Part shown: one piece after another, positions 1-64,000 of the stretch | How the letters are laid out: every line of letters starts with the position of its first letter | Numbering within the stretch: the stretch's first letter is position 1 | DNA from: Brevundimonas sp. | Lineage (GTDB): Bacteria > Pseudomonadota > Alphaproteobacteria > Caulobacterales > Caulobacteraceae | Assembly: GCF_018608325.1 (NCBI RefSeq) | Contig: NZ_JABAZW010000013.1 | Location: forward strand, 8,009 to 72,008 | Direction: 5' to 3' | DNA length: 64,000 nt | Notes under the pieces: generated by a model | The model's input: only the letters and a program-made list of their open reading frames with translations | Databases searched by the model: none | Told to the model about the DNA's origin: nothing | Position numbers and translations under genes: made by a program

Positions 1-113
1 TGGCGCTGAAGATCGAGCGCTGGAGCAATGGCGCCGTCCCCGCCGCATCCATCTGTGGTGAACTTCGCAAGATCGCGAACGACCCGTCACCCCCATCCGC
101 CGAGGCCGCATAG
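1..113 (+). CDS. 3' end of an upstream phage early gene (partial)
   Basis: The frame is open from the window edge to TAG at 111-113 (...ELRKIANDPSPPSAEAA*). It has the same -EAA tail style as downstream early genes. Confidence 0.3.
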   Translation, partial: ALKIERWSNGAVPAASICGELRKIANDPSPPSAEAA

Positions 114-172
114 ATGGCCCAGGCTCCGAAATCACGCCGCGTACAGTCTGGCGTGACCGTCTCGCCGGGAGG

Positions 173-367
173 ATGGCCCCTCCCCCTCCACCGATCCTCT
201 CGGCGGGACACCCTCACATGCTGACCCCGGATGAACTCGACGAGCTTCGGGAGGTGTTGCGCCAGGAACTGGCCCGCGCCCTTCACCCGAGCGTCCTGCG
301 CCCGGCCACACCCCTTCCCGCCAACGACAGGGCTCCGCTCACCCCAGAACCGCCCGAGGCCGCCTAA
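173..367 (+). CDS. Hypothetical early protein (start uncertain: 173 or 218)
   Basis: From the ORF track. The ATG at 173 abuts GGGAGG with no spacer, so the ATG at 218 (MLTPDELDELREVLRQ...) is equally plausible. It ends ...PEPPEAA 3 nt before the next ATG. Confidence 0.35.
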   Translation: MAPPPPPILSAGHPHMLTPDELDELREVLRQELARALHPSVLRPATPLPANDRAPLTPEPPEAA

Positions 368-370
368 ACA

Positions 371-898
371 ATGACTGACACCCGGACAATTCCGCTCACG
401 AAGGGCTACGAGGTTGTCGTTGATGCCGCTGACTACGGCTGCCTGGCAACCTACCGCTGGCAAGCAAAGGTGGTAAGGCGCACTCCAGCCTCTAAGCCGC
501 ATATCTGCGCCGTTCGATCCACCGGCGGCGGTGGCCGCAAACGCATGATCTACATGCACCGTGAAATTATCGGCGCAAAAGCGGGTGAGATCGTCGATCA
601 CATAAACCGCAATCCTCTCGATAATCGACGAGTGAATCTTCGGATTGCGACGCGGTCTGGCAATGCGGTGAACCGTGAGTACGTCAATCCGACAGGATTC
701 CGGGGCGTCCATCCGGTCAAGCGGCGCTTCCGCGCGTCGTTGTCGGTGGACGGCTTCGTTCACCGGACCGCCATTTACGACACCCCTGAGGACGCCGCTC
801 GTGAATACGACCGGCTCGCCATGGCGCACCACGGCGCGTTCGCCGTCGTCAACTTTCCAACGCAACCCACAGAACCTCCGCCTCTGAACGCTGCCTGA
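371..898 (+). CDS. HNH endonuclease with C-terminal AP2-type DNA-binding domain
   Basis: HNH motif IVDHINRNPLDNRRVNLRIAT followed by an AP2-like segment GFRGVH..FRASLSVDG..YDTPEDAAREYDRLAMAHHGAFAVVNFP. Confidence 0.8.
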   Translation: MTDTRTIPLTKGYEVVVDAADYGCLATYRWQAKVVRRTPASKPHICAVRSTGGGGRKRMIYMHREIIGAKAGEIVDHINRNPLDNRRVNLRIATRSGNAVNREYVNPTGFRGVHPVKRRFRASLSVDGFVHRTAIYDTPEDAAREYDRLAMAHHGAFAVVNFPTQPTEPPPLNAA

Positions 899-957
899 GT
901 AGGCCCGAACAGACGAGCGGTCAGCAAATAACGAAACCAGATCAAACGGAGAACACT

Positions 958-1392
958 GTGAGCGCCGCGTTCGTCAAATCCCTGACCCGACAGATTGAAG
1001 ATCGTATGGGCGGAAGCGCCAAGGCCGCTGCAGCTGCTGGCGTCTCTCAGGGCCGCTGGTCCAGCTACGTCAACGAAGGCAACGACGCCTACGCCACCAC
1101 GACCATCCCGCTCCACCGCTTCATGAAGGTAGCGGGACCGGACGAGAAGTCGGCCCTGCTGAGTGTCTGGAGCCACGACTTCGCCACGCCCGGCGATTGC
1201 CTGAACACCGAGGCCAGCCAAGTCACCGAGGCGTCGGCGGAACTGCAGCGCGTCGTGCGTGAGGCCAAGGCCCGAGCTGGCGACGGCCCGATCTCACAGA
1301 TCGATCAGGCCCGCATCCTCAAGCTGGTCCTGATCGTCCACGCCGAAGCTGACGACGTGCGCTCCACCCTGATCAACAAAGGGGCTGCGTGA
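958..1392 (+). CDS. Putative phage regulatory protein (CII/CP76-like HTH; tentative)
   Basis: GTG start downstream of ACGGAGA. The N-terminal HTH-like stretch AAAAAGVSQGRWSSYVNEG supports the call. The stop overlaps the next start. Confidence 0.5.
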   Translation: MSAAFVKSLTRQIEDRMGGSAKAAAAAGVSQGRWSSYVNEGNDAYATTTIPLHRFMKVAGPDEKSALLSVWSHDFATPGDCLNTEASQVTEASAELQRVVREAKARAGDGPISQIDQARILKLVLIVHAEADDVRSTLINKGAA

Positions 1393-1820
1393 TGGGCGCG
1401 CTATGCCAGACGCCCACCAATCAGGGGCAGCACGTCTTTCGCATAGGCGACGACCGGGCCGTAAAATCGGTAGCTGGTCACCGGCTGCTGGCTGATGGGC
1501 TGGTCTCACTAACTCTTCCGCCAAGGCCGCTGACCGAGTCGGAAGCTAAGCGGCTGGCTTGGGGAATCCTGGCAGACCTTGCGCCGGATGAAGTGGCCCC
1601 TATTCCGCAGGTGGTGAACTACCGCGAAAGCGGTCGCTGTCAGGTCCTAACCCATCTGGCCGAAGGTCCCCGCCGCATACCCCAGTTGGCGGACTTGCTG
1701 AACTGGAACAGGCGCACCGTCGAGAGGCGGCTGGCAGAACTGATAGGCGACGGTCGCGTCAAGCGTGTCGCCCACTCACCCTACGACATCACTTTCGAAA
1801 TCGACCGGGAGGCTGCGTGA
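1389..1820 (+). CDS. Winged-helix DNA-binding protein (hypothetical)
   Basis: GTG 1389 or ATG 1392 within a GCTGCGTGATG junction that overlaps the upstream stop. Contains the wHTH-like segment RIPQLADLLNWNRRTVERRLAELIGDGRVKRV. Confidence 0.55.
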   Translation: MMGALCQTPTNQGQHVFRIGDDRAVKSVAGHRLLADGLVSLTLPPRPLTESEAKRLAWGILADLAPDEVAPIPQVVNYRESGRCQVLTHLAEGPRRIPQLADLLNWNRRTVERRLAELIGDGRVKRVAHSPYDITFEIDREAA

Positions 1821-2032
1821 TGTTCGGCTTCCGCTCCCGCAACCGCGTCACTCGCGCCAAGGCCGCTTTCGAGGCGGCTCACACCGAGCACAAAGCCGCC
1901 CAGCGCCGCCAAGACACCCGCCGAATGTCAATCGCAGCGGCAAACCTTCGGGCTGCGAACACTGAGTTGATGGCCGCCGAAGCCGCCGCTCATCCCAAGC
2001 CCGCACACCTTCCAACCCCACACGGAGCCTGA
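1817..2032 (+). CDS. Hypothetical early protein
   Basis: Same GCTGCGTGATG coupling junction as the previous gene. It is a 71-aa basic, Ala-rich protein with no domain recognised. Confidence 0.45.
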   Translation: MMFGFRSRNRVTRAKAAFEAAHTEHKAAQRRQDTRRMSIAAANLRAANTELMAAEAAAHPKPAHLPTPHGA

Positions 2033-2034
2033 AC

Positions 2035-2310
2035 ATGGCTGACGACGCTAATTTCGATGCTGGACCTGACGTCCTGAACTCTGCCGCCCAAGGTCGCCTG
2101 CGCAGCATCATCGAGCGTGTCGAGCGCTTGGAAGAGGATAAGGCCGCCGTCCAGAACGACATCAAGGAGGTCTTCGCCGAAGCCAAGGGTGAAGGCTACG
2201 ACGTGAAGGTGCTGCGCAAAGTCATCCGCATCCGCAAGCAGGACAAGGCCAAGCGTCAGGAAGAGGAATCCATCACTGACCTGTACCTCTCCGCCCTTGG
2301 GGAGATCTGA
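2035..2310 (+). CDS. GapR-like nucleoid-associated protein (DUF2312 family), phage-encoded
   Basis: 91 aa, colinear with Caulobacter GapR as I remember it: [66 protein letters not shown]. Confidence 0.85.
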
Positions 2311-2312
2311 CC

Positions 2313-2756
2313 ATGGCTGGATCAGTCAACAAGGTCATTCTGGTCGGCAATCTGGGCCGCGATCCGGAAATCCGCTCCATGCCGAACGGCGACCGCATCG
2401 CCAACCTGTCGATTGCGACCTCGGAAACCTGGCGCGACAAGTCCTCGGGCGAGCGCAAGGAAAAGACCGAATGGCACCGTGTCGTCGTGTTCAACGACAA
2501 CATCGTCAAGGTCGTCGAGAACTATGTGAAGAAGGGCTCGACCGTCTATATCGAGGGCGCGCTTCAGACCCGCAAATGGACCGATCAACAGGGCGTCGAG
2601 AAGTACTCGACCGAGATCGTGGTCAGCCGCTTCAAGGGCGAACTGACGATGCTGGGCGGCAAGCCTGAGGGCGCCGATCGCGCCGACGACACCCAATCTC
2701 ACCAATCGACCAGTCGTCAGGACAGCTATGACCTGAACGACGATATTCCATTCTGA
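2313..2756 (+). CDS. ssb: Single-stranded DNA-binding protein
   Basis: OB-fold SSB signature [30 protein letters not shown] and an acidic C-terminal tip DDIPF. Confidence 0.95.
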
Positions 2757-2766
2757 GGGCTCGCTC

Positions 2767-2931
2767 ATGGCCCGTCCTCAGACCCACACCGTTCAGCAGG
2801 CCTACATCGGGCGTGACGGCAAGCCCCGCTGCTTCGTCAAAGGCCACACGCTCCCCCTGTTCACGGACAAAATCCTGAACGAGGGCGACGCCGTCGTGAT
2901 CCGCGGTAATCGCGCGGAGCGTCCAGCATGA
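2767..2931 (+). CDS. Small hypothetical protein (54 aa, below the ORF-track cutoff)
   Basis: ATG at 2767, in frame to TGA at 2929-2931, which overlaps the next ATG (ATGA). It fills the only gap in the operon. Product: MARPQTHTVQQAYIGRDGKPRCFVKGHTLPLFTDKILNEGDAVVIRGNRAERPA. Confidence 0.4.
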   Translation: MARPQTHTVQQAYIGRDGKPRCFVKGHTLPLFTDKILNEGDAVVIRGNRAERPA

Positions 2932-3125
2932 CCCGCGCCACCAACAGCGGACACCCCGGCGCTGGCCAGTACGCCACCAGCCGTCGCGGCGGCGTGTCCA
3001 TGAACGACATCTGGCAGGCACAAGAAGCCATCGGGCAGCGCGCTACGCCGTCGATGATCGCCCGCTACCTGGGCCGCTGCGAGATCGACGTGCGCGTCCT
3101 GATGACGCCGGAGGCCGCAACGTGA
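2928..3125 (+). CDS. Hypothetical early protein
   Basis: From the ORF track. It is coupled at both ends (ATGA at 2928 and GTGA at 3122). No domain recognised. Confidence 0.45.
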   Translation: MTRATNSGHPGAGQYATSRRGGVSMNDIWQAQEAIGQRATPSMIARYLGRCEIDVRVLMTPEAAT

Positions 3126-3481
3126 GTGCCGGTCCTGAAGCCCGCCTGCAATTTGCCGTCGCCCGCTTCCTTGGCGTCGCTTGCCCAGACCTTCTGTGGT
3201 CGCACTTCCCGGCTGGGGAAGACCGCAATGCTATCGTGGGCCGCAAGCTGAAGGACATGGGCCTCAAACGGGGCTGGCCTGACATCATCCTATGCCTGCC
3301 GGGCGGTGTTTTGGGCGCCATCGAACTGAAAGCCCCCACTGGTCGCCTGTCGCCGGATCAAATCGCCTTCCGCGAAGCCCTGATCGCCGCTGGTGGTCAG
3401 TTCGCCCTGTGTCGGTCACTGGACGACGTAGAGGCCTGCCTTGCCGCCTGGAACGTCCCGCTACGAGCGAGGGCGCAATGA
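3122..3481 (+). CDS. VRR-NUC domain nuclease
   Basis: Motif GWPDIILCLPGGVLGAIELKAPTGRLSPDQIAF (PD-(D/E)xK VRR-NUC type). GTG start overlaps the upstream stop. Confidence 0.8.
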   Translation: MSAGPEARLQFAVARFLGVACPDLLWSHFPAGEDRNAIVGRKLKDMGLKRGWPDIILCLPGGVLGAIELKAPTGRLSPDQIAFREALIAAGGQFALCRSLDDVEACLAAWNVPLRARAQ

Positions 3482-3882
3482 GGGTCACTGGTCAGGAAGT
3501 CATAGCCTATGTGGCGGAATTCTACGATCTGAGCGTTGGCGACCTGAAGGGAACCAGTCGGGCAAGGCGTCTGGCTCGGCCACGCCAGATCGCTTGCTAT
3601 GTGATGCGGTGCGTCTGCCCGCATCTGAGCTTTCCAGCCATAGGACGCCTTCTTGGGGGGCGCGACCACACGACTGTGCTTCACGCAGTGAGCAAGGTGT
3701 CGGAGTTGATGGCTGACGCCCACGGATTTGAATCCGATGTCGCCGACATCCTGGCCCACTTTTATCGGCCAACGTCAGCGGACCTATACCTGCGCGCACG
3801 GATCATTGACGCTGAGCGTCACCTTGAGGCGCTGAAGGCGCAGGCTGCTGGATCACCCGCCCTGTTCGAGGCCGCAGCATGA
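3478..3882 (+). CDS. DnaA C-terminal (domain IV)-like DNA-binding protein
   Basis: The ATG at 3478 overlaps the upstream stop (ATGA). Contains RPRQIACYVMRCVCPHLSFPAIGRLLGGRDHTTVLHAVSKV, which matches the DnaA domain IV HTH. The ORF-track start at 3292 overlaps the VRR-NUC gene and is not used. Confidence 0.8.
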   Translation: MRVTGQEVIAYVAEFYDLSVGDLKGTSRARRLARPRQIACYVMRCVCPHLSFPAIGRLLGGRDHTTVLHAVSKVSELMADAHGFESDVADILAHFYRPTSADLYLRARIIDAERHLEALKAQAAGSPALFEAAA

Positions 3883-4637
3883 GCGCCATCGCTTACTTGC
3901 AGCGACTTCTCGACGCCGGACTAGCCCTGGACGTCGCCATGATCGCTGCGCGTGAGCATGAGGCAGTGATGGCTGAATCCGGCCCACGCCGGTCAAAGGG
4001 AGCGCTACGCCAAGCTCGATACGAAGAGCGAAAGCGTCAGAAAGCGTCAGAAAGCGTCAGAAATGACGCTTCTGACGATACTCCTTCCCTCCCTTCTTCC
4101 CCCCACACCCCCCAACAACCCACCCATCCACGGGGAGATATATCTACCCCGCGCGAGAAGGCCGTTTCGAAGGCTGACCACGCCAAGGCCTTCGTCGAGT
4201 TCTGGACTGCCTACCCCCGGAAAGTCGGCAAGGACGCGGCGGCCAAGGCGTTCACCAAGGCGCTGGCGCGGGCAGACGGTCCAGACCCGATTTCAACGAT
4301 CCTCGACGGCCTGCGCAGAGCCCTCCCCGGCTGGGACGATCCGGAATTCATCCCCCACCCGACCACCTGGCTGAACCGAGGCAGCTGGAACGACGACGCC
4401 CCCATACCCCGCCGAGATCACCATGACCGCCCTGCAAACGATCACCGCCCCCGCCCTTCCAACGCCGCGCCTTCCCGTGCCGAGCGTGGTCAATCAGCCG
4501 CTCTTGCAGTGCTTGCTCGCCGGGGGGCTCTACCGAGACAAGATCAAGGCTGGAGTGCTTTCGACGAACCACCTTCCGGACCTGCGCCAGCTGGTGGCGG
4601 AGCTGGAGCCTTCGGTTCGCCCCGCCACGCTGCCTGA
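3879..4637 (+). CDS. Putative replication initiation/organiser protein (contains an iteron cluster)
   Basis: Carries a segment common in phage replication proteins: FVEFWTAYPRKVGKDAAAKAF..HPTTWLNRGSWNDD. Iterons lie in the linker-coding part. The last ~70 codons are low-complexity and overlap the next gene. Confidence 0.6.
   Translation: MSAIAYLQRLLDAGLALDVAMIAAREHEAVMAESGPRRSKGALRQARYEERKRQKASESVRNDASDDTPSLPSSPHTPQQPTHPRGDISTPREKAVSKADHAKAFVEFWTAYPRKVGKDAAAKAFTKALARADGPDPISTILDGLRRALPGWDDPEFIPHPTTWLNRGSWNDDAPIPRRDHHDRPANDHRPRPSNAAPSRAERGQSAALAVLARRGALPRQDQGWSAFDEPPSGPAPAGGGAGAFGSPRHAA
4031..4077. repeat. Iteron-like cluster: 3 exact tandem 10-mers AAAGCGTCAG plus one inverted partial copy; candidate phage origin
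   Basis: AAAGCGTCAG occurs at 4031, 4041 and 4051. ACGCTTCTGACG at 4066-4077 is the inverted partial copy. It is followed by a ~50-nt C/T-only tract (4081-4131) and the palindrome AGATATATCT (4136-4145). Confidence 0.6.
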
Positions 4638-4932
4638 GGCCGCAGCAGTTCTTGACCGGCTGTTTGCCCACTACTTGCGGCCAGACCTGCCGAACCACAT
4701 CGAGGAGAACCGCCTCGACGACTGGTACGACGACCTGGAGGGCATCCCGCTGGACATCCTGCAGGCGGCTGCGCGGGACTGGCGCCGGAGCGAGGCCAAG
4801 TACGCCCCGACGCCCGGGCAGTTCCTCGAAAAGACCAAGCGCTACACCGACCCTCGGACCTACGCCTACAACATCGGACGCATGGTGATTGAGGCTTTGG
4901 AACAGATCGAAACCCAGAAGGCCGCAGCATGA
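4423..4932 (+). CDS. Hypothetical early protein
   Basis: From the ORF track. The composition looks protein-like (..LLQCLLAGGLYRDKIKAG..DDWYDDLEGIPLDILQAAARDWRRSEAKYAPTPGQFLEK..). The stop overlaps the next ATG in an AGGCCGCAGCATGAGC junction. Confidence 0.55.
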   Translation: MTALQTITAPALPTPRLPVPSVVNQPLLQCLLAGGLYRDKIKAGVLSTNHLPDLRQLVAELEPSVRPATLPEAAAVLDRLFAHYLRPDLPNHIEENRLDDWYDDLEGIPLDILQAAARDWRRSEAKYAPTPGQFLEKTKRYTDPRTYAYNIGRMVIEALEQIETQKAAA

Positions 4933-5573
4933 GCAAAGCCCGCATAAAGAACGGCAAGCCCAAGATCCGCTCCAAGGGCGGCCGCCCACGCAAGGAAGGC
5001 GCACGCTATCCCTCAGGAGAGCTTCGCCCCGCTGGTCCGAACCCCGAGGTCATCGTCCGCCGCAAGGCCCTATGCGGAGACATCACCATGGCGACGAACC
5101 CCATCGACGTGATGCTGGCCAATCGCTGGATCACGGAGGACCAGCACCGCACCGCCGCGCGCTATCGTCAGGACCATCGATCGGCAGCCCTGTGCGGTCC
5201 GACCGTACCGACCCAGCGCGACCTTTCAGCCCCAGAAGGCGTCGACACCCGCGACCAGTCTTTCGCCACCATGCCCGACAAGGACATCGCCGCCGTATGG
5301 GATAGCGCCATGAGCCGCACGCCGCCTGCCGCGAATGACCAGCACGCCGGTCAGGCCCGCGCGATGGACCGCTACCGTGAGGCCAACCGTATCCTGACCG
5401 TGGCCCAGCGCAACGAGGTCAACGACGTAGTGCTACTCGACAGTTGGCCCCAATGGGTTCTCCAGCGCCGCGCCGGGAACTTCACGTCGTCATGGGAGAG
5501 AAAGCGCGAGCTGTTGATCGACGGCCTGGACTTGATCCAGGAGATCTATGGCCCACGGAGGAAGGCGGCATGA
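4929..5573 (+). CDS. Hypothetical protein, last gene of the early operon (basic N-terminus)
   Basis: From the ORF track, with a coupled start. No domain recognised. Its position fits a late-gene regulator, but nothing else supports that role. Confidence 0.6.
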   Translation: MSKARIKNGKPKIRSKGGRPRKEGARYPSGELRPAGPNPEVIVRRKALCGDITMATNPIDVMLANRWITEDQHRTAARYRQDHRSAALCGPTVPTQRDLSAPEGVDTRDQSFATMPDKDIAAVWDSAMSRTPPAANDQHAGQARAMDRYREANRILTVAQRNEVNDVVLLDSWPQWVLQRRAGNFTSSWERKRELLIDGLDLIQEIYGPRRKAA

Positions 5574-5626
5574 GCAAGGATCTGCGCCCGAGACGCTCCC
5601 CTTGCTCGACCCAGGTCGCCCCTTGA

Positions 5627-5866
5627 TCAAGCCAACTTCTCCAGCGAAGCGTCATACCTCTCACGAGCCACTGCGAGCGTAGCGCGGGCCTGTGTTCTGG
5701 ATGGCTCGTCCAGACTCTGGCGGAAGCCTTCATGAGCGGCGCACAGAGCAGCTAAAGCGCAGTCCCACTCGACAATATCCGGGTCATTGAAGTCGATCAT
5801 CTGCCCGATCCTTCCCTCACATTCTGAGTAGGAACGGCCCAGACTGATAATCCGACCTGCGGCCAA
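5627..5866 (-). CDS. Small hypothetical protein downstream of the XRE gene (alternative start 5800)
   Basis: From the ORF track. The internal ATG at 5800 is preceded by GGGAAGGA and would give a 57-aa product, MIDFNDPDIVEWDCALAALCAAHEGF... Confidence 0.35.
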   Translation of the reverse strand: MAAGRIISLGRSYSECEGRIGQMIDFNDPDIVEWDCALAALCAAHEGFRQSLDEPSRTQARATLAVARERYDASLEKLA

Positions 5867-5890
5867 ACTTCGCGGCAGACCGAAGCGTGC

Positions 5891-6238
5891 CTATGAAGGA
5901 TGCTCCTGCGCAGCCAATGCCTCCACGAGATCGGTAATCGCCTCGCGCTGACTGGCTGGAAGATCACCCCACGCCCTGAGCAACCGCTCAGCGCCAATGA
6001 CCGTGGTCTCTTCGGTGCCGTAAAGCTCTCCAATGCTGCACCGTAGCACCTTGGCTAGAGCAGGCATTTTGTCGGAGGGCACCCGGTTCTTGCCTACAAG
6101 GTATTTCTGCACTTGCTGGAATGAGACCCGCAGGGCGTCGCCAAGCTGGGCCTGGCTCAAACCAAGCTCAGCTCGACGACTGTTTATATTCTCCGCAATT
6201 CGAGTCGTGACTTCCTTATCTTCCGCCATCTCGGCCAT
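5891..6238 (-). CDS. XRE-family HTH transcriptional regulator (repressor-like)
   Basis: HTH_3 signature RIAENINSRRAELGLSQAQLGDALRVSFQQVQKYLVGKNRVPSDKMPALAKVLRCSIGELY. A GGGAG Shine-Dalgarno (SD) lies 6 nt upstream of the ATG. Confidence 0.85.
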   Translation of the reverse strand: MAEMAEDKEVTTRIAENINSRRAELGLSQAQLGDALRVSFQQVQKYLVGKNRVPSDKMPALAKVLRCSIGELYGTEETTVIGAERLLRAWGDLPASQREAITDLVEALAAQEHPS

Positions 6239-6623
6239 GCCGCACTCCCACTGAAACGCTTGATCACAAGGGCGCCCGACTGAAAGCTAACGCAACGGCA
6301 CCCTCAGCGAAATGACGTCTGGTTATTCGAGGCGTTGAAACCCTCCAGATGCGTCAAGGTGATGTGCCGATTGGCTGCAGAAGCCGCGCCAACCTTCTCA
6401 GTCGGAACTATGTAGTCCAGTCACGTAGTCGCATCCGCCTGAGTCTGGCGTAGCACGCCCTCAACAAGCAGCAAGGTTCGCAGACGTAGCAATAATTTAC
6501 AGTTCAGGACGATAATTATTCGCAATCAAGCTTTACTGTATCGCAAAACTCTCTAACGGTTTCGCCGCGCAACTTTAGGGGGCGTGGGGTGAGTGCCGAA
6601 CCTTCATTGGCTGCGGCGCTAGG

Positions 6624-6677
6624 GGCGGCCCGTCTTCCCTCCAAACATGAGGCCGGGCCGCTCTTCCTCTTTTTTCT
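6624..6677 (+). terminator. Terminator-like hairpin with a long loop, in a non-coding region
   Basis: The stem GCGGCCCG (6625-6632) pairs with CGGGCCGC (6654-6661) and can be extended by G-U pairs. It is followed by the pyrimidine/T run CTTCCTCTTTTTTC. Confidence 0.35.
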
Positions 6678-6707
6678 GACCGAGTGAGTGCGGCATTCTT
6701 ACTCAGC

Positions 6708-6732
6708 GAAATACGGCGAGACCCCGTATTTC
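6708..6732. promoter_or_regulatory. Perfect 9-bp inverted repeat GAAATACGG-N7-CCGTATTTC (operator or leader hairpin candidate)
   Basis: Read directly from the sequence, ~70 nt upstream of the ATG at 6804. Confidence 0.3.
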
Positions 6733-6803
6733 TACGTAATCAGAATTCAGAACCAGTTAACCGAGCAAGCGCAGCCTCAACGTGCCAGCCTATGGAGGGA
6801 AAG

Positions 6804-7109
6804 ATGGCGCGTAAGATCGGCTTTGACCAAGCTGTGAAGCTGCTAGGACAAGCGAGACTTCTTCCAGAGGAAGAAGCCCCAGACACTGACGATCTTGAGA
6901 AGATCGTATTGCGCCAAACGCCCATGCACTGGGAACAGGCGGCCACCATTCTCGACGAAGTTGCGTACAATATGCAGGCAGGCGCCAGGTGCGACGGCTT
7001 GGACATCGCTGCTGTAAACCGCATCGGGTTCTGGCTACGTCAGCTTGACGTTGATGAGCGCATCAAGACCGCGACCTCTGTTCACGCCGCACGCAACAAA
7101 GCTGCTTGA
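6804..7109 (+). CDS. Hypothetical acidic protein (101 aa)
   Basis: The ATG at 6804 is preceded by GGAGGGA (6795-6801). The ORF-track start at 6684 lacks an SD. An intrinsic terminator follows the gene. Confidence 0.55.
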   Translation: MARKIGFDQAVKLLGQARLLPEEEAPDTDDLEKIVLRQTPMHWEQAATILDEVAYNMQAGARCDGLDIAAVNRIGFWLRQLDVDERIKTATSVHAARNKAA

Positions 7110-7146
7110 CGGCGAATCCGAACCAGCCAATAATTCGGCAAATGAA

Positions 7147-7178
7147 AGCCTCGGAGTTTTGCGCTCCGGGGCTTTTTC
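7147..7178 (+). terminator. Intrinsic terminator
   Basis: AGCCTCGGAG-TTTTGCG-CTCCGGGGCT followed by a T run. Confidence 0.7.
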
Positions 7179-7301
7179 GTGCCCGACGCACACGCCAACC
7201 TGCGACATTCCGTCAATCGGGCAACCATCTCCCTGCGTTGACTCCAGCGTGTAGACAAGACGATCCTCAGTTGCCCCAATCAGAGGGCTCAGGAGGATGA
7301 T

Positions 7302-7598
7302 TTGTTCAACGCCAAGCGAATTGCCGTAGGTTTGTCTTCTCTATCCATTCTTGCTGCTGCCGTTGCAGTAGCAGCTACCGCGCCCGCTCAACCCGCAGCG
7401 GCTGCCGGTCAGAGCTCCTTCCGGATCTACGAGTTCACCTACTACTCGGATGCAAATCATTCGACCGTCGTTGGATATGCCCGGCAGGCTTGCTCGCCAA
7501 ATGATCCCGGCTTCCAACAGTGGGGAACGGTGACGCAGTACGTCGTGTCCAATCCAATAGGCTACTGCAGCCCTGATGATGGCGGTGTGATCCACTAA
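7302..7598 (+). CDS. Small secreted 2-Cys protein, paralogue family member 1
   Basis: TTG start 5 nt after AGGAGGA. The signal peptide is MFNAKRIAVGLSSLSILAAAVAVAATAPA. The mature part shares the FTYYSDA..VG..C..G..T..C pattern with 7662-7904 and 32850-33107. Confidence 0.6.
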   Translation: MFNAKRIAVGLSSLSILAAAVAVAATAPAQPAAAAGQSSFRIYEFTYYSDANHSTVVGYARQACSPNDPGFQQWGTVTQYVVSNPIGYCSPDDGGVIH

Positions 7599-7621
7599 GC
7601 TTCGGCTGACGAATAGCTGGA

Positions 7622-7650
7622 AGGCCCCAGGCGTCGCCCGGGGCCTTTTT
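7622..7650 (+). terminator. Intrinsic terminator
   Basis: AGGCCCC..GGGGCCT stem followed by TTTTT. Confidence 0.7.
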
Positions 7651-7661
7651 CGTGAACCAGC

Positions 7662-7904
7662 CTAGCAGGTAAAGGGCTGGAACGTTTGATGAAGCGTCCT
7701 CTGGCCATATGGCCCGCGAACGGTCCCATCACATTCTACAATGCGATAACCGGTCTCGTTGGTGTGCTCGTAGGTTGAATACCAACGGTAGACACCAGGC
7801 GTTCCGGGGGGCGGATAGTTTGGATCAAACTGCGCATTGGCCACGGTCGTCGGCACAACAAAAGCGGCGGCAGTCAACGCTGCTATAAAGAGCTTCTTGA
7901 ACAT
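7662..7904 (-). CDS. Small secreted 2-Cys protein, paralogue family member 2
   Basis: The ATG at 7904 is preceded by GGAGGAAAGA. The signal peptide is MFKKLFIAALTAAAFVVPTTVANA. The mature part YRWYSTYEHTNETGYRIVECDGTVRGPYGQRT..FTC aligns with members 1 and 3. Confidence 0.6.
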   Translation of the reverse strand: MFKKLFIAALTAAAFVVPTTVANAQFDPNYPPPGTPGVYRWYSTYEHTNETGYRIVECDGTVRGPYGQRTLHQTFQPFTC

Positions 7905-8100
7905 TCTTTCCTCCACAATCCCCGCACGTGCGGAAACCAACCCAATCATCAATCGGTGATTGTGGCAGTTAAAAACCTTGTCATTGCGGTTGACTGGGAG
8001 CCCGCTGACCATGTTCGGAACTACGGGAATGGCTGGATCACCAAGGTCACCCTATCAACCACAGGTTTGCGCGGAGATTTTACCAAGCCTTAACTCCCGG

Positions 8101-8144
8101 CAACTGAAGCAAGAATTCTTTTCTAGAAGCGGGGGCTTCAGTTG
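8101..8144. promoter_or_regulatory. 10-bp perfect inverted repeat CAACTGAAGC/GCTTCAGTTG enclosing two 8-bp palindromes
   Basis: The arms are at 8101-8110 and 8135-8144. The enclosed palindromes are AGAATTCT (8112-8119) and TTCTAGAA (8121-8128). It lies between divergent genes and overlaps the first possible start of the 8142 ORF. Confidence 0.3.
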
Positions 8145-8579
8145 CAGATCATCAGCGGCTTTTCAGAGGTGTTGCACCGTGAACTGATGGTTTCAGGACA
8201 CGAGCACGTCTCCAGCACCAACGAGATTGCCTTCAGCGTGGGCGGCGTCAGCGCCAAGATGCGAACCCGTGAACCCATCATCTTGGCCACCGGAGATCGG
8301 ATTGCCGTTTGCGGAGAGTTCGGCAAGGGCGGCGTGTTCAACGCCTACGCTTTGATGAACTACACACGCGGCGTCTCCGCCAGCTGCGCCGCCAGCGCAA
8401 ACGAGATACTTGGCGTAATCTTCATCATCTTTGGTGCCGCGTTCGCAATCGTGGGTGTCGGCCTTCTGTTCGTGGCACTCGGCATCTGGCTGCTGAGAGA
8501 AAACAAAAAAATGAAGGCGGCCGAGACAATGCTGCACGATCCACATAGTCGAGATGCTAGCGCGGGGTCGGCGGCGTAG
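8142..8579 (+). CDS. Hypothetical C-terminally membrane-anchored protein (start uncertain: 8142 TTG, 8169 GTG or 8187 ATG)
   Basis: From the ORF track. A soluble N-terminal ~75 aa is followed by the hydrophobic helix ILGVIFIIFGAAFAIVGVGLLFVALGIWLL and a charged tail. Confidence 0.5.
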   Translation: MQIISGFSEVLHRELMVSGHEHVSSTNEIAFSVGGVSAKMRTREPIILATGDRIAVCGEFGKGGVFNAYALMNYTRGVSASCAASANEILGVIFIIFGAAFAIVGVGLLFVALGIWLLRENKKMKAAETMLHDPHSRDASAGSAA

Positions 8580-8771
8580 CATTGCGGTTCTCACCGCCTT
8601 GGAAGATTATCAATCGCAGGTCGGACGGGAGAGCGTCGCCCGAGGTAACCGCCCCGCCGATCTGAGGCTATCCTGCGTCGCCGTCCCGCTACAGCGGACT
8701 TGAACGGGACCGGCCGGACGTGACCGGCCGGCAGGGTCGAAAGGTCCGTCCCGTGAGAATACGGAGGGCCG

Positions 8772-9170
8772 ATGCCCGCTCTCTCCAACCCCAAGCATGA
8801 GCGGTTCGCTCAGGCCTTGGCCAAGGGCAAAAGCCAAGCCGAGGCCTACGCTGACGCTGGCTACAAGCCCAGCGAGCCGAACGCGTCTCGCCTGACAAGT
8901 AATGACAAGGTGCAGGCGCGCCTCTCAGAGCTTCAGGAACGCGCCGCAACTCGCACCGAGATCACGGTCGCCAGTATCACTGAACGCCTGCTCGCCATCG
9001 CCACCAAGGCTGAGAAAAGCCGGGAGGCTCCGATGCTTCAGGCCGCACGAGCCAGCCTCATGGACGCTGCGAAGCTGAATGGCCTCGTCGTCGACAAGTC
9101 ATCGATCGACGCCCGGGTTACAACGCCCAAGACGCTGAACGACTTCTATGGCGGCGAGAGCGACGCTTAA
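8772..9170 (+). CDS. Terminase small subunit
   Basis: N-terminal HTH typical of Terminase_2-type TerS (NPKHERFAQALAKGKSQAEAYADAGYKPS..NASRL). It sits immediately upstream of, and overlaps, the large terminase gene. Confidence 0.8.
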   Translation: MPALSNPKHERFAQALAKGKSQAEAYADAGYKPSEPNASRLTSNDKVQARLSELQERAATRTEITVASITERLLAIATKAEKSREAPMLQAARASLMDAAKLNGLVVDKSSIDARVTTPKTLNDFYGGESDA

Positions 9171-10539
9171 CCCGGCGCTTCGGGATTTCTGGCGCACACC
9201 CGCCCGCAACAGGGTTCTGAAGGGCGGCCGGTCTTCATCGAAGAGCTGGGACGCAGCAGGGTTCGCGATCTTCCTCGCGGCGAACTATCGGGTTCGGTTC
9301 CTCTGCACCCGCCAGTTCCAGAACAAGATCGAGGAGAGCGTCTACACGCTCCTCAAGATCCAGATCGAACGCTTTGGCCTGAAGGCCGAGTTCACGATCC
9401 TGAACAACCGGATCGTCCACAACACGACCGGGTCAGAGTTCATCTTCTACGGCCTGTGGCGCCACATCGACGAGATCAAGTCGCTCGAGAACATCGACGT
9501 GTGCTGGATCGAAGAGGCCCACAACCTCACCAAGGCGCAGTGGGAAATCCTTGAGCCGACCGTTCGGAAAGACGGCTCGCAGTTCTGGATCATCTTCAAC
9601 CCACGCTTGGTGACGGACTTCGTTTATCGGCGCTTCGTCACGAACACGCCACCTGACACCGTCGTCAGGACGATCAACTACACCGACAACCCCTTCCTCT
9701 CGCCTACGATCCTGAAGGTGATCGAAGCCAAAAAGGCGGAGGACGAAGAAGAGTATCGCCACACCTACCTCGGCGAGCCTCGGGAAGACGACGACGCGGT
9801 CATCATCAAGCGCTCGTGGATCCAGGCAGCGATCAACGCGCGGAGTGTGCTTGGACTGCCTGCGTCGGGACGGCGCCGCATCGGTTTCGACGTTGCTGAC
9901 GGCGGCGATGACAAATGCGCCACGGTCGAGGCATGCGGGATCGAAGCTGTCCGGGTCGATGAATGGAAGGCCGGTGAGGACGAACTTCTCAAGTCGGCGT
10001 CTCGCGTTCACGTCCAGGCCGTCGAGAGCGGTGCCGAGATCGACTACGACAGCATCGGCGTCGGGGCCTTTGCAGGCGCCCATTTCGCCAGCCTGAATGA
10101 ACAGAAGGCTGCGCAGGTCGCCTATCACAAGTTCAACGCCTCGGGCGCGATCCTGAACCCCAAGGCTCGGATCGACCCAAAGGACCCGAAGAGCCCGCTC
10201 AATGCGGACTTCTACCTCAACCTCAAGGCTCAGGCGTGGTGGGAAGTGGCGGCCCGGTTCCGCAACACCTTCAACGCGGTCAACCGGGGCATGCAGTTCG
10301 ACGAGGGCGAGTTGATCTCGATCTCTCCCGACTGCGATCACCTCGACACCCTGATCGATGAGCTTTCGACGCCACGGCGCGACTACGACGGGAGCGGCAA
10401 GGTGAAGGTTGAAAGCAAAAAGGACCTGGCCAAGCGGGACATTCCGTCGCCGAACAAGGCTGATGCGTTCGTGATGGCGTTTGCCCAGCGCGAGGCTGGC
10501 TCCACCGTCGCCATGTTCCTGAAGAGCAGGCACCGCTGA
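9148..10539 (+). CDS. Terminase large subunit (PBSX-like family)
   Basis: Walker A-like VLKGGRSSSKS, then FLCTRQFQNKIEESVY..IDVCWIEEAHNL..FWIIFNP, and a C-terminal nuclease region. Confidence 0.95.
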   Translation: MAARATLNPALRDFWRTPARNRVLKGGRSSSKSWDAAGFAIFLAANYRVRFLCTRQFQNKIEESVYTLLKIQIERFGLKAEFTILNNRIVHNTTGSEFIFYGLWRHIDEIKSLENIDVCWIEEAHNLTKAQWEILEPTVRKDGSQFWIIFNPRLVTDFVYRRFVTNTPPDTVVRTINYTDNPFLSPTILKVIEAKKAEDEEEYRHTYLGEPREDDDAVIIKRSWIQAAINARSVLGLPASGRRRIGFDVADGGDDKCATVEACGIEAVRVDEWKAGEDELLKSASRVHVQAVESGAEIDYDSIGVGAFAGAHFASLNEQKAAQVAYHKFNASGAILNPKARIDPKDPKSPLNADFYLNLKAQAWWEVAARFRNTFNAVNRGMQFDEGELISISPDCDHLDTLIDELSTPRRDYDGSGKVKVESKKDLAKRDIPSPNKADAFVMAFAQREAGSTVAMFLKSRHR

Positions 10540-11927
10540 TGAGCGCCCGCCATATGCTCGTGAACCGCGCCGTCCGCACGCTGCAGGCCATGTTCCCCGG
10601 CTTCGGGTTCGGCAGCCAGAAGCACAACCACGCGGCGGACTTCGGCTATCCCGACCAGATCACGTTCAACGAGGCCTACGACGCCTACTGCCGCAACCCT
10701 CTGGCCCATGCCGCTGTCGAGAAGACGGTCGGCAAGACCTGGGAGGACAACCCCTTCCTCCAAGAGTTCCAGCGGGACGGGACCGAGAAGGGCGACCAGG
10801 GCGAAACCAAGGGCGAAGCAGCCATCCGCCAACGGTTCGCCGATCTGCGCGTCTGGCAACATCTCGCCGAGTGCGACCGGCGTGGCCTCGTCGGCGGCTA
10901 TTCCGGCCTGATCCTGCGCCTTGCCGACAACAAGCAGCTACGGGAGTCGGTTGACCGGGTTCCGGGTGGTCTGGACGGTCTGGTCGAGGTCATCCCGGCA
11001 TGGGAAGGCCAGCTCACAGTCAACGAGTGGGACCAAGACGAACGCTCGCCCACCTACGGTCAACCGAAGATGTACGCCTTCGCGGAATCGGCGGTCGGCG
11101 ACGCCAAGCAGCCCCGCCAGTTCAGCATCCACCCCGACCGGGTCATCATCTGGTCGCGCGACGGCACGCTGAACGGTCGCTCAGCTCTTGAGCCCGGCTA
11201 CAACGCCCTGCTCGACCTGGAGAAGATCAGGGGCGGCGGCGGCGAAGGCTTCTGGAAGAACGCCAAGTCCGGTCTCAGCCTGGAGATCGACAAGGACGCC
11301 AAGATCGAGAACATGGCCCAGGCCATGAGTGTCCCGGTCACGGAAGTGGTCGACAAGATCGACGAGCAGGTCGAGGGCTTCAACAAGGGCTTCGACAAGT
11401 CGCTGCTGCTCCAGGGCATCAAGGCGACGCCCGTGCAGGTCACCCTGCCGTCGCCTGAGCATTTCTTCGGCGTCGCGCTTCAGTCGTTCGCTGCGTCCTG
11501 GCTGATCCCGCTGAAAATCCTCGTCGGCTCCCAAACCGGAGAGCGCGCCTCGACTGAGGACAGCGAGGAATGGGCCAAGGTCAACATGGGGCGCCGCACC
11601 AATCAGGCGATCCCGGCCATCATGTCGTTCGTAAACCGGCTGGAGCGCTTCGGCATCCTGCCCGCCAAGGACTGGCACCTCGATTGGTCGGACCTCACTG
11701 AGGCTTCCATGGGCGAGAAGATCGAACGCGCCTCCAAGATGGCCGACATCAACCAGAAGATGGGTGATGAGGTCGTGTTCACCGGCGACGACATCCGCGG
11801 CGTTGTCGGCATGGAGCCGCTGAGCGACGCTGAGAAGTTCCGTGACGAGCCCTCAGATGACGATGAGGCTGACGCCCTCGGCGCACCGAAGCCCGCCCCC
11901 AAGGCCGATCCGGCAGACGCGGCCTAG
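10539..11927 (+). CDS. Portal protein (DUF1073-type)
   Basis: 462 aa, directly after TerL (ATGA overlap), with an acidic C-terminal tail. The call rests on size, position and my recollection of the family. Confidence 0.85.
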   Translation: MSARHMLVNRAVRTLQAMFPGFGFGSQKHNHAADFGYPDQITFNEAYDAYCRNPLAHAAVEKTVGKTWEDNPFLQEFQRDGTEKGDQGETKGEAAIRQRFADLRVWQHLAECDRRGLVGGYSGLILRLADNKQLRESVDRVPGGLDGLVEVIPAWEGQLTVNEWDQDERSPTYGQPKMYAFAESAVGDAKQPRQFSIHPDRVIIWSRDGTLNGRSALEPGYNALLDLEKIRGGGGEGFWKNAKSGLSLEIDKDAKIENMAQAMSVPVTEVVDKIDEQVEGFNKGFDKSLLLQGIKATPVQVTLPSPEHFFGVALQSFAASWLIPLKILVGSQTGERASTEDSEEWAKVNMGRRTNQAIPAIMSFVNRLERFGILPAKDWHLDWSDLTEASMGEKIERASKMADINQKMGDEVVFTGDDIRGVVGMEPLSDAEKFRDEPSDDDEADALGAPKPAPKADPADAA

Positions 11928-11956
11928 CCGCACCATCCACATTTCAGGAGGCCGCC

Positions 11957-13069
11957 TTGAAGCAAGTCAGGGTGAACATCCGCTCGGTCGCCAACGCGGC
12001 CACAATCCGCCGCGAGCAGCGCAACGGTCGAGACCTGATCATCGTCCCCAGCGCAACGCTGCCCGATGACGTGGTCATGAACGGCATCCTCTATCCAGCG
12101 GATGAAATTGCCAAGTCGTTCAAGGGCCTGGAGCGCACTCCTGCACCATTGGGTCACCCGACCCTAAATGGCCGTTTCCTGTCCGCCCGCGACCCCGAAG
12201 GACTGAACGCCCACTACATCGGCGCCTGGAACGAAAACGTCCGTCAGGAAGGCGGCCGCGTGCTGCTGGATAAGGTGATTGACGTAGAGGTCGCCAACCG
12301 CACCGAGGGTGGCAAGTCCGTTCTGAGCGCCATTGAGAAGGGCGGCCCGATCCACACCTCCACAGGCCTGCTCTGCCGCCTTGAGGCCGCAAATGGTCAG
12401 GCGGGGCACTCCAAGATCGCACGCTCCATGGAGTTCGACCACGACGCCATCATGCTCGATGAGCAGGGCGCGGCCACGCCGGAGCAAGGCGTCGGGATGC
12501 TGGTCAATGCTCAGGGCGAGCAAGAAGAAATCGAGGTGATCAACTCGGCTTTGGCTGAGGCGGATCGCGACCTCGATTGGGCGCTGGAATCCGTCGCCCG
12601 GGCCTTGGAGAAGCGTGAACGCGCGCCCCTCCTCGACCGAATGAAGACCGTTCTCCTCCAGGCGCTTGGCCTTGAGGGGTCTCCCTCTGAACAGCTCAAT
12701 AAGGACGCTGAAATGACTGTATCGAAAGAACAGCTCGACGCGCTGTCCGCGAAGGTTGACGCCCTCTCGGAAAGCCATGCGAGCATGGTTGCCTCTCACA
12801 ACGAGGTCGTGAACTCCATCAAGGTCATGACGGACGCCCACGCTCAAGCCGTGGCGAACCAGAAGGCGCAGGACGTCGCCGAGCACACCGATCTGGTGGG
12901 CAAGGTCGTCGCCGCCAACCTCCTCGACGAGGACACCGCCAAGGAGCTGACTCTGAACGCCCTGCGCAAGCTGGCGCCTCAGGCCACTCCCGGCAAAGCC
13001 GCCGCCCTGAACGCCGCCTACAAGCCGACCGGCGCAAAGGCCGAATACCAACTCCCGGAAGGTGACTGA
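11957..13069 (+). CDS. Prohead protease/scaffold-like protein (DUF2213-like N-terminus, coiled-coil C-terminus)
   Basis: TTG start after CAGGAGG. Carries the N-terminal motif DLIIVPSATLPDDVVMNGILYPADEI..APLGHP. The C-terminal half is Ala/Glu/Lys-rich and helical. Confidence 0.7.
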   Translation: MKQVRVNIRSVANAATIRREQRNGRDLIIVPSATLPDDVVMNGILYPADEIAKSFKGLERTPAPLGHPTLNGRFLSARDPEGLNAHYIGAWNENVRQEGGRVLLDKVIDVEVANRTEGGKSVLSAIEKGGPIHTSTGLLCRLEAANGQAGHSKIARSMEFDHDAIMLDEQGAATPEQGVGMLVNAQGEQEEIEVINSALAEADRDLDWALESVARALEKRERAPLLDRMKTVLLQALGLEGSPSEQLNKDAEMTVSKEQLDALSAKVDALSESHASMVASHNEVVNSIKVMTDAHAQAVANQKAQDVAEHTDLVGKVVAANLLDEDTAKELTLNALRKLAPQATPGKAAALNAAYKPTGAKAEYQLPEGD

Positions 13070-13071
13070 TC

Positions 13072-13527
13072 ATGGCTCGCTACAACAAGATCTTCGCTGG
13101 CCCCTACACCGAGGCCACGCCTCAGGTAGCCGAGCGCCCCGCCGCCGCCGCCATCACCCCCGGCCAGCTGATCGTCATCACTGCCGGCCAGTTCACGCCT
13201 GCGGGCGCTACGACTGTCGGCAAGGTCTACGTGGCGCAGGACAACTACCTCGCCATGGAAGGGGTCGATACGCCCTACGCCATCGGCGACACCGTTCTGG
13301 GGCTGGAGCTGCTGGATGAGCAGTTCTTCAACGTCCGCGTCGCCACAGGCGTGAACGTCGCTCGGGACGCTGCTCTCGTCCCCGGCGCTAACGGCACGGT
13401 CGCCCTGGCCACGGCTGGCGGCAAACAGGTCGTCGCCACGGCCGAAGAAGCCTTCAACAACACTTCAGGCTCTGCCCAGTTGGTCCGCGTTCGCGCGGCC
13501 AAGGGCTACCTGACCGCCGCCACCTAA
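13072..13527 (+). CDS. Head decoration/auxiliary capsid protein (tentative)
   Basis: A 151-aa Ala/Gly/Val-rich ORF between the scaffold and major capsid genes. Confidence 0.6.
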   Translation: MARYNKIFAGPYTEATPQVAERPAAAAITPGQLIVITAGQFTPAGATTVGKVYVAQDNYLAMEGVDTPYAIGDTVLGLELLDEQFFNVRVATGVNVARDAALVPGANGTVALATAGGKQVVATAEEAFNNTSGSAQLVRVRAAKGYLTAAT

Positions 13528-13539
13528 GGAGGATTGGCA

Positions 13540-14583
13540 ATGCGCTATTTCGACAAGCAGCTCGTCGCCAACTCCAAGCTTCATGCTGGATGGTGGCAGG
13601 ACGTCAACACCGACCGCAACTGGTTCCACAAACAGGAAAACGACATCGCAGCGGTGGCCAACGCCGCCTCTGTACTGCCGCGCGACGCCTGGCTGGACCT
13701 GGACGGCATCACGCGCCGCGTCATGCGCGCCGATGAAGGCCAGACCTGGATGGGCGACCTGATGCCGCTGGCCAAGGCTGTCGATATCGGCAAGCTGGTC
13801 CACCTGACCCGCGTGTCTTCGGACGCTGGTTCGGTCACCCGCTCCATGAGCGGTCAGGTTCCGGTCGCACTGGACAAGGTGACCTACGACTATCGCGGCA
13901 CGCCGGTTCCGATCTTCTCGACCGCATACGGTCGCGAATGGCGTGAGTGGAACACCCTGCAGTCCGAGAACTTCGACGCCCTGTCGGACGATCAGGAAGC
14001 CCACACCGCCAAGATCCGCCGCGATCAGGCGCTCTACGTCCTCGACGGCGACCCCACGATCTCGGTCAAGGGCTACAAGGCGTTCGGCATCCGAAACCAC
14101 CCCCTGTCCAAGGCGATCAACCTCGGCTCGGGCGCTGGCGGCGCGAACATCAATCTGGTCACCGCCACGCCGGATCAACTGGACGCGTTCTTCACCGGCC
14201 CGTTCGGAGCCATGCTCGACGCCAACCTGATCGTCGGCAAGGTCAACCTCTACATCTCGCCTGAGATCGCCCGCTCCTGGGACCGTCAGCTGTCCGGCTC
14301 GGACGGCCTGAAGGAAGGCAAGATCATCGACTTCCTGTCGAAGAACCGCCGGATCAACAAGATCTCGGTGACCTACGAGCTGACGGGCAACGCCTTCTTC
14401 GGCTTCGTGCCGAGCGCTGAGTACATCCGCCCCCTGGTCGGCATGGCGCTCAACACCACAGCGAAGGCCCGCCAGAACCCCACGGACAACTACCAGTTCC
14501 TGATCATGGGCGCGCTGGGTCTGGAAATCCGCGCCGACTTCAACGGCAAGGGCGGGGTCTTTTACTCCACCGTCGTCAACTAA
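13540..14583 (+). CDS. Major capsid protein
   Basis: The ATG at 13540 lies 7 nt after AAGGAGG. It is 347 aa, in the capsid position, and followed by a strong UUCG hairpin. Confidence 0.8.
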   Translation: MRYFDKQLVANSKLHAGWWQDVNTDRNWFHKQENDIAAVANAASVLPRDAWLDLDGITRRVMRADEGQTWMGDLMPLAKAVDIGKLVHLTRVSSDAGSVTRSMSGQVPVALDKVTYDYRGTPVPIFSTAYGREWREWNTLQSENFDALSDDQEAHTAKIRRDQALYVLDGDPTISVKGYKAFGIRNHPLSKAINLGSGAGGANINLVTATPDQLDAFFTGPFGAMLDANLIVGKVNLYISPEIARSWDRQLSGSDGLKEGKIIDFLSKNRRINKISVTYELTGNAFFGFVPSAEYIRPLVGMALNTTAKARQNPTDNYQFLIMGALGLEIRADFNGKGGVFYSTVVN

Positions 14584-14590
14584 CACGGTC

Positions 14591-14614
14591 GGGCTCTGGC
14601 TTCGGCTGGAGCCC
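14591..14614 (+). terminator. Strong hairpin (10-bp stem, UUCG loop) after the capsid gene; attenuator or mRNA stabiliser
   Basis: GGGCTCTGGC-TTCG-GCTGGAGCCC, followed only by TT. Confidence 0.5.
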
Positions 14615-14636
14615 TTCCCACAGGAAGGATCGCATC

Positions 14637-15020
14637 ATGCGCATCAAGATCACAGGCGGCGGCATCTTCGACGGCAAGGGCCAAGAGATCGCGGCCGGCA
14701 AGGAATTCGACATCGCCGACCCCGAACTGAACGAGGACGGCTCCGAGGTCGCCCCGCACCCTTGGGCAGGCCGTTTCGAGGTCATCTCGGGCGGCGAGAA
14801 GCCCGGAAACGATCAGCCGCCACCCGAGTTCGTCGCTCCTGTCGGCCCGTTCACCGCCAAAGAGAAGTCGCCGGGTTGGTGGTCGATCTTCGACGGCGCC
14901 GACCAGCCGGTTGGCAAGGCAGTCCGCAAGGCTGATCTGGACGGCTTTGACACCCTGTCGGATGACGACAAGCTGGAGTTCGCCACGGCGAGCGCCAAAG
15001 CCGCTTTCGACAAGGCCTGA
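14637..15020 (+). CDS. Hypothetical head-associated protein
   Basis: From the ORF track, with an AGGAAGGA SD. No domain recognised. Confidence 0.6.
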   Translation: MRIKITGGGIFDGKGQEIAAGKEFDIADPELNEDGSEVAPHPWAGRFEVISGGEKPGNDQPPPEFVAPVGPFTAKEKSPGWWSIFDGADQPVGKAVRKADLDGFDTLSDDDKLEFATASAKAAFDKA

Positions 15021-15024
15021 TCCG

Positions 15025-15516
15025 ATGGCGGGCTATGGAACAGACGCAGCATTTCAGGCGTGGTTGACCGAGAACGGCCACACCCTGCCCGCTGCCGCCC
15101 CATTGCCCGCCATCCTTCGCCTCAGGGCGTCCAACTACATCGACGGGCTGTATGAGGCCCGATTTCTCGGTGACCGCACCGATCCGCTGAACCAGGAGCG
15201 CGCATGGCCACGCACCGGGGCGGTCGTCCAGAAGGTCGCCGTCCCCTCTGACGTCATTCCCCCTGCCATCGACAAGGCCGCATACGCTGCCGCCCTGTTT
15301 GAAGGTCAGAACCCCGGTGCCCTGTTCGTCTCCGCGTCATCGGCTGGCGCGATCAAGCGCGAGAAGGTGGACGTGCTGGAAACTGAGTATTTCCAGGGCA
15401 CAGGCGACGCTGCGGCAGACGCCACGATCAAGCTGAGCGCCGTTGAGGGCCTGCTCGCTCCATTCCTTCGCCCCATCGTGACCGGCGTCAGCCTTGGCTT
15501 GTGGGCCGTTGGATGA
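15025..15516 (+). CDS. Head-tail connector/adaptor (DnaT-like/gp6-like; tentative)
   Basis: The ATG at 15025 begins MAGYGTDAAFQAWLTENGHTLP.., an N-terminus typical of phage adaptor proteins. The ORF-track start at 14911 overlaps the previous gene. Confidence 0.6.
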   Translation: MAGYGTDAAFQAWLTENGHTLPAAAPLPAILRLRASNYIDGLYEARFLGDRTDPLNQERAWPRTGAVVQKVAVPSDVIPPAIDKAAYAAALFEGQNPGALFVSASSAGAIKREKVDVLETEYFQGTGDAAADATIKLSAVEGLLAPFLRPIVTGVSLGLWAVG

Positions 15517-15881
15517 CCGCGTTCGACTACGCCAAAGCGGCGAGGACATCAGAGCGCCTGCTCCGGAAGTTCGGCGCGACCGGCGCGATCCGACGCACCA
15601 CCACTGAGGGTGGGTCATCATTCGACCCTGAAAGCGGCACCGAGGTCGTCACAGACCACCCAGCCATCATGGTCATCACCGCCTATTCCTCGCGGGACAT
15701 CGACGGCACGCGCATCCTGGCGACGGACCAGAAAGCCCTGCTTGAACCCGCGCTGGGCATTGAGCCCACAACCTCCGACTTGCTGGTCACCGCCGATGGG
15801 TCCACATTGACCATCGTCAACGTCGATGTGCTGAGGCCTTCGACCACGACGGTGTTGTGGAAGCTGCAGGTCAGGCGATGA
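15513..15881 (+). CDS. Head-tail joining protein (hypothetical)
   Basis: The ATG at 15513 overlaps the upstream stop (ATGA). The call rests on position. Confidence 0.5.
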   Translation: MTAFDYAKAARTSERLLRKFGATGAIRRTTTEGGSSFDPESGTEVVTDHPAIMVITAYSSRDIDGTRILATDQKALLEPALGIEPTTSDLLVTADGSTLTIVNVDVLRPSTTTVLWKLQVRR

Positions 15882-16084
15882 GCACGAAGAACTCGATGAT
15901 TCTGGCGACCGCCACTCTGCAGGACATCATCAGCAAGGGCGCAGCCATGAACGGCAGCGCTTTACGCGGAGACGGCGCGGAACGCCAACAGCCGATCCGT
16001 GAAGAAGCCCACGCCCTGCTTGACGCCTACCTCGACCACATGGCCGACGCTGGCACCCACGCAAGAGTACTGCTCAAGGACTGA
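15878..16084 (+). CDS. Hypothetical protein
   Basis: The ATG at 15878 overlaps the upstream stop (ATGA). Confidence 0.45.
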   Translation: MSTKNSMILATATLQDIISKGAAMNGSALRGDGAERQQPIREEAHALLDAYLDHMADAGTHARVLLKD

Positions 16085-16087
16085 TCC

Positions 16088-17128
16088 ATGGCCAGAACCC
16101 GTGCGACCCGGCAGGTCTATGCCGACCTGCTGGCTCGCTATGGGCAACAGGTCGCCGATGCATTCTTCGAAGCGCTCGACACGATCAGGTCAGGCGTCGA
16201 AATCCAGCGGGTCACAGCGGCCCTGGCGAATGGAGACATCGAGGGCGCCATTGAGGCCATGCACCTCGACCCGCAGGCCTTCAACGGCATCGCTGACAAG
16301 CTGAGAGACGCCTACTCCGAGGGTGGCAGGGTCACAGCGGAGTTCATGCCGAAGCGCCTGCCGAGCGGGGCCGCATTGGTCGTGCGGTTCGATGGCCGAA
16401 ACCTCGCCGCCGAGGCCTGGCTCTCTCGCCACTCGTCGGAACTGATCACCCGGATCACCACGGAGCAGGTCCAGTCGGTCAGGGCGGCGCTCACGGAATC
16501 CATGCGGCGGGGCGTGAACCCGCGTCAGGCCGCTCTTGAGATCGTCGGACGCATCAACCGGGTGACCGGCAAGCGCGAAGGCGGCATCCTCGGCCTCTCA
16601 GCGCCTCAGGAAGCCTATGTCCGCACCGCTCGGGACCAACTCGCCTCCGCCGACCCCGCAGGACTCAGGGCATATCTGACGCGCTCACGTAGAGACAAAC
16701 GCTTCGACCGATCGGTAACCAAGGCCATTCGTGAAGGAAAAGCGGTTGATCCTGAGATCGCCGCCAAAGCCGTCACCGCCTATGAGCGCCGCCTCCTGAA
16801 GCTGAGGGGCGAAACCGTCGGACGGGTCGAAGCGATGACCGCGCTCCAGCAAGCCAAGCACGAGGCCTACCGCCAAGCCATTGAGGCCGGGAAGCTGGAA
16901 GAAAACACCGTGACGAAGGTCTGGCGCTCCGCTGGCGACAACCGGGTCCGTCACACCCACGAGGCCCTGAACGCCGAGAGCGTCAGGATCAACGAGGCCT
17001 TCCAGAGCCCGTCAGGCGCCCTGCTCCGTTTCCCGATGGACACCAGCCTAGGCGCTGGACCGGAGGAGATTGTCGGATGTCGTTGTGATTGCGAGTATCG
17101 CATCGATTTCTACGCAAACCTCCGGTGA
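16088..17128 (+). CDS. Head morphogenesis protein (Mu F / SPP1 gp7 family)
   Basis: C-terminal signature WRSAGDNRVRHTHEALNAESVRINEAF..CRCDCEY. Confidence 0.85.
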   Translation: MARTRATRQVYADLLARYGQQVADAFFEALDTIRSGVEIQRVTAALANGDIEGAIEAMHLDPQAFNGIADKLRDAYSEGGRVTAEFMPKRLPSGAALVVRFDGRNLAAEAWLSRHSSELITRITTEQVQSVRAALTESMRRGVNPRQAALEIVGRINRVTGKREGGILGLSAPQEAYVRTARDQLASADPAGLRAYLTRSRRDKRFDRSVTKAIREGKAVDPEIAAKAVTAYERRLLKLRGETVGRVEAMTALQQAKHEAYRQAIEAGKLEENTVTKVWRSAGDNRVRHTHEALNAESVRINEAFQSPSGALLRFPMDTSLGAGPEEIVGCRCDCEYRIDFYANLR

Positions 17129-17131
17129 ACC

Positions 17132-17323
17132 ATGGACGAAGCTCGTATCCGCCAAATCGTACGTGAGGAGCTTCGGGCCGCTCTGGCGGAGCAACGCGGC
17201 GCCCCCGCGTTCGGACAAGCCTTACAGACAACACCAGACATAGGCGCTCCACGGTCACCTGATTGGGAGGAGCCCGCTCAAACAAACACGAACCCAAGAT
17301 TAGCTCGACGCTTTGAGAGGTGA
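17132..17323 (+). CDS. Hypothetical protein
   Basis: From the ORF track; fills a gap in the operon. Confidence 0.4.
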   Translation: MDEARIRQIVREELRAALAEQRGAPAFGQALQTTPDIGAPRSPDWEEPAQTNTNPRLARRFER

Positions 17324-17329
17324 TCCATC

Positions 17330-17779
17330 ATGGCCCAACGCTCGTTCTCCGCAACGGTCAGCGAGTGGGTGGCCAAGACCAAGCAGCGTCAGGAGGCGGT
17401 CTATAAGGGCAGCGCCCAAACCATCGTCTCGTATATGCAGACGACGCGGGCGGCCGGGGGAAATCTCCGGGTCGACACCGGCTTTCTCCGGGCCTCACTG
17501 GTCGCCACGACCGGCGCCATCCCTGCTGTCACCTTCAAGCCCGAAGGCATCGACCAGTTCTACTACGACTCCGGACCGATCAATTTGGTGATCAGCGGCG
17601 CGGCGATCACCGACCCCATCATCGTCGCCTACACCGCGAACTATGCCCGCGCCCGCGAGTACGGTGCCAGAGGTCAGCCGGGCGACCGCTGGGTAGGTCT
17701 CGCCGCTCAGCTCTGGGTCGGCGTCGTCCAAGCTGAATGCGCCAAGGCTCAGGCCTCCGTTGCTTCCCGTGGAGGGTGA
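17330..17779 (+). CDS. HK97 gp10-like tail/head completion protein
   Basis: N-terminus ..VSEWVAKTKQRQEAVYKGSAQTIVSYMQ..VDTGFLRASL, typical of the gp10 family. Position also fits. Confidence 0.65.
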   Translation: MAQRSFSATVSEWVAKTKQRQEAVYKGSAQTIVSYMQTTRAAGGNLRVDTGFLRASLVATTGAIPAVTFKPEGIDQFYYDSGPINLVISGAAITDPIIVAYTANYARAREYGARGQPGDRWVGLAAQLWVGVVQAECAKAQASVASRGG

Positions 17780-17782
17780 CCC

Positions 17783-18205
17783 ATGGCCGATCCCGCAATT
17801 GTCGCCCACCTGCTGCTGACGCGCTGTGAGGCGCTGAACGTCGGGACGCCGAAACTGCCGGTCGCCATGCCGGATGTGAAGTTCGTCCCTCCCGTGGACG
17901 CATCCAAGAACCCACTGCCCTACCTCCGCGTCGATCTCTTCGACAATCAACCCGTATGGCAGGGCCTCGCCTCCGGCCGCATCGACCAGGGCCTGCTCCA
18001 GATCATGATCGTCTGGCCCAAGGGCAAAGGCGTCGTCGCGCACCGCCGCGCCGCCAAGCAGGTCATGGATCACTTCGCCAAGGGCACACGACTGTTCGGT
18101 CCAGCCACCCGCATCACCGTGAACCGTGAGCCGGTGCTGGCCTCTCCGATCATGGGCGATGTCTCGACCGAGACGCCTGTGACGATCTTCTGGACTGCCG
18201 TTTAG
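17783..18205 (+). CDS. Tail terminator-like protein (DUF4128-like)
   Basis: Called from position before the tail tube gene and from size. Carries the motif PYLRVDLF..LLQIMIVWPKGKG. Confidence 0.55.
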   Translation: MADPAIVAHLLLTRCEALNVGTPKLPVAMPDVKFVPPVDASKNPLPYLRVDLFDNQPVWQGLASGRIDQGLLQIMIVWPKGKGVVAHRRAAKQVMDHFAKGTRLFGPATRITVNREPVLASPIMGDVSTETPVTIFWTAV

Positions 18206-18263
18206 GCGACCAGACGCCCTAGCCGAGATGGGCGCGGCTTCATCACAACTGAAGGAGCCTCCC

Positions 18264-18734
18264 ATGGCAGAAACCACTTCGGCCGGCACCATTGTGTCGA
18301 TCGGTCCCGTAACCAGCGCCGCGACCGAAACTGCACTCAAGGCGTTGACCTATGTCGTCGTCAACAGTGCCGAAAGCCTGGGCGAAATCGGACCTCAGGC
18401 GCAGGACGTGACGTTCACCCCGCTCGGCGGCGCAGACGTTCAGCACCTGAAGGGCGCGACCGATAACGGCGCCACGACCGTCACCTGCGCCCGCGATCCG
18501 CTCGATCCCGGCCAGCTCGCTCTCCGAGCCGCGTCCAAGACCAAGCTGCAATACGCCCTGAAGATCGAACTGGCCGACGCCGCTAAGGCCGGTGACAAGA
18601 ACACGATCATCTATGTCCGCGGTCCCGTGATGAGCGGACGCCTGAACGTCGGCGGGGCCAACGACGTGACGAAGGTCACGTACGCGGTGGGCAACAACGT
18701 CTTCATCGAAGTGCCCTCGACCACCACCCCCTAA
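18264..18734 (+). CDS. Major tail (tube) protein
   Basis: The ATG at 18264 follows GAAGGAG. It is a 156-aa Thr/Val/Gly-rich beta-type protein directly before the chaperone pair, and a terminator follows it. Confidence 0.7.
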   Translation: MAETTSAGTIVSIGPVTSAATETALKALTYVVVNSAESLGEIGPQAQDVTFTPLGGADVQHLKGATDNGATTVTCARDPLDPGQLALRAASKTKLQYALKIELADAAKAGDKNTIIYVRGPVMSGRLNVGGANDVTKVTYAVGNNVFIEVPSTTTP

Positions 18735-18753
18735 TCGTTTCCCCCAAACTCTA

Positions 18754-18782
18754 ACGGTCAGGTCGCGCCTGACCGTCCTTTT
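18754..18782 (+). terminator. Intrinsic terminator after the tail tube gene
   Basis: ACGGTCAGG-TCGCG-CCTGACCGT followed by CCTTTT. Confidence 0.7.
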
Positions 18783-18796
18783 GAAAGGACATCACC

Positions 18797-19240
18797 ATGT
18801 CGCTCGCCGCCCTGAACACCGCAGCAGCCGCCAATGAAGGCCGCGTTCTGACGGTCCTGCACCCAACCGAACGCACGCCTCTGGTGGGGCAGAACGGCAA
18901 ACCCGTCACTATCACCCTGCTCGGTCAGGACTCGGACATCTTCATCAAGGCTGAGAACGCCGCCCGCGCCCGCGCCATGGAGCACCTGTCGGAAGGCGGC
19001 AAGTTCTCGCCCGCCGCCTCCGATCTGCAAGCCTGCGAGGCGCTGGCTCGGTGCACTCTGGACTGGTCCAATATCCCCAAGGGATGGATCGACGGCACCG
19101 ACGACGAAACCCCCGCCAAGCACTCTCACGAAACCGCCGTGGCGCTGTATCAGAACCCTGGCGTGAAGTGGCTTCGGGACCAGACCGACAAGTTCATCGC
19201 GACCCGCTCGAATTTCTTGAAGGCCTCGCCGAAGACCTGA
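18797..19240 (+). CDS. Tail assembly chaperone (gpG-like)
   Basis: Sits between the tube and tape measure genes, at the expected size, with a -1 frame ORF overlapping its 3' end. Confidence 0.7.
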   Translation: MSLAALNTAAAANEGRVLTVLHPTERTPLVGQNGKPVTITLLGQDSDIFIKAENAARARAMEHLSEGGKFSPAASDLQACEALARCTLDWSNIPKGWIDGTDDETPAKHSHETAVALYQNPGVKWLRDQTDKFIATRSNFLKASPKT

Positions 19241-19590
19241 TCCGCTTCGCCGAGGCCGTTCACCGGAAGGGCGCGAAACCGCCCTTCCCGCCTATGCCTG
19301 GGGCTCTAAGCTTCGTCTGGCTGGCGTTCGTGGATCTCGCCGGAACCCGCGAAGTCGGCATGGCAATGGGACCGATCAGCTTTCGCGAGATCGAGGCCTA
19401 TCAGGGCCAAACGCATGCCCATCTTACAGCTTGGGAAGTGAAGCTGATCCGTCGCCTGGATGCGGCGGTCAGGGTGGCCATGACCACCACGGCCCAGCCT
19501 CAGGGGGTTTCACTCAAGGACACGGACGGCTTGAAGGCCTTGTTCAAGGGCATGGCCGCCCGGAGGGTTAAAGCGGACAGTCCCGCTTAA
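19051..19590 (+). CDS. -1 frame ORF overlapping the end of the chaperone gene; probably the gpGT-like frameshift extension (only the part after ~19210 is likely translated)
   Basis: The frame is -1 relative to 18797-19240. The first internal ATG (19294) has no SD. The C-terminal part (..ISFREIEAYQGQTHAHLTAWEVKLIRRLDAAV..) looks protein-like. Confidence 0.45.
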   Translation: MHSGLVQYPQGMDRRHRRRNPRQALSRNRRGAVSEPWREVASGPDRQVHRDPLEFLEGLAEDLIRFAEAVHRKGAKPPFPPMPGALSFVWLAFVDLAGTREVGMAMGPISFREIEAYQGQTHAHLTAWEVKLIRRLDAAVRVAMTTTAQPQGVSLKDTDGLKALFKGMAARRVKADSPA

Positions 19591-19611
19591 GCCTCCCCTT
19601 TTTCCGGCTCT

Positions 19612-19902
19612 CTACCTCGGCGTTTCTAGGGACGTGTCTTCGAAATCGCAGTTCCCGCATTTGCGCGTGACGTCTTTGGCACCCAAGCGCCCAAAACGGC
19701 CCGTTGAGGCCACTGACCTAGTCACGCGAAACTCAGGCGCTCCGCAGGATGGACAGGGCGCCCCTTGAGCTTTGGCTGGCCTCCCCTCCAGCTCAGCCAA
19801 GCGTCGTTCTAACTGGTCCACTCTATCCGGCAGCTCTTGTAGTCGCCGCCAGACCGGAATTTTATCCAATAAGGCAAGGAGATCGCCTGTGAGCGAAGCC
19901 AT
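19612..19902 (-). CDS. Coiled-coil plus zinc-ribbon protein (moron, antisense to the tail operon)
   Basis: From the ORF track. Contains LQELPDRVDQLERRLAELE followed by CPSCG..(22 aa)..CGNC. Confidence 0.5.
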   Translation of the reverse strand: MASLTGDLLALLDKIPVWRRLQELPDRVDQLERRLAELEGRPAKAQGAPCPSCGAPEFRVTRSVASTGRFGRLGAKDVTRKCGNCDFEDTSLETPR

Positions 19903-20101
19903 TCAGATTTCCCCGTTTCATCATAGCCAAAGCGGCATGACTCGATATCCGCCGAACGTGGAGCAACTGACGGTGGAAAAACAAGGGTCGTTCTGGATTC
20001 TGACCGCGCGGCGAAACGACGTTACCCTTCGTTTTCCACTGGACGAAACAGATCGGACGAAACTTGCCGCCCTGCTGTCCGATCATGGCGAGGCGTCATG
20101 A
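19889..20101 (+). CDS. Small hypothetical protein (moron)
   Basis: The GTG at 19889 lies 6 nt after AAGGAGA (19876-19882). The ORF-track start at 19772 is antisense to the previous gene. An alternative ATG is at 19937. Confidence 0.4.
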   Translation: MSEAIQISPFHHSQSGMTRYPPNVEQLTVEKQGSFWILTARRNDVTLRFPLDETDRTKLAALLSDHGEAS

Positions 20102-20169
20102 GCCTGTGCCCCTCGGCGTGACGGATCAACGTGACCGTGCCACCTTCCCGCCCCTTAATGGAGGGCGAT

Positions 20170-20520
20170 ATGTGGATTCGAGGATTGATTGTGGGTCTTG
20201 GGGTCGTGGCGCTGGGAAGTTGCACTCGAGAGGGCAATGCCGAGGTCAGCGCTGAGGCAGTGGTGCGCGCCTCACTTCGGGACCCGGATTCCGCAAAATT
20301 CAGCGACGTCACCGCGCACAGGAGCCCAGTGGGGACGGGAGCGTCACCGGCTCCCATTCAGGTTTGCGGCACAGTGAATTCGCGAAATGGTTTCGGCGGC
20401 TACGTCGGCCCCCGGCGGTTTATCGTCACCGATGGCACGGGTGTAGCGATCATCGACCCAGCCGGTGACGGCGGAAACGAAGTGTTTGAGGCTCTGTGGG
20501 CAAGCCACTGCATCAAATGA
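20170..20520 (+). CDS. Lipoprotein (moron)
   Basis: The ATG at 20170 follows GGAGGG. The signal and lipobox read MWIRGLIVGLGVVALGS-C. The mature domain has the RDPDSAKFSDV..VCGTVNSRNGFGGY motif seen in small bacterial lipoproteins. Confidence 0.7.
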   Translation: MWIRGLIVGLGVVALGSCTREGNAEVSAEAVVRASLRDPDSAKFSDVTAHRSPVGTGASPAPIQVCGTVNSRNGFGGYVGPRRFIVTDGTGVAIIDPAGDGGNEVFEALWASHCIK

Positions 20521-20550
20521 CTCTCAGCGCCCCCTCCACTTGACCAACCA

Positions 20551-20578
20551 AGGCTCGCTTCGGCGGGCCTTTTTCTTT
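20551..20578 (+). terminator. Intrinsic terminator (UUCG tetraloop), copy 1 of a duplicated hairpin
   Basis: AGGCTCGC-TTCG-GCGGGCCT followed by TTTTCTTT. It ends 10 nt before the tape measure ATG. Confidence 0.7.
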
Positions 20579-20588
20579 GGAGGTCACC

Positions 20589-23500
20589 ATGGGTGATCTG
20601 GCAGTCCTTGGCCTTCGCATCGAGAGCCAAGAGGTTGAAGCGGCGAACCGTCGCCTCGACAGCTTCACGAGCTCGGCAGACGGCGCCCAAAGGGCAACCG
20701 ATCTCTTGGGAACAGGATCGGACAAAGCTCACAGCGCGATTGCGCAGTTGATGGCCTCCATCGATCGCACCACCAAGGAAATGCTGGAGCTCCAGCGGGC
20801 CCAGCGACTGGCCACCGGGGCAGCAGCGGATCAAACGGGTGCGACCGCTGCTCTGACCAAGGCGACAGCCGACCTCAACGCCCAGATGGCCCAAGCATCA
20901 ACCTCGCACCTGCGGTTCGGCTCTTCGTTCAAGACGACGCAGGATGGGATGGGGGGCGCTGCCGCTGCAGCCGGGAACTTCGGCAACGCCATCGAACAAG
21001 CCGACGCTCATGTTGCAGCGTACCTAGCCAGCATGGCCTCGGGGGACAAAACCCACAAGTCCGCCGCTAAGTCCCAGGCTGAAGTCACCAAAGGAGCGAA
21101 AGACCTCGGAGCGGCTCTTGGCCGAATGGCCGGTGACGCCGTGACGGGGCGAGCATCACTAGATGGCCTGGCCACCAATGGTGAGCGCGCTGGTCGGGCG
21201 CTATGGAGCATGGGTGGACGCGCCGCTCTGCTTGGCGGAATTCTGACCGGCGTAATCGTTACAGTAGGATTGCTCGCCAAAGCATTCCGCGATGGCGAAC
21301 GAGACTCCAATAAGTTCGCCAATGCCATTGCCATCACAGGCAACTACGCCGGCATCACCACGGCCCAGTACGAGACCATGGTGAAGGCTGTGCAGGGCGG
21401 CGCAAACAGCGGATTTGGTACGGCTAGGCAGACTCTTTTGGGGTTGGTTTCAACTGGCAAGTTCACCAGCGAGACGATTCAATACCTCAGCCAGGACATC
21501 ATCAAACTCGCGCGCTTCACAGGCCAGTCAACGACCCAAATGTCCGGCTATTTTGCTGAAATGGGCGACAAGGTCGGAGACTTCGCCGTAAAATTTAACA
21601 GCAGCTACCACATGCTCACGCTGGCACAGATTGAGCACATCCAGTTGCTCGAAAGCCAGGGCAAGACGACAGAGGCGCGGCTTGAACTGGCTATCGCCAT
21701 TCACAAGAGGCTCGGTGAGATCGGCCCCGAGAATCTTGGCTATCTTGAGCGGGCCTGGAGAGGCGTAGGCAGCGCGATTTCGTGGGCCTGGGAGCAACTA
21801 AAGGGCTTCGGTCGTGATTCTGGGATTGAAGCTCAAATTGACCGGATAAACGGGGCTCTCGCTGCAAACGAAAAGAAGATCGGCGTTTCGCCTGCTTTTA
21901 CCCAGAGGCTATTAGCCGAGAGGGCCGCGCTGCAGGCAACACTGGACCAAAACAAAGCCGCCAGCGACACGGCCCGCGTCCAGCAGGAGGGCGTTGACGC
22001 AGCGGAGCGCCTACGGACGACTTGGGCCGGCATGGGCGACAACGTCGCTCGGGCGCGCACTGAAATCGCCAAGTACCGCGCTGACATTGATGCCGTCCGG
22101 CAAGCCAATCCCAACAGCCACAACATTCCGTCTGCCGCTCAACAGGCGGCAGCTGAAGCGGCGATCATGAAGAAATACACCCCCGAAGCCACCGCGGCGG
22201 CAAACAGGGCAGCTAGCGCCGCCCGAAGCGCTGCTGCTGCGGCAGAGCGTCGAGCTGAGTCCTTGGCGCGCGAACTAGAAGGAATGAGGCAGACCGCACG
22301 GGCCAACCATGATCTTGCCGCAGCCTATGGCGTTTCCGATGTCGAGGCGCTGAAGGCTGCTGCTTCAGCAGAGGCAGTAGGCCGTGCCATCAGGCGCCAG
22401 GGAGAGGTCTCGGCCTTTGTGGCGGCCCAGCTTGAGTTGAACGCCTCCAAGCTGGCGGCATCATCGGCGCAACAGGCATCAGATCTTCGGTTCGCCGCCG
22501 AGGGCCAGGAGCGCATGAACGCGGCAGTCGCCGCTGGTACGACCACGACGCAGGAAGCCACTGAGCTACTTTCTCTGGAGGCGCACCTACGCCCGTTGAT
22601 AGCGGCTGCTGCTGCCGTCGAGGGAGGTGCCAAGGCCGACCTGCTCCGCCAGATCGAGGCTGTAACGGCCGCGACGAAGCGGATGAATGCTGCGACGCGC
22701 GAAGCGTCGATCATCCAGGCTCAAACCAACAACCGCGACCGCCTCACCGTCCTGCAGTTGGAACGAGACCTCGTCGGCGCCAATAACATCGAGCGCGCCC
22801 GCCAACTAGCGATGCTGGAAGAAGAAATCCGGCTCAGGAACCAATACGGCAAGGACTTCATCAACTCGTCGAAAGGCCAAGGCCTGATCAACGATGCGGG
22901 CAACAACGCCGCATTCGGAGAGCAGACCCAGCGTGACGTGGCTCGGTATAATCTCGCCCTGGTGGAGCAACTCGATCTGCTGCGCCAGATCGACGACCAG
23001 ACCCGCAGCGCCGCTCAGGGCATGGCCGATTCCTTCGGCAGCGCAGGGCGAGCTGTAGGAGATTTGGCCGTCTCGATGACCTCCTACCAATCACGGCTAG
23101 AGGAAATCCGGGTCGCCCGTGAACAGATGTCGCGCGAAGGCACGCTGAACAGCCAGCGCGAGGCGATGTTCGCCCGCGACGCAGCGCAAGCCCAGATTCA
23201 GTCCTACGGCGACATGATGGGCGCGGCGAAAGGCTTCTTCCGAGAAGGCTCCGATGGATTCAAAATCCTGCAGGCCGCCGAGCAGGGCTACCGCATCTTC
23301 CAGTTCGCAATGGCCCTGCAATCCATGGCGCTCACCGGACAAGAGACCGCCTTCACCGTAGGGCAGAACCTGATCCGGTCGGCCAGCCACGGGGTTGTCG
23401 CTGTTGCTCGTGCACTGGCCTCCCTTCCCTTCCCGCTGAACCTCGCCGCTGGCGCCGCAACCGTCGCCGCTCTGGCGGCCATCGGCGTCAAGATCGCGGG

Positions 23501-23789
23501 CAAGTCGGGTGGAGGTGGAGCAGGCACGAATGCCGTCGAAGACTCGGTCAGCACAGCTCAGGGCTACGCCGAAACCGCCGACCAAGCCCGAGCCAGCGCG
23601 GCTCAGGCTGTGGCCACTCAGGTCAAGGTCCAGATCGAACTGAACGACCCGATGTTCAAGGCGCGGGTCCAGCAGGAAGCTGTTGGCGTCGCCGCCCCCA
23701 TGGTCGCCGCTGCCGCTGCTGGAACCAAACGCGACGTGATGGACACCTTGAAGAACCAGCAAGTCGGTAACCGGAGGGCTATGGTCTGA
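20589..23789 (+). CDS. Tail tape measure protein
   Basis: 1066 aa, Ala/Gln/Arg-rich and helical, with an internal hydrophobic segment, in the canonical position. The ATG at 20589 follows GGAGG. Confidence 0.9.
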   Translation: MGDLAVLGLRIESQEVEAANRRLDSFTSSADGAQRATDLLGTGSDKAHSAIAQLMASIDRTTKEMLELQRAQRLATGAAADQTGATAALTKATADLNAQMAQASTSHLRFGSSFKTTQDGMGGAAAAAGNFGNAIEQADAHVAAYLASMASGDKTHKSAAKSQAEVTKGAKDLGAALGRMAGDAVTGRASLDGLATNGERAGRALWSMGGRAALLGGILTGVIVTVGLLAKAFRDGERDSNKFANAIAITGNYAGITTAQYETMVKAVQGGANSGFGTARQTLLGLVSTGKFTSETIQYLSQDIIKLARFTGQSTTQMSGYFAEMGDKVGDFAVKFNSSYHMLTLAQIEHIQLLESQGKTTEARLELAIAIHKRLGEIGPENLGYLERAWRGVGSAISWAWEQLKGFGRDSGIEAQIDRINGALAANEKKIGVSPAFTQRLLAERAALQATLDQNKAASDTARVQQEGVDAAERLRTTWAGMGDNVARARTEIAKYRADIDAVRQANPNSHNIPSAAQQAAAEAAIMKKYTPEATAAANRAASAARSAAAAAERRAESLARELEGMRQTARANHDLAAAYGVSDVEALKAAASAEAVGRAIRRQGEVSAFVAAQLELNASKLAASSAQQASDLRFAAEGQERMNAAVAAGTTTTQEATELLSLEAHLRPLIAAAAAVEGGAKADLLRQIEAVTAATKRMNAATREASIIQAQTNNRDRLTVLQLERDLVGANNIERARQLAMLEEEIRLRNQYGKDFINSSKGQGLINDAGNNAAFGEQTQRDVARYNLALVEQLDLLRQIDDQTRSAAQGMADSFGSAGRAVGDLAVSMTSYQSRLEEIRVAREQMSREGTLNSQREAMFARDAAQAQIQSYGDMMGAAKGFFREGSDGFKILQAAEQGYRIFQFAMALQSMALTGQETAFTVGQNLIRSASHGVVAVARALASLPFPLNLAAGAATVAALAAIGVKIAGKSGGGGAGTNAVEDSVSTAQGYAETADQARASAAQAVATQVKVQIELNDPMFKARVQQEAVGVAAPMVAAAAAGTKRDVMDTLKNQQVGNRRAMV

Positions 23790-24382
23790 TGCCAATCCAA
23801 CTCCCCGCCTCCCCTGAACCGTGCGCGCCGTACACCCCTCCCTGCGTCGTCGCCTTGAGCAATGACGTGACCAGCCTGATCGGGGGGAACCGGCAGAAGA
23901 ACCGGCGCAAGGGCGACCACTACGCCGTGGACTTCACCCTGCCGCCGATGAACCACGACGAGGCTCGCGAATGGCGCTCTCTCATGAGCGCTGGCGACAC
24001 GGTCGTGATGAAGGTTCCGCAGCCAGGCATCGGGACCGGCACGCCGGGATCGCCCCGCATCAACGGCGGCAACCAACTCGGCGACACCCTGAACCTGAAG
24101 GGCCTGACGCCCAGCTACGTCCTGCGCAAAGGCCAGATGATCACCATCGTGACCTCCGGCCGGAAATGGCTCTATGGCGTCGAGGCTCAGGCCACCGCCA
24201 ACGCCTCGGGTCAGACCTCTGTGAAGCTGGAGGTGATGATCCGCACCCTCCACGCCGACAACGACACGGTGCTGATCGCAGAGCCCGAGATTGAGGGGTT
24301 CGCCACCTTCAGTGACGACACCTTCAAGCTGGACGACAACGGCTATTGTCAACCGTCGTTTATGATCGAGGAGCGGGGCTGA
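23789..24382 (+). CDS. Distal tail protein (minor tail protein)
   Basis: The start overlaps the tape measure stop (ATGA). Called from position and size. Confidence 0.6.
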   Translation: MPIQLPASPEPCAPYTPPCVVALSNDVTSLIGGNRQKNRRKGDHYAVDFTLPPMNHDEAREWRSLMSAGDTVVMKVPQPGIGTGTPGSPRINGGNQLGDTLNLKGLTPSYVLRKGQMITIVTSGRKWLYGVEAQATANASGQTSVKLEVMIRTLHADNDTVLIAEPEIEGFATFSDDTFKLDDNGYCQPSFMIEERG

Positions 24383-24386
24383 GACG

Positions 24387-24590
24387 CTACTTGAGCAGCT
24401 TGGCGAGCAGCGTCCAGATGCTGACGGTCGAACGGCTGTAGACCCGGTTATAGGCCGCACGCTTGGGGTTCGTGACCCAGCCAGCGCCGCGGGGAGCCTT
24501 AAGGCCAAGGTTGTGGCGAACCATACGTTTCACTGACGTTCTCGCCGCAAAGCTCTTGCGTAGGCTTGGCTTCCGCACTCCGAACTTCAT
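24387..24590 (-). CDS. Small basic protein (moron, antisense to the tail operon)
   Basis: MKFGVRKPSLRKSFAARTSVKRMVRHNLGLKAPRGAGWVTNPKRAAYNRVYSRST.. matches a widespread small basic phage/bacterial protein pattern (KPS.KKS..ART....NPK.A.YN.VY..T) that I recall but cannot name. Confidence 0.6.
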   Translation of the reverse strand: MKFGVRKPSLRKSFAARTSVKRMVRHNLGLKAPRGAGWVTNPKRAAYNRVYSRSTVSIWTLLAKLLK

Positions 24591-24673
24591 TTCCGTCTCC
24601 GAGCAAACACCGATCGCTGGTTGCAGAAAATGCATCAAGCGTGACCGTTCGTCACCCCGAACAGAATTCGAAC

Positions 24674-24699
24674 AGGCTCGCTTCAGGCGGGCCTTTTTT
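24674..24699 (+). terminator. Intrinsic terminator, copy 2 of the duplicated hairpin
   Basis: AGGCTCGC-TTCAG-GCGGGCCT followed by TTTTT. It ends 12 nt before the next tail gene ATG. Confidence 0.65.
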
Positions 24700-24711
24700 C
24701 ATGGAGGCAGC

Positions 24712-25287
24712 ATGGAAGCCGCCCTCATCGCAGAACGGCGCATGGCCGTTTCGATCCGATGCATTCTGGTCCGCATCGCCGCGCCTACCGGAGCGATCTG
24801 CTGGACGGACGGCGGGATCGCTGTCTACGACGCCGGTTCGGGCCTGGAGCCCTATTGGGGTGAACACCCGACCTACGGGCTCCTTTCGTCTGTCTCCGGC
24901 CTCAGCAACGGAATCGGCGACCAGACAACCCGGCCCAGCCTGACGATCCTGCCGAAAGACCCGACTGCGACAGCAATCCTCGGCTCGCCTCTGATCCAGG
25001 GCTCCAAGGTTCAAATCTGGTCGGGCGCCATCAACCGCTCCACTGGCTTGCTGGTCGGGGCTCCGAAGCTGGAATTCGTCGGCAAGGTCGATCAGCCCGC
25101 CGTCAGCGCCGGAACGCAGTTCAGCATGACCATGCAACTGATCACAGACGGCGCGCTCCAGAAGGAAGCGAACGCCGACTACCGCCAGAACCATGCAGCG
25201 CACATCCGCGTCTGGCCCGGCGAGAACGGCTTCGCCAACGTCGCCAATGCCGTCCAGGCGACCCGCACCATGGAATGGCGCACCTAA
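24712..25287 (+). CDS. Minor tail protein
   Basis: The ATG at 24712 follows GGAGG. The ORF-track start at 24463 would run through the terminator and the antisense gene. Confidence 0.6.
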   Translation: MEAALIAERRMAVSIRCILVRIAAPTGAICWTDGGIAVYDAGSGLEPYWGEHPTYGLLSSVSGLSNGIGDQTTRPSLTILPKDPTATAILGSPLIQGSKVQIWSGAINRSTGLLVGAPKLEFVGKVDQPAVSAGTQFSMTMQLITDGALQKEANADYRQNHAAHIRVWPGENGFANVANAVQATRTMEWRT

Positions 25288-25288
25288 A

Positions 25289-25783
25289 ATGAAGACGACT
25301 ATTGGAGAGCGCCGCGCTGCAGCCGTTGCAGCGTGTCGGGACCGCTTTGTCGGAAAGCCCTACGATCCCAAGGCCAACCGCGACTGCATCAAGCTTGCCG
25401 GCCACTCGGCACACAAGCTGGGCCGCCGCGTCAGCCTGACCAAGGGTCTACGCTACACGACCGAGGCTGGCGGCCTGAAGGCCATGCGAAAGCTGGGGTT
25501 CAAGACCCTGATGGACGCCGTGGAGGCCGGAGGATTTGAACGCATCCCTCCCGCCGCCGCACGCCCCGGCGACATCATCGCCCTGAAGACCGAGGACGGC
25601 AACGCCTTCGGGTGTGCGCTGACGGTCGCCTTCGACAATGGCCGGGTGATTGGCTTCGTCGACGGCATCGGCGCTATCTGCCGGGTCGATGATCCTTCAG
25701 CCTACATCGCCGCCTGGCGGGTCATTGGCGACGCCTACTCTGGCCCGCGCTTTCTCGCCCCTGACGCCGAGACGCAAGACTAG
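25289..25783 (+). CDS. Tail-associated protein, possibly an NlpC/P60-like peptidase (tentative)
   Basis: The ATG at 25289 lies 2 nt after the upstream stop. Contains GKPYDPKANRDCIKLAGH..PGDIIAL, which resembles a Cys-peptidase core. Position is analogous to the GTA-like tail peptidase. Confidence 0.5.
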   Translation: MKTTIGERRAAAVAACRDRFVGKPYDPKANRDCIKLAGHSAHKLGRRVSLTKGLRYTTEAGGLKAMRKLGFKTLMDAVEAGGFERIPPAAARPGDIIALKTEDGNAFGCALTVAFDNGRVIGFVDGIGAICRVDDPSAYIAAWRVIGDAYSGPRFLAPDAETQD

Positions 25784-25785
25784 CC

Positions 25786-28014
25786 ATGCCTCAGATCATC
25801 CCTCTGGTCGTCACCGCCATCACGACGGTGACCAGCGCAGTCGTGGCCGCTGGTCCGTGGGCGGTTGCCGCCTTCAACGCCGTCAATGTCATCGGTGCGG
25901 GCATGCTCGCCAACGCGGCCTTCGGTGCGATCCAGCCAGAGGTGAAGTCGTCCAGCACCGCCCTCGAATGGAATGCGGACCCCAACGCCCCTAACCGCTT
26001 CCCGTTCGGTCGTGTCGGCGGTGCGGGCAACATCATCCACAACGCCACCTACGGCCCCGACAAGATGTTCGTGTCGTTCGTTGGCGTCATGGGTTCGTCT
26101 GGTCCGATCCGATCATGGGTGGGTTTCAGGGCCGACGACCAGCCCGTTTCGTTCGACGGCAGCGGCAAGGCCAACTCGACACAGTACGCCAACGTCATGT
26201 GGCTCAGCCGCCAACTGGGGCGGCAACCTGAGGCCTCGGCCCTGTCGTCGCCCTCAGGCCTGAAGAATGGCGCCACCCTTCCTGGCTGGGGCAACAGCTA
26301 CCGGCTGAGCGGCAAGGCAGCGTTCATCTACACCCTGTCGGAGAACTCCAAGCGCTCTGCCTACGGCGGCAAGGTGCCGACCCCGATCAACACGATTGAG
26401 GGCCTATACTGCCACGATCCCCGCTACGATAGCACCTATCCGGGCGGCTCAGGCTCCTGCCGCCTGAACAACCCGGCGACATGGGTCTATTCCACCAATG
26501 CCTACATCCATGCCTTGAACTGGGCGATTGGACGCTGGGAGGGGCTGACCGCTGGCGCGGCTGGCGCGCCCTACGCCTCCATGAAGGTCGGCGGCATAGG
26601 CGCCAGACCCGATGGTATCGACTTCGCCGCCTATGTCGAAGCGGCCAATGTGTTCGACGAGAACCGCTGGGCCTGCGCGGCATGGCCTGACGCCGATCAG
26701 TCCAAGGCTGCAGTGCTGGACAGCTTTCTGCAGGCGGGCGGCGGCATCTACGCCGAGCGTCAGGGCCGGATCTCATGCGTCCACCGCGCCGCGCCGCGCA
26801 CATCGATCGTCACCATCACGACGGACGATACCGCTGGCACCATCGAATACGACACCACCACGTCGCTGCTGGAGCGGATCAACACCATCCGGCCGAAATA
26901 CTGGTCGGAAGCCCACGACTGGCAAATGGTGGAGACGCTGAAGGAGGTCACTTCCTCCATCTGGCGTGAGGAAGACGGCCAAGGCGTTGCGGTCACCAAG
27001 TCCAAGGGCGTGGACTTCAACTACGTGCCTGGATCGAAGCAGGCGCGCGAACTGGCGGCCCTGCAGATCTCCCACACTCGAGAGGGCATCAAGGGCACCG
27101 CGCCGCTCCGTCACTACCTCGATCTGGATGTCGGCGATTGCTTCACCTGGGACGTGCCGGAAGCCGTCCTGAATGGGCTGAAGTGCATAGTTCTCAACGT
27201 CGATCCTGACTTGGAAAACGACACCATCAACGTCACGTTCTGCTCTGAAAGTGATGGGAAATATCCGTTCGCGTTCGGACAAGCCGCGTCGCCGCCGCCA
27301 GCTCCGGCCATCGTTCCGCGCGACCTGACCTATGTCGCCCCGCCCCTTCCCGGCGACTGGACTCTTGCAGCCGAGGTGCTGGTCGAGAACGGAAGCTCCA
27401 TCCCCATCCTCGCCTTTGTCGGCTCCTGCCAGAACGACACTGCCGACGCTGTTGTCTTCGAGTTCCGCCCCGTCGATACCCCGCCCCGCCTATGGGCTGG
27501 CGCCGGTGTTGAGGGTCCAGCCGTTGAGCGGAAAGAGGTCGGCGGCCCGATCACTCAAGGAACGGCCTATGAGGGGGCTGTCAGCTACCGGCGCGGCAAC
27601 AACGTCTCAGAGCGGCTTGTGCTGGGTCCGGTCACGGTCGGCCAATATGCCGTCTCGCCCGGCCCGGCCGCGCGACGCCTGATCAGTTGGTCCACGAACC
27701 CGCTGACCAGCAACTCATCGTCAATCGCCGTCGCCGCTTTCTCGGGCGTGGTCGAAGGTTCCGGTGACGAGATCGGCTTCCCATCAGGGACCATCGCCAG
27801 CCTGTCGCCCTCCACTCAGTACGGCGTCTTCTACAGGCCTGACCTTGGCTATCAGGCCGCCCCCTACCCCGCAGTCTCGTACATGACGACGGGATCGTGG
27901 GTGTTCATCGGCTGGCAGGCCACACCCAACACATCGGGCTCCTACCCGGTCCCTCCCCCTCCACCTCCCGGCTGGGGCGGTGGCGGGACGTCGCCTGTCG
28001 CGAACCAAGTCTAA
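25786..28014 (+). CDS. Host-specificity / central tail fibre protein (gpJ-like)
   Basis: 742 aa, the largest tail-tip ORF after the tape measure block, with a proline-rich C-terminus. Confidence 0.75.
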   Translation: MPQIIPLVVTAITTVTSAVVAAGPWAVAAFNAVNVIGAGMLANAAFGAIQPEVKSSSTALEWNADPNAPNRFPFGRVGGAGNIIHNATYGPDKMFVSFVGVMGSSGPIRSWVGFRADDQPVSFDGSGKANSTQYANVMWLSRQLGRQPEASALSSPSGLKNGATLPGWGNSYRLSGKAAFIYTLSENSKRSAYGGKVPTPINTIEGLYCHDPRYDSTYPGGSGSCRLNNPATWVYSTNAYIHALNWAIGRWEGLTAGAAGAPYASMKVGGIGARPDGIDFAAYVEAANVFDENRWACAAWPDADQSKAAVLDSFLQAGGGIYAERQGRISCVHRAAPRTSIVTITTDDTAGTIEYDTTTSLLERINTIRPKYWSEAHDWQMVETLKEVTSSIWREEDGQGVAVTKSKGVDFNYVPGSKQARELAALQISHTREGIKGTAPLRHYLDLDVGDCFTWDVPEAVLNGLKCIVLNVDPDLENDTINVTFCSESDGKYPFAFGQAASPPPAPAIVPRDLTYVAPPLPGDWTLAAEVLVENGSSIPILAFVGSCQNDTADAVVFEFRPVDTPPRLWAGAGVEGPAVERKEVGGPITQGTAYEGAVSYRRGNNVSERLVLGPVTVGQYAVSPGPAARRLISWSTNPLTSNSSSIAVAAFSGVVEGSGDEIGFPSGTIASLSPSTQYGVFYRPDLGYQAAPYPAVSYMTTGSWVFIGWQATPNTSGSYPVPPPPPPGWGGGGTSPVANQV

Positions 28015-28035
28015 CCCGAAGCTCGGACACCCAAC

Positions 28036-28428
28036 ATGATCACCCCAGGACACCTGGACCTCGTGGTCCAGCGATGGACGCCGTTCGTCTATCAGATCGA
28101 TTTCGAAGGCCTCGACTTCACCGGGGCGACGATGGCCATGCAAGCGCGTCTTTATCGGGATGCGCCCGGCGCGCCGCTGATCAGTCTCGTCAATGCTGCA
28201 GCCAACGCTGAAGGGCTGAGCGTAACGGTCACGAATCTCGATGGCGTCCCCACCTCGCACGTTCAGATCCGCATCAATGAAACGACGGCCGAGGGCTTGC
28301 TCCTGAACGCAGGCGCGCCCGGCGACGACGTGAAGCTCGTCTACGACCTCCACATCACCGGCGGCGGCCTGCCCAAGACGCGCTGGGTTGAAGGCTCTCT
28401 CATCATCCGCGCAGGAGCGACCCAGTAA
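28036..28428 (+). CDS. Hypothetical tail-tip protein
   Basis: From the ORF track; its stop overlaps the next ATG. Confidence 0.6.
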   Translation: MITPGHLDLVVQRWTPFVYQIDFEGLDFTGATMAMQARLYRDAPGAPLISLVNAAANAEGLSVTVTNLDGVPTSHVQIRINETTAEGLLLNAGAPGDDVKLVYDLHITGGGLPKTRWVEGSLIIRAGATQ

Positions 28429-29753
28429 TGGCCGATGCAATCGTAAGGGTCGTTGAGAACCGGGCGACCGTCGTCATTCCAGGCGTCGAGGCTCTGGCGC
28501 CGTTGGTGGCCGCCACTCAATCCGCTGCCGACGAGGCGACGGCGGCGCGGGATGGGGCGGAGGCCGCTGCTGCCCTGCTGAACATCAAGCGGATGGTGCA
28601 GGACCATTGGCTCAGGGCATGGACCGATCAGGACAGCAACCTGCTCGGCGGCTGGCTGCGCGACGGCAAGTTTCTTGCGGCTTTGTCTGAAGAGTCTGTC
28701 GTTCCCTTCGCAGCGCTCGCGGCCGAAGCGCAAGCGCGAATGCTTGCAGGCTCAACTGCGGAAGAACGTTCGGCGTTCGGTTCTTGGCTTCGCGCCTGGA
28801 CCGATCAGGACAGAAATATCCTCGGCGGCTGGCGGCGTAACGGCAAGTTTCTGGCGGACTTTGATCCTGCCTGCCGGTTTCCTCCCGGCATTGGCCTGCC
28901 GAACGGCCTGCAGGCGGCCAGCGGACCGGACATCTGCTGTTCAGGGGATTCCATGACCGCTGGGGCTGGCGGCCAGGGTGTGACCATGCCTGCCGAGTTG
29001 GCGGTTCTGACGGGTCGCACAGTCCGCAATTTGGGCGTCGGCGGTGAGACCAGCCGAACAATCGCTGGGCGCCTGGGCGTGCGACCGATGATGATCACGG
29101 TTCAGGCTGGCGTCATTCCGGCTGCGGGCGGCATTACCGTAACTCTCGCGGCTGACGACGGCGGCGTGGTCGCTCCGCTGCTGCAGGGTTCATCGTCACA
29201 GATCAACCCGTGCGTCGTCGCGGGGGTCACAGGCACGCTAAGCCTGTCCGACGGGGTCTATACGTTCACCCGAACAGAACCGGGCGCAGCGGTTCCGGTT
29301 CGCCGTCCCGCGCCCCTGATCCCGCCGAACCGAAATCGGCTCGGGGACATCCTGATCCTGTGGTGGGGTCAGAATGACGGCTTCACCGAGGCCAATGCGC
29401 CGGGGATCATCGCGCGGCAGAAGGCCACGCTGGAGGCCGCGCCAGTCATCAGAAGGCGGTATCTCATCGTCGGGGCTCCTTCTGGCACTGACGTCAGCCA
29501 AGCAAATGCCGATGCGCTGTTCATCCAGGCGTTCGGCCGTCGATACGTGAACATCCGCAAACTGCTGTCGTCCGCAGCCTCATTCGATGAAGCCGGGCTG
29601 ACCCCGACCTCCGACGATCTGACCGCGATTGCCGCTGGCAGCGTCCCGCCGTCGCTGCGGAGCGATGCGATCCATTTCAACGCAGCCGGATACCGGCTGA
29701 CCGCACAACACATCAATGCACGGCTCACAGAGCTGGGCGATCTGGAGGTTTAG
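28428..29753 (+). CDS. Tail fibre/spike protein with a C-terminal SGNH (GDSL) esterase domain
   Basis: The SGNH blocks are all present: block I CSGDSMTAG, block II NLGVGGETS, block III WWGQNDG and block V DAIHFNAAGY. The N-terminal part holds a duplicated 26-aa segment, WLRAWTDQD.N.LGGW.R.GKFLA. Confidence 0.75.
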   Translation: MADAIVRVVENRATVVIPGVEALAPLVAATQSAADEATAARDGAEAAAALLNIKRMVQDHWLRAWTDQDSNLLGGWLRDGKFLAALSEESVVPFAALAAEAQARMLAGSTAEERSAFGSWLRAWTDQDRNILGGWRRNGKFLADFDPACRFPPGIGLPNGLQAASGPDICCSGDSMTAGAGGQGVTMPAELAVLTGRTVRNLGVGGETSRTIAGRLGVRPMMITVQAGVIPAAGGITVTLAADDGGVVAPLLQGSSSQINPCVVAGVTGTLSLSDGVYTFTRTEPGAAVPVRRPAPLIPPNRNRLGDILILWWGQNDGFTEANAPGIIARQKATLEAAPVIRRRYLIVGAPSGTDVSQANADALFIQAFGRRYVNIRKLLSSAASFDEAGLTPTSDDLTAIAAGSVPPSLRSDAIHFNAAGYRLTAQHINARLTELGDLEV

Positions 29754-29756
29754 AAC

Positions 29757-30644
29757 ATGGCCACGGTCGAGGTTGTTCAGGGCGCGATTTCTGGCGCGGC
29801 GCCATTTGGCAAGCTGTATCCGTACGACGGCATGACCGGCGGCACGATTGCGCTGATCGATTTCGGATATGCACCCGCAGCATCAGTGCCGATCAATCCT
29901 GCATCCTTGCCAAACCTTGTAGCGGATCAGGCCGCAAAGCTTACTGGCCTGACGCCCGCGCAATGTGGATTTGATATTACGGTTGCGACGGGTCACGGCT
30001 CGGTAGTTGAGGTTACCTCTAAAGGGGCAATCCATGTCGCTTCAACCCACGGCGGAGATCAGACGTCCGATGATGGTTGGGGCGTATCGATCTCTGCGCC
30101 ACTGGCCAACTGGCTGTTGGCGCAAAACAATATCGCTGTCGTCACCACCCTGTTCTTGAGGCTTACAAGGTCTCAGATCGCAGACGCGCAGGCGCCGCAG
30201 TCTATAAGCCACATCACGGCCCCGGCGTCGGCCACCGGAAACTTCTTCCATCACACCCAAGGCGGCCTTCCTGCGCCCGGCGCAGCATTGGCCAACGGTG
30301 TAAGGGCGCCTACCATTGTAGGCCAAGGGGGACTGTTAGCGGTAGCTACCCAAGGGTGGACAGGCACTAAACCCAGCAACATTAACGGCGCCGCTCAGAG
30401 GCGTCTGTTTGTCAGCGGCGCGAGAGATGCGTGGGCGGTTTTCAACCGCAATAAGGCACCCAGCTATGTGGTTTACCGCGCGCAGATGGACCTGATTGCC
30501 CTGTCGGATGTGCCGGGCGCGACGGTGGCTGAAAAGGCCGCCAATCACATTCAGGCCATGTCCGCGATGGCGGCGGTCGATTTCGGCTCCGGGGGCAGGT
30601 TCCACGGCGACGTGTACACGCCTGCTGAAACGCTGAAGCCGTAA
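29757..30644 (+). CDS. Hypothetical tail fibre/receptor-binding protein
   Basis: From the ORF track. It is the last ORF of the tail block. No domain recognised. Confidence 0.55.
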
Positions 30645-30673
30645 AATTCAACTCGGTTAAACAGGACATCCAC

Positions 30674-31024
30674 ATGCTTTCTTTGCTGGACCCGGATCGT
30701 CTCCGGGTCGGCCTCGCCGCATTTGCCGGCGCGGTCGTCTATGGCGTCTTCACGTTGGTCACCCTGTTCATGACCGGCGCCCACGTCAGTCGTGTGGACT
30801 TCGTCCGCGCGGCCCTGAATGTGTTGGCGGCGGCCATGTGCGGTGTTCTGACCGCTGTAACCATCGCCCCGGCCATCGCCGCCGTCATTCCGTGGTCAGC
30901 GGCGCGCGATCTGCCGACCATCGGCTTCTTCATCGGCGCACTGTGTTGGGAGGTCATGCCGTTCTTTCTGGCTGGCGTCCGCAATCGCGCCCGGCGGGAA
31001 TCTGAAAAGCAGGGAGGCGTGTGA
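30674..31024 (+). CDS. Holin-like membrane protein
   Basis: Three hydrophobic helices and a charged C-terminal tail (RNRARRESEKQGG). It is the first gene of the lysis cassette. Confidence 0.55.
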   Translation: MLSLLDPDRLRVGLAAFAGAVVYGVFTLVTLFMTGAHVSRVDFVRAALNVLAAAMCGVLTAVTIAPAIAAVIPWSAARDLPTIGFFIGALCWEVMPFFLAGVRNRARRESEKQGGV

Positions 31025-31302
31025 TGTTCGGGTCCGTTCTGGCTGCGACGTTCGCCATCACTGCAGCGGTCTTTCTCGGGCTGCGGGCGCAAATGCTCAA
31101 ACCCGACCTGGCGGCGTGGCCTGATGCGCCCCGCTGCGTCCGATGGGCGACCTTCGTCCTGTCCGCCGCCTTGGGTGGATACGCCGTCGCGGTGATCAAC
31201 GGTCATCCTGCCCGGTTGCTGGAGACGGGCTTACTGGGCGTGATCGCCGCCTACGCCTTCCTGCTATGGGTCAATCTGTACCGGCAGTTGGCTGGGCGCT
31301 GA
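31021..31302 (+). CDS. Second small membrane protein (holin/antiholin-like)
   Basis: GTGATG overlap with the previous gene. Contains 2-3 hydrophobic helices. Confidence 0.5.
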   Translation: MMFGSVLAATFAITAAVFLGLRAQMLKPDLAAWPDAPRCVRWATFVLSAALGGYAVAVINGHPARLLETGLLGVIAAYAFLLWVNLYRQLAGR

Positions 31303-31318
31303 CGAACCCGGTTCGCGG

Positions 31319-31447
31319 CTAAGCCGCACGAGCCATCAGCCACACGACCCCGGCTGTCACGACCCAGAGGCCCACGCTGATCCCGACCGCGACAGCGAGC
31401 CGAATGGCGGGCGGCCAGCGCTTAATCGGCGTGTGATCCTCGGCCAT
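31319..31447 (-). CDS. Candidate 42-aa single-pass membrane peptide, antisense within the lysis cassette gap
   Basis: Translated by hand: MAEDHTPIKRWPPAIRLAVAVGISVGLWVVTAGVVWLMARAA. An AGGA lies ~10 nt upstream. It is below the ORF-track cutoff. Confidence 0.25.
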   Translation of the reverse strand: MAEDHTPIKRWPPAIRLAVAVGISVGLWVVTAGVVWLMARAA

Positions 31448-31610
31448 CAACGTCATCCTGGGTCAAAACCGGATGACGGCCCGCTGAGCCGTTGGGGGGC
31501 CGGAGCGGGCCGTCGTGTCGAGCGGTTTGGGTCGCGGCGACACGCGAGAGTTGCTGAATGCGCCACCTTTGGCAACTCCAACTTTTAATCAGACAATCTG
31601 GAGACTGAAC

Positions 31611-32132
31611 ATGAGCTTCCGCTTTTCCAAGCGGTCGATGGACCGTGCGCGGTCGGTCGATCCGCGCCTGATGGCCTTGGCAACAGCGGCGTTGGCCCGA
31701 TCCAGCGTCGATTTCGGACTGACCGAGGAACAGTCGCGCACCTGGGCCGAGCAGGCCGAGAAGGTGCGGCGCGGCGTCTCGAAGACCATGAACAGCAAGC
31801 ACGTTATCAAGGCGCCGAAGAAGGTTTCCGAAGGCGTCGATCTGGTGCCGTTCGTCGATGGCGTCTTCACATGGGGCGACAATCAGTGGCGGGTCAAAAC
31901 CAAGGCTGGCCCGACGATAGAGCCGTTCTACGAGATCGCCGCCGCCATGCGCGAAGCCGCCATCGCCGCCAACCTGCGGCTGACATGGGGAGGCGTTTGG
32001 GACCGTTGCCTGAATGACCTTCCCGCTGGCCCGGCCGCGATGAAGGCCGCGGTCGAGGCCTACAAGGCGCGCCGCAAGGCGGCCGGGGGGGCGGCCCTGC
32101 TGGACGGACCGCATTTCGAGTTGGTGAAATGA
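31611..32132 (+). CDS. Endolysin, peptidase M15 (VanY/L-Ala-D-Glu peptidase-like)
   Basis: Zn-ligand pattern SKH..(x)..GVDLVP and DGPHFEL. The ATG at 31611 is used because the ORF-track start at 31515 has no SD. Confidence 0.8.
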   Translation: MSFRFSKRSMDRARSVDPRLMALATAALARSSVDFGLTEEQSRTWAEQAEKVRRGVSKTMNSKHVIKAPKKVSEGVDLVPFVDGVFTWGDNQWRVKTKAGPTIEPFYEIAAAMREAAIAANLRLTWGGVWDRCLNDLPAGPAAMKAAVEAYKARRKAAGGAALLDGPHFELVK

Positions 32133-32482
32133 TCCAGTCCGTCATTCGCACCCTCACCCCGACCGCTTGGCTGATCGTCGGCGTCCTCGCCGCCTTCCTG
32201 CTGTTTGGCGCCTTCTGCTCATACAGGGGCGGACAGACCGAAAGAGATCGTCAGGCCGCCTCTGCCGCCAAGATCGAGGCGAAGGCCTCCACGGCGCGGG
32301 AAACAGCCGCCAGCGAGCGCCACAACGACAACACCACCATCAACACCCGCGAGAAGGAGCTTTCCAATGCGGTCCAGTCGCTTCCTGATGCTGCCCCTAG
32401 CCCTCGCCGCGTCCGGCTCGCTTGTGAGCGGCTGCGTCAGCAAGGGTCTCGCCTTCCCGCCGAGTGTGGACCTGCGGGTTGA
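32129..32482 (+). CDS. i-spanin (Rz-like)
   Basis: N-terminal TM segment (WLIVGVLAAFLLFGAFC) followed by a charged coiled-coil. Its start overlaps the endolysin stop. Confidence 0.65.
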   Translation: MIQSVIRTLTPTAWLIVGVLAAFLLFGAFCSYRGGQTERDRQAASAAKIEAKASTARETAASERHNDNTTINTREKELSNAVQSLPDAAPSPRRVRLACERLRQQGSRLPAECGPAG

Positions 32483-32669
32483 GCCCAAGCCGGTCCTGGC
32501 GCCTGATGCGATTTATTCGGAAGCCGCGCTCGACGCCTACGACATCGCCATCGAGGCGCGAGGAGATCGGCTGGCGGCCCAGGTCGGGCGGCTATGCCGG
32601 TTCTTCGACACCATGGGTATGAAGGGTCTAGACTGTCCGCCGCCAGAGCCCCGACCGAAGCAGGGCTAG
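32367..32669 (+). CDS. o-spanin (Rz1-like lipoprotein), overlapping the i-spanin 3' end in another frame
   Basis: The ATG at 32367 lies 7 nt after GAAGGAG. The signal and lipobox read MRSSRFLMLPLALAASGSLVSG-C. Confidence 0.7.
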   Translation: MRSSRFLMLPLALAASGSLVSGCVSKGLAFPPSVDLRVEPKPVLAPDAIYSEAALDAYDIAIEARGDRLAAQVGRLCRFFDTMGMKGLDCPPPEPRPKQG

Positions 32670-32849
32670 GTCCATGGAAATCCCCACTGACCGTTTTCTC
32701 TGTTCAGCGAAAATGGTCCAGCGTCGAGCCATCAGGCTCCGCTACGGGTCCGTCATCCGAAGGGGCGGCGGGCTTTGGCGCGCTGAGAGAAACTTGCAAT
32801 CCCACGGATACTATGACGCAATCCAAGAGGGAATCCATCCCACTTGGAG

Positions 32850-33107
32850 ATGCCGGTGAAGAGCTTGCTCAAAACGATCAGTATTGGCGCGATTGCAGTG
32901 ACGGCAGCGGCCTTATCTGGACCAGCCCTTGCGTTGCCAGCAGATTACGTATGGTTTACCTACTATAGTGACGCCACATATACAGTGGAAGTCGGAGAGA
33001 AACACATTCTGTGCTCCGGGAGAACAGTTCGACTTGGTGAAACAACGCCATATTATCAGATATACACAACGCCTTGCCCGAACCCTCCGCACACCGGACC
33101 GTGGTAG
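32850..33107 (+). CDS. Small secreted 2-Cys protein, paralogue family member 3 (start 32844 TTG, 32850 ATG or 32856 GTG)
   Basis: The signal peptide is ..KSLLKTISIGAIAVTAAALSGPALA. The mature part VWFTYYSDATYTVEVGEKHILCSGRTVRLGETT..TTPC aligns with 7302-7598 and 7662-7904. Confidence 0.55.
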   Translation: MPVKSLLKTISIGAIAVTAAALSGPALALPADYVWFTYYSDATYTVEVGEKHILCSGRTVRLGETTPYYQIYTTPCPNPPHTGPW

Positions 33108-33259
33108 GGTACAAATAACTATAAGCACCTGCGATCAGCCCCCCATCCGAAAGGGTGGCGGGCTTTCCGCCCTTACGAACAATCACTGATTGTTCTAGCC
33201 ACAATCTTATGTATCCATGCGCATAGGGAGGCCTGTCTCCCGCTTGGAGAGTTGTCGCG

Positions 33260-33502
33260 ATGAAAAAGATATATGCGGGCGTTGTTTTGGCGGCAGCCAT
33301 CATGGGCGTTGCGACGTCATCCATCGCCGGGCCAGACTGCGATGCGCCTTCGATAGGTAATAAATGCGACGAGGCTTTCAACGATGAGGTGCTGATTTGC
33401 GGCTTCCTCACCGAACATGGAAGCGAAATCGCGCAGGGCTGTATCGAGACAGCCAGGGCCAAACATAACGCATGCATGAAGGCCAACAGTTGTTCGGGCT
33501 GA
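33260..33502 (+). CDS. Small secreted cysteine-rich protein
   Basis: SD GGAGA lies 9 nt upstream. The signal peptide is MKKIYAGVVLAAAIMGVATSSIA. The ~57-aa mature part holds six Cys. Confidence 0.55.
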   Translation: MKKIYAGVVLAAAIMGVATSSIAGPDCDAPSIGNKCDEAFNDEVLICGFLTEHGSEIAQGCIETARAKHNACMKANSCSG

Positions 33503-33558
33503 TCAAGCTGAACTGACAGTTCGGGGCCGCTCTGTTCATCAGGGCGGCCTTTCGTCAT

Positions 33559-33828
33559 TCAGGCCGTCATCAAATCCCGATAAGGCTCCCCGCGCTCCCC
33601 CGCCTCAGCCCGCGTCAGCACCTTCGTCTCATTGTTCGCCCCGACCGCGACCTTGATGTCCCGGATGCGGACGCCGTCTGCGATGGTCTTTGGACGCCCT
33701 GGCTGCATAGCGCTCAGCCGCTCAATCCATTCGTCAGTCTGGACCGTGATCAGGCCGGGTTTCTGGCTGTCATCGCTGGCCGCTGCCTGCATGGCGTCGA
33801 GGGCGGCGTTTAGTTCGTCGGGGCTCAT
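33559..33828 (-). CDS. Hypothetical protein
   Basis: From the ORF track. Acidic N-terminus. No domain recognised. Confidence 0.5.
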   Translation of the reverse strand: MSPDELNAALDAMQAAASDDSQKPGLITVQTDEWIERLSAMQPGRPKTIADGVRIRDIKVAVGANNETKVLTRAEAGERGEPYRDLMTA

Positions 33829-33976
33829 TCAACGACGTGTAGGCCGAGTCGCCGGGAGGGATTGTAGGGAACCAATCTCTCAAGCGACGGTTCTCCCCTC
33901 ATGATCGGGCTTGCCCTTCCTGGTCAGCGTAGCAGTCTGAGCCGCCGCTTTGCACCGAGAGCGGCGGCTTTCTGTT

Positions 33977-34249
33977 TCAGGCGTTAGCCGTAAACCACTG
34001 TCGGAAGGCGTCGGCATCAAACGACGACCCGAAGTGGAAGTTGTCAGCCATTACGTAGAACCATCCGGCGCTTGGCCTCGCCTCCAGCCACTCGATCATC
34101 TTGCCGCGCGCGACGGGTCCGCGATCCGGCAGGCTTAAGGTCGTGATCTTGTCGCGGGTGCGTGCCCACTCGGTCTGCGTCAGTTTTTGCATCGGCGGCT
34201 TAGGAGGGCGGTTCGCCGGTCCTGTCGATGCGCCGCGGCGGGTTCTCAA
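33977..34249 (-). CDS. Hypothetical protein (start uncertain: TTG 34249 or ATG 34192)
   Basis: From the ORF track. Neither candidate start has a clear SD. Confidence 0.4.
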   Translation of the reverse strand: MRTRRGASTGPANRPPKPPMQKLTQTEWARTRDKITTLSLPDRGPVARGKMIEWLEARPSAGWFYVMADNFHFGSSFDADAFRQWFTANA

Positions 34250-34253
34250 CAGC

Positions 34254-34955
34254 TCAGTTGAGGCTATGCAAAGCTCCGTCAGGCAACGGGCGTTGCAGGG
34301 CCTTCGCCTCGGCCCATGGCGCTGTCATCCAGGCCTCGAACTCGTCTGGCTCGGTCAGGATCACCGGCATGGCCTTGGGGTGGACCGCCTTCACCGGCTC
34401 GCTGGGATCGGTCGTCAGGAACGCCATGAGGTCGATCGTCTCCTTGCCGGTCTTGATCTTCCGAACCCCGGTCCAGCCCGACAGGTGGATGCCCGCGAAG
34501 AAGGCCAGCGGTTCGTCGCCCGGCAGACTGAACCACACCGGCTTGTATTTGCCCTCCGCATCCCGCCCTGGTTCGCTGAAGGCCGTGAATGGGACCAGAC
34601 AGCGGTTGGCAGGCTCTAGCCACGGCTTCCAGTGCGACGAGGTCGTGTTGCGGACGTTCGTCGTTCCGCTGTCCGGCTCCACCTCCAGCAGGGCTGGGAA
34701 ATCCACGTCCTTGCCCTTGGCGCGTAGCTTGTCGGCCCGCTTGGTTGCGGCGTCGAAGATCGCTTTCTTGGACGACGGCATGCCCCAGCGCGCCAGCGCC
34801 AGCTCTCGGACGCCGTCAGATCCTACACGGACGATGGGCGCGGCATAGTCGGGATAGATGTCGCCCGGCGCCAGGTTTCCGACCGTTGACCGCATAGCCT
34901 TCGACAGGTCCATGATCGCCTGAGGGCCGCTGCGCTGTCTGTAGAGATTGCACAT
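34254..34955 (-). CDS. SOS-response-associated peptidase (SRAP/YedK-HMCES family) abasic-site processing protein
   Basis: The N-terminal MCN (catalytic Cys2), together with its length and internal motifs, is typical of the SRAP family. Confidence 0.85.
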   Translation of the reverse strand: MCNLYRQRSGPQAIMDLSKAMRSTVGNLAPGDIYPDYAAPIVRVGSDGVRELALARWGMPSSKKAIFDAATKRADKLRAKGKDVDFPALLEVEPDSGTTNVRNTTSSHWKPWLEPANRCLVPFTAFSEPGRDAEGKYKPVWFSLPGDEPLAFFAGIHLSGWTGVRKIKTGKETIDLMAFLTTDPSEPVKAVHPKAMPVILTEPDEFEAWMTAPWAEAKALQRPLPDGALHSLN

Positions 34956-34996
34956 GGCCGAACGGTCTCATGGTCTCGCGGGTTTGTGGAGTCGGT

Positions 34997-35356
34997 TCAG
35001 GCCTTTGGCGACTTACGTTCCCACGGCAGCAGGCCATCAGGATCGGCCCAATGCCCCATTTTCAGGGTCCATCCCGCCGCCTGCAGTCGCTTTCGCTCCG
35101 CGTCGTTGAAATCCCACCACGCGTCATCCCGATCTGTGATCGTGTCCAGCGCTGCTGGCCAGAGGCGCGTTCCGTCCACAAACTTCACACGACCTGGACA
35201 TTTCCGACAGCGTGGGCGCCGGTTCACAAGGCTGAAGGCTGGCCCCTTTACCGCTAGGATGGCGTTGAGATCGACGGGGCCGGTTTGCTCACACACCGAG
35301 CATCGCCAATAAACCTTAGCCTGCCGCTCTACGAGGTCGGCAATCGTGCTGGTCAT
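34997..35356 (-). CDS. Hypothetical zinc-ribbon protein
   Basis: CSVC..(26 aa)..CRKC pattern. Its start overlaps the upstream stop (ATGA). Confidence 0.55.
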   Translation of the reverse strand: MTSTIADLVERQAKVYWRCSVCEQTGPVDLNAILAVKGPAFSLVNRRPRCRKCPGRVKFVDGTRLWPAALDTITDRDDAWWDFNDAERKRLQAAGWTLKMGHWADPDGLLPWERKSPKA

Positions 35357-35565
35357 CGCACCCGAAACCGTCCCAGTCCCATAGCGATGGCCTGACTGAC
35401 CAGCCGGTCGTTCTCAGCCTTGGACACGTAGGCGACGTTTGAGCCGGGGGCCAAGACCTCGGGCAGGCTCGGGTGTGGTCGTGGATGCGGTGGGGTGGAC
35501 GCTATCCGAGCGTCCGGTTCAGCGATCAGCAGAAGGCGCTCCGAGAGCGGCAAGGGGTTCGACAT
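35353..35565 (-). CDS. Hypothetical small protein directly downstream of the integrase gene (an excisionase role cannot be supported)
   Basis: The ATG lies 2 nt after the integrase stop, with a GAGGG SD. No HTH is evident. Confidence 0.45.
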   Translation of the reverse strand: MSNPLPLSERLLLIAEPDARIASTPPHPRPHPSLPEVLAPGSNVAYVSKAENDRLVSQAIAMGLGRFRVR

Positions 35566-35567
35566 CG

Positions 35568-36785
35568 TCAGGCCCTCAGGTGGTGGACGTTGGAGGCCGG
35601 CGTGGCTCCAGTGCAGTGATCAGCCCAGGCGTTCATGAGGCCGGCCCTCTTTTCCAGTGCGTCAGATCGCCGATAGGCACGCTCCACCGCATTTCCAATC
35701 TGATGGGCTAAGGCCTCTTCGATCAGTTCACGCGGGTATTGAGTGCAATCCCCCGCCCAATCTCTGAACGTCGAGCGAAATCCGTGCACAGTTACGCTCT
35801 CTGAGCAATGCAGCCGCAAAGCCTTGGATGCCGCAACATCTGTGAGCGGCTTTCGGCGACCGCCAGAGAAAATGAATTCTCCGCGGGCTTCCTTCGGGAT
35901 TCTATCAAGAACCGCTATGGCCGCTGACGACAGGGGGACGCGATGTTCCTTCTTGGCCTTCATGCGTTCAGGCGGAATGGTCCATATCTTTCCAGAGATC
36001 TCGGACCAGCGTGCTCCCCTCACCTCACCAGATCGACAGGCTGTCAGGATCACAAACCGGAGTGCCAATGCTGAGACGCTGTCCAGCGATTCCAGCTTGG
36101 TGATCAGCGCCGGGACGTTGCTGTAATCAAGTGCGGCATGGTGGACCTTTTGTCGCTTTCCGCCAGACAGCAGGGCTGACAGATGCCCCTTCCAACGTGC
36201 TGGGTTTTCTCCCTCACGAAGTCCCCGCACCTTTGCTGCATCAAGAACGCGCTCGATCCTCCCGCGTATGCGCTGGGCTGTCTCCGGCAGTTCGTTCCAG
36301 ATTGGCTGCAACGCCGAAAGCACCATCTCCGTATCAACGGTTGCGACATCCGCCTTCCAGATTCTCGCAGCGTGCTGCTGGAGAGAGGCTTCCCACTGCG
36401 GTCGCTGCTTCGGTGACTTCCATCCACGCTCAAGTTCGTCCAGCAGCTTACCCGCTACCTGTTCGAAGGTTTGCCCCTGGGGAGCGGCTTTCGTCGCATT
36501 GCGTAGAGCGATGGGGTCGCGGCCATCCTCAACGTCCTGACGCGCCATGCCTGCTTTCTCACGAGCACGGGCCAGCCCTACGGTAGCAAGGCTACCCAGG
36601 CCCATTTCTCTACGGCGTCCGTGATGGAAGAAGATGAAGACCCAACTCCGCCCGCCAGCCTGATCGACGCGCAGGTAGAGGCCGCTGCCATCGGCGTGCA
36701 TGCCGGGCGGCTTCGTGGATAGGCCACGGGTAGTCAATCTGTTGGTGGTTGTCGCCACGCTTCCTCCAGAACGAAAACGGAACAT
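35568..36785 (-). CDS. int: Tyrosine integrase (P4-like, with an N-terminal arm-binding domain)
   Basis: DGSGLYLRV..GRSWVFIFF N-terminal domain. The catalytic region is ..ACRSGEVRGARW..HGFRSTFRDWAGD..ALAH..AYRRSD. Confidence 0.92.
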   Translation of the reverse strand: MFRFRSGGSVATTTNRLTTRGLSTKPPGMHADGSGLYLRVDQAGGRSWVFIFFHHGRRREMGLGSLATVGLARAREKAGMARQDVEDGRDPIALRNATKAAPQGQTFEQVAGKLLDELERGWKSPKQRPQWEASLQQHAARIWKADVATVDTEMVLSALQPIWNELPETAQRIRGRIERVLDAAKVRGLREGENPARWKGHLSALLSGGKRQKVHHAALDYSNVPALITKLESLDSVSALALRFVILTACRSGEVRGARWSEISGKIWTIPPERMKAKKEHRVPLSSAAIAVLDRIPKEARGEFIFSGGRRKPLTDVAASKALRLHCSESVTVHGFRSTFRDWAGDCTQYPRELIEEALAHQIGNAVERAYRRSDALEKRAGLMNAWADHCTGATPASNVHHLRA

Positions 36786-36807
36786 ACACCAACGACAGGG
36801 GCGGACG

Positions 36808-36938
36808 CTTCCCTAAGCTCTTCCCTAAGGCCCTGCGCTGGCTTCCCGCGAAGTTCAGCGAAGTCTGGCGATGAAAAAACACCGCAGCGCAAGGGTTTAA
36901 GGGGTGGCGGGGTGACCCCTAGCGAAGGCTAGCGAAGG
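36808..36938. repeat. att-proximal short direct repeats (candidate integrase arm-type sites)
   Basis: CTTCCCTAAG occurs at 36808 and 36820. GCGAAG occurs four times in two 10-bp-spaced pairs (36848, 36858, 36922, 36932), the second pair within the exact tandem CTAGCGAAGG at 36919 and 36929. Confidence 0.45.
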
Positions 36939-37057
36939 TCGTTCCGGCGGACACCCTCTCCGCCATTCAACAAATCCATTTAAAATTGATCCAAACCGCA
37001 TTCTGACGCAGGCGATTGCCTGCATCATATGCAGAGCTGAGCGCGCGCTGGCGCACA

Positions 37058-37090
37058 TGAAAAGGGGCCGCGCAGTCATCTGCGCGGCCC
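37058..37090 (-). terminator. Intrinsic terminator of the beta-glucosidase gene
   Basis: Perfect 11-bp stem GGGCCGCGCAG/CTGCGCGGCCC with a 4-nt loop, followed on the minus strand by CTTTTC. Confidence 0.7.
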
Positions 37091-37115
37091 GTCTCATTTC
37101 AGCATCTGCCGCGAC

Positions 37116-39608
37116 TTACGTCGGGCAGCGGGTTTCGGTCTGGCTGGCGTCCAGCTTGATCTCGGAGACCGAGATGGTCAGCGAGCCGGGGGTGGTTAGG
37201 TGGAACGGCACCTCGACGCGGGACAGGTCGCCGCCGTCGGTGCGGAAGCAGGTCAGCGGGATGCGCGCGACCTGCCAGCGGGCGGCCGGGGCCGACTTCA
37301 GCAGGTTGGTGACATCGACAGCGCCGCCGCCCAGCGACAGGCGCACCGTATCACTGGGCGCCGCGTCGATGCGGTAGCGGAAGCTGAGGGCCACCGCGCC
37401 ATTGGCCTGACGGATCAGATCGACGGGCGTGCCCCAGATCTCGACGCTGGCGGGGCCGGAACCGGCATAGGCGAACTGCTGGCCGCTTTCCTGCGCCAGA
37501 TCGTCGATGGGGCGCGAGATGACGCCGCTGCGCGGGCTGGAGGCGGACTTGGCCGTGCCCGGGCGCGTCTGGCCACCCGCATCGTTCAGCAGCAGGCCCC
37601 ACGGCGACACGAACCGGCCATCAACGAAGTAGCGGTCCAGATTGGCCGCCGCGACGGCGACGCCGCTGTCTTCCGACAGACGACCAACGCGCACCGGGTG
37701 GGCGTAGCTGAGGCCGTAACCATAGGCGAACTGCGGGTCATAGCCGGGCTGGCCGACGTTCAGCGGCTCACCCTTGGCGTCCTTGGGCCAGCTGAACGAC
37801 AGCTTGCCGGTGAAGTCGTGGCGCGGCTTGCCCGCACGGTCGCCGATCAGCAGGTCGGCGACCCCCGCCCCTTCCGTGCCCGGCAGCCATGCGGCGACGA
37901 AGGCGTCGGACTGGTTGATCTCGGGATTGGTCCACATCGGGCGGCCCGACAGGAAGACCGAGACGGTGGGAATGCCCGCCGCCTTCAGACGCTTCAGCGT
38001 TTCCAGCGGCGCGGTCGGCACATAGGCCAGATTGTCGACGTCACCCTGGAACTCGGCATAGGGGGACTCGCCGAAGACGACGATGGCCACATCCGGCTTG
38101 GTCGTGAACGATCCGTCGGCGCTGAGGGCCGCCGTACCGCCCGACTGGCTGACGGCCTCATTGATGCCTGCCCAGATCGACTGCCCCTGCGGGAAGTCGG
38201 CGTTGGTGTTGCCCGTGCCCTGCCAGCTGAGCGTCCAGCCGCCAGAGGCCTGGCCGATGTCGTCTGCGGCCGTTCCGGCGACCAGAACCCGCGCATTGGC
38301 CCGGATCGGCAGAACGCCTTCGTTCTTAAGCAGCACCAGCGACTTCTGCACCGCTTCACGCGCCAGGGCGCGGTGGGCGGGCGAGGCCAGCTCTTCGAAC
38401 CGGCCTTCGACCGGGCGTTCAGTGTTGAACAGGCCGGTCTTGACCTTGGCGGTCAGGATGCGGCGCACGGCGTCCTCGATGCGAGCAGCCGGGATTTCGC
38501 CCGAGCGCGCCTGGGCCAGGGTGCTGGCGTACAGCGGCTTCCAGCTGTCAGGCGCCATCAGCATGTCGATGCCGGCATTGACCGCCAGCGCGCAGCTTTC
38601 GTTGGTGCAGCCCGGCAGTTGGCCGTGGGCGTTCCAGTCGGAGACGACGAAGCCCTTGAAGCCCAGCGGCCCGTGCAGCACGTCGCGCAGCAGGGTGTCG
38701 TTGCCCGAATGCTTGTAACCGTTCCAGCTGGAGAAGCTGGCCATGATCGACAGCACGCCCGCGTCGATCGCCTGAACATAACCACCCAGATGGATGTCGA
38801 TCAGCTCCTGCTCGGTGCCGATGAAGTCGCCCTGGTCCTTGCCGCCATCGGTGCCGCCGTCGGCCAGGAAGTGTTTGGCCGAACCCGCGATATGGCCGGG
38901 CGCCAGCGGCTGACCCGCAACCAGTTGTCCCTGCAGGCCCAGGGTCATCGGTCCGGCATAGGCGCGCTGGACCTCGGGGTTCTCGGCATAGCCTTCGTAG
39001 GTGCGGCCCCAACGGTCATCGCGCGGCACGGCCAGCGTCGGGCCGAAGGTCCAGTCGGCGCCGGTCACGGCGACTTCCAGCGCGGTCGCCACGCCGATGC
39101 GGTGGATCAGGTCAGGGTCACGCGCGGCGCCCAGACCGATATTGTGCGGAAAGATGGTCGCGCCCGGCACGTTGTTGTGCCCGTGAACGGCGTCGATGCC
39201 GTAGATCAGCGGGATCACCGTGCCGCCGCGCGCGGCGTTGGCGGCGCGGAAGGCCTGGGCCAGCTCCAGCCATTTTGGCGGCGCGGCCTTGTCGTCACCC
39301 CACGGGCCGGAACTGCCGCCCGCCAGGATCGAACCCAGCGGATAGGTCTTCAGGTCTTCAGGAGTGATCGAGGAGATGTCGGCCTGGATCAGCTGCCCCA
39401 CCTTCTCCTCCAGCGTCATGCGGCGGATCAGGTCGGTGACGAAGGCGTCGGTCTGCGCATCGCTGATGGCGGCGGGGGTCGCGGCGTGCGGCCAGATGGC
39501 GGGATTGGCGCGGGCGGCCTCGGGCACCGGAATGGTCTGGGCCAGAACCGACGAAGCGCCGCCCAGGGCGATCGTCAGGGCAATCAGGGAAGCGGCTGTG
39601 CGACGCAT
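37116..39608 (-). CDS. bglX: Periplasmic beta-glucosidase, glycoside hydrolase family 3
   Basis: The signal peptide is MRRTAASLIALTIALGGASSVLA. GH3 motifs are present: GIDAVHGHNNV, KHFLADGGT, GFVVSDWNA. The ATG at 39608 follows GAGGAAG. Confidence 0.9.
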   Translation of the reverse strand: MRRTAASLIALTIALGGASSVLAQTIPVPEAARANPAIWPHAATPAAISDAQTDAFVTDLIRRMTLEEKVGQLIQADISSITPEDLKTYPLGSILAGGSSGPWGDDKAAPPKWLELAQAFRAANAARGGTVIPLIYGIDAVHGHNNVPGATIFPHNIGLGAARDPDLIHRIGVATALEVAVTGADWTFGPTLAVPRDDRWGRTYEGYAENPEVQRAYAGPMTLGLQGQLVAGQPLAPGHIAGSAKHFLADGGTDGGKDQGDFIGTEQELIDIHLGGYVQAIDAGVLSIMASFSSWNGYKHSGNDTLLRDVLHGPLGFKGFVVSDWNAHGQLPGCTNESCALAVNAGIDMLMAPDSWKPLYASTLAQARSGEIPAARIEDAVRRILTAKVKTGLFNTERPVEGRFEELASPAHRALAREAVQKSLVLLKNEGVLPIRANARVLVAGTAADDIGQASGGWTLSWQGTGNTNADFPQGQSIWAGINEAVSQSGGTAALSADGSFTTKPDVAIVVFGESPYAEFQGDVDNLAYVPTAPLETLKRLKAAGIPTVSVFLSGRPMWTNPEINQSDAFVAAWLPGTEGAGVADLLIGDRAGKPRHDFTGKLSFSWPKDAKGEPLNVGQPGYDPQFAYGYGLSYAHPVRVGRLSEDSGVAVAAANLDRYFVDGRFVSPWGLLLNDAGGQTRPGTAKSASSPRSGVISRPIDDLAQESGQQFAYAGSGPASVEIWGTPVDLIRQANGAVALSFRYRIDAAPSDTVRLSLGGGAVDVTNLLKSAPAARWQVARIPLTCFRTDGGDLSRVEVPFHLTTPGSLTISVSEIKLDASQTETRCPT

Positions 39609-39786
39609 GAATCTTCCTCGTGTTTCCAAACGAGGACGTGCGGACTGTTCCGGAAGGCACAGGCCGACCTGTGGCGGAATGATCCTCATCCCTGCCCGAC
39701 CGAACGGCGCGTCTGCTCCCGAGCGATCGATCCGCCGCCCTTACCTCACGATAAGGGCGGCAGAGCGGGGGTATCGTCAAGCTATT

Positions 39787-39804
39787 TTTGAGAACGTTCT
39801 CAAA
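39787..39804. promoter_or_regulatory. 18-bp perfect palindrome TTTGAGAACGTTCTCAAA (LacI-family-type operator candidate)
   Basis: The core TGAGAACGTTCTCA fits the TG-N4-CG-N4-CA pattern. It lies ~180 nt upstream of the bglX start. Confidence 0.5.
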
Positions 39805-39857
39805 CATCCGGGGCGCAGATTGACGCACGCCACAGGATAATCAGCTTTTTGAGAGAC

Positions 39858-40079
39858 TTAGTCCGGCAGGTCTTCGGCCAGGATCGCCATTTCAAACATG
39901 AACGAGCCTTCTTCGTCCTCGTCCTCGAAGACGATGCCGATGAACTCGTCGCCGACATAGACTTCAGCCGAGTCGTTCTGCTTGGGACGGGCCTTCAGGA
40001 TGATGCCGCCGGTGTTGAAGGTGCGCTTGAGGTGGGCCTCGATGCGCTTCAGGTCGGTGTCTTTCACGGGTGGCCTCAT
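39858..40079 (-). CDS. DUF3126-like small protein
   Basis: 73 aa: ..LKRIEAHLKRTFNTGGIILKARPKQNDSAEVYVGDEFIGIVFEDEDEEGSFMFEMAI, as I recall for DUF3126. Confidence 0.65.
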   Translation of the reverse strand: MRPPVKDTDLKRIEAHLKRTFNTGGIILKARPKQNDSAEVYVGDEFIGIVFEDEDEEGSFMFEMAILAEDLPD

Positions 40080-40185
40080 AGTCCTTGGATTGGCGGCGGA
40101 CCCTAGAGAAGTCGGGCCTTCAGGGGAACTGGCAGATGCATTTTTCGCGCAGGCCTGAAAAACAGCGTCTGTGCGTAACGGATAG

Positions 40186-40725
40186 TCAGACGCCCCGGTC
40201 AGGCTTGGGGCTGCTCATTTCGATCAGAGCCGCCATGACCCGCTCCCTAGCGGCTGGCGGCAGGCCGTTCGGGTCCTGGGCCTGCATCAGCCACAGCCCG
40301 TCCGACGCCAACCCGGCTATAAATCGGGCCATGGCCGCCGCATCGCCTTCAACTGGAACGGACGGGGCCGCGCTGTCACGTACCTCAGACCATATGCTCG
40401 CCACCCTGTCGTTGTGGGCGCTGTCCAGCATCAGCACCATCTCGGCGCGGCTGGGCGCTTCCCCGCCGCTCAGGATATAGGCCTGCTGTCGATCACCGCC
40501 TGTCCGTCTTTCCGCCAGTTCGTCAAGCTGCACCCGCCAGCGATCCGCCAGGAAGGCGTGGCTGGCCGTGATCAACTCATCGCGCGATCTGAAATGATAG
40601 ATCAGCCCCCCGCGCGTAATGCCCGTTTCCGCCGCCACCGCGTCAAAGGTCACCGCCGTCAGCCCGTCGCGTTCGATGATGGCGATGACGCCTTCCAGGA
40701 TGCGGACGCGGTTGTTGGCCTTCAT
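40186..40725 (-). CDS. TetR-family transcriptional regulator
   Basis: N-terminal HTH RILEGVIAIIERDGLTAVTFDAVAAETGITRGGLIYHFRSRDEL. The ATG at 40725 lies just after the MFS stop. Confidence 0.85.
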   Translation of the reverse strand: MKANNRVRILEGVIAIIERDGLTAVTFDAVAAETGITRGGLIYHFRSRDELITASHAFLADRWRVQLDELAERRTGGDRQQAYILSGGEAPSRAEMVLMLDSAHNDRVASIWSEVRDSAAPSVPVEGDAAAMARFIAGLASDGLWLMQAQDPNGLPPAARERVMAALIEMSSPKPDRGV

Positions 40726-40732
40726 GATCGTC

Positions 40733-42238
40733 TCAGTGCGGGTACAGGGTGGATTGAGAACCGGGACCATAGCGTCGCAACAGCACGCCCGTCACGACCG
40801 CTCCAAAACCGAGAACGGCGGCGACTACATAAAGCACGACGACATAGGAGCGATCAAAAGCCGTCGCCGCAGCAGTCCACAGCGCCTCGGACTGCGGCCC
40901 GCCTGCCTCTGCAATGGTCAGGGCTTCAGACAGGCTGGACCGCGCCGCCTCCGGCGCTCCGGCGGGCAGGACTAATCCCAGACTGTAAAGTGCGGCCAGA
41001 AGACTGCCCAGCAGAGCCACCGCCAACAGGGCGCCGAACTCAAAGGACACCTCCTCCATCGACGCCGCCATCCCGGCCTGCTCCACTGGCGCATTGCCGA
41101 TGATCCCGGTGGAGGCGACCGACATCGATGCGCCAAGCCCGATACCCATGGCCAGAATACCGATGGCGACCCACAGCACCCCGTGATTCAGCCCCACAGC
41201 CACGCCGACAGCCGCCAGCGCCGCCAGCCCCAGGCCGCCTGAAATCAGATTGCGCAGTCCCAGCCTGTGCAGGAAGGCGCCGCCGATCAGCGACATCGGG
41301 ATGGCCCCCAGGATGACGACGGACACCAGCAATCCCGCCTCAGTCGGCGTGAAGCCTGACACCAGTTGGAACCGCTGACTCGTGATCAGTTGCAGCCCCG
41401 CAAAGCCGAACAGACCTGCGGCAGCCGCGATGATGCCCGCGCTAAGGGCCGGGTTACGGAACAGGTTGAAGTCCAGCGAGGGGTGCTCAAGCCGCCCCTG
41501 ACGCCGCACAAACAGGAAGCCGAACACGACGCTGATGGCGAGCGCCACGGCAGGCATCTGCCAGCTTGCCGCCGGATTGACCGCTTCCTTGATCGCCAGA
41601 ACCAGGCCGCCCATCGTCATCAACGACATCGCCGACGACTGGAAATCCCACGACTTGCTGACATCCGGCCTGGGCTTTGGCGCGTACAGGATGACGCCGA
41701 TCACCGCGACAATGACGACCGGCACGTTGATCAGGAAGACCGAGCCCCACCAGAACCAGTGCAGCAGCAAGCCGGACAATATGGGGCCCAGCCCAAAGCC
41801 CACCAGCGACATCGAGCCCCAGATCGCGATGGCGAAGGTCCGCTCCCGCTCATCCTGAAAACTGGTTCGGATCACCGCCAGCGTCGCCGGCATCATCGCC
41901 GCCGCGCCAACCGCCAGGAAGGCTCGCGCGGCGATCAGCGCTGCGGCTGTCGGCGCAAAGGCGGCAACCAGCGACGCCACGCCGAAAATGCCCAGCCCCG
42001 CCAGCAGCATGGTGCGATGACCGACCCGGTCGCCCAACGTCCCCGCCCCCAGCAGCAGCCCCGCCATCACCAGCGGATAGGCGTTGATGATCCACAGGCT
42101 CTCGCCGGGCGAAGCGCCCAGCTCCCGCTCCAGCGTCGGCAGGGCCGTATAGAGGATCGAGTTGTCCAGAGTGATGAGCAGCAGCGCGGCGATCGCCGTC
42201 GCCAGCACATGCCATCGTGATTTGGTCGTGAAGGTCAT
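40733..42238 (-). CDS. MFS drug efflux transporter (DHA2/EmrB-QacA type, 14 TMS)
   Basis: Motifs LDNSILYTALPTL and GTLGDRVGHR, and a ~500-aa length with many TM segments. The ATG at 42238 is used because the ORF-track start is a TTG at 42253. Confidence 0.9.
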   Translation of the reverse strand: MTFTTKSRWHVLATAIAALLLITLDNSILYTALPTLERELGASPGESLWIINAYPLVMAGLLLGAGTLGDRVGHRTMLLAGLGIFGVASLVAAFAPTAAALIAARAFLAVGAAAMMPATLAVIRTSFQDERERTFAIAIWGSMSLVGFGLGPILSGLLLHWFWWGSVFLINVPVVIVAVIGVILYAPKPRPDVSKSWDFQSSAMSLMTMGGLVLAIKEAVNPAASWQMPAVALAISVVFGFLFVRRQGRLEHPSLDFNLFRNPALSAGIIAAAAGLFGFAGLQLITSQRFQLVSGFTPTEAGLLVSVVILGAIPMSLIGGAFLHRLGLRNLISGGLGLAALAAVGVAVGLNHGVLWVAIGILAMGIGLGASMSVASTGIIGNAPVEQAGMAASMEEVSFEFGALLAVALLGSLLAALYSLGLVLPAGAPEAARSSLSEALTIAEAGGPQSEALWTAAATAFDRSYVVVLYVVAAVLGFGAVVTGVLLRRYGPGSQSTLYPH

Positions 42239-42242
42239 GCGC

Positions 42243-42270
42243 AAACTATACAAACATGTTTGTATAGTTT
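42243..42270. promoter_or_regulatory. 28-bp perfect palindrome AAACTATACAAACA|TGTTTGTATAGTTT (probable TetR operator)
   Basis: Read directly from the sequence. It lies 5-32 nt upstream of the MFS start codon. Confidence 0.7.
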
Positions 42271-42400
42271 CAACCCGAACTCCATCGTCGCATCATCGCC
42301 AAACCGCACACGCCAAGGCGCATCATCAAGCCGACCGGCTTGACGCGAACACCCCCGATCTGCTCATCGCGAGATCGATCGATTTTAGAGATTGCGCGCC

Positions 42401-42559
42401 ATGAACAAGAATATCGGAGCCAAGGCCGCTATCGGCTTTCCGCTGGGGATCTGCATCGGCATCATCTTCGGCGCCCTGATCCACAACATGGCCATAGGCA
42501 TCATCATCGGCCTTGCACTGGGCTTCGGCGTGGTGAAGTTCGGCCGCAGGAAGCCCTGA
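42401..42559 (+). CDS. Candidate 52-aa small membrane protein
   Basis: Translated by hand: MNKNIGAKAAIGFPLGICIGIIFGALIHNMAIGIIIGLALGFGVVKFGRRKP. It is below the ORF-track cutoff. Confidence 0.4.
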   Translation: MNKNIGAKAAIGFPLGICIGIIFGALIHNMAIGIIIGLALGFGVVKFGRRKP

Positions 42560-42565
42560 ACGGCT

Positions 42566-43387
42566 TCAGATCACGAAGTCGTACACGACCTCGGCCAATG
42601 TGTGGTCCATCGTCCGGGCAGGCTCGGCGCCTGTGGGGCAGTTGACCAGGCGGGCCGGGACACCTGCGACGGTGCAGCCGGTCGGCACATTCTTCAGCAC
42701 CACCGAACCCGACGCCACCTTGGCGAAGTCGCCGACGTGGATATTGCCCAGCACCTTCGCCCCCGCGCCCAACAGGACGCCGTTGCCGATCTTGGGGTGA
42801 CGGTCGCCGCGTTCGGCCCCCGTGCCGCCCAGGGTCACATTGTGCAGCATGGAGACGTCATCACCGACCACCGCCGTCTCACCGATGACGATGCCGGTGC
42901 CGTGGTCAAGGAACAGTCCCTTGCCCAGACGCGCCGCCGGATGGATGTCCAGTTGGAACAGTTCGGAGATGCGGCTCTGGAAATGGAAGGCCAGCGTCTC
43001 GCGCCCCTGCCCCCACAGCCAATGCGCCACGCGCCAGGCCTGCAGCGCCTGGAAACCTTTGAAATAGAGGAAGGGCTGCAACAGATTGCGGATCGCCGGG
43101 TCGCGCTCGGCGACCGCCTGCAGATCAGCCTCGGCGGCCTCGACGATGCTGGGATCAGCCTTGAAGGCGGACAGGCAGACTTCGCGCACCGACATGGCGC
43201 TCATTTCGCCATCGGCCAGCTTGCGCGCGATCTGGAAGCTGAGAGCGCCGGACAGGTCGTCGTGCGACAGGACGACCGCGTTCATCTGCGAGCCCAACTG
43301 CGGTTCTTCGCGCGACGCAGCCTCAGCCGAGGCGCGCAGCTGACGCCACACGCTGTCGTTCTCAGCGACGATTTCCAGCTTGGCCAT
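42566..43387 (-). CDS. cysE: Serine O-acetyltransferase
   Basis: SATase N-terminal domain plus hexapeptide repeats (..GTGIVIGETAVVGDDVSMLHNVTLGG..HPKIGNGVLLGAGAKVLGNI..). The ATG at 43387 follows GAAGGAG. Confidence 0.9.
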   Translation of the reverse strand: MAKLEIVAENDSVWRQLRASAEAASREEPQLGSQMNAVVLSHDDLSGALSFQIARKLADGEMSAMSVREVCLSAFKADPSIVEAAEADLQAVAERDPAIRNLLQPFLYFKGFQALQAWRVAHWLWGQGRETLAFHFQSRISELFQLDIHPAARLGKGLFLDHGTGIVIGETAVVGDDVSMLHNVTLGGTGAERGDRHPKIGNGVLLGAGAKVLGNIHVGDFAKVASGSVVLKNVPTGCTVAGVPARLVNCPTGAEPARTMDHTLAEVVYDFVI

Positions 43388-43407
43388 GATCGGCTCCTTC
43401 GGGGGCA

Positions 43408-44049
43408 TCATACGCGCCCAAGCAAGGCGCGCGCCAGCGCTTCGGGCAGTTCCCCGTTCTGGGCCATATGGTAGGCGCGATAAGCCGTCGCCACCGTCAG
43501 GCCGTCCCGTACAGTCCCCCGCCCGATTTCCTCCAGCAGCGCGGCAAATGGGACACGCACGATGGCGATGACCTCGGTGGGATCAGGCGCGACCGGCACG
43601 GGGCTGAGCCCCCAGGCGATCCAAGTATAGGCCATCTCGGTCGTGACCGAGTTTGACACCTCCATTGTCAGCGCAGGCGTCCAGTGCGCCGCCTCCAGCC
43701 CGGCTTCTTCGGCCAGTTCCCGCCGCACGCCGTCGAAGGGATCCTCGCCCACCGGCGCGCCGCCCTCGGGTATTTCCCAGGAATATGTGCCCAGGGCGAA
43801 CCTCTGCTGGCCGACCAGAACCACTGTCCCGTCATCATGGATCGGCAGCACCCCGGTCGCGACATTCTTGGGCTGCATGATCGTATAGTCGCTGGCCAGC
43901 CCCGTCGGCGCGACGACCTGATGCTGGGTCAGACGCATCCACGGGTTCTCGAACACCGTCCGCTCGCTCTCGCGACGCCACGCAGGCGGCTTGACCAGCC
44001 CCTTGGCCCAGCTCGGTTCGTCGACGATTTTCAGCGTATTGTTCATCAC
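43408..44049 (-). CDS. NUDIX hydrolase (ADP-ribose pyrophosphatase-like)
   Basis: Nudix box PEGGAPVGEDPFDGVRRELAEEAGL. Confidence 0.85.
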   Translation of the reverse strand: MMNNTLKIVDEPSWAKGLVKPPAWRRESERTVFENPWMRLTQHQVVAPTGLASDYTIMQPKNVATGVLPIHDDGTVVLVGQQRFALGTYSWEIPEGGAPVGEDPFDGVRRELAEEAGLEAAHWTPALTMEVSNSVTTEMAYTWIAWGLSPVPVAPDPTEVIAIVRVPFAALLEEIGRGTVRDGLTVATAYRAYHMAQNGELPEALARALLGRV

Positions 44050-44091
44050 GCGGGTATGGCGGATCAGGGGTCGAAAGCCTAGCTAGGCCAC

Positions 44092-44700
44092 ATGACCGAT
44101 TTGCCCGTTTTCGCCCTGAACGACGCTGTCCCCCTGCCCGTCCCCTCGGCGGAGTTCCGCCAGCGTCTGGCCCAGCGCCGCTCGGCCCCGGCGCAGTCCC
44201 TGATCGGCCCCGGCCCGACGGACGCCGAACTGGACGACATCCTGCGTCTGGGCGCCCGCACGCCCGATCACGGCAAGCTGTTCCCCTGGCGGTTCGTGGT
44301 TCTGGGTCCGCAGTCGCGTGCAGAGATCGCCGAACGTCTGGCGGTGCTGGCCGAGGTCCGCAACAAGCCCGCAAAGGATCAGGCAGTGCTGGCCAAGCTG
44401 ACAGCGGCGCCGGTCACCATCCTGGTCATCTCCACCCCCATCCCCGACGCCAAACCGATCTGGGAGCAGGAGTTGTCTGCGGGCGCCGTCTGCATGAACC
44501 TGGAACACGCCGCCAGCGGCTTCGGCTATTCGTCCAGCTGGATCACCGACTGGTATGCCTATGACGCGCAAGGCGCCGCCCTGTTCGGCGTCAAGGATGG
44601 CGAGAAGATCGCCGGCTTCATCCACATCGGAACCCTGACCGAAGCGCCTCTGGAGCGGCCCCGCCCAGAAATCGCCATGAAGGTCACACGCTTGCCGTAA
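44092..44700 (+). CDS. Nitroreductase family protein
   Basis: RRSAPAQ..LDDILRLGARTPDHGKLFPWRF.., typical of the nitroreductase fold. Confidence 0.8.
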   Translation: MTDLPVFALNDAVPLPVPSAEFRQRLAQRRSAPAQSLIGPGPTDAELDDILRLGARTPDHGKLFPWRFVVLGPQSRAEIAERLAVLAEVRNKPAKDQAVLAKLTAAPVTILVISTPIPDAKPIWEQELSAGAVCMNLEHAASGFGYSSSWITDWYAYDAQGAALFGVKDGEKIAGFIHIGTLTEAPLERPRPEIAMKVTRLP

Positions 44701-44771
44701 CTCGGCGGCATAAAGTCGCTTCACGTCGGTTTAGTCTCGACCGGCGCCGCCTCCTCCCCCAAGGCCTCAGT

Positions 44772-45434
44772 ATGGATTCCCTGTTGCAAGCCGTGGGCGA
44801 CTTCATCGCCCGCAATCATATGTGGGCCGGCGTTCTTCTTGGCCTCATCACCTTTGTCGAATCCCTGGCGGTGATCGGCGCCTTCGTGCCCGCGACCGGT
44901 CTGCTGGTGGCGGCGGGCGGTCTGATCGCAGCAGGCGTGCTGGACCCCGCCAACGTCATCATCGGCTGCATCATCGGCGCCGTTCTGGGCGACGCCGTCA
45001 GCTATTGGGCGGGCCGTCGTCTGGGCATCCGCTTCCTGCAGCGCCCGATGTTCAAGCCGCACCGCCGCCGCATCGCCTGGACGCGCCTGTACTGCCGTCG
45101 CTACGGCGTGCTGTCGATCTTCGTCGGGCGCTTCTTCGGCCCTCTGCGCGCCTTCGTGCCGCTGACGCTGGGGATGCTGCGGATGCGCCAGCGGGCGTTC
45201 CAGTTCGGCAATGTCACCTCGGGCATCGTCTGGGTGCTGGCAATGCTGGCGCCGGGCTATCTGGCGGCGAAGGGTCTGGCGCAGCTGGAGCTGCTGAGCG
45301 AAGCCCACGGGCCCACCCTGCTGATCGGCGCCATCGCCGTGGCCATTCTGGCGGTCGCCATCATCTATCGCGCGGTGAAGTCCCGCATGACCCGCAAGTC
45401 GGCCATCCTCAAGGGCGCGCTGGAGAGCCGCTGA
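44772..45434 (+). CDS. DedA-family membrane protein
   Basis: ..FVESLAVIGAFVPATGLLVAAG..LGDAVSYWAGRRLG..RYGVLSIFVGRF.. DedA/SNARE-associated motifs. Confidence 0.85.
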   Translation: MDSLLQAVGDFIARNHMWAGVLLGLITFVESLAVIGAFVPATGLLVAAGGLIAAGVLDPANVIIGCIIGAVLGDAVSYWAGRRLGIRFLQRPMFKPHRRRIAWTRLYCRRYGVLSIFVGRFFGPLRAFVPLTLGMLRMRQRAFQFGNVTSGIVWVLAMLAPGYLAAKGLAQLELLSEAHGPTLLIGAIAVAILAVAIIYRAVKSRMTRKSAILKGALESR

Positions 45435-46287
45435 TCGCTTCTTCTTCGGGCCGGTGCACGATCGACACCAGCACCACCGAAATGATCATCAGCAGGAACC
45501 ACGCCCCCAGCTTGCTCAGGGACACCATCTCCCATCCGTCCGTCTGCCCCGGATAGGTCCAGGCCCGGCTCAGCGTGCCCAGGTTCTCGGCGAACCAGAT
45601 GAACAGGGCCACCAGCCCATAACCCAGCAGCAGCGGCATCGACCTGCGCCTGCGGTCCGCCGTGAAATAGAACCAGCCCCGCCCGAACAGCAGCGCCGTC
45701 GCCACGAACAGCCCCAGCCGCACGTCAGGCAGCCAGTGGTGCGCAAAGAAATTCACGTATATGGCCGCCGCCAGCACCCAGGTCGTCCATAGCGGCGGAT
45801 AGCGCCTGACCCGGATGTGGAAGATGCGCTGCACCCGCGCGATGTAGCTGCCGACCGCTGCATACATGAAGCCCGAGAACAGCGGCACCGCCCCGATCCT
45901 GAGCAGGCTGTCCTCGGGATAGACCCACGACCCGTGCGCCGTCTTGAACAGCTCCATGATCGTGCCGGCGATGTGGAACAGGAAGATGACCTTGGCCTCC
46001 TCCATGCTCTCCAGCCTGAAGGCCAGCATCGCCGCCTGAATGACCAGCGCCCCGACCACCAGAACGTCATAGCGCGACACCGCCGCTCCATCCGGCCAAA
46101 GCATCCAGGTGCCCATGATCAGCACCAGCATCAGCCCGCCAAACAGACAGGCCCACCCCTGCTTCAGCCCGAACCAGAGGAACTCATAGACGTAGCCGTT
46201 GAGGCGGGACCGATCGGCCCACGCCTCCGCACGGGTCATCAGACGGCGCCCCCACACTTCGAGCGGAAGACGGGAGAGTGAAGTCAT
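45409..46287 (-). CDS. DUF817-like integral membrane protein
   Basis: Polytopic membrane ORF. The family assignment comes from memory of the ..GLKQGWACLFGGLML.. type N-terminus. Confidence 0.65.
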   Translation of the reverse strand: MTSLSRLPLEVWGRRLMTRAEAWADRSRLNGYVYEFLWFGLKQGWACLFGGLMLVLIMGTWMLWPDGAAVSRYDVLVVGALVIQAAMLAFRLESMEEAKVIFLFHIAGTIMELFKTAHGSWVYPEDSLLRIGAVPLFSGFMYAAVGSYIARVQRIFHIRVRRYPPLWTTWVLAAAIYVNFFAHHWLPDVRLGLFVATALLFGRGWFYFTADRRRRSMPLLLGYGLVALFIWFAENLGTLSRAWTYPGQTDGWEMVSLSKLGAWFLLMIISVVLVSIVHRPEEEAISGSPARP

Positions 46288-46365
46288 GACCGTAGGCTAT
46301 GCAGAAGAACCCGGGCAATGTCAGATCAAGTTTGTCGGAGCAACCGCCCCCAAACAGGACAAATC

Positions 46366-47436
46366 CTAAAGCAGCTCCAACCTCGGGCCACTCCGCAGAT
46401 TATTGTTGCCCGCGATCATGTTGGACGCCAAAGCAAAATCGCCCGTCGCGGAAATCACCCGACGCTCAGCGTAAATCACCTGAAGCGAGTTATAGTATTC
46501 CATACTTTTAGCGTTGCTGATCAGAGGCTTTTGGTTTCGGATCGCATCCAAATCCGCCCGCAGAGCTTCAATACTCGCGCCCAAGTTCGCCCGCTCCTTT
46601 CGCAAAAGATCAGCCTCAGACCCCACCCCCAGTAGAGCAATTAGGGCTGTATTGTGGTAACTTTCTTCAGATTGCTTTAAGCCAACTTCAAGAAAATGCA
46701 CTAATGTCGGACACCAAAATGCCAATAAGAGATCAGGGGCGATAGGCAAATAAATTTCTATACCTTCGGAAGTAAGGCCCAAGCTCCCCAAAACCCCATT
46801 TTGGTTTGTATTGGCCTTAACAACTGGGTGGTCGCCTAGCAGGAAGGTGGTCCCAGGGGCCGCTCCGATCAACAGCATCATTTTGGTCGAAATGATTTTC
46901 GTGAACTCAGGAAGATTCTTGCTAGCCAAATTCATTGCGATGAATTTGACCATTTCTGGATCATCCATTCCCCGAAGTTGTGGAACCTCCTCGGGGTCAT
47001 GCCCCATGGAACGAACGCGCTCACGCATCTTCTCTGCGACGTCGATCATATTGATCCGCGTGCTCGGCCCTCGGACCTGCTGGAGCGCTACAAAGGCCAT
47101 GACCTTCACACGATCTTCCAACGTCAATCCGACCAAAGAACGGTCCTCTGCAATCCGTTTGAAAACCGGGGCTGCTTGGTCCTCGATTTTTCCGAGGCCA
47201 TCCTCCATGCAAATGATATACTTCCCGTCATTGTAACGGTTGAAATCTCGCTCATGGAGAATGTTAGCAGGTGCAGTGCGAAAGATCCGTTCTTCTTTCT
47301 TATCGAAGACATACACTTGAGGGAATTTTCCGCGACCAGCAGTCGCAAACGCGCTTTGCAACATGCAAGGCACGTAGTGCTGTCCTCGAGTCTTTAACGG
47401 TCCGTCAGGCAATGACTTTGTCTCGAAGCAGCTCAC
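46366..47436 (-). CDS. DUF4238-family protein on a low-GC islet
   Basis: The N-terminal QHYVPCMLQSAF motif is characteristic of DUF4238. It uses a GTG start. The gene and short flanks are visibly more A/T-rich than their neighbours. Confidence 0.75.
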   Translation of the reverse strand: MSCFETKSLPDGPLKTRGQHYVPCMLQSAFATAGRGKFPQVYVFDKKEERIFRTAPANILHERDFNRYNDGKYIICMEDGLGKIEDQAAPVFKRIAEDRSLVGLTLEDRVKVMAFVALQQVRGPSTRINMIDVAEKMRERVRSMGHDPEEVPQLRGMDDPEMVKFIAMNLASKNLPEFTKIISTKMMLLIGAAPGTTFLLGDHPVVKANTNQNGVLGSLGLTSEGIEIYLPIAPDLLLAFWCPTLVHFLEVGLKQSEESYHNTALIALLGVGSEADLLRKERANLGASIEALRADLDAIRNQKPLISNAKSMEYYNSLQVIYAERRVISATGDFALASNMIAGNNNLRSGPRLELL

Positions 47437-47501
47437 TTGTGAACACCATACGAACCTCCACTACTTTTATTCATTACCTGACAAGTTCCCCCGACTAAAT
47501 C

Positions 47502-47972
47502 TCACCCTCGCCCGCGATAGGTCGGCACACCTTGATCCGGCAGCCACAGCCCCTCAGGCGCCACGCCCGTCTGCCAGAAGACGTCGATGGGGATGCCGCC
47601 GCGCGGGTACCAGTAGCCGCCGATACGCAGCCATTTCGGCTGCAGCAGATCAGCCAGTTTGCGGCCAATGGCGACGGTGCAGTCCTCGTGGAAGGCGCCG
47701 TGGTTGCGGAAGCTGGTCAGGTACAGCTTCAGGCTCTTTGACTCGACCAGCCATTCGCCCGGCGCATAGTCGATGACGATGTGTGCGAAGTCGGGCTGGC
47801 CGGTCACCGGGCACAGGCTGGTGAACTCAGGCGCCGTGAACCGGGCCAGATACAGGGTGTCCGCGTGCGGGTTCGGCACCCGCTCCAGCACGGCGGTTTC
47901 AGGGCTGGTCGGGGCGGCGGTCTGGGCGCCAAGCTGGCTCAGGTTGTCGGTGTAATGCGTCATGCCCGCCAT
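47502..47972 (-). CDS. queF: NADPH-dependent 7-cyano-7-deazaguanine reductase
   Basis: ..[46 protein letters not shown].. QueF type I signature. Confidence 0.9.
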
Positions 47973-48086
47973 TTAGGCGTTCGACGCGGCAAAGAAAATC
48001 CTCAGCGTCGCACCCCGTGCGGCGCCCCATTGCCTTACCCGGCGACAGCCGGTTATCCGTAGCGAAAGAAAACCAAGGAGACGCTC

Positions 48087-49019
48087 GTGGCTATTCCCGC
48101 ATCGCTGCAAAAGGGTCTGACCCTGCCGATCATTTCGGCGCCCATGTTTCTGGTCTCTGGCCCGGACCTGGTGGTCGAGGCCTGTAATGCGGGCGTCATC
48201 GGCACCTTCCCGTCGCTGAACCAGCGCACGACCGAGGGCTATCGGGAGTGGATCCACGAGATCAAGGCGCGGCTGAAGCCGGACGCCGCCGCGTTTGGCG
48301 TCAACCACATCGTCCACCCGACCAATCCCCGTCTGATGGCGGACATGATGGTGTCGGTCGAAGAGAAGGTGCCGCTGATCATCACCTCGCTGGGCGCGGT
48401 GCGCGACGTGGTCGATGCGGTGCACGGCTATGGCGGTCAGGTCTTCCACGACATCGCCAACATCCGCCACGCCCGCAAGGCGGCCGAGGCGGGCGTCGAC
48501 GGCCTGATCCTGGTGGCCAATGGCGCGGGCGGCCACGCGGGCATCATCAACCCGTTTGCCTTGGTCAATGAGGTCCGCAGCTTCTTTGACGGCACCATCA
48601 TCCTGTCGGGCGCCCTGTCGACCGGTCAGGACGTGGCGGCGGCCCTGATGCTGGGCGCCGACTTCGCCTATATGGGCACCCGTTTCATCAACACGACTGA
48701 GGCCTTGGCGGCGCCTGCCTACAAGCAGATGATCATCGACAGCGGCTCGACCGACATCGTCCACACGCCCGCCGTGTCCGGCATCCCCGCCAACTTCATG
48801 AGCAAGTCGCTGGTCGAGAACGGCATCGACCCCAAACACCTGCCCGAGCACAAGCTGGACATGGGCGACGAGGCCAAGGCGTGGAAGACCGTCTGGTCCG
48901 CTGGGCAAGGCGCAGGCGCCATCCACGACGTCCTGCCGACCGCAGAACTGGTGGGTCGTCTGCGACAAGAGTTCGCTCAGGCAACGGAAGAATTCGCGAA
49001 GAAGACCGCCACGCGTTAA
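48087..49019 (+). CDS. Nitronate monooxygenase (NMO/2-nitropropane dioxygenase family)
   Basis: GTG start 6 nt after AAGGAG. Motifs PIISAPMFLVSGPDLV.. and GVDGLILVANGAGGH. Confidence 0.85.
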   Translation: MAIPASLQKGLTLPIISAPMFLVSGPDLVVEACNAGVIGTFPSLNQRTTEGYREWIHEIKARLKPDAAAFGVNHIVHPTNPRLMADMMVSVEEKVPLIITSLGAVRDVVDAVHGYGGQVFHDIANIRHARKAAEAGVDGLILVANGAGGHAGIINPFALVNEVRSFFDGTIILSGALSTGQDVAAALMLGADFAYMGTRFINTTEALAAPAYKQMIIDSGSTDIVHTPAVSGIPANFMSKSLVENGIDPKHLPEHKLDMGDEAKAWKTVWSAGQGAGAIHDVLPTAELVGRLRQEFAQATEEFAKKTATR

Positions 49020-49056
49020 AGGCGATCCAACACGCTCGTTGCGCGTTGGAGCTCCC

Positions 49057-49767
49057 ATGATCCGCATCGCCTCGCCTGCCCCGTTTGGTTTCGCCCCCCT
49101 GGGTCTTGCCATGGTTCTCGCCGCCTTCGCCACGCCTGCCCTGGCGCAGGCGGGCGGCGACTGGGACTTCCAGGTCGGTGCGGGCTCGGACAACCGGTCC
49201 AAGAACGTCTCCAAGTCTGCGACTGATCCCTACGCCTTCGGCTCGGCGACATGGGAAAGCGCCAACGGCCTGTTCTACGCCGGTCCGGGCTTCGAGACGA
49301 TCAAGGCGGGCGGCTCCAGGGTCGAGTTGAACATGGTTGCGGGCTATCAGCCCGAGGCCTTCGGCTATCAGTTCGACCTGAACGTCGCCTACAAGAACCG
49401 TGCGGGCGCCGACGACGGTTACGACAACGACACCTGGGAGTTCACCGGCAACATCAGCCGCTCCATCGGCCCGGCCCGCGCCCGGCTGCAGGTCCAGTAT
49501 TCGCCCGACGCCGCCGGATCAAACGAGGGCTTCGTCTGGATCGAGGGGCGCGTGGGCTGGACCTTCACGCCGAAACTGGACGGCACCGTCGCCGTGGGCC
49601 GCCGCGAACAGGACAACGGCCCCGACTACACCGGCTGGAACGCGGGCGTGACCTATGCCCTGACGGAGAAGCTGGATCTGGACCTGCGCTACTACGACAC
49701 CTCGGCCCATTCGGCGGGGGAACAGTATGGCGACGCCCTGGTCGCCAAGATCTCATACGCGTTCTGA
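49057..49767 (+). CDS. Outer-membrane beta-barrel protein (porin-like)
   Basis: The signal peptide is MIRIASPAPFGFAPLGLAMVLAAFATPALA. The protein has an alternating beta-strand pattern and a C-terminal aromatic residue (..KISYAF). Confidence 0.7.
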   Translation: MIRIASPAPFGFAPLGLAMVLAAFATPALAQAGGDWDFQVGAGSDNRSKNVSKSATDPYAFGSATWESANGLFYAGPGFETIKAGGSRVELNMVAGYQPEAFGYQFDLNVAYKNRAGADDGYDNDTWEFTGNISRSIGPARARLQVQYSPDAAGSNEGFVWIEGRVGWTFTPKLDGTVAVGRREQDNGPDYTGWNAGVTYALTEKLDLDLRYYDTSAHSAGEQYGDALVAKISYAF

Positions 49768-49944
49768 GCGGCCCGCCCTTGCGCATGGGTTGTCGGCTTC
49801 CCATCTAGAGCAGGTCGATCTCACTGCGTAACGCCGCTGCTCCCTTTGCATCTACGCACCGAGGTCCAAAAGCCGATCCCATTCAGACCCGACAGGCCGA
49901 CCAGGGATCCCTCCCTGCGGTCAACGCCAGACGGAGGTCTCCAA

Positions 49945-50157
49945 ATGGCTACCGGCACTGTTAAATGGTACAACCCCACCAAAGGCTACGGCTTCATCGC
50001 TCCCGATGACGGCGGCAAGGACGTCTTCGTCCACGCCTCGGCCGTCGAAACCTCGGACGTGGGTTCTCTGAACGAAGGCCAGAAAATCGCCTACGAAATC
50101 GAGCGCGACTCGCGCTCGGGCAAGGAATCCGCCGGCCGTCTCAAGGCGGCGGAGTAG
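49945..50157 (+). CDS. cspA: Cold-shock protein (CspA family)
   Basis: [42 protein letters not shown] is present and the 5' leader is long. Confidence 0.92.
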
Positions 50158-50202
50158 GACACGCTCCAGGCGTCCAACACGAACGAACCGCCCACGACCA
50201 AG

Positions 50203-50403
50203 ATGGGCGTCATCGCCTTTGACGGCGAGATAACTCGTCTGCTGCCGCTGGGCGGTCGCCGTGTCCGCCTGGACAACGGCCATCTGATCACGGTCCTGCC
50301 CTCTCTGGGCGCCCAGACGGGCGTCTCGCTGTTGGGCGACCGTGTGACGGTGGAAATCGCCTTCAATCAGCTGAAGGGCTGGCGCCTGTCGCGCCGGCCC
50401 TGA
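50203..50403 (+). CDS. IF-1-like S1/OB-fold small protein
   Basis: The pattern ..GEITRLLPLGGRRVRLDNGHLITVL..GDRVTVEI.. parallels InfA (..VELENGH.V.A..GD.V.VE..). No obvious SD. Confidence 0.45.
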   Translation: MGVIAFDGEITRLLPLGGRRVRLDNGHLITVLPSLGAQTGVSLLGDRVTVEIAFNQLKGWRLSRRP

Positions 50404-50427
50404 CGCCGTTTCCAAACGGATGCCGCC

Positions 50428-50682
50428 ATGACCCCGCTCGCCGACATGATCCCCGCAATGACCGATGCTGACCTTGTCAGCCTGCGCGCCAATGCTGCGC
50501 GTCTGGTCGAGACCGGCGCCTCGACGCAGGTGATCGCCGCCTCCGACATCCTGCCGGTCATCGACACCGAAATCGCGCGTCGCGCGTCTCTGCCAAAGGC
50601 CGCAAAAGCCCCGGTGAAACGCGCCGCGCCCAAGAAGAAACTGCCCCCCGTCACCGGCCACCAGACCGCCCTGCCGGGTTGA
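50428..50682 (+). CDS. Hypothetical protein
   Basis: From the ORF track. The C-terminus is Lys/Ala/Pro-rich. Confidence 0.45.
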   Translation: MTPLADMIPAMTDADLVSLRANAARLVETGASTQVIAASDILPVIDTEIARRASLPKAAKAPVKRAAPKKKLPPVTGHQTALPG

Positions 50683-50689
50683 GTTTTCG

Positions 50690-50733
50690 TTCAGACCGTC
50701 ATCCCGTCGTCGTGGCAAGGATGACGGTCTGAA
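50690..50733. repeat. Perfect 15-bp inverted repeat hairpin between convergent genes
   Basis: TTCAGACCGTCATCC (50690-50704) pairs with GGATGACGGTCTGAA (50719-50733) around a 14-nt loop. No flanking U-tract on either strand. Confidence 0.8.
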
Positions 50734-50739
50734 ACCCCA

Positions 50740-51903
50740 TCAGGCCAGCGCCTGATCCAGATCGGCGATCAGGTCCTCGACATTCTCCACTCCAACCGAC
50801 AGGCGGATCAGATTATCCGTCACGCCGCCTGCTTCGCGGACTTCTTTCGGGACCGAGGCGTGGGTCATGATCGCCGGGTGGTTCACCAGGCTTTCGACGC
50901 CGCCCAGCGACTCCGCCAGCGTAAAGACCTGCACCCGCTCCAGAACGCGCTTGGTGCGCTCCAGATCGCCGTCCAGGATCACCGTCACCATGCCGCCGAA
51001 CCCGCCGCTCATCTGGCGCGCGGCCAGCTCGTGCTGCGGGTGGGCGATCAGGCCGGGATAGATGACCTTGGCGATGCCTGAGCGCGTCTCCAGCCAGCGG
51101 GCGATGGTCAGCGCGTTCTCGCAGTGCGCCTTCATCCGCAGCGCCAGCGTCTTCAGGCCGCGATTGGCCAGGAAGGCGTCGAACGGCCCCATGATCCCGC
51201 CGACCGAGTTCTGCAGGAACTTGATCCGCGTCGCCAGATCGGCGTCACCCGTCACCAGCACGCCGCCGATGATGTCCGAATGGCCGTTCAGATATTTGGT
51301 CGCGGAGTGCATGACGATGTCCGCGCCCAGTCCCAGCGGCTGCTGGCAGAAGGGGGTGGCGAAGGTGTTATCCACCACCAGCAGCAGGCCATGTGCCTTG
51401 GCCACCTTGGACAGGGCGGCGATGTCGGCCAGCTTCATCAGCGGATTGGTCGGCGTCTCGACCCACAGCATCTTCGTCTTGGGCGTGATCGCCGCCTCGA
51501 CCGCGGCGATGTCGCTCAGGTCCACATAGGCGAAGTCCAGCCCCATGGTGCGCCGACGCACCCGCTCGAACAGGCGCCACGATCCGCCGTACAGATCATC
51601 ACCCGTCACGATGTGATCGCCCGCGTCCAGCAGCTCCAGCGCCGTCGAGGTCGCCGCCATGCCCGAGCCGAAACCGAACCCGTGCGTGCCGCCTTCCAGA
51701 TCAGCGATACAGGCCTCGAACGCCTCACGCGTCGGGTTCTTGCCTCGCGCATATTCGTACCCCTTGTTCACACCCGGACTTTCCTGGGCATAGGTCGAGG
51801 TGGCGTAGATCGGCGTCATCACGGCGCCCGTGGTCGGGTCGGGATGCTGACCGGCGTGGATGGCGCGGGTCGAGAAACCCTGGCTGTTTTTCTTGTCAGA
51901 CAT
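50740..51903 (-). CDS. Cystathionine gamma-lyase/synthase family PLP enzyme (probably cystathionine gamma-lyase)
   Basis: Cys/Met-metabolism PLP family motifs (..HSATKYLNGHSD..). Its start lies 4 nt downstream of the CBS gene stop, suggesting co-transcription. Confidence 0.9.
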   Translation of the reverse strand: MSDKKNSQGFSTRAIHAGQHPDPTTGAVMTPIYATSTYAQESPGVNKGYEYARGKNPTREAFEACIADLEGGTHGFGFGSGMAATSTALELLDAGDHIVTGDDLYGGSWRLFERVRRRTMGLDFAYVDLSDIAAVEAAITPKTKMLWVETPTNPLMKLADIAALSKVAKAHGLLLVVDNTFATPFCQQPLGLGADIVMHSATKYLNGHSDIIGGVLVTGDADLATRIKFLQNSVGGIMGPFDAFLANRGLKTLALRMKAHCENALTIARWLETRSGIAKVIYPGLIAHPQHELAARQMSGGFGGMVTVILDGDLERTKRVLERVQVFTLAESLGGVESLVNHPAIMTHASVPKEVREAGGVTDNLIRLSVGVENVEDLIADLDQALA

Positions 51904-51907
51904 GAGC

Positions 51908-53320
51908 TTAGCGATTCAGGCTGAGGTGGTTGATCAGGTCGGTGCGGGTGATCAGGCCGACGAACTTCTCGCCGTCCAGCACGATGGCCACCCGGTCGCG
52001 GTCGAAGACGGGGATCAGGGCGTCCAGAGACTCATTCACCTGAACCGTATCCAGATCGCGCGTCATGGCCGACGACACCGGCTTGGCGAAGCGTTCATTA
52101 CGCGTGATCTCGTCGGTGTTCATCACCTGGATCAGGTCGCTTTCGTCCAGAATGCCGACCAGACGGCCATCGTCGATGATCGGCAGTTGCGACACGTCGG
52201 CGCCCTTCATCCGCTTGAAGGCGGTGTCCAGGGTGTCGTCCGGCCCGGCGACGACCACATCGCCCTTTTCGTATTTGCGGTTGATCAGGTCCGACAGGTC
52301 GCCATGCAACTGGCGCTCGCCCAGACCCTGATCGGCCAGCCAGGCGTCGTTATAGACCTTGGACAGATATTTGGCGCCGGTGTCGCAGACGAAGGTGACG
52401 CAGGTCTTGGCCTCGGTCTGCTCGCGGCACCAGCGCAGGGCGGCGGCGATCAGGGTGCCGGACGACGAGCCCGCCAGAATCCCTTCCTTCAGCAGCAGAT
52501 CGCGCGCCGTGCTGATCGCCTCGGCGTCAGAGATCGAATAGGCCTTGTCGATCAGGCTCATGTCCGCCGTATCAGGCACGAAATTCTGACCGATGCCCTC
52601 GACGGTGTAGCTGCCTTCCGGCCCCGGCACGCCCTCGTTGACGATGCCCGCCAGCGTCGAACCGACCGGATCGGCCAGAATGATCTCGGCCTTGGAGCCA
52701 ACGCTCTTCAGATAGCGCGCCGTGCCGGTGATCGTCCCGCCCGAGCCGATCCCTGCGACCAAGGCGTCGATATCGCCGCCGGTCTGGCTCCAGATTTCCG
52801 GCCCCGTGGTCTTCACATGGGCTTCGGCATTGGCGTCATTGGCGAACTGGTTGACGTAGAAGCCGCCCGGAATGCCCTGCGCCAGACGCTCGGCCATGTC
52901 AGTGTAATATTCAGGATGCCCGTGCGGAACGTCCGAGCGCGTCAGGCGTACATCGGCGCCCATGGCCCGCAGATGCTGGATCTTTTCCTTGGACATCTTG
53001 TCAGGAATGACCAGAAGCACCTTATATCCCCGCGCCCGGCCGACCAGTGTCAGCGCCAGGCCCGTATTGCCGGCCGTCGCCTCGACGATGGTGCCGCCCT
53101 CTTTCAGGAAGCCTTCCTTCTCCGCCGCATCCAACATCTCGACCGCAATCCGGTCCTTGATCGATCCGCCGGGGTTCTGGGATTCCAGCTTGAGCAGCAG
53201 CCGGCATTTCCCGGTGTCGATCTTCGTCACCTCCACCATCGGCGTCTTGCCGATCAGATCCAGCGGCGACTTCACAGGCGCGCTCAGGGCGGGTGCAGAG
53301 AGGGACATCAACGACTCCAT
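51908..53320 (-). CDS. Cystathionine beta-synthase (PALP domain plus CBS pair)
   Basis: ..ESQNPGGSIKDR.. PLP site, and a C-terminal tandem CBS domain region. Confidence 0.9.
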   Translation of the reverse strand: MESLMSLSAPALSAPVKSPLDLIGKTPMVEVTKIDTGKCRLLLKLESQNPGGSIKDRIAVEMLDAAEKEGFLKEGGTIVEATAGNTGLALTLVGRARGYKVLLVIPDKMSKEKIQHLRAMGADVRLTRSDVPHGHPEYYTDMAERLAQGIPGGFYVNQFANDANAEAHVKTTGPEIWSQTGGDIDALVAGIGSGGTITGTARYLKSVGSKAEIILADPVGSTLAGIVNEGVPGPEGSYTVEGIGQNFVPDTADMSLIDKAYSISDAEAISTARDLLLKEGILAGSSSGTLIAAALRWCREQTEAKTCVTFVCDTGAKYLSKVYNDAWLADQGLGERQLHGDLSDLINRKYEKGDVVVAGPDDTLDTAFKRMKGADVSQLPIIDDGRLVGILDESDLIQVMNTDEITRNERFAKPVSSAMTRDLDTVQVNESLDALIPVFDRDRVAIVLDGEKFVGLITRTDLINHLSLNR

Positions 53321-53413
53321 TCGGGGTTCAGCGGAAGCTGAAGCTCCGCAATCACTCGGTCAACTCATGCAAGATTTGACCCAAGGGCGCGGTTCCGCGC
53401 TACGAAAGACATA

Positions 53414-55723
53414 ATGAGCAATTCACCCAAGAGGCCGCCTGCCGGTCTCCCCGACAAAGACACCCTCCTCGCCTTCCTGCGCGAGGCCGGATCGGCCGAG
53501 AAGACCGACATCGCACGCCACTTCGGGCTGAAGGGCGGTGACCGCCGGGCCCTGCGCGAAATGATCCGCGAGCTGGAAGCCGAAGGAAAACTGGGCAAAC
53601 GCGGCCGCAAGGGCTTTTCCGAAGCCGGCGCCCTGCCCCCCGTCGGCGTCGCCGATGTGATCGAGCGCGACGCCGACGGCGAAATGTACGTCCGTCTGGT
53701 CGAGGCCAGCCCCGACGCGCCGCACGCGCTGCTGATCCCCGACAAGACCAAGGCCGCCCCCGGCATGGGCGACCGGCTGCTGGTCAAGTTCCAGCGCGGC
53801 GCCGAGGGCTGGGAAGCCCGCCTGATCAAGAAACTGGATATCGGCACGAACCGTGTTCTGGGCGTGATCCGCAAATCGGCGCGCGAGACGCGGGTCGAGC
53901 CGGTCGACCGCCGCTCCAAGGACGTGCTGCTGGTGCCTCAGGCCCAGTCCGGCGACCTGCGCGACGGCGATCTGGTCCTGGCCGCCATCGAAAAGGGCGA
54001 GCATCGCTATGGCCCCAAACGCGGCAAAATCCTTGAGAACATCGGTAAGGAGGACGATCCCCGCGCCGCCTCCCTGATCGCCATCTACGCCCACAGCATC
54101 CCGACCGGCTTCTCCGAGGCCGTCGAGCGCGAGGCCGAGGATCAGGAACTGCCGACGCTGAAGGGCCGCGAAGACCTGCGCGACGTTCCCTTTATCACCA
54201 TCGACCCTGCCGACGCGCGCGACCACGACGACGCCGTCTATGCCGTGCGCGACGAAGACCCCAAGAATGAAGGCGGCTGGATCGTCTGGGTCGCCATCGC
54301 CGATGTCGCCGCCTACGTCCGTCCCGGCTCCCAACTGGACCGCGAGGCCCGCGAAAAGGGCAACTCGACCTACTTCCCCGACCGCGTCGAGCCGATGCTG
54401 CCGGAACTGCTGTCGAACGGCCTGTGCAGCTTGAAGGAAGGCGAGAACCGCGCCTGCATGGCCGTGCGCATGGTCTTCGACAAGGATGGCCGCAAGACGG
54501 GCCACAAGTTCGTGCGCGGCCTGATGCGCTCGCACGCCAAGCTTAGCTATGAACAGGCTCAGGCCGCCATCGACGGCCAGACTGACGACGCCACCGGCCC
54601 GATCATGGAGGCCATCCTCTATCCGCTGTGGAACGCCTATCACGCCATGCTGAAGGGCCGCCTGAAGCGCAGCCCCCTGCAGATCGAATCCGCCGAGCGC
54701 CACATCCGAATGGCGCCGGATGGCGGTATCGCCTCCATCGAGAAGCGCACCTCGCTTGAGGCGCACCGGCTGATCGAGGAGATGATGATCCAGGCCAACG
54801 TCTGCGCCGCCGAGACGCTGGAGCAGAAGAAGACGCCGCTGATCTACCGCATCCACGACGCGCCCAGTCAGGAGAAGATCTTCAATCTGGCCGACTTCCT
54901 GCACACCATCGGCAAGCCGTGGAACAAGGGCGAGCCGGGCACGACCAAGCGGTTCAACAAGCTGCTGGACGAGACGCGCGACACCGAACACGCCGATGTG
55001 GTCAACGAGGTCGTCCTGCGCACCCAGATGCAGGCTATCTATTCGCCTGAGAACGTGGGCCACTTCGGTCTGAACCTTGACCGCTACGCCCACTTCACCT
55101 CGCCGATCCGGCGCTATTCCGACCTGATCGTGCACCGGGGCCTGATCCGCGCATTGAATCTCGGCAAGGACGGTCTGACCGACCGCGAGATCGCCGAACT
55201 GCCCGCCATCGCCGAACAGGTCACCTCGACCGAGCGGCGCTCCATGGCCGCTGAACGCGACGCGATGGACCGCTATATCGCCGCCTTCCTTGAGGAGCAT
55301 ATCGGCGCGACCTTCGCTGGACGCATTACCGGCGTGACTCGTTTTGGCCTGTTCATCCGTCTGGAGGACACGGGCGCGGATGGTCTGGTCCCCGTCTCGA
55401 CCCTGGGCAGCGAGTATTTCACCCATGACGACCGGGCCCACGCCCTGGTCGGCGAACGCACCGGCAAGCGGTTCACCCTGGGCCGGATGGTCGAGGTCAA
55501 GCTGCGCGAGGCTACGCCCGTCACCGGCGGTCTGGTCTTTGAAATGCTCAGCGAGCCGGAGCCCCGCGATCCCAACGCCCCGGCCCCGCGCTATGGCATC
55601 CGTGGACGCGGCGGCGACGGCCCGCCCATGCGGGGCAAGAACCGGCCCGGCGGCCCCAAGCCTCCAAAGGGCGGTCGTCCCTCTGGCGGCCTGAAGGGCG
55701 TGCGAAAGGGCAAGCGGAAGTGA
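53414..55723 (+). CDS. rnr: Ribonuclease R
   Basis: RNB domain motifs (ITIDPADARDHDDAV..), a C-terminal S1 domain and a basic tail. Confidence 0.95.
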   Translation: MSNSPKRPPAGLPDKDTLLAFLREAGSAEKTDIARHFGLKGGDRRALREMIRELEAEGKLGKRGRKGFSEAGALPPVGVADVIERDADGEMYVRLVEASPDAPHALLIPDKTKAAPGMGDRLLVKFQRGAEGWEARLIKKLDIGTNRVLGVIRKSARETRVEPVDRRSKDVLLVPQAQSGDLRDGDLVLAAIEKGEHRYGPKRGKILENIGKEDDPRAASLIAIYAHSIPTGFSEAVEREAEDQELPTLKGREDLRDVPFITIDPADARDHDDAVYAVRDEDPKNEGGWIVWVAIADVAAYVRPGSQLDREAREKGNSTYFPDRVEPMLPELLSNGLCSLKEGENRACMAVRMVFDKDGRKTGHKFVRGLMRSHAKLSYEQAQAAIDGQTDDATGPIMEAILYPLWNAYHAMLKGRLKRSPLQIESAERHIRMAPDGGIASIEKRTSLEAHRLIEEMMIQANVCAAETLEQKKTPLIYRIHDAPSQEKIFNLADFLHTIGKPWNKGEPGTTKRFNKLLDETRDTEHADVVNEVVLRTQMQAIYSPENVGHFGLNLDRYAHFTSPIRRYSDLIVHRGLIRALNLGKDGLTDREIAELPAIAEQVTSTERRSMAAERDAMDRYIAAFLEEHIGATFAGRITGVTRFGLFIRLEDTGADGLVPVSTLGSEYFTHDDRAHALVGERTGKRFTLGRMVEVKLREATPVTGGLVFEMLSEPEPRDPNAPAPRYGIRGRGGDGPPMRGKNRPGGPKPPKGGRPSGGLKGVRKGKRK

Positions 55724-56408
55724 ACCAGCCCTTCGATGCCGCACAGGATCTGGCCGACGCCCCGCGCGTCGGCGGCGCCCAGCGGCCGAAGGATGCCGCC
55801 ACCCTGATCCTGACGCGCGGCGGATCGAAACCCGAAGTCCTGATGGGCCGCCGCGCGCCCGGCCATGTCTTCATGGCGTCGAAATGGGTCTTTCCGGGCG
55901 GGCGCATAGACAGGGCGGACTTCACCGCCGCCTCGGCTGGCGACCTGTCCTCCGATGCAGCGCGTCGGCTGACGGCCGCGCCCGCGCCCTGGCCCTGACG
56001 GCGGTGCGCGAGACGTTCGAAGAAACCGGCCTGATCCTGGGTCGCCCCGCCCCGCCAGCCAGTGTCGCCGGGCCGTGGCGGGAATACCGACAGACGGGCG
56101 CCCTGCCCGACCTGTCCGTCCTGTCCTACATCGCCCGCGCCATCACCCCGCCGGGGCGCACGCGCCGCTTTGACGCCCGTTTCTTCATGGCCCCGGCCGA
56201 GGCCCTGCTGACGCCCGAACCGACCTCAGGCTCTGGTGAACTGGACGAGATCGCCTGGCTGCCTCTGGACGAGGCCCGCGCCCTGGACCTGCCCGCCATC
56301 ACCCGTTTCGTGCTGGGGGAGTTGGCCGAACGGCTGGAGCACCCCGACCGCCCCCTGCCCTTCGTTCGCATGGTGCGCGGCCAGCATGTGGTGGAACACA
56401 GGGACTAA
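55720..56408 (+). pseudogene. NUDIX hydrolase split by a frameshift (or a sequencing error)
   Basis: The first half of the Nudix box (WVFPGGRIDRADF) is in ORF 55720-55998. The second half (AVRETFEETGLIL) is in ORF 55884-56408, in a different frame. The frame switch must lie within about 55955-55995, in a GC-rich run. Confidence 0.7.
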
Positions 56409-56412
56409 GGAC

Positions 56413-56826
56413 ATGGCGGGCCAGACCATCACCCTTCGGCTGACGATCCACGCCCCGGTCCCCCGCGTCGCCTACAGCCTGCAGGACAAGGCCAACGCCC
56501 CCGTCGAGGCCCGCATCGCCAGCGACAGCCCGCTCAGTTTCGACGTGCCGGTCACCCTGACCGACGACACCCGCTTCACCGGCCCCTTCGTGCGGCGCGA
56601 AGGCCCCACACGCCGCTTCGTCTATATCTGCATCGGCGCATCGGCTGGCCAGCACGGCAGCGAATGGAGCCGCCGCGCCAAGATCGACATTCACGACATC
56701 CCCGCCGCCCTGCTGGCTCAGGCGCGTGATGGCAAGGCGTTGGAGGTCATCCTGCCCGGGCGCGGCAAGGATGGGACGCCCGCCTGTGCGACGGTGCGTC
56801 CGCTCCAGCCCTGGCGCGTCGTCTGA
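56413..56826 (+). CDS. Hypothetical protein
   Basis: The ATG at 56413 follows AAGGAC. The ORF-track upstream extension overlaps the NUDIX gene. Confidence 0.6.
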   Translation: MAGQTITLRLTIHAPVPRVAYSLQDKANAPVEARIASDSPLSFDVPVTLTDDTRFTGPFVRREGPTRRFVYICIGASAGQHGSEWSRRAKIDIHDIPAALLAQARDGKALEVILPGRGKDGTPACATVRPLQPWRVV

Positions 56827-56827
56827 C

Positions 56828-57394
56828 CTACTGGGCGACCGGCTTGGTCAGGTCGAACTCGACCCGGAAATGCCGGTTGGGACGCCGCAGTTCATAGGCG
56901 AAGGTCTCATGTGGATGGACCTCAAGCGCCCAGACGTTGGTGGTCGAAGCCGCTGCGTTGTTGGCGTTGAACAGGGCGATGGATTCGGCGTCCACCGGGA
57001 ACTCCTGCCGCTCCGCCGTGCCTTCGTTGACCGTATCGCCGCCGTACCAGTGCAGCACGTCGGTCGTGCCGTCCTCATGCCGGTGATCGTGCTTCAGGCG
57101 CAGACCGATATCACGCCTGGTCACAACCCAGGTCCGCGAACGGTCGTCGCCCACGGCGAAGGGAATGCGAATCTCTCCGTCCGAGCAGTCACGGACATGC
57201 ATCAACAGTCGCTTATTGGCGAAATCAGCGTCTGCCGGATCAGTCGTGACAACCCGCCCCTCGAATCGTTGGCCGCACAGGGCGGTCAGGTTGGCGAAGA
57301 AGGCGTCCTGCGGATTCGGGGATTCAGCCCCGCCAGCACAGGATGAAAGGGAGAAACCCAGGGCCGTCGCGGCCAGCGCGTATGCTAATTTCAT
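56828..57394 (-). CDS. Lipoprotein, hypothetical
   Basis: The signal and lipobox read MKLAYALAATALGFSLSS-C. Confidence 0.65.
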   Translation of the reverse strand: MKLAYALAATALGFSLSSCAGGAESPNPQDAFFANLTALCGQRFEGRVVTTDPADADFANKRLLMHVRDCSDGEIRIPFAVGDDRSRTWVVTRRDIGLRLKHDHRHEDGTTDVLHWYGGDTVNEGTAERQEFPVDAESIALFNANNAAASTTNVWALEVHPHETFAYELRRPNRHFRVEFDLTKPVAQ

Positions 57395-57444
57395 GCTCCG
57401 ACCCTATATGTGCGAAATCCCCTATCAACGTGGCATCACGCCCG

Positions 57445-57472
57445 TTGACTTTAGGCCGTGCCTGAGTATGTT
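57445..57472 (+). promoter_or_regulatory. Sigma70-type promoter candidate for rpmG
   Basis: TTGACT (57445-57450), 16-nt spacer, TATGTT (57467-57472). Confidence 0.35.
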
Positions 57473-57519
57473 CCGCGCCTCTTATTTTAAGCGGCTGTCG
57501 CCGTCGTAGAGGTATTCCG

Positions 57520-57687
57520 ATGGCCAAACCGGCTTCCATCAAAATCCGTCTGAACTCCACAGCTGACACCGGCTTCTTCTATGTCACCAAGAAGAACGCC
57601 CGCACCATGACCGAAAAAATGGTCGTCAAGAAGTACGACCCGGTCGTGCGCAAGCACGTCGACTTCAAGGAAGGCAAGATCAAGTAA
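57520..57687 (+). CDS. rpmG: 50S ribosomal protein L33
   Basis: Translated by hand: [55 protein letters not shown] (55 aa, below the ORF-track cutoff). An AGAGG SD lies 7 nt upstream. Confidence 0.95.
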
Positions 57688-57710
57688 GCACTTGATCTGC
57701 TAGAAAATAT

Positions 57711-57747
57711 AACGCCCGGCTGATCACTCAGCCGGGCGTTTTTCTTT
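57711..57747 (+). terminator. Intrinsic terminator of rpmG
   Basis: Perfect 13-bp stem AACGCCCGGCTGA/TCAGCCGGGCGTT with a 4-nt loop, followed by TTTCTTT. Confidence 0.85.
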
Positions 57748-57785
57748 GTCCGAAATGCGCTGTCGTCGGGGCCGCCGAAGGGACT

Positions 57786-59147
57786 TCAGGCGGCCTTGGC
57801 GATGACAATGTTCCGCCCTCTGGCCTTGGCCTCGTACACGCCTTCGTCAGCGCGTTTCAGCAGCAGTTCCGGCGTATCGTCCGCCCCGCCGGTCGCCGCC
57901 ACGCCGATGGATATGGTGATGGTCAGCATTTCCTTGCCGCCCATGATGCGGAACGGCTGAGAGGCCACATCCCGGCGAATCCGCTCGGCGACGCGCTCTG
58001 CGTCCTCCAACGCCGCGCCCGGCATGACGACAACGAACTCCTCGCCGCCCAGACGGCACGGCAGGTCCACGGCCCGCACATTGGTCGCCAGACGCACGGC
58101 GAACTCGATCAGAACCTCATCGCCTGCATCATGGCCAAACCCATCGTTCACCAGCTTGAAGTGATCGATGTCCAGCACCAGCAGGGCGACAGAACTGCCC
58201 CCGTGTCTGGCCCGGTTCACCAGGGCGTCCAGTTGGCCGGACATGTATCGACGATTATGCAGCCCGGTCAGGGCGTCCGTCACCGCCAGCTCAAGGCTGG
58301 AATCCAGCTTGTCGCGCAGGAAGTCGGTGTAACGCTTGCGACGGATCTGGGTGCGCGCGCGCGCCGACAACTCGTCCGGGTCGATGGGCCGGTTGACCAC
58401 GTCCGCGGCGCCCAGCTCCAGCGCCTTGACCATGCGCGCCCGATCCATCGGATCGACCACCGCCAGCACCGGCGCCCGACGCGCATCGCCCGACTTGGAC
58501 AAGGCCAGCACGCGCAGGCCGTCAAAAGTGTCCGCCGCCACATTGACGATGACAAGGTCCAGCGGACCACGCGCGGCTGTGATCGCCGCCTCGGCGTTCG
58601 CCTCGATGGTCACGCGGTGTTCGACGCCCAGTTGGTCGGCGATCTTCTGGGCCTGCGCCGCATTGTCGTCGACGATCAGAACCCGACCGCCCTCGGCCCG
58701 CAGCCGCCTGTCGCTGTCTGTGCTGACGCCGATGCGGCGGCTGTTTTCCTCACGCTCGCGCAGTTCGTCCATCACCTGTTTCAGACGGCTCAGCGAGCGC
58801 ACACGCGCGAACAGGATCACATCGTCCAGCGGCTTGGTGATGAAGTCGTCTGCCCCCGCCTCCAGCCCGCGAATCTTGTCTTCACGACCGTCCAGGGCTG
58901 TGACCAGCACCACCGGAATATGCCGCGTCTCGGCCTGAGCCTTCAAACGGCGACAGGTTTCAAACCCGTCCATGCCCGGCATCATGACGTCCAGCAGGAT
59001 CAGATCCGGCTGGGTTTCGGCCGCCAGCGTCAGCGCCGTCAGACCGTCGTGGCAGGATACGACCTCGAAATACTCGATGGTCAGCTTGGCTTCCAGCAGA
59101 CGCACGTTGGCCTCAACGTCGTCCACGACCATGACCCGCGCGCTCAT
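57786..59147 (-). CDS. pleD: Response regulator diguanylate cyclase PleD (REC-REC-GGDEF)
   Basis: Two receiver domains and a GGDEF domain (..[13 protein letters not shown]..). It is overlap-coupled to divK, as in Caulobacter. Confidence 0.92.
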
Positions 59148-59509
59148 CCCAGGTGCTGCCGGACTGTTTCGAGGAAATGCATCACCGATATGGGCTTGGA
59201 GATATAGGCCTCGCAGCCGCCCTGGCGGATGCGTTCCTCATCACCCTTCATGGCGAAGGCGGTCACGGCGATGACCGGGATGTGGTGCAATTCCTCGTCA
59301 TCCTTCAGCCACTTGGTGACCTCCAGACCAGAGATTTCAGGCAGCTGAATATCCATCAGGATCAGATCGGGAAGGTGCGCGCGCGCCAGCGCCAGGGCCT
59401 GCAGTCCCTCACGGGTCTGCAGGGTTTCATACCCCTGAGAATCGAGCAGATCATGAAAAAGCTTCATGTTCAGCTCGTTATCCTCGACGATGAGGACTTT
59501 CTTGGACAT
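59144..59509 (-). CDS. divK: Single-domain response regulator DivK
   Basis: [54 protein letters not shown].. is near-colinear with Caulobacter DivK. An alternative ATG is at 59512. Confidence 0.92.
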
Positions 59510-59614
59510 CATCACCTGACCTGCGCTCCCCCATACGCGGGACGCTTCGTTGGATGCGATAGTGGGCAAGCAGTCTTAAGTTGGGATGAAGCCAACCTTA
59601 CGGAGACCTTAAGC

Positions 59615-60883
59615 GTGGCCATAAAGGCCATCTGTCGCGACTGCCTGTGGACCGGCGAAGACCCCGCCGGACCGCCTGATCGCCGCTGCCCGTCATGTGG
59701 GTCGCGCCGGATCGTCGCGGACCCCGAACTGGATCAGTTGTCCATCGCCCACATGGACTGCGACGCCTTCTACGCCTCGGTGGAGAAGCGCGACCGGCCC
59801 GAACTGCGCGACAAGCCGGTCATCATCGGCGGGGGCAAGCGCGGCGTCGTCTCCACCGCCTGCTACGTCGCGCGCCAGTACGGCGTCGGCTCGGCCATGC
59901 CGATGTTCAAGGCGTTGAAGGCCTGTCCTGAGGCCGTGGTCATCAAGCCGAACTTCACCAAATACGTCTTTGAATCCGAACGCATCCTTGGCGCTCTGGG
60001 CAGGCTGACGCCCTTGATCCAGCCCCTGTCGCTGGACGAGGCCTGGGTCGACCTGTCCGGCACCGAGCGGCTGAACGGCGGCCCGCCCGCCTTTCAGCTG
60101 ATCCGTTTTCAGAAACAGATCGAGGACGAAACCGGTCTGACCGTCTCCATCGGCCTGGCCCCCAACCGCTTCCTGGCGAAGATGGCGTCAGAGATGGACA
60201 AGCCGCGCGGTTTCTCGGTCGTCGGCAAGGTCAACGCCCAGACCCTGCTGGCTCCGAAACCCGTCACAGCCCTGCCCGGCGTCGGGCCGGTCTTCGGCAA
60301 GGCGCTGCGCAGCGACGGCTACGCCACCATCGGCGATCTGGCGCGGGCCGATGTGCGCGATCTGGTCAAACGGTACGGTGAATCCGGCCTGCGCCTGCAC
60401 GACCTTTCCCACGCCCGCGACGCCCGCGCCGTAAACCCGACCCATGACCGCAAAGGCATGAGCGCCGAAACCACCTTCAACGAAGACCTGATCGCAGCCG
60501 AGGCGCTGGACGCCGAGCTATGGCCCCTGTGCGAAAAACTGGCGTCCAAGGCGCGGCGCGACGGTGTGGCCAGCCGCGTGGTGGTGTTGAAATTGCGCCG
60601 CACGGATTTCAAGATCATCACCCGCCGCATCACCCTTCCCGACCCTGTCCAGACCGCCCGCGTCCTGTTCGCCGCCGGACGCGACCTGCTGAAGCCGGAA
60701 CTGGGCCAGCCCTACCGGCTGATCGGCATCGGCATGGCCGACATCCAGGACGCCGACGACGCCCCCACCGGCCTGTTCCAGACCACCGAAACCCGCGCCC
60801 TGAAGACCGAACGCGCCATCGACAAGCTGCGCGAGAAGTTCGGCAACAACGCCGTAGTGGCGGGCCGCGCGCTGAAGTCATAG
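59615..60883 (+). CDS. dinB: DNA polymerase IV (Y-family) with an N-terminal CxxC..CxxC extension
   Basis: Catalytic start ..[30 protein letters not shown].. The GTG at 59615 follows GGAG. A TTG near 59740 would give a canonical-length protein. Confidence 0.88.
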
Positions 60884-60891
60884 GAAGCATC

Positions 60892-62187
60892 ATGGACCTC
60901 GCAAAACGCGCCTATGACCACGGCTTCCGCCTGGACCCGATTGTTCGCAGTCTGCTGGACACGGACTTCTACAAGCTGCTGATGCTGCAGATGATCTGGC
61001 GCGAGCATCGCGACGTGCCGGTCACCTTCCAGGTCATCAATCGCACCAAACGCGTGCGTCTGGCCGAGGAAATCGACATCGGCGTGCTGCGCGATCATCT
61101 GGATCACGCCCGCACCCTGCGCTTCACCAACAAGGAGTTGGTCTGGCTGGCGGGCAACAGCTTCTATGGCGTGAAGCAGATCTTCTCGCCCGACTTCATC
61201 GCCTGGCTGACCGACTATCAACTGCCCGAATATGACCTGTCGGTTGAGGACGGGCAGTATGTGCTGACCTTCTCTGGCGGCTGGGCCGATGTGACCCTGT
61301 GGGAGATCCCCGCGCTGGCCATTCTGAACGAACTGCGCTGCCGGGTCGGGATGCGGCGTCTGGGACGGTTCGAACTGGACATCCTGTATTCCCGCGCCAA
61401 GACCCGGCTGTGGTCCAAGGTGGAGCGGCTGCGGCTCTTGCCCGATCTGGCCCTGTCGGATTTCGGCACGCGGCGTCGCCACGGCTTCCTGTGGCAACGC
61501 TGGTGCATTCAGGCGCTGAAGGAAGGGCTGGGATCGTCCTTCATCGGCACCTCGAATGTGCTGCACGCGATGGAAAATGATCTGGAGGCCATCGGCACCA
61601 ATGGCCATGAACTGCCGATGGTGCTGGCGGCTCTGGCCCCGGACGACGCCACCCTGGCCCAGACCCCCTATGCCGTGCTGGACGAATGGCGCAGGCACTA
61701 TGCGGGCAATCTGCTGATCGTCCTGCCCGACGCCTTCGGCACCGAGGCGTTTCTGGAGCAGGCGCCGGAATGGGTCGCAGACTGGACCGGCTTCCGCCCC
61801 GATTCCGCGCCGCCCATCCCGGCGGGCGAGCGCCTGATCGACTGGTGGAAATCGCATGGGCGCGATCCGAAAGATAAGCTGCTGATCTTCTCGGACGGCA
61901 TGGACATCGACGGCATCGAGGCGACCCACGCCCATTTCCACGGCCGCGCCCGTCTCAGCTTCGGCTGGGGCACCAATCTGACCAATGATTTCCGCGACTG
62001 TTCCCCCGCCTTCGCACCGGAACTGGAGCCGATTTCGCTGGTCTGCAAGGTGGTCGCCGCTGGCGGTCGCCCGGCCGTCAAACTGTCGGACAATCCAGAG
62101 AAGGCCGTGGGTGATCCGGCCGAGATCGAACGCTATCGCCGCGTCTTCGGCGTGCGTGGTCTGACCGCGCAACCGGTCATCGTCTGA
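60892..62187 (+). CDS. pncB: Nicotinate phosphoribosyltransferase
   Basis: ..[22 protein letters not shown].. N-terminus and ..FGTRRRH.. motif. The ATG at 60892 follows AGGAAG. Confidence 0.92.
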
Positions 62188-62223
62188 AACCCGCCCTTAA
62201 GCTCAACCGTGCATAAGGGCGTC

Positions 62224-62964
62224 ATGAACGCCTTTATCGACAAGATGCGCCGTCGCGCAGGCCGCTATCTCGACGTCCGCCCAATGGCCGTCCAGCCCGC
62301 TCGCGGGGTGCTCAGCCTGTCGTTCGACGACATACCCGTCAGCGCCTGGACCGAGGCCGGGCCCATCCTGGTCGAGCATGGGGTGCTGGCCACATATTAT
62401 GTCTGCGGCGGTCTGGCGGGCGGTCGCAACATGGACCTGCCCCAGTTCGAGGTCGAACACCTGCAGGACCTGTACGAAGCGGGCCATGAGGTCGGCTGCC
62501 ATACCTATGAGCACGTCTCGACCCTGAGGCTGTCGCCTGCTGAACTGGACGCCAGTCTGGCCCGCAACGCCGCTTGGGTGGCCGAACGTCTGGACGGTTA
62601 TGAGATGCAGACCTTCGCCTATCCGTTCGGCGACTGTGCGCGAACGGCCAAGCCCGTGATCGACAGCCGGTTCCTGTGCGGACGAGGCGTGCGTGATGGC
62701 GTCAATGCAGGAAGCGCCGACCGTAATCTGCTGCAGGCCGTCGGCCTAGAGAGCCGTCGCCTGCCGGGCTATGATCTGGAGAAGTTGGTCGAGGAGACGG
62801 CGGCGTCAAAGGGCTGGCTGATCGCCTATGGCCATGACGTCAGCGACGCGCCGACGCCGTATGGCTGCCGTCCCGAGGACATCGACCGCCTGATCCGTCT
62901 GGCCAAGGCTGCTGATCTGGACATCCAGCCGGTCGCGGCGGCATGGCGGTTGGCGACCTCCTAA
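62224..62964 (+). CDS. Polysaccharide deacetylase (NodB-type) family protein
   Basis: ..LSLSFDDIPVSAW..HEVGCHTYEH.. NodB motifs. Start is ATG 62224 or GTG 62209. Confidence 0.8.
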   Translation: MNAFIDKMRRRAGRYLDVRPMAVQPARGVLSLSFDDIPVSAWTEAGPILVEHGVLATYYVCGGLAGGRNMDLPQFEVEHLQDLYEAGHEVGCHTYEHVSTLRLSPAELDASLARNAAWVAERLDGYEMQTFAYPFGDCARTAKPVIDSRFLCGRGVRDGVNAGSADRNLLQAVGLESRRLPGYDLEKLVEETAASKGWLIAYGHDVSDAPTPYGCRPEDIDRLIRLAKAADLDIQPVAAAWRLATS

Positions 62965-62967
62965 GTT

Positions 62968-63095
62968 CGTCATCCTAGGCCTTGTGCCTAGGATCCATAC
63001 GCTCGGTGTCAGCCGCTCAACGGCCGTTGCCTGACACTCCGACCAATCGGTGAAGCCTCTGTCTATGGATCCTAGGCACAAGGCCTAGGATGACG
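62968..63095. repeat. 128-bp nested palindromic (MITE/REP-like) element filling the gap between convergent genes
   Basis: Perfect 32-bp terminal inverted repeats: CGTCATCCTAGGCCTTGTGCCTAGGATCCATA (62968-62999) and its complement (63064-63095). Each arm is itself a hairpin (ATCCTAGGC/GCCTAGGAT). There is also a central GTGTCAG/CTGACAC hairpin (63006-63037). Confidence 0.85.
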
Positions 63096-63104
63096 GTGTT
63101 TTAG

Positions 63105-63998
63105 TCAAACTGCCGCCTTCCGCCGATCCGCCCAGGCGATCAGCTCTTTCCTCGGCCAGATCATAAGCCACGACCGGGCGGTGTATTCGCCGCTGTCGAT
63201 CAACGCCTTGCGCGATGCCGACGCCGTGCCAGCCCGCTCGGTGTGGATCGGCGCCGGGCCCTGATGCACCATGAAGGCGCCGCCGTTCAGAGGGTTCAGG
63301 CGCAGGTGGGCCAGACGCGGGCTGATCTCGGTCAGCGGCGGATCATAGAACCAGCTGGAGCCGATCATGCCTGCCAGTTCAGGACGCGTACGACAGATTT
63401 CCGCCGCTGTGGCCCAGGCCTCGTTCCAGCCATCCTCGTTGAAACCGCGCAGCCACCGGCTTTCGGTGTGAACCTCCAGCCACGGCTCCTTCTTCGCCCC
63501 CGCCGCCAGATAGCGGAACAGTGGCTTCAGCCCCCAGCCCTGACGCACATGGGTGATGATCTGCCCTGGCCCGACCGGTGAACTCAGATCAATGACCTGG
63601 CTCTTGGCGCCCGGCACGCTGAGCGCCAGCGAGAAGCGCACGTCCTTGGACCAGTGGTCGAAATCATAATCGCCATCAGCCTTGGTCAGGAAGGCGGCCA
63701 GTTGTTCGATCCAATAGGGATATAGCGCGATCACCTCGGCAGGCAGAGCCATCGCCTGCACCCGGTCAGGCAGTTGCAGCGTCCACGCCGCCACCAGCCC
63801 CCGTCGCACGTCGTTGGACGCATCCGCCCCCAGCACCAGATCGACCGCCTTGGCGGGCAGCTCGAAATCCCAGTGCGGTGCGGCCTCCACAGCCTTTGCG
63901 GCGGCGGGCGCCAGCGCGGCGTCCACGCGGGCGCGGTCCCCAAGAGAGAGCCTGTCCAGCACGGCCTGGAAGGCGGCGACATCGGGCGTCAGGTGCAT
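63105..63998 (-). CDS. Hypothetical protein
   Basis: From the ORF track, 297 aa, with normal-looking composition. No domain recognised. Confidence 0.6.
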   Translation of the reverse strand: MHLTPDVAAFQAVLDRLSLGDRARVDAALAPAAAKAVEAAPHWDFELPAKAVDLVLGADASNDVRRGLVAAWTLQLPDRVQAMALPAEVIALYPYWIEQLAAFLTKADGDYDFDHWSKDVRFSLALSVPGAKSQVIDLSSPVGPGQIITHVRQGWGLKPLFRYLAAGAKKEPWLEVHTESRWLRGFNEDGWNEAWATAAEICRTRPELAGMIGSSWFYDPPLTEISPRLAHLRLNPLNGGAFMVHQGPAPIHTERAGTASASRKALIDSGEYTARSWLMIWPRKELIAWADRRKAAV

Positions 63999-64000
63999 AT

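Follow-up and report, generated by a model that had tools for sequence, protein, structure and literature searches.

A prophage-borne GapR homologue in the early replication operon of a temperate Brevundimonas phage: a functional-looking clamp that may supplement host GapR

The window, by which we mean the whole 64,000-nucleotide stretch of DNA that was analyzed (contig C108:8009-72008 of a 3.5-Mb Brevundimonas assembly in 181 contigs), begins with a prophage of a temperate Brevundimonas phage, which occupies its first ~32 kb. The original prediction was that this DNA carries a prophage-encoded homologue of the nucleoid-associated protein GapR (DUF2312), and the prophage setting is borne out by the terminase, portal, capsid, tail, and lysis genes that share the contig with it (Table 1). 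Upstream on the contig, a leftward arm encodes a Rad52-like annealing protein/recombinase and a cI-like HTH repressor, and to the right host-type genes (GH3, TetR, MFS) are found from ~37 kb. A gene for an SOS-response-associated peptidase (SRAP) follows the lysis genes and precedes the first clear host genes, close to where the prophage would end on the right. GC content is 0.555 at 6-8 kb versus ~0.64 elsewhere. When the left end of the contig was compared with the region right of the lysis genes in a search for att sites, no direct repeat exceeded 14 nt; there was no integrase among the ORFs scanned, and neither the window nor the 8 kb upstream of it contains a tRNA. The left end of the prophage probably runs off the contig.

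Within the prophage, gapR is the seventh gene of a rightward early/replication operon and is followed by ssb (Table 1). Its Shine-Dalgarno sequence sits within the last codons of the upstream ORF, orf70, whose TGA stop occupies 2030-2032; orf70 shares 4 nt with the preceding gene and stops 2 nt short of gapR, and only 2 nt separate the gapR stop from the ssb start. Throughout the operon the spacing between genes is -4 to +59 nt and includes overlaps of 4 nt, as is typical of translationally coupled genes, and no credible terminator was found between window positions 1 and 6300. The placement of gapR directly upstream of a phage ssb, in a phage replication operon, was thus as predicted: the downstream gene matches both PF00436 and phrog_44, and ssb, nucleases, and replication-initiation genes follow one another in a tightly packed rightward run. 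An ORF on the opposite strand that overlaps gapR (1848-2186, minus strand) was treated as a high-GC artifact.

Just upstream of the Cro-like gene that opens the operon, at C108 7840-7880 and ~130-170 nt before window position 1, there is a promoter-like sequence (TTGACC-17 nt-GAATAT) with repeated TGTTCAC / GTGAATA operator-like motifs, and on the opposite strand lies a divergent 147-aa ORF that belongs to no family. As the seventh gene of a tightly coupled operon that opens at a Cro-like HTH gene, gapR is probably repressed in the lysogen. By its operon position it would be an early lytic gene, and an effect of its product in the lysogen seems less likely.

Table 1. Features of the prophage in the window and of the chromosomal gapR gene (window coordinates unless another contig is named; a single number is the position given for that gene)
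Feature	Position	Strand	Evidence and remarks
Early/replication operon	1-5573	+	Starts ~130 nt before the window; Pfam and PHROG matches
Cro-like HTH gene, 81 aa	before window position 1	+	Operon gene 1
64-aa ORF		+	Operon gene 2
HNH endonuclease	371-898	+	Operon gene 3; Pfam/PHROG
orf144		+	Operon gene 4
orf143, wHTH protein	1389-1820	+	Operon gene 5
orf70, 71 aa, Ala/Arg-rich	1817-2032	+	Operon gene 6
Shine-Dalgarno GGAG	2024-2027	+	7 nt 5' of the gapR ATG; read from the sequence
Prophage gapR	2035-2310	+	ATG-to-TGA ORF, 91 codons/91 aa; PF10073/UPF0335 DNA-clamp family
ssb, 147 aa, bacterial-type SSB	2313-2756	+	PF00436 E 1.2e-37; phrog_44 E 8.8e-48
Two small ORFs	between ssb and VRR-NUC	+	From operon order
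VRR-NUC nuclease	3122-3481	+	Pfam/PHROG; also in related contig L004
DnaA domain-IV-only protein, without AAA+ module	3478-3882	+	PF08299 E 3e-23; also in L004
Replication-initiation/DnaD-like protein	3879-4637	+	Pfam/PHROG
Prophage late region	8772-32132	+	PHROG matches, E 1e-17 to 1e-126
Small terminase	8772	+	PHROG
Large terminase	9148	+	PHROG
Portal	10539	+	PHROG
Structural/major capsid-type protein	13534	+	PHROG
Head morphogenesis	16088	+	PHROG
Tail fibers	25786 and 28428	+	PHROG
Endolysin	31515	+	PHROG
SRAP	34257-34955	-	PF02586 E 7e-16
Chromosomal gapR, 91 aa	G000:C18:4564-4779	-	PF10073

The product of the prophage gene belongs to the GapR/UPF0335/DUF2312 family by a match that covers the whole domain: residues 18-89 align to positions 1-72 of the 72-position PF10073 (GapR_DNA-bd) profile with an E value of 4.4e-33 and 113.1 bits, against a curated cutoff of 22.6 bits. 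A PHROG profile search matched it to phrog_4212 (E 4.8e-32), which, together with its location in a phage genome, places it in the phage-borne GapR group. The PDB chains of Caulobacter GapR (6jyk, 6ozx, and 6cg8) aligned end to end over residues 1-91 (E 1.7e-34 to 1.4e-31), confirming the colinearity that had been claimed, and 65 of 89 positions (73%) are identical between the two proteins. We conclude that, on the evidence of these alignments, the prophage gene is an intact GapR homologue. Compared with Caulobacter crescentus GapR (CCNA_03428 / CC_3319; UPF0335, PF10073; PDB 6CG8, 6OZX, 6JYK), which has 89 residues and is colinear with it from the MADDA N terminus to the C-terminal GEI, the 91-residue prophage protein has two extra N-terminal residues, Arg in place of K59, and Thr at the position equivalent to L79. 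The two genes also differ in context, the Caulobacter gene lying in a chromosomal rpmJ-gapR-gapS arrangement and the prophage gene in an early replication operon, and we do not expect the essentiality and cell-cycle control of the former to apply to the phage copy.

A separate host copy had been expected elsewhere in this genome, and a genome-wide PF10073 search returned exactly two copies, the prophage gene and one on contig C18 (Table 1). The host protein, also of 91 aa, aligns to prophage GapR without gaps at 85% identity and 93% similarity; the 14 substitutions are concentrated in helix 1 and the C-terminal helix, and the DNA-facing and salt-bridge residues are shared. The two genes are 80% identical as DNA, with the similarity ending at the borders of the coding sequence and the flanks unrelated. 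A recent duplication of host gapR was ruled out by this stop in homology at the CDS ends and by a synonymous divergence (dS) of ~1. The C18 gene lies in the order rpmJ - gapR - small basic protein (137 aa), near genes for a sigma-54 regulator and a lytic transglycosylase, and because an rpmJ-gapR-gapS-like context is held in 51 loci across Brevundimonas we take the C18 copy to be the chromosomal housekeeping gene. The prophage copy departs from this synteny, with orf70 upstream where chromosomal orthologues have rpmJ, and ssb downstream where they have the gapS-like gene of 103-137 aa; no gapS-like partner lies beside it. Across the genus, the protein encoded after gapR has 103 aa and is a homologue of the host 137-aa protein. 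This gene 3' of chromosomal gapR (L002 1066-1479, minus strand, with equivalents in the 51 loci) encodes a conserved basic protein of 103-137 aa that has no Pfam family; its counterpart 3' of Caulobacter gapR has been named gapS, a suppressor locus, in a preprint.

We compared the prophage protein with the residues that are known to matter in Caulobacter GapR, taking the six channel lysines from PMC6853979, the roles of K59, R65/K66, and E28 from PMC7373187, and the interfaces from PMC7498317. K34, K42, K49, K56, K59, and K66 line the DNA channel of the Caulobacter protein, and mutation shows that they are needed for DNA binding (PMC6853979, PMC7373187). Prophage GapR keeps a basic residue at every one of these positions (K/K/K/K/R/K), exactly as do the host copy and all 51 chromosomal Brevundimonas copies, the K59-to-R change being common to every Brevundimonas copy. 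The E28-R65 structural pair is also retained. The antiparallel coiled-coil dimer and the tetramer interface are held together by hydrophobic cores and by the salt bridges R26-E47, E28-R65, E31-K66, K60/R63-E74, and D68-K71 (PMC7498317), and all of these dimer and tetramer salt-bridge residues are the same in the prophage, host, and Caulobacter proteins. In the hydrophobic cores, only V/L, I/M, I/L, and V/I swaps separate the prophage protein from the host copy, and relative to Caulobacter the residues are identical or conservatively replaced (I37V, F53Y, V62I).

An AlphaFold2 monomer of prophage GapR (mean pLDDT 83.7) has predicted helices at residues 16-52 and 57-87, which agrees with the two-helix V-shape of open-form GapR, where α1 spans residues 13-51 and α2 residues 55-89 (PMC7498317). 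A Foldseek search of this model against the PDB returned two chance matches only (E above 6), a two-helix hairpin being a poor query, and because that search was uninformative we base the structural assignment on the sequence alignment to the PDB GapR chains. Selection was gauged from substitution rates: dN/dS within the phage lineage ranges from 0.05, measured against a 96%-identical phage allele, to 0.22, and between the prophage and host copies it is 0.11 at a dS of ~0.98. These ratios indicate that gapR has long been maintained under constraint in the phage lineage. The conservation of contacts, interfaces, and fold together with these ratios argues for a maintained, functional-looking clamp and not a decaying passenger, and the retained DNA contacts and interfaces and the purifying selection argue against a pure poison subunit that does not bind DNA. 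From residue conservation, we infer that four subunits could close into a ring around DNA that is overtwisted or AT-rich and could stimulate gyrase and topoisomerase IV.

One change stands apart from this conservation. T81 (codon 2275-2277) puts Thr where the equivalent of Caulobacter L79 is Leu in 51 of 51 chromosomal Brevundimonas copies, and Thr occurs here only in six ssb-linked prophage copies, accompanied by an A-to-S change two residues earlier. The L79 equivalent falls within residues 78-87, a C-terminal hydrophobic patch through which the GapR ring is closed (PMC7498317). Since the Leu-to-Thr change is in this closed-ring interface patch, the phage protein may behave differently from host GapR.

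GapR is present in 116 of 121 Brevundimonas genomes, including all 96 of high quality, and 18 of the 116 carry two to four GapR-domain genes, with four in G001. The rpmJ context was never found at the extra Brevundimonas copies; four of these have ssb directly downstream and others have phage-type neighbors. Two copies are divergent, one of 223 aa, in which the GapR domain is N-terminal and a long C-terminal extension follows it (L052, 35% identity), and one of 100 aa (L077, 45% identity). The arrangement orf144-orf143-orf70-gapR-ssb recurs as a cassette in other Brevundimonas prophages and on independent metagenome contigs, where genes for cI/Cro-type regulators and an ERF recombinase lie next to it, and gapR-ssb adjacency recurs in L004-L009, L045, L046, L071, and L075. 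The presence of the same cassette on independent contigs ruled out an assembly chimera. In the ssb-linked cassette orf70 is always directly upstream of gapR, with 83-89% identity in L004-L009 and 60% in L071 and L087; its product matches no Pfam or PHROG profile and may be a functional partner of phage GapR or of SSB.

Relatives of prophage GapR are widespread in phages. With tblastn at E 1e-5 we found them in 154 GenBank phage records, which by organism name and listed host are overwhelmingly alphaproteobacterial phages, among them Brevundimonas jumbo phages (77-80% identity), the Caulobacter phages DMCA, Jess A, and Cr30, and many Rhizobium and Rhodobacter phages; GenBank phage records already label the genes "DUF2312 domain-containing protein" or "UPF0335 protein". 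Four records of phages of Microcystis, a cyanobacterium, appear in this tally, and the homologues encoded in three of them, OM681334, PP438417, and PP395639, are 67% identical to the prophage protein; apart from Microcystis, all organism names and hosts among the matches listed are alphaproteobacterial. Unless the host assignment of these records is doubtful, the gene has spread beyond the alphaproteobacteria.

IMG/VR yielded 171 contigs with relatives. For the neighbors of viral loci we used only clusters confirmed by PHROG, as an automatic pick of the downstream ORF gave some spurious antisense-looking ORFs in this high-GC DNA. None of the best 80 IMG/VR loci has the chromosomal context, and ssb is adjacent in 7 of the 80 and absent from the adjacent position in the other 73. 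With so few, ssb adjacency was rejected as a general rule, and it carries little functional weight. A DNA helicase gene (phrog_62) lies immediately upstream in 16 of these best 80 loci, and in others the neighbors are RecE-type or exonuclease VIII nucleases or Erf. The common theme of phage gapR genes is a replication/recombination module, and not ssb specifically.

Phage gapR genes are in fact already documented and common, and the prophage copy is an ordinary further example. The known ones, from ΦCr30, the Caulobacter phages DMCA, Jess A, and SR18, the Brevundimonas jumbo phages (Kikimora and others), and Erythrobacter phage R34L1 (ORF28), resemble it in encoding small stand-alone GapR-domain proteins of alphaproteobacterial phages, usually among replication/recombination genes. 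Prophage GapR is 62-77% identical to these phage proteins and closer, at 84-88%, to chromosomal Brevundimonas GapR, and unlike those listed it lies in a specific orf70-gapR-ssb cassette of a temperate phage. In ΦCr30, gapR is two genes upstream of the sliding clamp gene and just before the clamp loader gene, and it is transcribed during infection (bioRxiv 10.1101/2021.01.09.426053); in Jess A it follows a DNA helicase gene. In the temperate Caulobacter phage DMCA (L080 4001-8200), gapR shares a rightward operon with an annotated GcrA-like regulator and with an adenine methyltransferase, both a few genes downstream of it, so that this phage brings together homologues of several cell-cycle and nucleoid factors of its host.

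In a review, GapR(Cr30) and T4 DsbA are named as phage homologues (PMC7349988); for DsbA, which binds dsDNA at late promoters, homology to GapR is proposed in PMC7824862 as well. Like prophage GapR, DsbA is small, helical, phage-encoded, and dsDNA-binding; its role in T4 is transcriptional. No coliphage was among the ten commonest organism names listed for the tblastn search of phage records at E 1e-5, and T4 DsbA is too distant from prophage GapR to be found at that threshold. The Erythrobacter phage GapR has been annotated as an auxiliary gene (PMC12185513). Our literature searches returned no paper testing what any phage GapR does.

We placed 81 GapR sequences in a maximum-likelihood tree, with context labels assigned before the tree was built. 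All Brevundimonas-associated copies, whether chromosomal, prophage, or from the jumbo phage Kikimora, form one clade (100/100), and Caulobacter GapR with three Caulobacter phages forms the other (100/100), so that the phage copies match their host genus. The prophage copy falls in a 93/96 subclade of nine ssb-linked prophage copies and one other extra copy, nested inside the chromosomal diversity. AU tests, carried out once the tree was known, rejected one common clade of all the extra (prophage-type) copies and phage copies of Brevundimonas (p 0.0019), which points to repeated transfer between the chromosome and mobile elements, and did not reject a single origin of the ssb-linked set (p 0.30). 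In 9 of 18 genomes the extra copies rank 1-2 of ~47 in nearness to the chromosomal gene of their own host; the prophage copy ranks 18 of 47 and is not specially close.

Sliding-window comparisons revealed mosaic-looking alleles across L008/L009, L045/L046, and L070/L071. The L008 gene is 90-100% identical to the prophage allele over nt 1-150 and 60-77% over nt 165-240, and its 3' part is 90-100% identical to the L045 type; the prophage copy of G100 (L071) is 90-100% identical to the chromosomal gapR of its own host over nt 76-210. Because the middle of the gene is conserved in every such comparison, these patterns are only suggestive of recombination, both of phage alleles with one another and of prophage gapR with the chromosomal gene.

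Given these results, we favor with moderate confidence the explanation that the phage gene is a dosage supplement, whose extra GapR in lytic replication would help host gyrase and topoisomerase IV to remove positive supercoils. Binding to overtwisted DNA and aid to gyrase and topoisomerase IV are established for Caulobacter GapR, as cited in PMC8510090 and PMC12185513. By homology, prophage GapR would be a dimer of dimers that forms a ring around duplex DNA that is overtwisted or rich in AT. Once the prophage is induced or a cell is infected, the protein would most likely be expressed together with phage SSB, the nucleases, and the replication initiator, raising the cellular pool of GapR. Homotetramers, or mixed tetramers that include the host protein (85% identical), would bind to positively supercoiled DNA in front of phage forks and of strong phage transcription units, where the clamp would help host gyrase and topoisomerase IV relieve the strain of overtwisting. 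Such help to phage replication fits best because the DNA contacts are kept, the gene is under purifying selection, and across many phages it sits in replication/recombination modules. Tetramer formation, a role in DNA topology, the timing of expression, and a benefit to the phage are what we infer from this evidence, and the host has a GapR of its own, so that a need for more of it is an assumption.

So close a homologue might instead act on the host clamp itself, through mixed oligomers in which the phage subunit alters ring opening, residence time, or partner choice, and so diverts GapR/topoisomerase activity to phage DNA or disturbs host replication. Co-assembly would be sterically plausible at 85% identity, with all interface salt bridges identical and the core changes conservative, and the lineage-specific L-to-T change in the C-terminal interface patch is consistent with an altered clamp. 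The clustering of phage copies with the GapR of their own host genus, and the nearness of many extra copies to their own host gene, would also suit such hijacking or poisoning, but both the capture of host gapR and recombination with it would produce the same genus matching, and the prophage copy, at rank 18, does not follow the second pattern. A pure dominant-negative would moreover be expected to lose its DNA contacts, and here all are kept under purifying selection; we consider hijacking by mixed oligomers unlikely. A more elaborate version holds that phage gapR is kept host-matched by repeated chromosomal recombination since the subunits must co-assemble, and that in the ssb-linked lineage the L-to-T change makes mixed tetramers open or close differently, redirecting clamp/topoisomerase activity away from the host chromosome and onto phage DNA. 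The genus clustering, the rejection of a single origin, the mosaic-looking alleles, and the shared interface salt bridges keep the host-matched reading compatible with the data, and we give the whole proposal little credence.

The protein could instead work on transcription, in a manner resembling the suggestion for T4 DsbA, by binding AT-rich phage DNA and either activating or de-repressing phage genes or competing with the coating of AT-richer regions by host GapR. PMC8510090 and PMC13408042 describe a preference of GapR for AT-rich DNA and effects on transcription, the prophage has AT-richer islands such as that at 6-8 kb, and the proposed kinship with a T4 late-promoter protein (PMC7824862) points the same way. 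The gene context, here and in other phages, is nevertheless one of replication and recombination and not of regulatory modules, no specific binding sites were identified, and the DNA-facing residues are almost identical to those of the nonspecific host clamp, all of which makes an anti-silencing factor improbable. Finally, phage copies nested inside host-genus chromosomal diversity, and the repeated transfer implied by rejection of a single clade, are what one would see if gapR were a neutral passenger, a recently captured host gene with no phage role. Against this, a dS of ~1 means that the capture was not recent, DNA similarity to the host gene ends exactly at the CDS borders, dN/dS is low within the phage lineage, the same cassette occurs on independent contigs, and the gene is widespread in unrelated phage types in both GenBank and IMG/VR; we regard a passenger as very improbable.

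As a single gene, the prophage gapR matters little, being one more example of the GapR homologues of alphaproteobacterial phages. What may give it wider interest is that GapR is one of the few host nucleoid/topology factors carried by many unrelated phages of one bacterial class, where it agrees with the host genus and is consistently found in replication/recombination modules. Any temperate phage of Brevundimonas or Caulobacter whose gapR is small and can be deleted cleanly would provide a convenient system in which to distinguish extra supercoil-sensing capacity from a subverted host clamp.

Follow-up and report, generated by a model that had tools for sequence, protein, structure and literature searches.

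Location, base composition and gene content of the island

The island at positions 5574-8771 of the window (the whole 64-kb stretch of DNA that was analysed) lies between the early and the packaging genes of a Brevundimonas prophage. The early genes form a single operon on the + strand (1-5573), with HNH, GapR-like, SSB, VRR-NUC, DnaA_C HTH and replication proteins, its last gene (4929-5573) being the left neighbour of the island, while terS (Terminase_2) starts at 8772 and TerL at 9148. These limits had been given in an earlier note made from the sequence and they stand, as does its impression of a region less GC-rich than its flanks. The GC content of the island is 57.0%, as against 63.4% in the left flank and 63.2% in 8772-32000, and is the lowest among all 3.2-kb intervals in the 64 kb (mean 63.3%, sd 2.1); the low GC is shared among the elements of the island (0.52-0.58). 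All the six elements listed in the note are present where it placed them, with amended descriptions of the start of ORF A, the non-coding gap, and proteins C and D.

The left end of the island carries an 18-codon ORF (5570-5626, + strand), which opens at the coupling junction GGAAGGCGGC-ATGA. The junction is, as had been claimed, that of the preceding genes, and is of the same type as seven earlier junctions in the early operon. The ORF ends 2 nt to the left of the edge of unit 1 (see below), no homologue of it was found at the level of peptide or DNA, and it could be what is left of a displaced gene. Towards the right end, a 36-nt motif (8005-8040) recurs at 88% identity in two sibling prophages, likewise upstream of terS. 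The spacer before terS (8580-8771) is GC-rich (66%), contains a hairpin (8710-8731) and looks like phage backbone rather than cargo; homology with the locus L199 begins precisely at 8772. A promoter scan gave nothing convincing (one site against 1.3 expected by chance). The two intrinsic terminators proposed earlier (7147-7178 and 7622-7650) are strong hairpins with a U-run as judged by folding, the second one at 7619-7649, although a consensus scan called none.

Gene A and the XRE repressor

Gene A (5627-5800, - strand) lies downstream of the XRE gene and is considered to be co-transcribed with it. The longest ORF reaches 5866 and had been reported as a co-directional ORF at 5627-5866; the ORF is present, but its start is most likely the ATG at 5800, with GAGGGAAGGA upstream, which would give a small helical protein of 57 aa as called in other contigs. 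The 79-aa ORF is not intact in the locus L153, where the frame breaks between residues 16 and 17. Amino-acid identity of gene A in L153, L157 and L162 is 75-98%, and no match was found in Pfam, PHROG, PADLOC or NCBIfam.

The adjacent gene B (5891-6238, - strand) encodes an XRE/Cro-CI-type HTH repressor of 115 aa with a C-terminal helical extension. It matches HTH_3 of Pfam (E 4e-10), the 434 repressor in the PDB (E 1e-3), RstR (3-102/108) and also DicA of NCBIfam, and capH of PADLOC (3-101/103), and its length and layout are those of RstR, DicA and CapH.

The structured leader, protein C and the terminator

The intergenic region between the divergent XRE gene and gene C, a gap of 565 nt, had been described as a 560-nt structured non-coding region. 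This description holds for the right 320 nt (6485-6803, + strand), which are conserved and structured, but not for the left half (6239-6484), which is at best weakly conserved, has diverged in the alignment in L162 and L193 and presumably holds the XRE promoter. The conserved leader of gene C begins with two TTTAC boxes (6493-6540), which, read by eye, are candidate promoter or operator elements, followed by the hairpins P1 (6563-6589), P2 (6592-6620) and P3 (6621-6665, loop CCCUCCAAA), a variable linker (6666-6735) and, proximally, a conserved stretch (6736-6803) that includes the SD sequence GGAGG at 6794-6798. Pairwise identity is 0.81 in the distal and 0.86 in the proximal part, as against 0.52-0.56 at neutral sites and 0.56 at codon position 3, and the conservation of the ~320 nt upstream of C equals that of codon positions 1-2. 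The conserved core nevertheless contains four different 1-nt indels, and the leader is therefore unlikely to be coding.

Pairing is predicted between 6593-6618 and 6783-6810, spanning both the SD sequence and the AUG of C. This long-range fold is the MFE as well as the centroid structure of the leader sequence from this prophage, with a modest single-sequence z-score of -1.8; the element taken alone has P2 as its alternative fold, and in the leader of the sibling prophage L158 the MFE structure favours the local hairpin. In an alignment of just eight distinct leader sequences from one genus, from which the structure was derived, 94% of the cells are paired, as against 40-47% with the partners slid. 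P3 has three compensatory pairs (RNAalifold, pair counts), and the 19 long-range pairs onto the SD/AUG show only wobble-compatible changes; these SD-sequestering helices lack covariation because both their sides are invariant. The leader matches no Rfam family, a covariance model built on it finds matches solely beside C, and it is a conserved RNA not described before.

Gene C (6804-7109, + strand) encodes a protein of 101 aa, predicted to consist of four helices (AF2 pLDDT 85.8). It had been called acidic, which it is only mildly (pI 5.3). Searches of Pfam, NCBIfam, PDB and Foldseek gave no match, and the family of C (10 close and 48 remote homologues), made up of small helical proteins with the motif E..L...P.....A...G.R.DG.D..A, carries no annotation. 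The C-terminus is Ala-Ala in 11/11 close homologues while the preceding 10 residues are variable, and this invariant end suggests, by analogy with known ClpXP substrates in Caulobacter, that C may be subject to rapid ClpXP-type proteolysis. Ala-Ala ends are, however, common in this phage owing to its GCNGC-ATGA gene junctions, which counts against the degron reading. Downstream of C lies the intrinsic terminator (7147-7178, + strand), with a fold of -22.6 kcal/mol (z -3.7) followed by a U-run; every relative of C retains this hairpin, with compensatory changes.

Genes D, E and F

The 98-aa product of gene D (7302-7598, + strand) has a signal peptide and contains two Cys residues (C64, C89). 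No domain other than the HTH had been recognised in the island previously; D proved to be a member of the Pfam family DUF6289 (PF19806; E 3e-7, 31 bits, cut-off 27.3), a family without known function. The 80-aa product of gene E (7662-7904, - strand) likewise has a signal peptide (…VANA/QF), contains two Cys residues (C58, C80) and matches DUF6289 below the cut-off (E 0.03); its orthologue in L199 (80% identity) matches with E 0.001 and a BLASTP comparison of E with D gives an E-value of 0.014. E is a divergent DUF6289-like protein under the Pfam threshold. No lipobox is present in D or E. A GC-rich hairpin between the two convergent genes (7619-7649; z -2.6 on the + strand, -3.8 on the - strand) is assigned as the terminator for D, having a U-run on the + strand, and is possibly bidirectional, serving both D and E. 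Another DUF6289 gene, passing the gathering score, was observed at 32844-33107, and D and this ORF both show the family's pattern YYSD...VG...C...G..T.Y...C behind a signal peptide.

Gene F (8142-8579, + strand; 145 aa) has a TTG start and a weak SD sequence. Its product has a beta-rich N-terminal part (low confidence), a long C-terminal transmembrane helix and a KK-rich tail ending in Ala-Ala, the AF2 model being confident only for the helix 84-131. F has no family or PDB match and finds only itself among 5.8 billion proteins and all the loci fetched. Neither PADLOC, PHROG and Pfam nor structure comparison assigned a function to A, C or F. Its GC3 of 0.73 supports coding, and its orphan status, TTG start and weak SD sequence are such that F could be a young or decaying gene.

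Distribution of the units and variability of the slot

The segment 5629-7178, referred to here as unit 1, contains ORF A, the XRE repressor, the conserved leader, the 101-aa protein C and the terminator, and is common to L153, L157 and L162 at 73-94% nucleotide identity, where it is located after ICE/T4SS genes. Its left edge coincides exactly with the stop codon of A and its right edge lies directly after the U-run of the terminator, immediately past which the homology with all other contexts ends too. The sub-unit 6485-7180 occurs on its own, at ~75% identity, in L158, L149 and L163, in settings that include the neighbourhood of an ICE, chromosomal islands and a sibling prophage; the last is L158 (tail 89.5%, SRAP 89%), which carries the sub-unit in its other cargo slot, near the integrase. 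In several contexts without the XRE block, the left edge at 6485 is sharp. The phage L199 (TerS 89%) also has the D/E pair (unit 2) in this slot, without A, B, C or F, whereas L201 has D alone. The D homologues of these phages, P0014 and P0015, come shortly before the terminase genes, in L201 immediately so and in L199 with E' and four further genes ahead of TerS. Gene F constitutes unit 3.

None of the six island proteins was found by tblastn in the 148 TerL-related loci, and the DNA homology with the closest relatives picks up again only at 9105, inside terS. Different cargo is present in the same slot of L001, L070, L073, L110 and L199, and in the sibling prophages L001, L070 and L110 it is of mixed strand. 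This cargo includes a ZnF+DUF4145 protein matching PD-T7-4 (RAZR) of PADLOC along with a Cas2-like ORF in L001, a secreted 145-aa protein in L070, and a PIN-like pair with a LuxR-type membrane protein in L110. RAZR/PD-T7-4 is an anti-phage defence system (PMC13017515). PADLOC gave no defence-model match for any protein of the island except for generic HTH matches of the XRE protein. The slot, bounded by the last early gene and terS, is hypervariable. The comparison of related prophages that the earlier note had recommended thus agrees with its view of a cargo hotspot beside the packaging genes, and its description of autonomous, moron-like units is upheld by the terminators at the unit ends and the lower GC. 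Its grouping of the elements into one module is not supported, since there are three units that are found separately in other contexts.

Comparison with known systems

Morons are autonomous accessory units of lambdoid phages such as HK97 and lambda. The units of the island resemble them in being present in one phage and missing at the same place in close relatives, and in having a deviant base composition and their own terminator between conserved modules. Unit 1 goes beyond the classic promoter-gene-terminator moron in having its own repressor and a long structured leader. Defence hotspots of prophages and satellites, such as those of P2/P4, are fixed slots with variable anti-phage cargo; the slot described here shares with them the conserved flanks, unrelated cargo in each relative and the PD-T7-4 match in L001, whereas the island's own genes match no known defence family.

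Leaders at the 5' end that sequester the SD sequence are known as RNA thermometers, as translational riboswitches and as the long 5' UTRs of mRNAs for type I toxins. The leader of C is like these in having a distal segment predicted to pair onto the SD/AUG, a competing local hairpin and strong conservation. It differs from them in having no Rfam match and no identified ligand, antisense RNA or temperature logic, and in that the regulated protein represents a new family of soluble helical proteins. The XRE protein, with HTH_3 followed by short C-terminal helices and full-length profile matches, is similar to CI/Cro-type repressors (434, RstR of CTXphi, DicA, CapH); its scores are, however, all far under the curated cut-offs of these subfamilies, and the partner protease CapP is absent. 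Envelope proteins such as Sp and Imm of T4, SieA of P22 and gp15 of HK97 act in superinfection exclusion, and D/E (periplasmic) and F (inner membrane) resemble these in size and location only.

Alternative explanations and proposed biological roles

It is very unlikely that the six elements work together as a single system, expressed by the lysogen and serving defence, exclusion or conversion: the elements are contiguous and of common low GC, and a sibling prophage has a RAZR/PD-T7-4-like defence gene in the same slot, but the three units are apart from each other in all other contexts examined, terminators and strand switches separate them, and known defence models remain unmatched save for the generic HTH. 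A role of the island in lysis or late regulation, with F as a holin or antiholin and D/E as periplasmic lysis accessories, is extremely improbable. Lysis-type genes are often found just before the terminase genes, as in the Q-S-R-Rz arrangement of lambda, which the position before terS resembles, and the island encodes a small membrane protein, F, as well as two exported ones, D and E; the endolysin (31515-32132, phrog_465, E 2e-35), followed by a lipoprotein-like ORF (to 32669), is however located at the far end of the structural genes, D and E are without a lipobox, PHROG lysis families are unmatched and no island gene is conserved in siblings with the same structural genes.

Two further explanations concern unit 1. 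It could be a regulatory switch of a mobile element, in which the XRE protein is an immunity-type repressor and C its antagonist or an anti-repressor-like regulator of induction or excision, silenced by the leader and by proteolysis. The divergent layout of repressor and regulated gene is that of CI/Cro regions, the repressor itself is similar to RstR, DicA and the 434 repressor, and the XRE/C pair is three genes from an integrase in L193 and follows ICE transfer genes and an AlpA-type gene in L153. This explanation is nevertheless rather unlikely, as no DNA-binding or known anti-repressor domain was found in C, C and its leader occur without an adjacent XRE gene in L158, L149 and L196, and the phage has its own early operon and, outside the 64-kb window, an upstream switch to the left of the island. 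Moreover, unit 1 is absent from siblings with ~93% identical TerL, and the phage life cycle can hence do without it. Less probable still, and quite doubtful, is a toxin-antitoxin or addiction-type module with C or A as the toxic component or labile antidote, in which the layered control by repressor, SD sequestration and degron would serve post-segregational killing or abortive infection. Repression at several levels and a C-terminal Ala-Ala are typically seen in components that are labile or under tight control, type I toxin mRNAs have long SD-sequestering 5' UTRs and unit 1 is carried by mobile elements; against this, A and C contain no toxin or antitoxin domain, the genes are divergent and do not share an operon, C, being soluble, helical and 101 aa long, is no small hydrophobic peptide, and an antisense RNA was not identified.

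The variable slot, the independence of the units, the conserved and partly covarying leader and the family assignments argue for 5574-8771 being, more likely than not, a mosaic accessory (moron) region of three independently acquired units in a recombination-prone slot, with proposed roles of a regulated C and of the envelope proteins; all the functions, and expression in the lysogen, are what we infer. In this mosaic, the XRE repressor and protein A would be transcribed divergently from gene C, the mRNA of which would carry the conserved structured leader of ~240-310 nt, and a strong terminator would close unit 1. The SD sequence and the start codon of C are the predicted pairing partners of the leader segment 6593-6618, and since this pairing and the local hairpin P2 exclude each other, translation of C may be gated at the RNA level. 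C may thus be a tightly held, short-lived effector or regulator, which the host element would release only under a particular signal. The convergent genes D and E would encode small disulfide-bonded, DUF6289-type proteins of the periplasm, and F a protein anchored in the inner membrane. Judging by their location, the three proteins may alter the envelope of the lysogen, most plausibly for superinfection exclusion or surface conversion.

Accessory slot between the early operon and the terminase genes

The left flank of the window (1-5573) is a single early operon with all of its genes on the + strand. These code for an HNH endonuclease (371-898), an HTH protein, a GapR-like protein (2035-2310; PF10073, E 4e-33), which is a phage version of the Caulobacter nucleoid-associated protein family, SSB (2313-2756), VRR-NUC (3122-3481), a DnaA_C-type HTH protein (3478-3882), a replication initiator (3879-4637), a helicase-loader-like protein and a 214-aa protein (4929-5573). 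The early genes are translationally coupled by the junction (G)AGGCNGC(AGC)-ATGA/GTGA, which recurs seven times (at 1389, 1817, 3122, 3478, 3879, 4929 and 5570) and because of which most of the early proteins end in Ala-Ala. The replication-initiator ORF has a low GC3 (0.62) and overlaps the following ORF (4423-4932) by ~215 nt in a different frame, as is also the case in the sibling prophage of Brevundimonas bullata (L001 6621-7385 and 7165-7740); its true 3' end may lie earlier or the overlap may be real. The right flank starts with TerS (Terminase_2, phrog_51; from 8772) and TerL (from 9148). The prophage's end carries an endolysin (31515-32132) followed by a lipoprotein-like ORF as candidate spanin (the two at 31.5-32.7 kb), the SRAP gene and the integrase (35568-36785), beyond which lie host genes.

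Fixed slots with variable accessory genes are common in prophages. The island at 5574-8771, between the last early gene and terS, contains every ORF listed in the earlier note and has a GC content of 57.0%, as compared with 63.4% in the left flank and 63.2% in 8772-32000, which agrees with the lower GC estimated there by eye; it is the lowest among all the 3.2-kb windows of the 64 kb (mean 63.3%, sd 2.1). A TerL search collected 148 related loci, the closest of which (92-94% identity), including the B. bullata prophage, have in common with the window the DNA of the structural genes and parts of the early region, with homology around the island picking up only from 9105, within terS. The six island proteins were absent from all of these loci (0/148, tblastn), and the sole match of the window in the phage record collection was a terS fragment. 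The island is present in one phage and missing at the same position in close relatives, and its base composition (57.0% against 63.3% GC) is unlike that of the surrounding phage genome, both of which are marks of accessory cargo.

The corresponding slot of the relatives holds other, mostly minus-strand genes. These include a 224-aa zinc-ribbon+DUF4145 protein (L001 9045-9719, - strand; Pfam E 1e-9, PADLOC PD-T7-4 E 2e-7) and a Cas2-like 93-aa ORF (8539-8820, - strand) in the pre-terminase slot of the B. bullata sibling, a secreted 145-aa protein in L070, two small ORFs in L073, and 5.9 kb in L110 with a PIN_10-like pair, a LuxR-type membrane protein and an HNH gene. According to its published characterisation, PD-T7-4 is RAZR, an RNase of the abortive-infection type (PMC13017515). 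Comparison of the related prophages, which had been proposed as a check, thus finds a hypervariable accessory slot, and the suggestion of a cargo hotspot is well supported, since the relatives hold different cargo at the same position, with a RAZR-like gene in one of them. The island as a whole is a prophage moron or cargo region, a known kind of thing.

The slot begins where the last early gene ends and stops at codon ~112 of terS. The terS gene (8772-9170) is a mosaic: codons 1-109 share 89% identity with terS of L199, a phage whose TerL is unrelated, and only about the last 19 codons match the terS of the closest TerL relatives; because of this two-part similarity the variable region is taken to reach into terS. 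At the left edge, the recurrence of the junction at 5570 makes the 18-codon ORF at 5570-5626 look like the start of another coupled gene. The early-type junction claimed for it is present, but its origin from a displaced gene finds no homologue to back it, with no peptide or DNA relative found. A 36-nt motif, CTGACCATGTNCGGNNCTACGGNAATGGCTGGATCA, 88% shared, occurs upstream of terS in three sibling prophages with otherwise unrelated slot sequences (window 8005-8040, L071 1696-1731, L073 5711-5743); it may serve in late regulation or mark a recombination boundary.

Independent mobility of three units

The pieces of the island recur separately, and the island is three independently mobile units rather than the single module of the earlier note. 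Unit 1 (5629-7178) comprises the small gene A (5627-5800, - strand), the XRE gene B (5891-6238, - strand), the intergenic region, gene C (6804-7109, + strand) and a terminator. It recurs in L153, L157 and L162 with 73-94% nucleotide identity and exact edges, the left at the stop codon of A and the right at the final U of the terminator. The L153 copy comes after VirB8/9/10, TraF, SLT, AlpA and HEPN genes, i.e. after the end of an ICE.

A shorter sub-unit (6485-7180), made of 318 nt upstream of C, C and the terminator, lacks the XRE gene in L158/L160, L149-152/L197 (B. nasdae) and L163, where it is ~75% identical; in L193 it occurs with a divergent XRE gene (65% identity) and has an integrase three genes away. 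L158 is a sibling of the window's prophage (nucleotide identity 89.5% in the tail genes, 89% in SRAP and 70% in the integrase), and its copy of the leader-C unit occupies the second cargo slot, which separates the lysis end from SRAP/integrase. The unit thus moves from slot to slot among related prophages. In this right-arm slot (L158 7684-8853) the unit is directly convergent with a short BLUF (blue-light sensor) gene, and a BLUF gene is near C in L163 (761-2574) too; this may reflect a functional link or coincidence.

Unit 2 consists of D (7302-7598, + strand) and E (7662-7904, - strand). L199, whose replication protein is 53% and TerS 89% identical, has a convergent pair of homologues, D' (+) and E' (-; 80% identical to E), in the same slot, followed by four other genes where F (8142-8579, + strand; unit 3) would be, and lacks A, B and C. 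The D' of L201 precedes a different TerS/TerL and adjoins an 82% identical portal gene.

Unit 1 proteins

The XRE protein matches HTH_3 (E 4e-10, 40 bits against the Pfam gathering cut-off of 23) and the 434 repressor in PDB; its full-length matches to the RstR, DicA and capH profiles are far under their cut-offs. It would repress the divergent promoter region. A role as the main repressor of the prophage appears unlikely, as the XRE gene is missing from the sibling prophages; the prophage's own left end falls beyond the window. A is a real gene, since its protein is conserved (75-98%) more strongly than the DNA, and is most likely 57 aa long, with its start at ATG 5800, preceded by a good SD.

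C has ten close homologues of ~101 aa each, all from Brevundimonas-type assemblies, and an exhaustive profile search added 48 more distant relatives of 62-150 aa. The residues E32, L36, P40, A46, G60, R62, D64, D67 and A70 are common to the distant relatives, and the family, of ~50 representative clusters, has a G-x-R-x-D-G-x-D loop between helices 3 and 4. No distant relative is named or has a Pfam, NCBIfam or PDB match, and the same databases gave no match to the profiles of the C-family alignments A3 and A4, the latter being too diverse for a locus search. The earlier impression that C has no recognisable domain holds; a four-helix fold is now predicted (pLDDT 85.8), for which Foldseek found no match below E 0.28 in PDB and BFVD. 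Scans of viral contigs with D, E and a remote C relative (P0025) returned no matches.

A C-terminal Ala-Ala acts as a degron in ClpXP substrates of Caulobacter. It is retained in all 11 of the close C homologues, in which the preceding ten residues vary, and is not invariant in the remote relatives. By analogy, this end suggests a degron and C would be short-lived. F ends in Ala-Ala too, and such ends are also produced by the gene junctions of the phage; ClpXP targeting of the early proteins may lie behind them.

Leader of gene C

The XRE-C gap of 565 nt (554-572 nt in the relatives) had been described as structured and non-coding. Both descriptions stand, the structure as a prediction, but only the right part of the gap is conserved. 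Over seven divergent copies of the leader-C unit, the mean pairwise identity is 0.81 in the distal leader (6490-6665) and 0.86 in the proximal leader (6736-6803), while it is 0.86, 0.91 and 0.56 at the first, second and third codon positions of C, respectively, 0.52 in the 3' UTR and 0.50 to the left of 6485. Purifying selection on the ~320-nt leader (6485-6803) is as strong as on the amino-acid-changing codon positions. The leader is not protein-coding, because the copies carry four different single-nucleotide indels in the conserved core and have no common open frame.

A structure of 64 pairs was predicted from eight sequences by RNAalifold, with 94% of the cells paired against 40-47% when the partners were slid by 1-3 columns. 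Compensatory changes occur in eight pairs, three of which are in the hairpin P3 (6621-6665; invariant loop CCCUCCAAA), and outside P3 covariation is confined to three short helices (helices 2, 7 and 10). Nineteen long-range pairs are predicted between 6593-6618 (GUGCCGAACCUUC..UGGCUGCGGCG) and 6783-6810 (UGCCAGCC..GGAGG..AUGGCGC), which would bury the SD and the start codon of C. These are 98-100% paired with both sides invariant, and the five one-sided changes are all wobble-compatible, which is consistent with the long-range pairing without proving it. For the window sequence, both the MFE and the centroid structure show the long-range fold (z -1.8). On its own, the distal element folds into three hairpins; one of them, P2 (6592-6620), draws on the bases that form the long-range helix, so that the two are mutually alternative. 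The MFE of L158 favours the local form. On this model the leader would gate the translation of C. P3 was rejected as an obligatory terminator, as the U-run that follows it in window-type copies is not conserved in L158, L149, L193 and L163.

A covariance model of the distal element matched only beside C in the window and 34 selected loci, tying the leader to one new family; in L196 the upstream region is reduced to its proximal 65 nt. Rfam 15 gave no gathering-score match over the whole window and nothing meaningful at E<=1 in 5400-8900. All 29 matches of the leader motif CCTCCAAANNNNAGGCCRGGCCG in viral and metagenome contigs were judged to be due to chance, as they had no flanking homology. 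The leader-C unit is a candidate for a new cis-regulatory RNA attached to an unannotated protein family.

Both of the intrinsic terminators that had been claimed for the island fold as a hairpin with a U-run, at 7147-7178 (-22.6 kcal/mol, z -3.7) and at 7619-7649, where the fold is also strong. A consensus terminator scan of 5000-9500 found no sites, against 4.2 expected in shuffles; since it missed two clear terminators, its negatives are unreliable in this GC-rich sequence, and the calls rest on folding and conservation. A promoter scan gave nothing convincing, the candidate boxes having been read by eye only.

Proteins D, E and F

The earlier note had recognised no domain apart from the HTH. 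This is true of A, C and F, which have no family match, and not of D (98 aa), which has two close homologues and matches DUF6289 (PF19806) with 31 bits, above the gathering score of 27.3. E (80 aa) stays below it with 14.9 bits, as does its L199 orthologue (19.7 bits), and resembles D in having a signal peptide and in the spacing of its two Cys (C64/C89 in D, C58/C80 in E). The second cargo slot (32776-33979), between the lysis end and SRAP/integrase, contains an 87-aa DUF6289 ORF (32844-33107, + strand; PF19806 E 5e-9, 36.7 bits) adjoining an 80-aa secreted Cys-rich ORF (33260-33502, + strand). With this gene the prophage holds two clear DUF6289 genes and the divergent, sub-threshold E, and DUF6289 genes are recurrent cargo of these phages. 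No mention of DUF6289 was found in the literature searched.

F matched only itself among 5.8 billion proteins, had no record by exact-sequence look-up and found no match among all the fetched ORFs (phmmer) or the 148 TerL-related loci, with only noise in PDB. Its GC3 (0.73) is of the coding type. The single-sequence AF2 model (pLDDT 58) is too poor for a fold search; it confidently predicts a long helix (84-131) spanning the hydrophobic segment, the N-terminal part being beta-rich with low confidence. D and E, predicted in the periplasm, and F, predicted in the inner membrane, would act on the envelope of the lysogen, the most plausible roles being superinfection exclusion or surface conversion.

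Alternative explanations

No known defence family is present in the island: A, C, D, E and F had no match in PADLOC-DB v2, and the XRE protein had only weak HTH-type matches (PDC-M69A, RmrA, capH). Four rival explanations were considered, of which the strongest is that unit 1 is an element-regulatory switch; the unit contains a putative repressor, but against the switch its leader-C part also occurs with no XRE gene. Unit 1 could instead be an addiction module, yet neither A nor C has a toxin domain, and B and C are divergent rather than co-operonic, which does not agree with a type II toxin-antitoxin pair. Lysis genes are a further explanation for the island, with its secreted and membrane proteins; F, D and E had no PHROG lysis match, and the island is not a lysis cassette because the endolysin and the candidate spanin lie elsewhere, at 31.5-32.7 kb. 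The view of the island as a single integrated system is countered by the separate recurrence of unit 1 (L153, L157 and L162), D'/E' (L199) and D' (L201).

A bolder reading of 6485-7180, which in its entirety must be considered improbable, is that of a new kind of mobile, RNA-gated single-gene module. The structured leader, undescribed so far and not in Rfam, has three predicted hairpins and a predicted long-range anti-SD/anti-AUG helix. It would sense a metabolite, second messenger or cue derived from infection, and so allow a short-lived effector of a new family of small proteins to be translated. In Brevundimonas the unit hops among the cargo slots of prophages, the edges of ICEs and chromosomal islands.

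Significance

The leader-C unit merits follow-up, as it combines ~320 nt of conserved sequence, a covarying hairpin and a predicted SD/AUG-sequestering helix, always in association with one unannotated family. The island offers a first entry point to two families of unassigned function, the C family and DUF6289. With the precise limits of the slot and the RAZR-like gene in a sibling, this Brevundimonas prophage family is well suited to a search for new defence or exclusion genes in an alphaproteobacterium related to Caulobacter.

Follow-up and report, generated by a model that had tools for sequence, protein, structure and literature searches.

A probable three-hairpin RNA beside an orphan ORF in a mobile module of Brevundimonas, with a C-rich loop that may occlude the ORF's ribosome-binding site

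The non-coding region between a divergent XRE gene and a 101-aa orphan ORF in this window (the whole stretch of DNA that was analysed, 64,000 nt) very probably encodes a structured RNA. Judging from its sequence, the RNA is most likely a C-rich-loop small RNA that would occlude the Shine-Dalgarno (SD) sequence of the adjacent ORF and so repress it, and possibly host mRNAs as well. The account as a whole, in which 6565-6677 (+) is a small RNA forming one mobile module with the ORF and the apex of its last hairpin occludes the ORF's SD, is put forward tentatively, with a chance that we would set slightly short of even; transcription, the ends of the RNA, pairing in vivo and the sign of regulation are all things that we infer. 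A preliminary description of the region had proposed three readings: a small RNA ending near 6677 and acting on the mRNA of the gene at 6804, a long leader sequestering that gene's SD, or an operator/promoter region shared with the XRE gene. The small RNA is the best supported of these.

The region splits in two. The left part, 6239-6488, is a spacer of low conservation and goes with the XRE gene; from about 6490 to 7180 there is a mobile module, consisting of a conserved promoter/operator-like block (6489-6562), the three-hairpin RNA of about 110 nt (6565-6677), and the 101-aa orphan ORF with its own terminator. The features, in order, are:

5891-6238 (-): divergent XRE/HTH_3 repressor-like gene, 115 aa (Pfam HTH_3, E=4e-10)
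6239-6488 (no strand): XRE-proximal spacer, weakly conserved; aligns well only with the closest homologues, L038 and L040, and decays in L039 and L048
6489-6523 (no strand): imperfect inverted repeat TTGCAwTAATT ... AATTATTCGCAA; marks the left end of the module and may be an operator or an UP-like element
6532-6557 (+): putative promoter of the RNA; -35-like TTTACT at 6532-6537, -10-like TCTAAC at 6552-6557 (CTATAA in L039/L040)
6565-6587 (+): hairpin 0, with a CCGCGC / GCGUGG stem, from the RNAalifold consensus
6592-6620 (+): hairpin 1; stem GUGCCG 6593-6598 / CGGCGC 6614-6619, loop AACCUUCAUUGGCUG 6599-6613
6622-6664 (+): hairpin 2, which is the terminator hairpin; stems 6622-6632/6654-6664 (outer) and CUUC 6634-6637/GAGG 6649-6652 (inner), loop CCUCCAAACAU 6638-6648
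6635-6643 (+): anti-SD 9-mer UUCCCUCCA within hairpin 2
6665-6677 (+): C/U-rich tail with U6, where the 3' end of the RNA probably lies (direct reading)
6708-6732 (no strand): 9-bp inverted repeat GAAATACGG/CCGTATTTC, lineage-specific; also in L038, broken in L040, L044, L048, L051 and L053
6746-6781 (+): conserved block upstream of the ORF; TTCA-N7-TTAAC at 6746-6761, GCCTCAAC at 6774-6781
6783-6803 (+): near-invariant SD box GTGCCAGCCTATGGAGGGAAAG; contains UGGAGGGAA (6793-6801), the complement of the hairpin 2 apex; ATG at 6804
6804-7109 (+): orphan ORF, 101 aa, all-helical, with an invariant C-terminal Ala-Ala; 11 close homologues
7147-7177 (+): intrinsic terminator that follows the ORF and closes the module on the right; AGCCTCGGAG/CTCCGGGGCT then T5, conserved in G208

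Several of these elements had already been pointed out in the preliminary description and lie where it had placed them: the imperfect inverted repeat (GCAATAATT 6489-6497 with AATTATTCGC 6514-6523, by direct reading of the sequence), the GC-rich hairpin (GCGGCCCG 6625-6632, pairing perfectly with CGGGCCGC 6654-6661, in a stem that reaches 6622/6664), the pyrimidine/T run (a C/T-rich tail with six consecutive T, ending at 6677), and the perfect 9-bp inverted repeat (arms at 6708-6716 and 6724-6732). Its observation that the region has only very short ORFs also holds: conserved ORFs are missing, and coding potential was rejected for a 32-codon frame at 6589-6687, which is broken by 1-nt indels in homologues.

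Conservation and covariation of the terminator-like hairpin in relatives, which had been suggested as a check, are both found among nine homologues. The RNAalifold consensus of these sequences shows all three hairpins; 96.3% of cells in the RNA alignment are pairing, as against 36-50% for slid controls; double compensatory changes occur at five pairs; and the observed covariation score was reached by 0 of 500 shuffles. Hairpin 0 changes from G-U to G-C at pair 10-28, with U-G to A-U doubles in four sequences at pair 17-21. The double changes of hairpin 2 are at pairs 69-105 (GC to AU), 75-99 (CG to UA) and 81-93 (CG to UA, in L040); its MFE fold has z = -3.3, and its stem covaries in diverged chromosomal copies too. 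Such changes in all three hairpins imply selection on RNA pairing.

Could the region nonetheless be no more than DNA that serves the divergent XRE gene and the ORF as promoter/operator, hairpin 2 being a simple terminator or insulator and no functional RNA being made? The divergent gene is certainly present, the inverted repeat at 6489-6523 is conserved, and the most conserved non-coding segment is the DNA upstream of the hairpins. This is nevertheless very improbable given the compensatory base changes in all three hairpins, the lack of anything on the upstream + strand for hairpin 2 to terminate, and the retention of the loop sequences by paralogous hairpins elsewhere in the genome; the module also exists without an XRE gene. 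That gene, which matches PHROG transcriptional repressor families (and, weakly, RstR/DicA-like NCBIfam models), lies upstream in L038, L039, L040 and L048 and is missing in L044, L051/G208 and L053; it borders the RNA module in some contexts without belonging to it. Both arms of the 6489-6523 repeat are conserved in all module copies, including those lacking the XRE gene, and the repeat with everything to its right is conserved in G208, L044 and L053, none of which has an adjacent divergent XRE gene. Only 6239-6488, which probably holds the XRE promoter/leader, tracks the gene, being missing from module copies without it. The idea of a shared operator/promoter region can thus be kept for 6239-6488 at most, since the module from about 6490 rightwards occurs without any XRE gene.

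In comparisons with homologues whose third codon positions are 48-58% identical, identity is 77-86% for the RNA, 83-91% for the 47-nt upstream block at 6516-6562, and 86-100% for the SD box. The module is cargo of Brevundimonas prophages and integrative islands, and the RNA lies upstream of the 101-aa ORF, at constant distance and in the same orientation, in nine of ten distinct ORF contexts, with or without the XRE gene. L054 is an ORF context without the RNA, and upstream of more distant ORF relatives (G066) this kind of RNA is missing.

The putative promoter of the RNA (6532-6557) is suggested by the Caulobacter sigma-73 consensus, TTGACGS-N10-14-GCTANAWC; a simple sigma-70 scan did not call it. 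The 5' end would lie at about 6565, and could lie as far upstream as about 6524. At the other end, hairpin 2 has the makeup of an intrinsic terminator, with 11 outer and 4 inner base pairs followed by CUCUUCCUCUUUUUUCU. A simple terminator scan did not call it, because the scan admits loops of 3-8 nt only; a comparable C/U-mixed tail is found in the documented terminator of Caulobacter GsrN (PMC5869019, supplement file 12). The window, L038, L039 and L040 have a T-run, which is weak or absent in L044, L048, L051, L053 and L055; with the U-tract conserved in just four of nine homologues and missing in about half, read-through into the ORF is possible.

Read-through is central to a different interpretation, in which the structured RNA is no gene of its own but forms the 5' leader of the mRNA of the 6804 gene: transcription would start upstream of hairpin 0, hairpin 2 would serve as an attenuator or as a 5' fragment that, once processed, is stable in the manner of P1 c4 or P4 CI, and the loop would kiss the SD in cis on read-through transcripts. 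RNA and ORF do share orientation and a fixed spacing in nine contexts, the U-tract is weak or absent in the homologues just listed, and the simple scan called no consensus promoter between 6678 and 6803. In nested folding of the whole leader, moreover, loop and SD are unpaired with each other and both free, hence only a loop-SD kiss would sequester the SD; this pairing would be a pseudoknot, which is beyond the method's reach. We consider a leader unlikely, if still worth keeping in view: L054 retains about 65 nt before the ATG, with conserved -35/-10-like blocks yet without the RNA, which argues for a promoter of the ORF's own; a strong U5-U6 terminator is present in the window and in its nearest relatives; no segment is less conserved than the spacer that separates the RNA from the SD box (62-68% identical); and the chromosomal paralogues are not leaders of a homologous ORF. 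The block at 6746-6781, conserved in all homologues including RNA-less L054, is a candidate for the ORF promoter, with a motif that resembles a CtrA box (consensus TTAA-N7-TTAAC).

The preliminary description had also called the hairpin loop an exact anti-SD for the downstream gene. The match itself is correct, TTCCCTCCA (6635-6643) being the exact reverse complement of TGGAGGGAA (6793-6801), but the loop is not fully single-stranded: the inner 4-bp stem of hairpin 2, predicted by folding and backed by compensatory changes in homologues, takes up the first three bases of the 9-mer. Only 6638-6648 is truly loop; with three of the nine bases in the stem, the loop alone gives an SD match of an ordinary kind, 6 bp long. 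The loop sequence CCUCCAAA is invariant among homologues and unpaired in all folds, and the core GTGCCAGyCTATGGAGGGA of the SD box is invariant in ten contexts, L054 included. At least eight of the nine positions stay complementary in all homologues except L040 (one G-U wobble) and L101; the C-to-U change in the L040 9-mer is compensated within the hairpin and not in the SD, and the change in the L101 SD variant, TGAAGGGAA, is left uncompensated. No loop/SD covariation is seen, both partners being invariant. As for the small RNA proposed earlier, the RNA itself has gained in substance (the hairpin is the last of three covarying ones, it has chromosomal paralogues, and a conserved promoter-like block lies upstream), while action on the 6804 SD, loop/SD covariation being absent, is plausible and no firmer than that.

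Is a match of this length to be expected by chance? At least nine contiguous bases complementary to the 21-nt hairpin apex are found in 8 of 3055 crude SD-bearing initiation regions of this genome (0.26%), the adjacent ORF's among them; the 9-nt match exceeds chance, modestly. By duplex energy the 6804 site ranks 131st genome-wide with the 16-nt apical region and about 1032nd with the 11-nt loop alone. The duplex has an energy of -14.8 kcal/mol, against opening costs of about +4 kcal/mol for the RNA and about +1 kcal/mol for the SD (opening of the 6-nt loop costs 0.2 kcal/mol); the generic 16S anti-SD on the same site gives -10.4 kcal/mol. Two of the top genome-wide duplex "targets", on C90 and C40, were rejected as repeat hairpins rather than ribosome-binding sites. 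The stretch AGCC..UGGAGG (6788-6799) has partial complementarity to the loop of hairpin 1, and 11 of 13 loop positions complement AGCCUAUGGAGGG in the window; this loop was not relied on as a second seed, its centre varying among homologues while the mRNA is constant.

These figures also bear on the idea that the RNA regulates host mRNAs in trans, as its chromosomal paralogue might, and that the 9-nt match to its neighbour is incidental, a CCUCC loop having met a strong GGAGGG SD. The loops of both hairpin 1 and hairpin 2 are conserved in chromosomal copies without such an ORF, that of hairpin 2 equally well, and the SD box is conserved equally in L054 without the RNA; loop/SD covariation is absent and the L101 variant uncompensated; and equal or better matches occur at other initiation regions, for example one of 11 nt before a 905-aa ORF (its N-terminus, by eye, resembles that of a TonB-dependent receptor) and another before a 397-aa membrane protein. 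We nevertheless judge such a trans-acting regulator with a purely incidental match to be distinctly unlikely, since the physical linkage of RNA and ORF is tight (nine of ten contexts, with differing flanks), the prior chance of a neighbour reaching 9 nt is just 0.26%, and the conservation of the SD box, about 19 invariant nt, far exceeds what an SD alone needs.

If the small RNA does act on its neighbour, events might run as follows. The last of the three hairpins, doubling as an intrinsic terminator, would display its invariant C-rich loop, and the apex would pair with the ribosome-binding site of the ORF at 6793-6801: six loop bases first, and three more once the weak 4-bp inner stem opens. 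Translation of the ORF would thereby be kept low in the lysogen. The same seed could act in trans on other strong GGAGG-type sites, and the chromosomal copy could in principle act on the ORF as well.

Paralogues of the RNA are found in this genome at C57:24671-24752 and C57:25143-25216, and also in two other Brevundimonas genomes. They adjoin tRNA-Leu, without the 101-aa ORF, and, though diverged, retain a covarying stem, loop UUCCCUCCAAA and the box of hairpin 1, which in chromosomal copy A is identical (CCGAACCTTCATTGGCT). A chromosomal copy carries the full 9-mer; predicted folds of copy A disagree on its exposure, a 106-nt fold having the first two Us of the 9-mer paired within a short inner stem. 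Such sharing of both seed loops would fit a prophage RNA that is a xenologue of a host chromosomal sRNA, the mobile 101-aa gene having been wired into the host sRNA regulon; we regard this as a speculative idea with rather poor chances. Were it true, a copy of the gene that enters the cell could be silenced by copies already resident in the host or a prophage, a form of RNA-based immunity to a mobile gene or "taming" of it, and in lysogens the prophage copy could change how the host sRNA's own targets are regulated. A third kind of element, found in other Brevundimonas genomes, contains the hairpin 1 box too; a fuzzy search of this genome for the box gave only noise.

The RNA family is found in just a few Brevundimonas genomes and assemblies. 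It is new and absent from Rfam, though the kind of regulator is familiar: no sequence in the window attains the gathering score of any Rfam family, and nothing relevant was found in the region or the chromosomal loci, the only real matches being the tRNA-Leu beside the chromosomal copies. The region gave no blastn match in GenBank phages, a pattern scan of IMG/VR gave 19 matches, all by chance, and among 40 matches in species-representative genomes the only real ones were two in Brevundimonas nasdae JCM 11415, a strain that has the module as well as chromosomal copies; family-level scans with models R1 and R2 (400 genomes in 27 genera each) found this genome only. To our knowledge, very few phage-borne regulatory RNAs have been described in Alphaproteobacteria, and, if the proposed account is true, a family absent from Rfam joins them. 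A single mobile unit that combines an sRNA gene with a candidate target, in a host whose chromosome has paralogues of the sRNA, would lend itself naturally to studying how mobile elements acquire sRNA seeds or pass them on. Current understanding is not overturned: the proposed mechanism is of a familiar kind, and it settles no larger question.

The product of the ORF is modelled as four helices, hydrophilic and without a membrane segment (AF2 pLDDT 88.5). It matches nothing in Pfam, PHROG, NCBIfam or PADLOC, Foldseek found no fold match to the model in PDB or BFVD, and a profile search of 1.8 billion proteins gave 48 remote relatives of 62-150 aa (mostly 77-107), equally unannotated. The protein is probably unstable, its C-terminus resembling a ClpXP degron. 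Tight control of an orphan family with a conserved Ala-Ala, through a possible RNA brake and probable proteolysis, suggests a switch-like regulator.

Type I toxin-antitoxin pairs such as tisB/istR-1, zorO/orzO and ralR/ralA (rac prophage) likewise have an sRNA beside a small protein gene on a mobile element, with short complementarity at or near the translation start. Their toxins are small and usually hydrophobic proteins, whereas the 101-aa product is hydrophilic and helical, with no membrane segment, no known toxin fold and no PADLOC or Pfam match, and the complementarity is just 9 nt; the invariant Ala-Ala points to an unstable protein and away from a stable toxin.

The layout recalls the c4 RNA of P1/P7 (immI operon; Rfam C4, RF01695) and the CI RNA of P4, also small structured RNAs of temperate phages, encoded upstream of their target in the same orientation, with exposed loops that complement the ribosome-binding region of the gene that follows; for c4 and P4 CI repression is known. 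Here, too, RNA (6565-6677, +) and ORF start (6804, +) are co-oriented and the anti-SD 9-mer is the complement of the ribosome-binding site. The c4 RNA is about 77 nt long and is cut from an operon precursor by RNase P; its processing and its a2/b2 sites were reportedly described by Citron and Schuster in 1992. Unlike c4, the present RNA has an alphaproteobacterial host, chromosomal paralogues and a seed inside a terminator hairpin, and its candidate target shows no similarity to Icd or Ant; the C4 model gave no match in 6100-6950 even at E<=10.

The CCUCC/UCCC motif in a hairpin loop is shared with hairpins 13/14 of S. aureus RNAIII, with RsaE, and with alphaproteobacterial CcsR/cuckoo and AbcR; in RNAIII the C-rich motif is in the terminator hairpin as well. 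Motifs of this kind mimic the 16S anti-SD and pair with GGAGG-type ribosome-binding sites. The RNA differs from these sRNAs in matching no Rfam family, in being part of a mobile module and in its physical linkage to a candidate target, and from CcsR in having neither an associated DUF1127 gene nor CCUCCUCCC repeats. Exposed C-rich motifs with G-rich target sites recur across several sRNA systems (PMC5869019).

Caulobacter GsrN is similar in coming from the same bacterial family, in its length (about 100-110 nt), in its C-rich recognition loop and in a terminator with a C/U-mixed tail. The two are not homologous: by blastn, C. crescentus gsrN (PMC5869019 supplement) matches C79:5341-5452, with E of about 1e-13 to 6e-17, and neither the window nor C57. 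No GGAAC-N16-CGTT sigma-EcfG promoter was seen by eye in 6480-6565 or upstream of chromosomal copy A. The first hairpin of copy A has a C7 loop containing CCCCCCGAC, which recalls GsrN.

The prophage setting is plain from the gene context of this part of the window, and base-by-base inspection of 5400-7600 bears out the features that the preliminary description placed in 6239-6803. These are real: an imperfect inverted repeat (GCAATAATT at 6489-6497, AATTATTCGC at 6514-6523); a GC-rich hairpin pairing 6625-6632 with 6654-6661, extendable to 6622/6664 and followed by the pyrimidine/T run CTCTTCCTCTTTTTTCT ending at 6677; a perfect 9-bp inverted repeat (6708-6716/6724-6732); and the 9-mer TTCCCTCCA (6635-6643), the exact reverse complement of TGGAGGGAA (6793-6801) before the ATG at 6804.

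Features of the region and its prophage context (hairpins from the RNAalifold consensus)
Upstream: DnaA-domain-IV-like gene
5891-6238, minus strand: HTH_3/XRE gene
6565-6587, plus strand: hairpin H0
6592-6620, plus strand: hairpin H1
6622-6664, plus strand: hairpin H2
8772 and 9148: small and large terminase genes

A small ORF without a family match (5627-5866, minus strand) follows the XRE gene; going by position, a 57-aa gene is called at the same place in four related loci (L038, L039, L040, L043), and in L040 a HEPN-domain gene adjoins the pair.

The 101-aa protein (6804-7109) has eleven close homologues; their contigs were fetched and the regions upstream of the genes aligned. Homology starts at about 6490 and continues through the ORF to its terminator (7147-7177), including in B. 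nasdae (G208/L036) and in L044 and L053, which have no XRE gene upstream; good alignment of 6239-6488 is limited to the closest relatives with an XRE gene, and in L039 and L048 the similarity falls away. This pattern of conservation indicates that 6239-6488 goes with the XRE gene and that about 6490-7180 is a separate mobile module, which the homologous contigs carry as cargo, either close to integrases or flanked by phage modules. The suggestion of an operator/promoter region shared with the divergent XRE gene suits at most the first part, and not the module, which occurs without that gene.

The RNAalifold consensus of nine homologous sequences of 6560-6680 consists of the three hairpins. On it 96.3% of cells are paired; sliding the 3' partners by 1-3 columns lowers this to 36-50%. 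Five pairs are changed on both sides, and none of 500 shuffles reaches the observed covariation score. The hairpin first noticed, H2, is thus conserved and covarying in relatives: among the changes are G-C to A-U and C-G to U-A in the outer stem, and C-G to U-A in the inner stem of L040. Single-nucleotide indels among the nine leave no reading frame preserved within the RNA.

Identity to the window by segment (third codon positions of these homologues: only 48-58%)
47 nt upstream of H0: 83-91%
RNA: 77-86%
Spacer between H2 and the SD box: 62-68%
22 nt before the ATG: 86-100%

The upstream block holds TTTACT (6532-6537) and TCTAAC (6552-6557), which, going by the published consensus, would be a Caulobacter-type sigma-73 promoter; it escaped a simple scan for sigma-70 promoters. 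The RNA may start as far upstream as about 6524. The RNA itself is well supported, and we consider its existence very likely.

The genome of the window also carries, on contig C57, a copy of 6596-6661 with 76% identity; its H1 box (CCGAACCTTCATTGGCT) and loop (TTCCCTCCAAA) are identical and its stem is compensated (CCCG/CGGG to CCTG/CAGG). A covariance model made from the window and C57 copies and run on 200 genomes of the genus picked out the module in B. nasdae, copies of the chromosomal type in G208 and in G175, a weaker match in G034, and a second, more diverged copy on C57, 400 nt downstream. The chromosomal locus (C57:24600-25230, equal to L023 1430-2060; also in L024 on the minus strand and in L025) shows synteny across the genomes of three Brevundimonas species, in the order Hsp70-like gene (opposite strand), copy A, a 56-aa ORF that is a conserved orphan, copy B (missing in G175) and tRNA-Leu. 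Of copy A's three hairpins, the first is different and carries a C7 loop (UCCCCCCCGAC) on a stem that covaries. From these resemblances the prophage RNA is best explained as a paralogue of host chromosomal sRNAs or sRNA-like copies. Neither of two models found a further copy in 27 genera of the family; a pattern scan of 185,579 species representatives returned B. nasdae only, and neither phage collections nor Rfam gave a match. A new small-RNA family of narrow distribution is the best explanation. Its layout resembles that of phage P1 c4 RNA and its seed chemistry that of RNAIII, RsaE and CcsR-type RNAs, but it lies outside these families. Identity with GsrN was rejected: C. crescentus gsrN (sequence from the PMC5869019 supplement) instead finds C79:5341-5452 (minus strand), an apparent GsrN homologue with 74% identity over 116 aligned columns and similarity reaching into the promoter.

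Several other Brevundimonas species (L027 1501-1579, L028, L029, L031-L034) have, at a chromosomal site in synteny, a third kind of element with the H1 box (GTTCCGAACCTTCATTGGCTCCGGGG), here inside a long terminator-like stem (AAAACGGCC...GGCCGTTTT). Rfam has no match for it; the box may serve these elements as a common module for binding protein or RNA.

An sRNA separate from the 6804 mRNA is a better explanation than a leader: the U-tract is good in the window, L038, L039 and L040, and L054 keeps only the last ~65 nt before the ATG, with TT(C/T)A-N7-TTAAC and GCCTCAAC-like blocks conserved, which would be the ORF's own promoter, perhaps with a CtrA-like box. A leader is a possible reading, since the U-run is absent in L044, L048, L051, L053 and L055, where read-through could occur; in nested folds of the long leader, loop and SD are both unpaired, so that sequestration in cis could only be a loop-SD kiss.

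As a separate sRNA, it could act on the 6804 mRNA, with the C-rich anti-SD loop sitting in its own terminator hairpin. The 9-mer had been described as lying in the hairpin loop, which folding upholds for most of its bases; the first three belong to an inner 4-bp stem (CUUC 6634-6637 with GAGG 6649-6652), leaving CCUCCAAACAU (6638-6648) unpaired. Of the genome's 3055 crudely defined initiation regions with an SD, just 8 have nine or more contiguous bases complementary to the H2 apex, the neighbouring ORF's among them. Pairing is energetically favourable, the duplex yielding -14.8 kcal/mol against opening costs of about +4.1 (9-mer) and +1 kcal/mol (SD); the corresponding figure for a generic 16S anti-SD at this site is -10.4 kcal/mol. 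The RNA accompanies the ORF in 9 of 10 contexts, and some 19 nt around the SD are invariant, exceeding an SD's own need. Against this, loop and SD, both invariant, show no covariation, and the metagenomic variant L101 has TGAAGGGAA as its SD with the loop unchanged. The loop is equally conserved in chromosomal copies without the ORF, as is the SD box in L054, without the RNA; the L040 change within the 9-mer is compensated inside the hairpin; and two distant ORF relatives in G066, each after a membrane-protein gene, have no such RNA. The true loop alone makes a common 6-bp match, ranking the 6804 site about 1032nd genome-wide (131st with the 16-nt apex). The ORF is a candidate target of the RNA gene linked to it in the mobile module; action on its SD is plausible, at somewhat under an even chance.

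A prophage ORF of 1066 aa has a ribosome-binding site (CTTTGGAGGT, window 20561-20591, C108:28569-28599) in which eight bases complement the unpaired loop proper (CCUCCAAA); this may be chance, given that about 0.9% of all initiation regions match over 8 nt. Sites on C90 (19870-19915) and C40 (4315-4360) were discarded as best loop targets, being a hairpin element, CCCCTCCC-TTGTCAGC-TTTGGAGGGAGGGG, repeated at two or more loci.

A confident structure prediction (pLDDT 88.5) gives the 101-aa protein four helices; searches of PDB and BFVD for related folds found none, and there is no family match in Pfam, PHROG, NCBIfam or PADLOC. A profile search turned up 48 remote relatives without annotation, 62-150 aa long (77-107 for most), whose common motif ends RSDG.D..AL....WL. 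All 11 close homologues end in Ala-Ala, as do two listed remote relatives (P0017, P0018) and both G066 copies. Such ends recall ClpXP degrons, among them the ssrA tag and CtrA, and on that ground the protein is probably unstable. Together, P0001-P0059 and 6804-7109 form an unannotated helical protein family in which the C-terminal Ala-Ala is very frequent.
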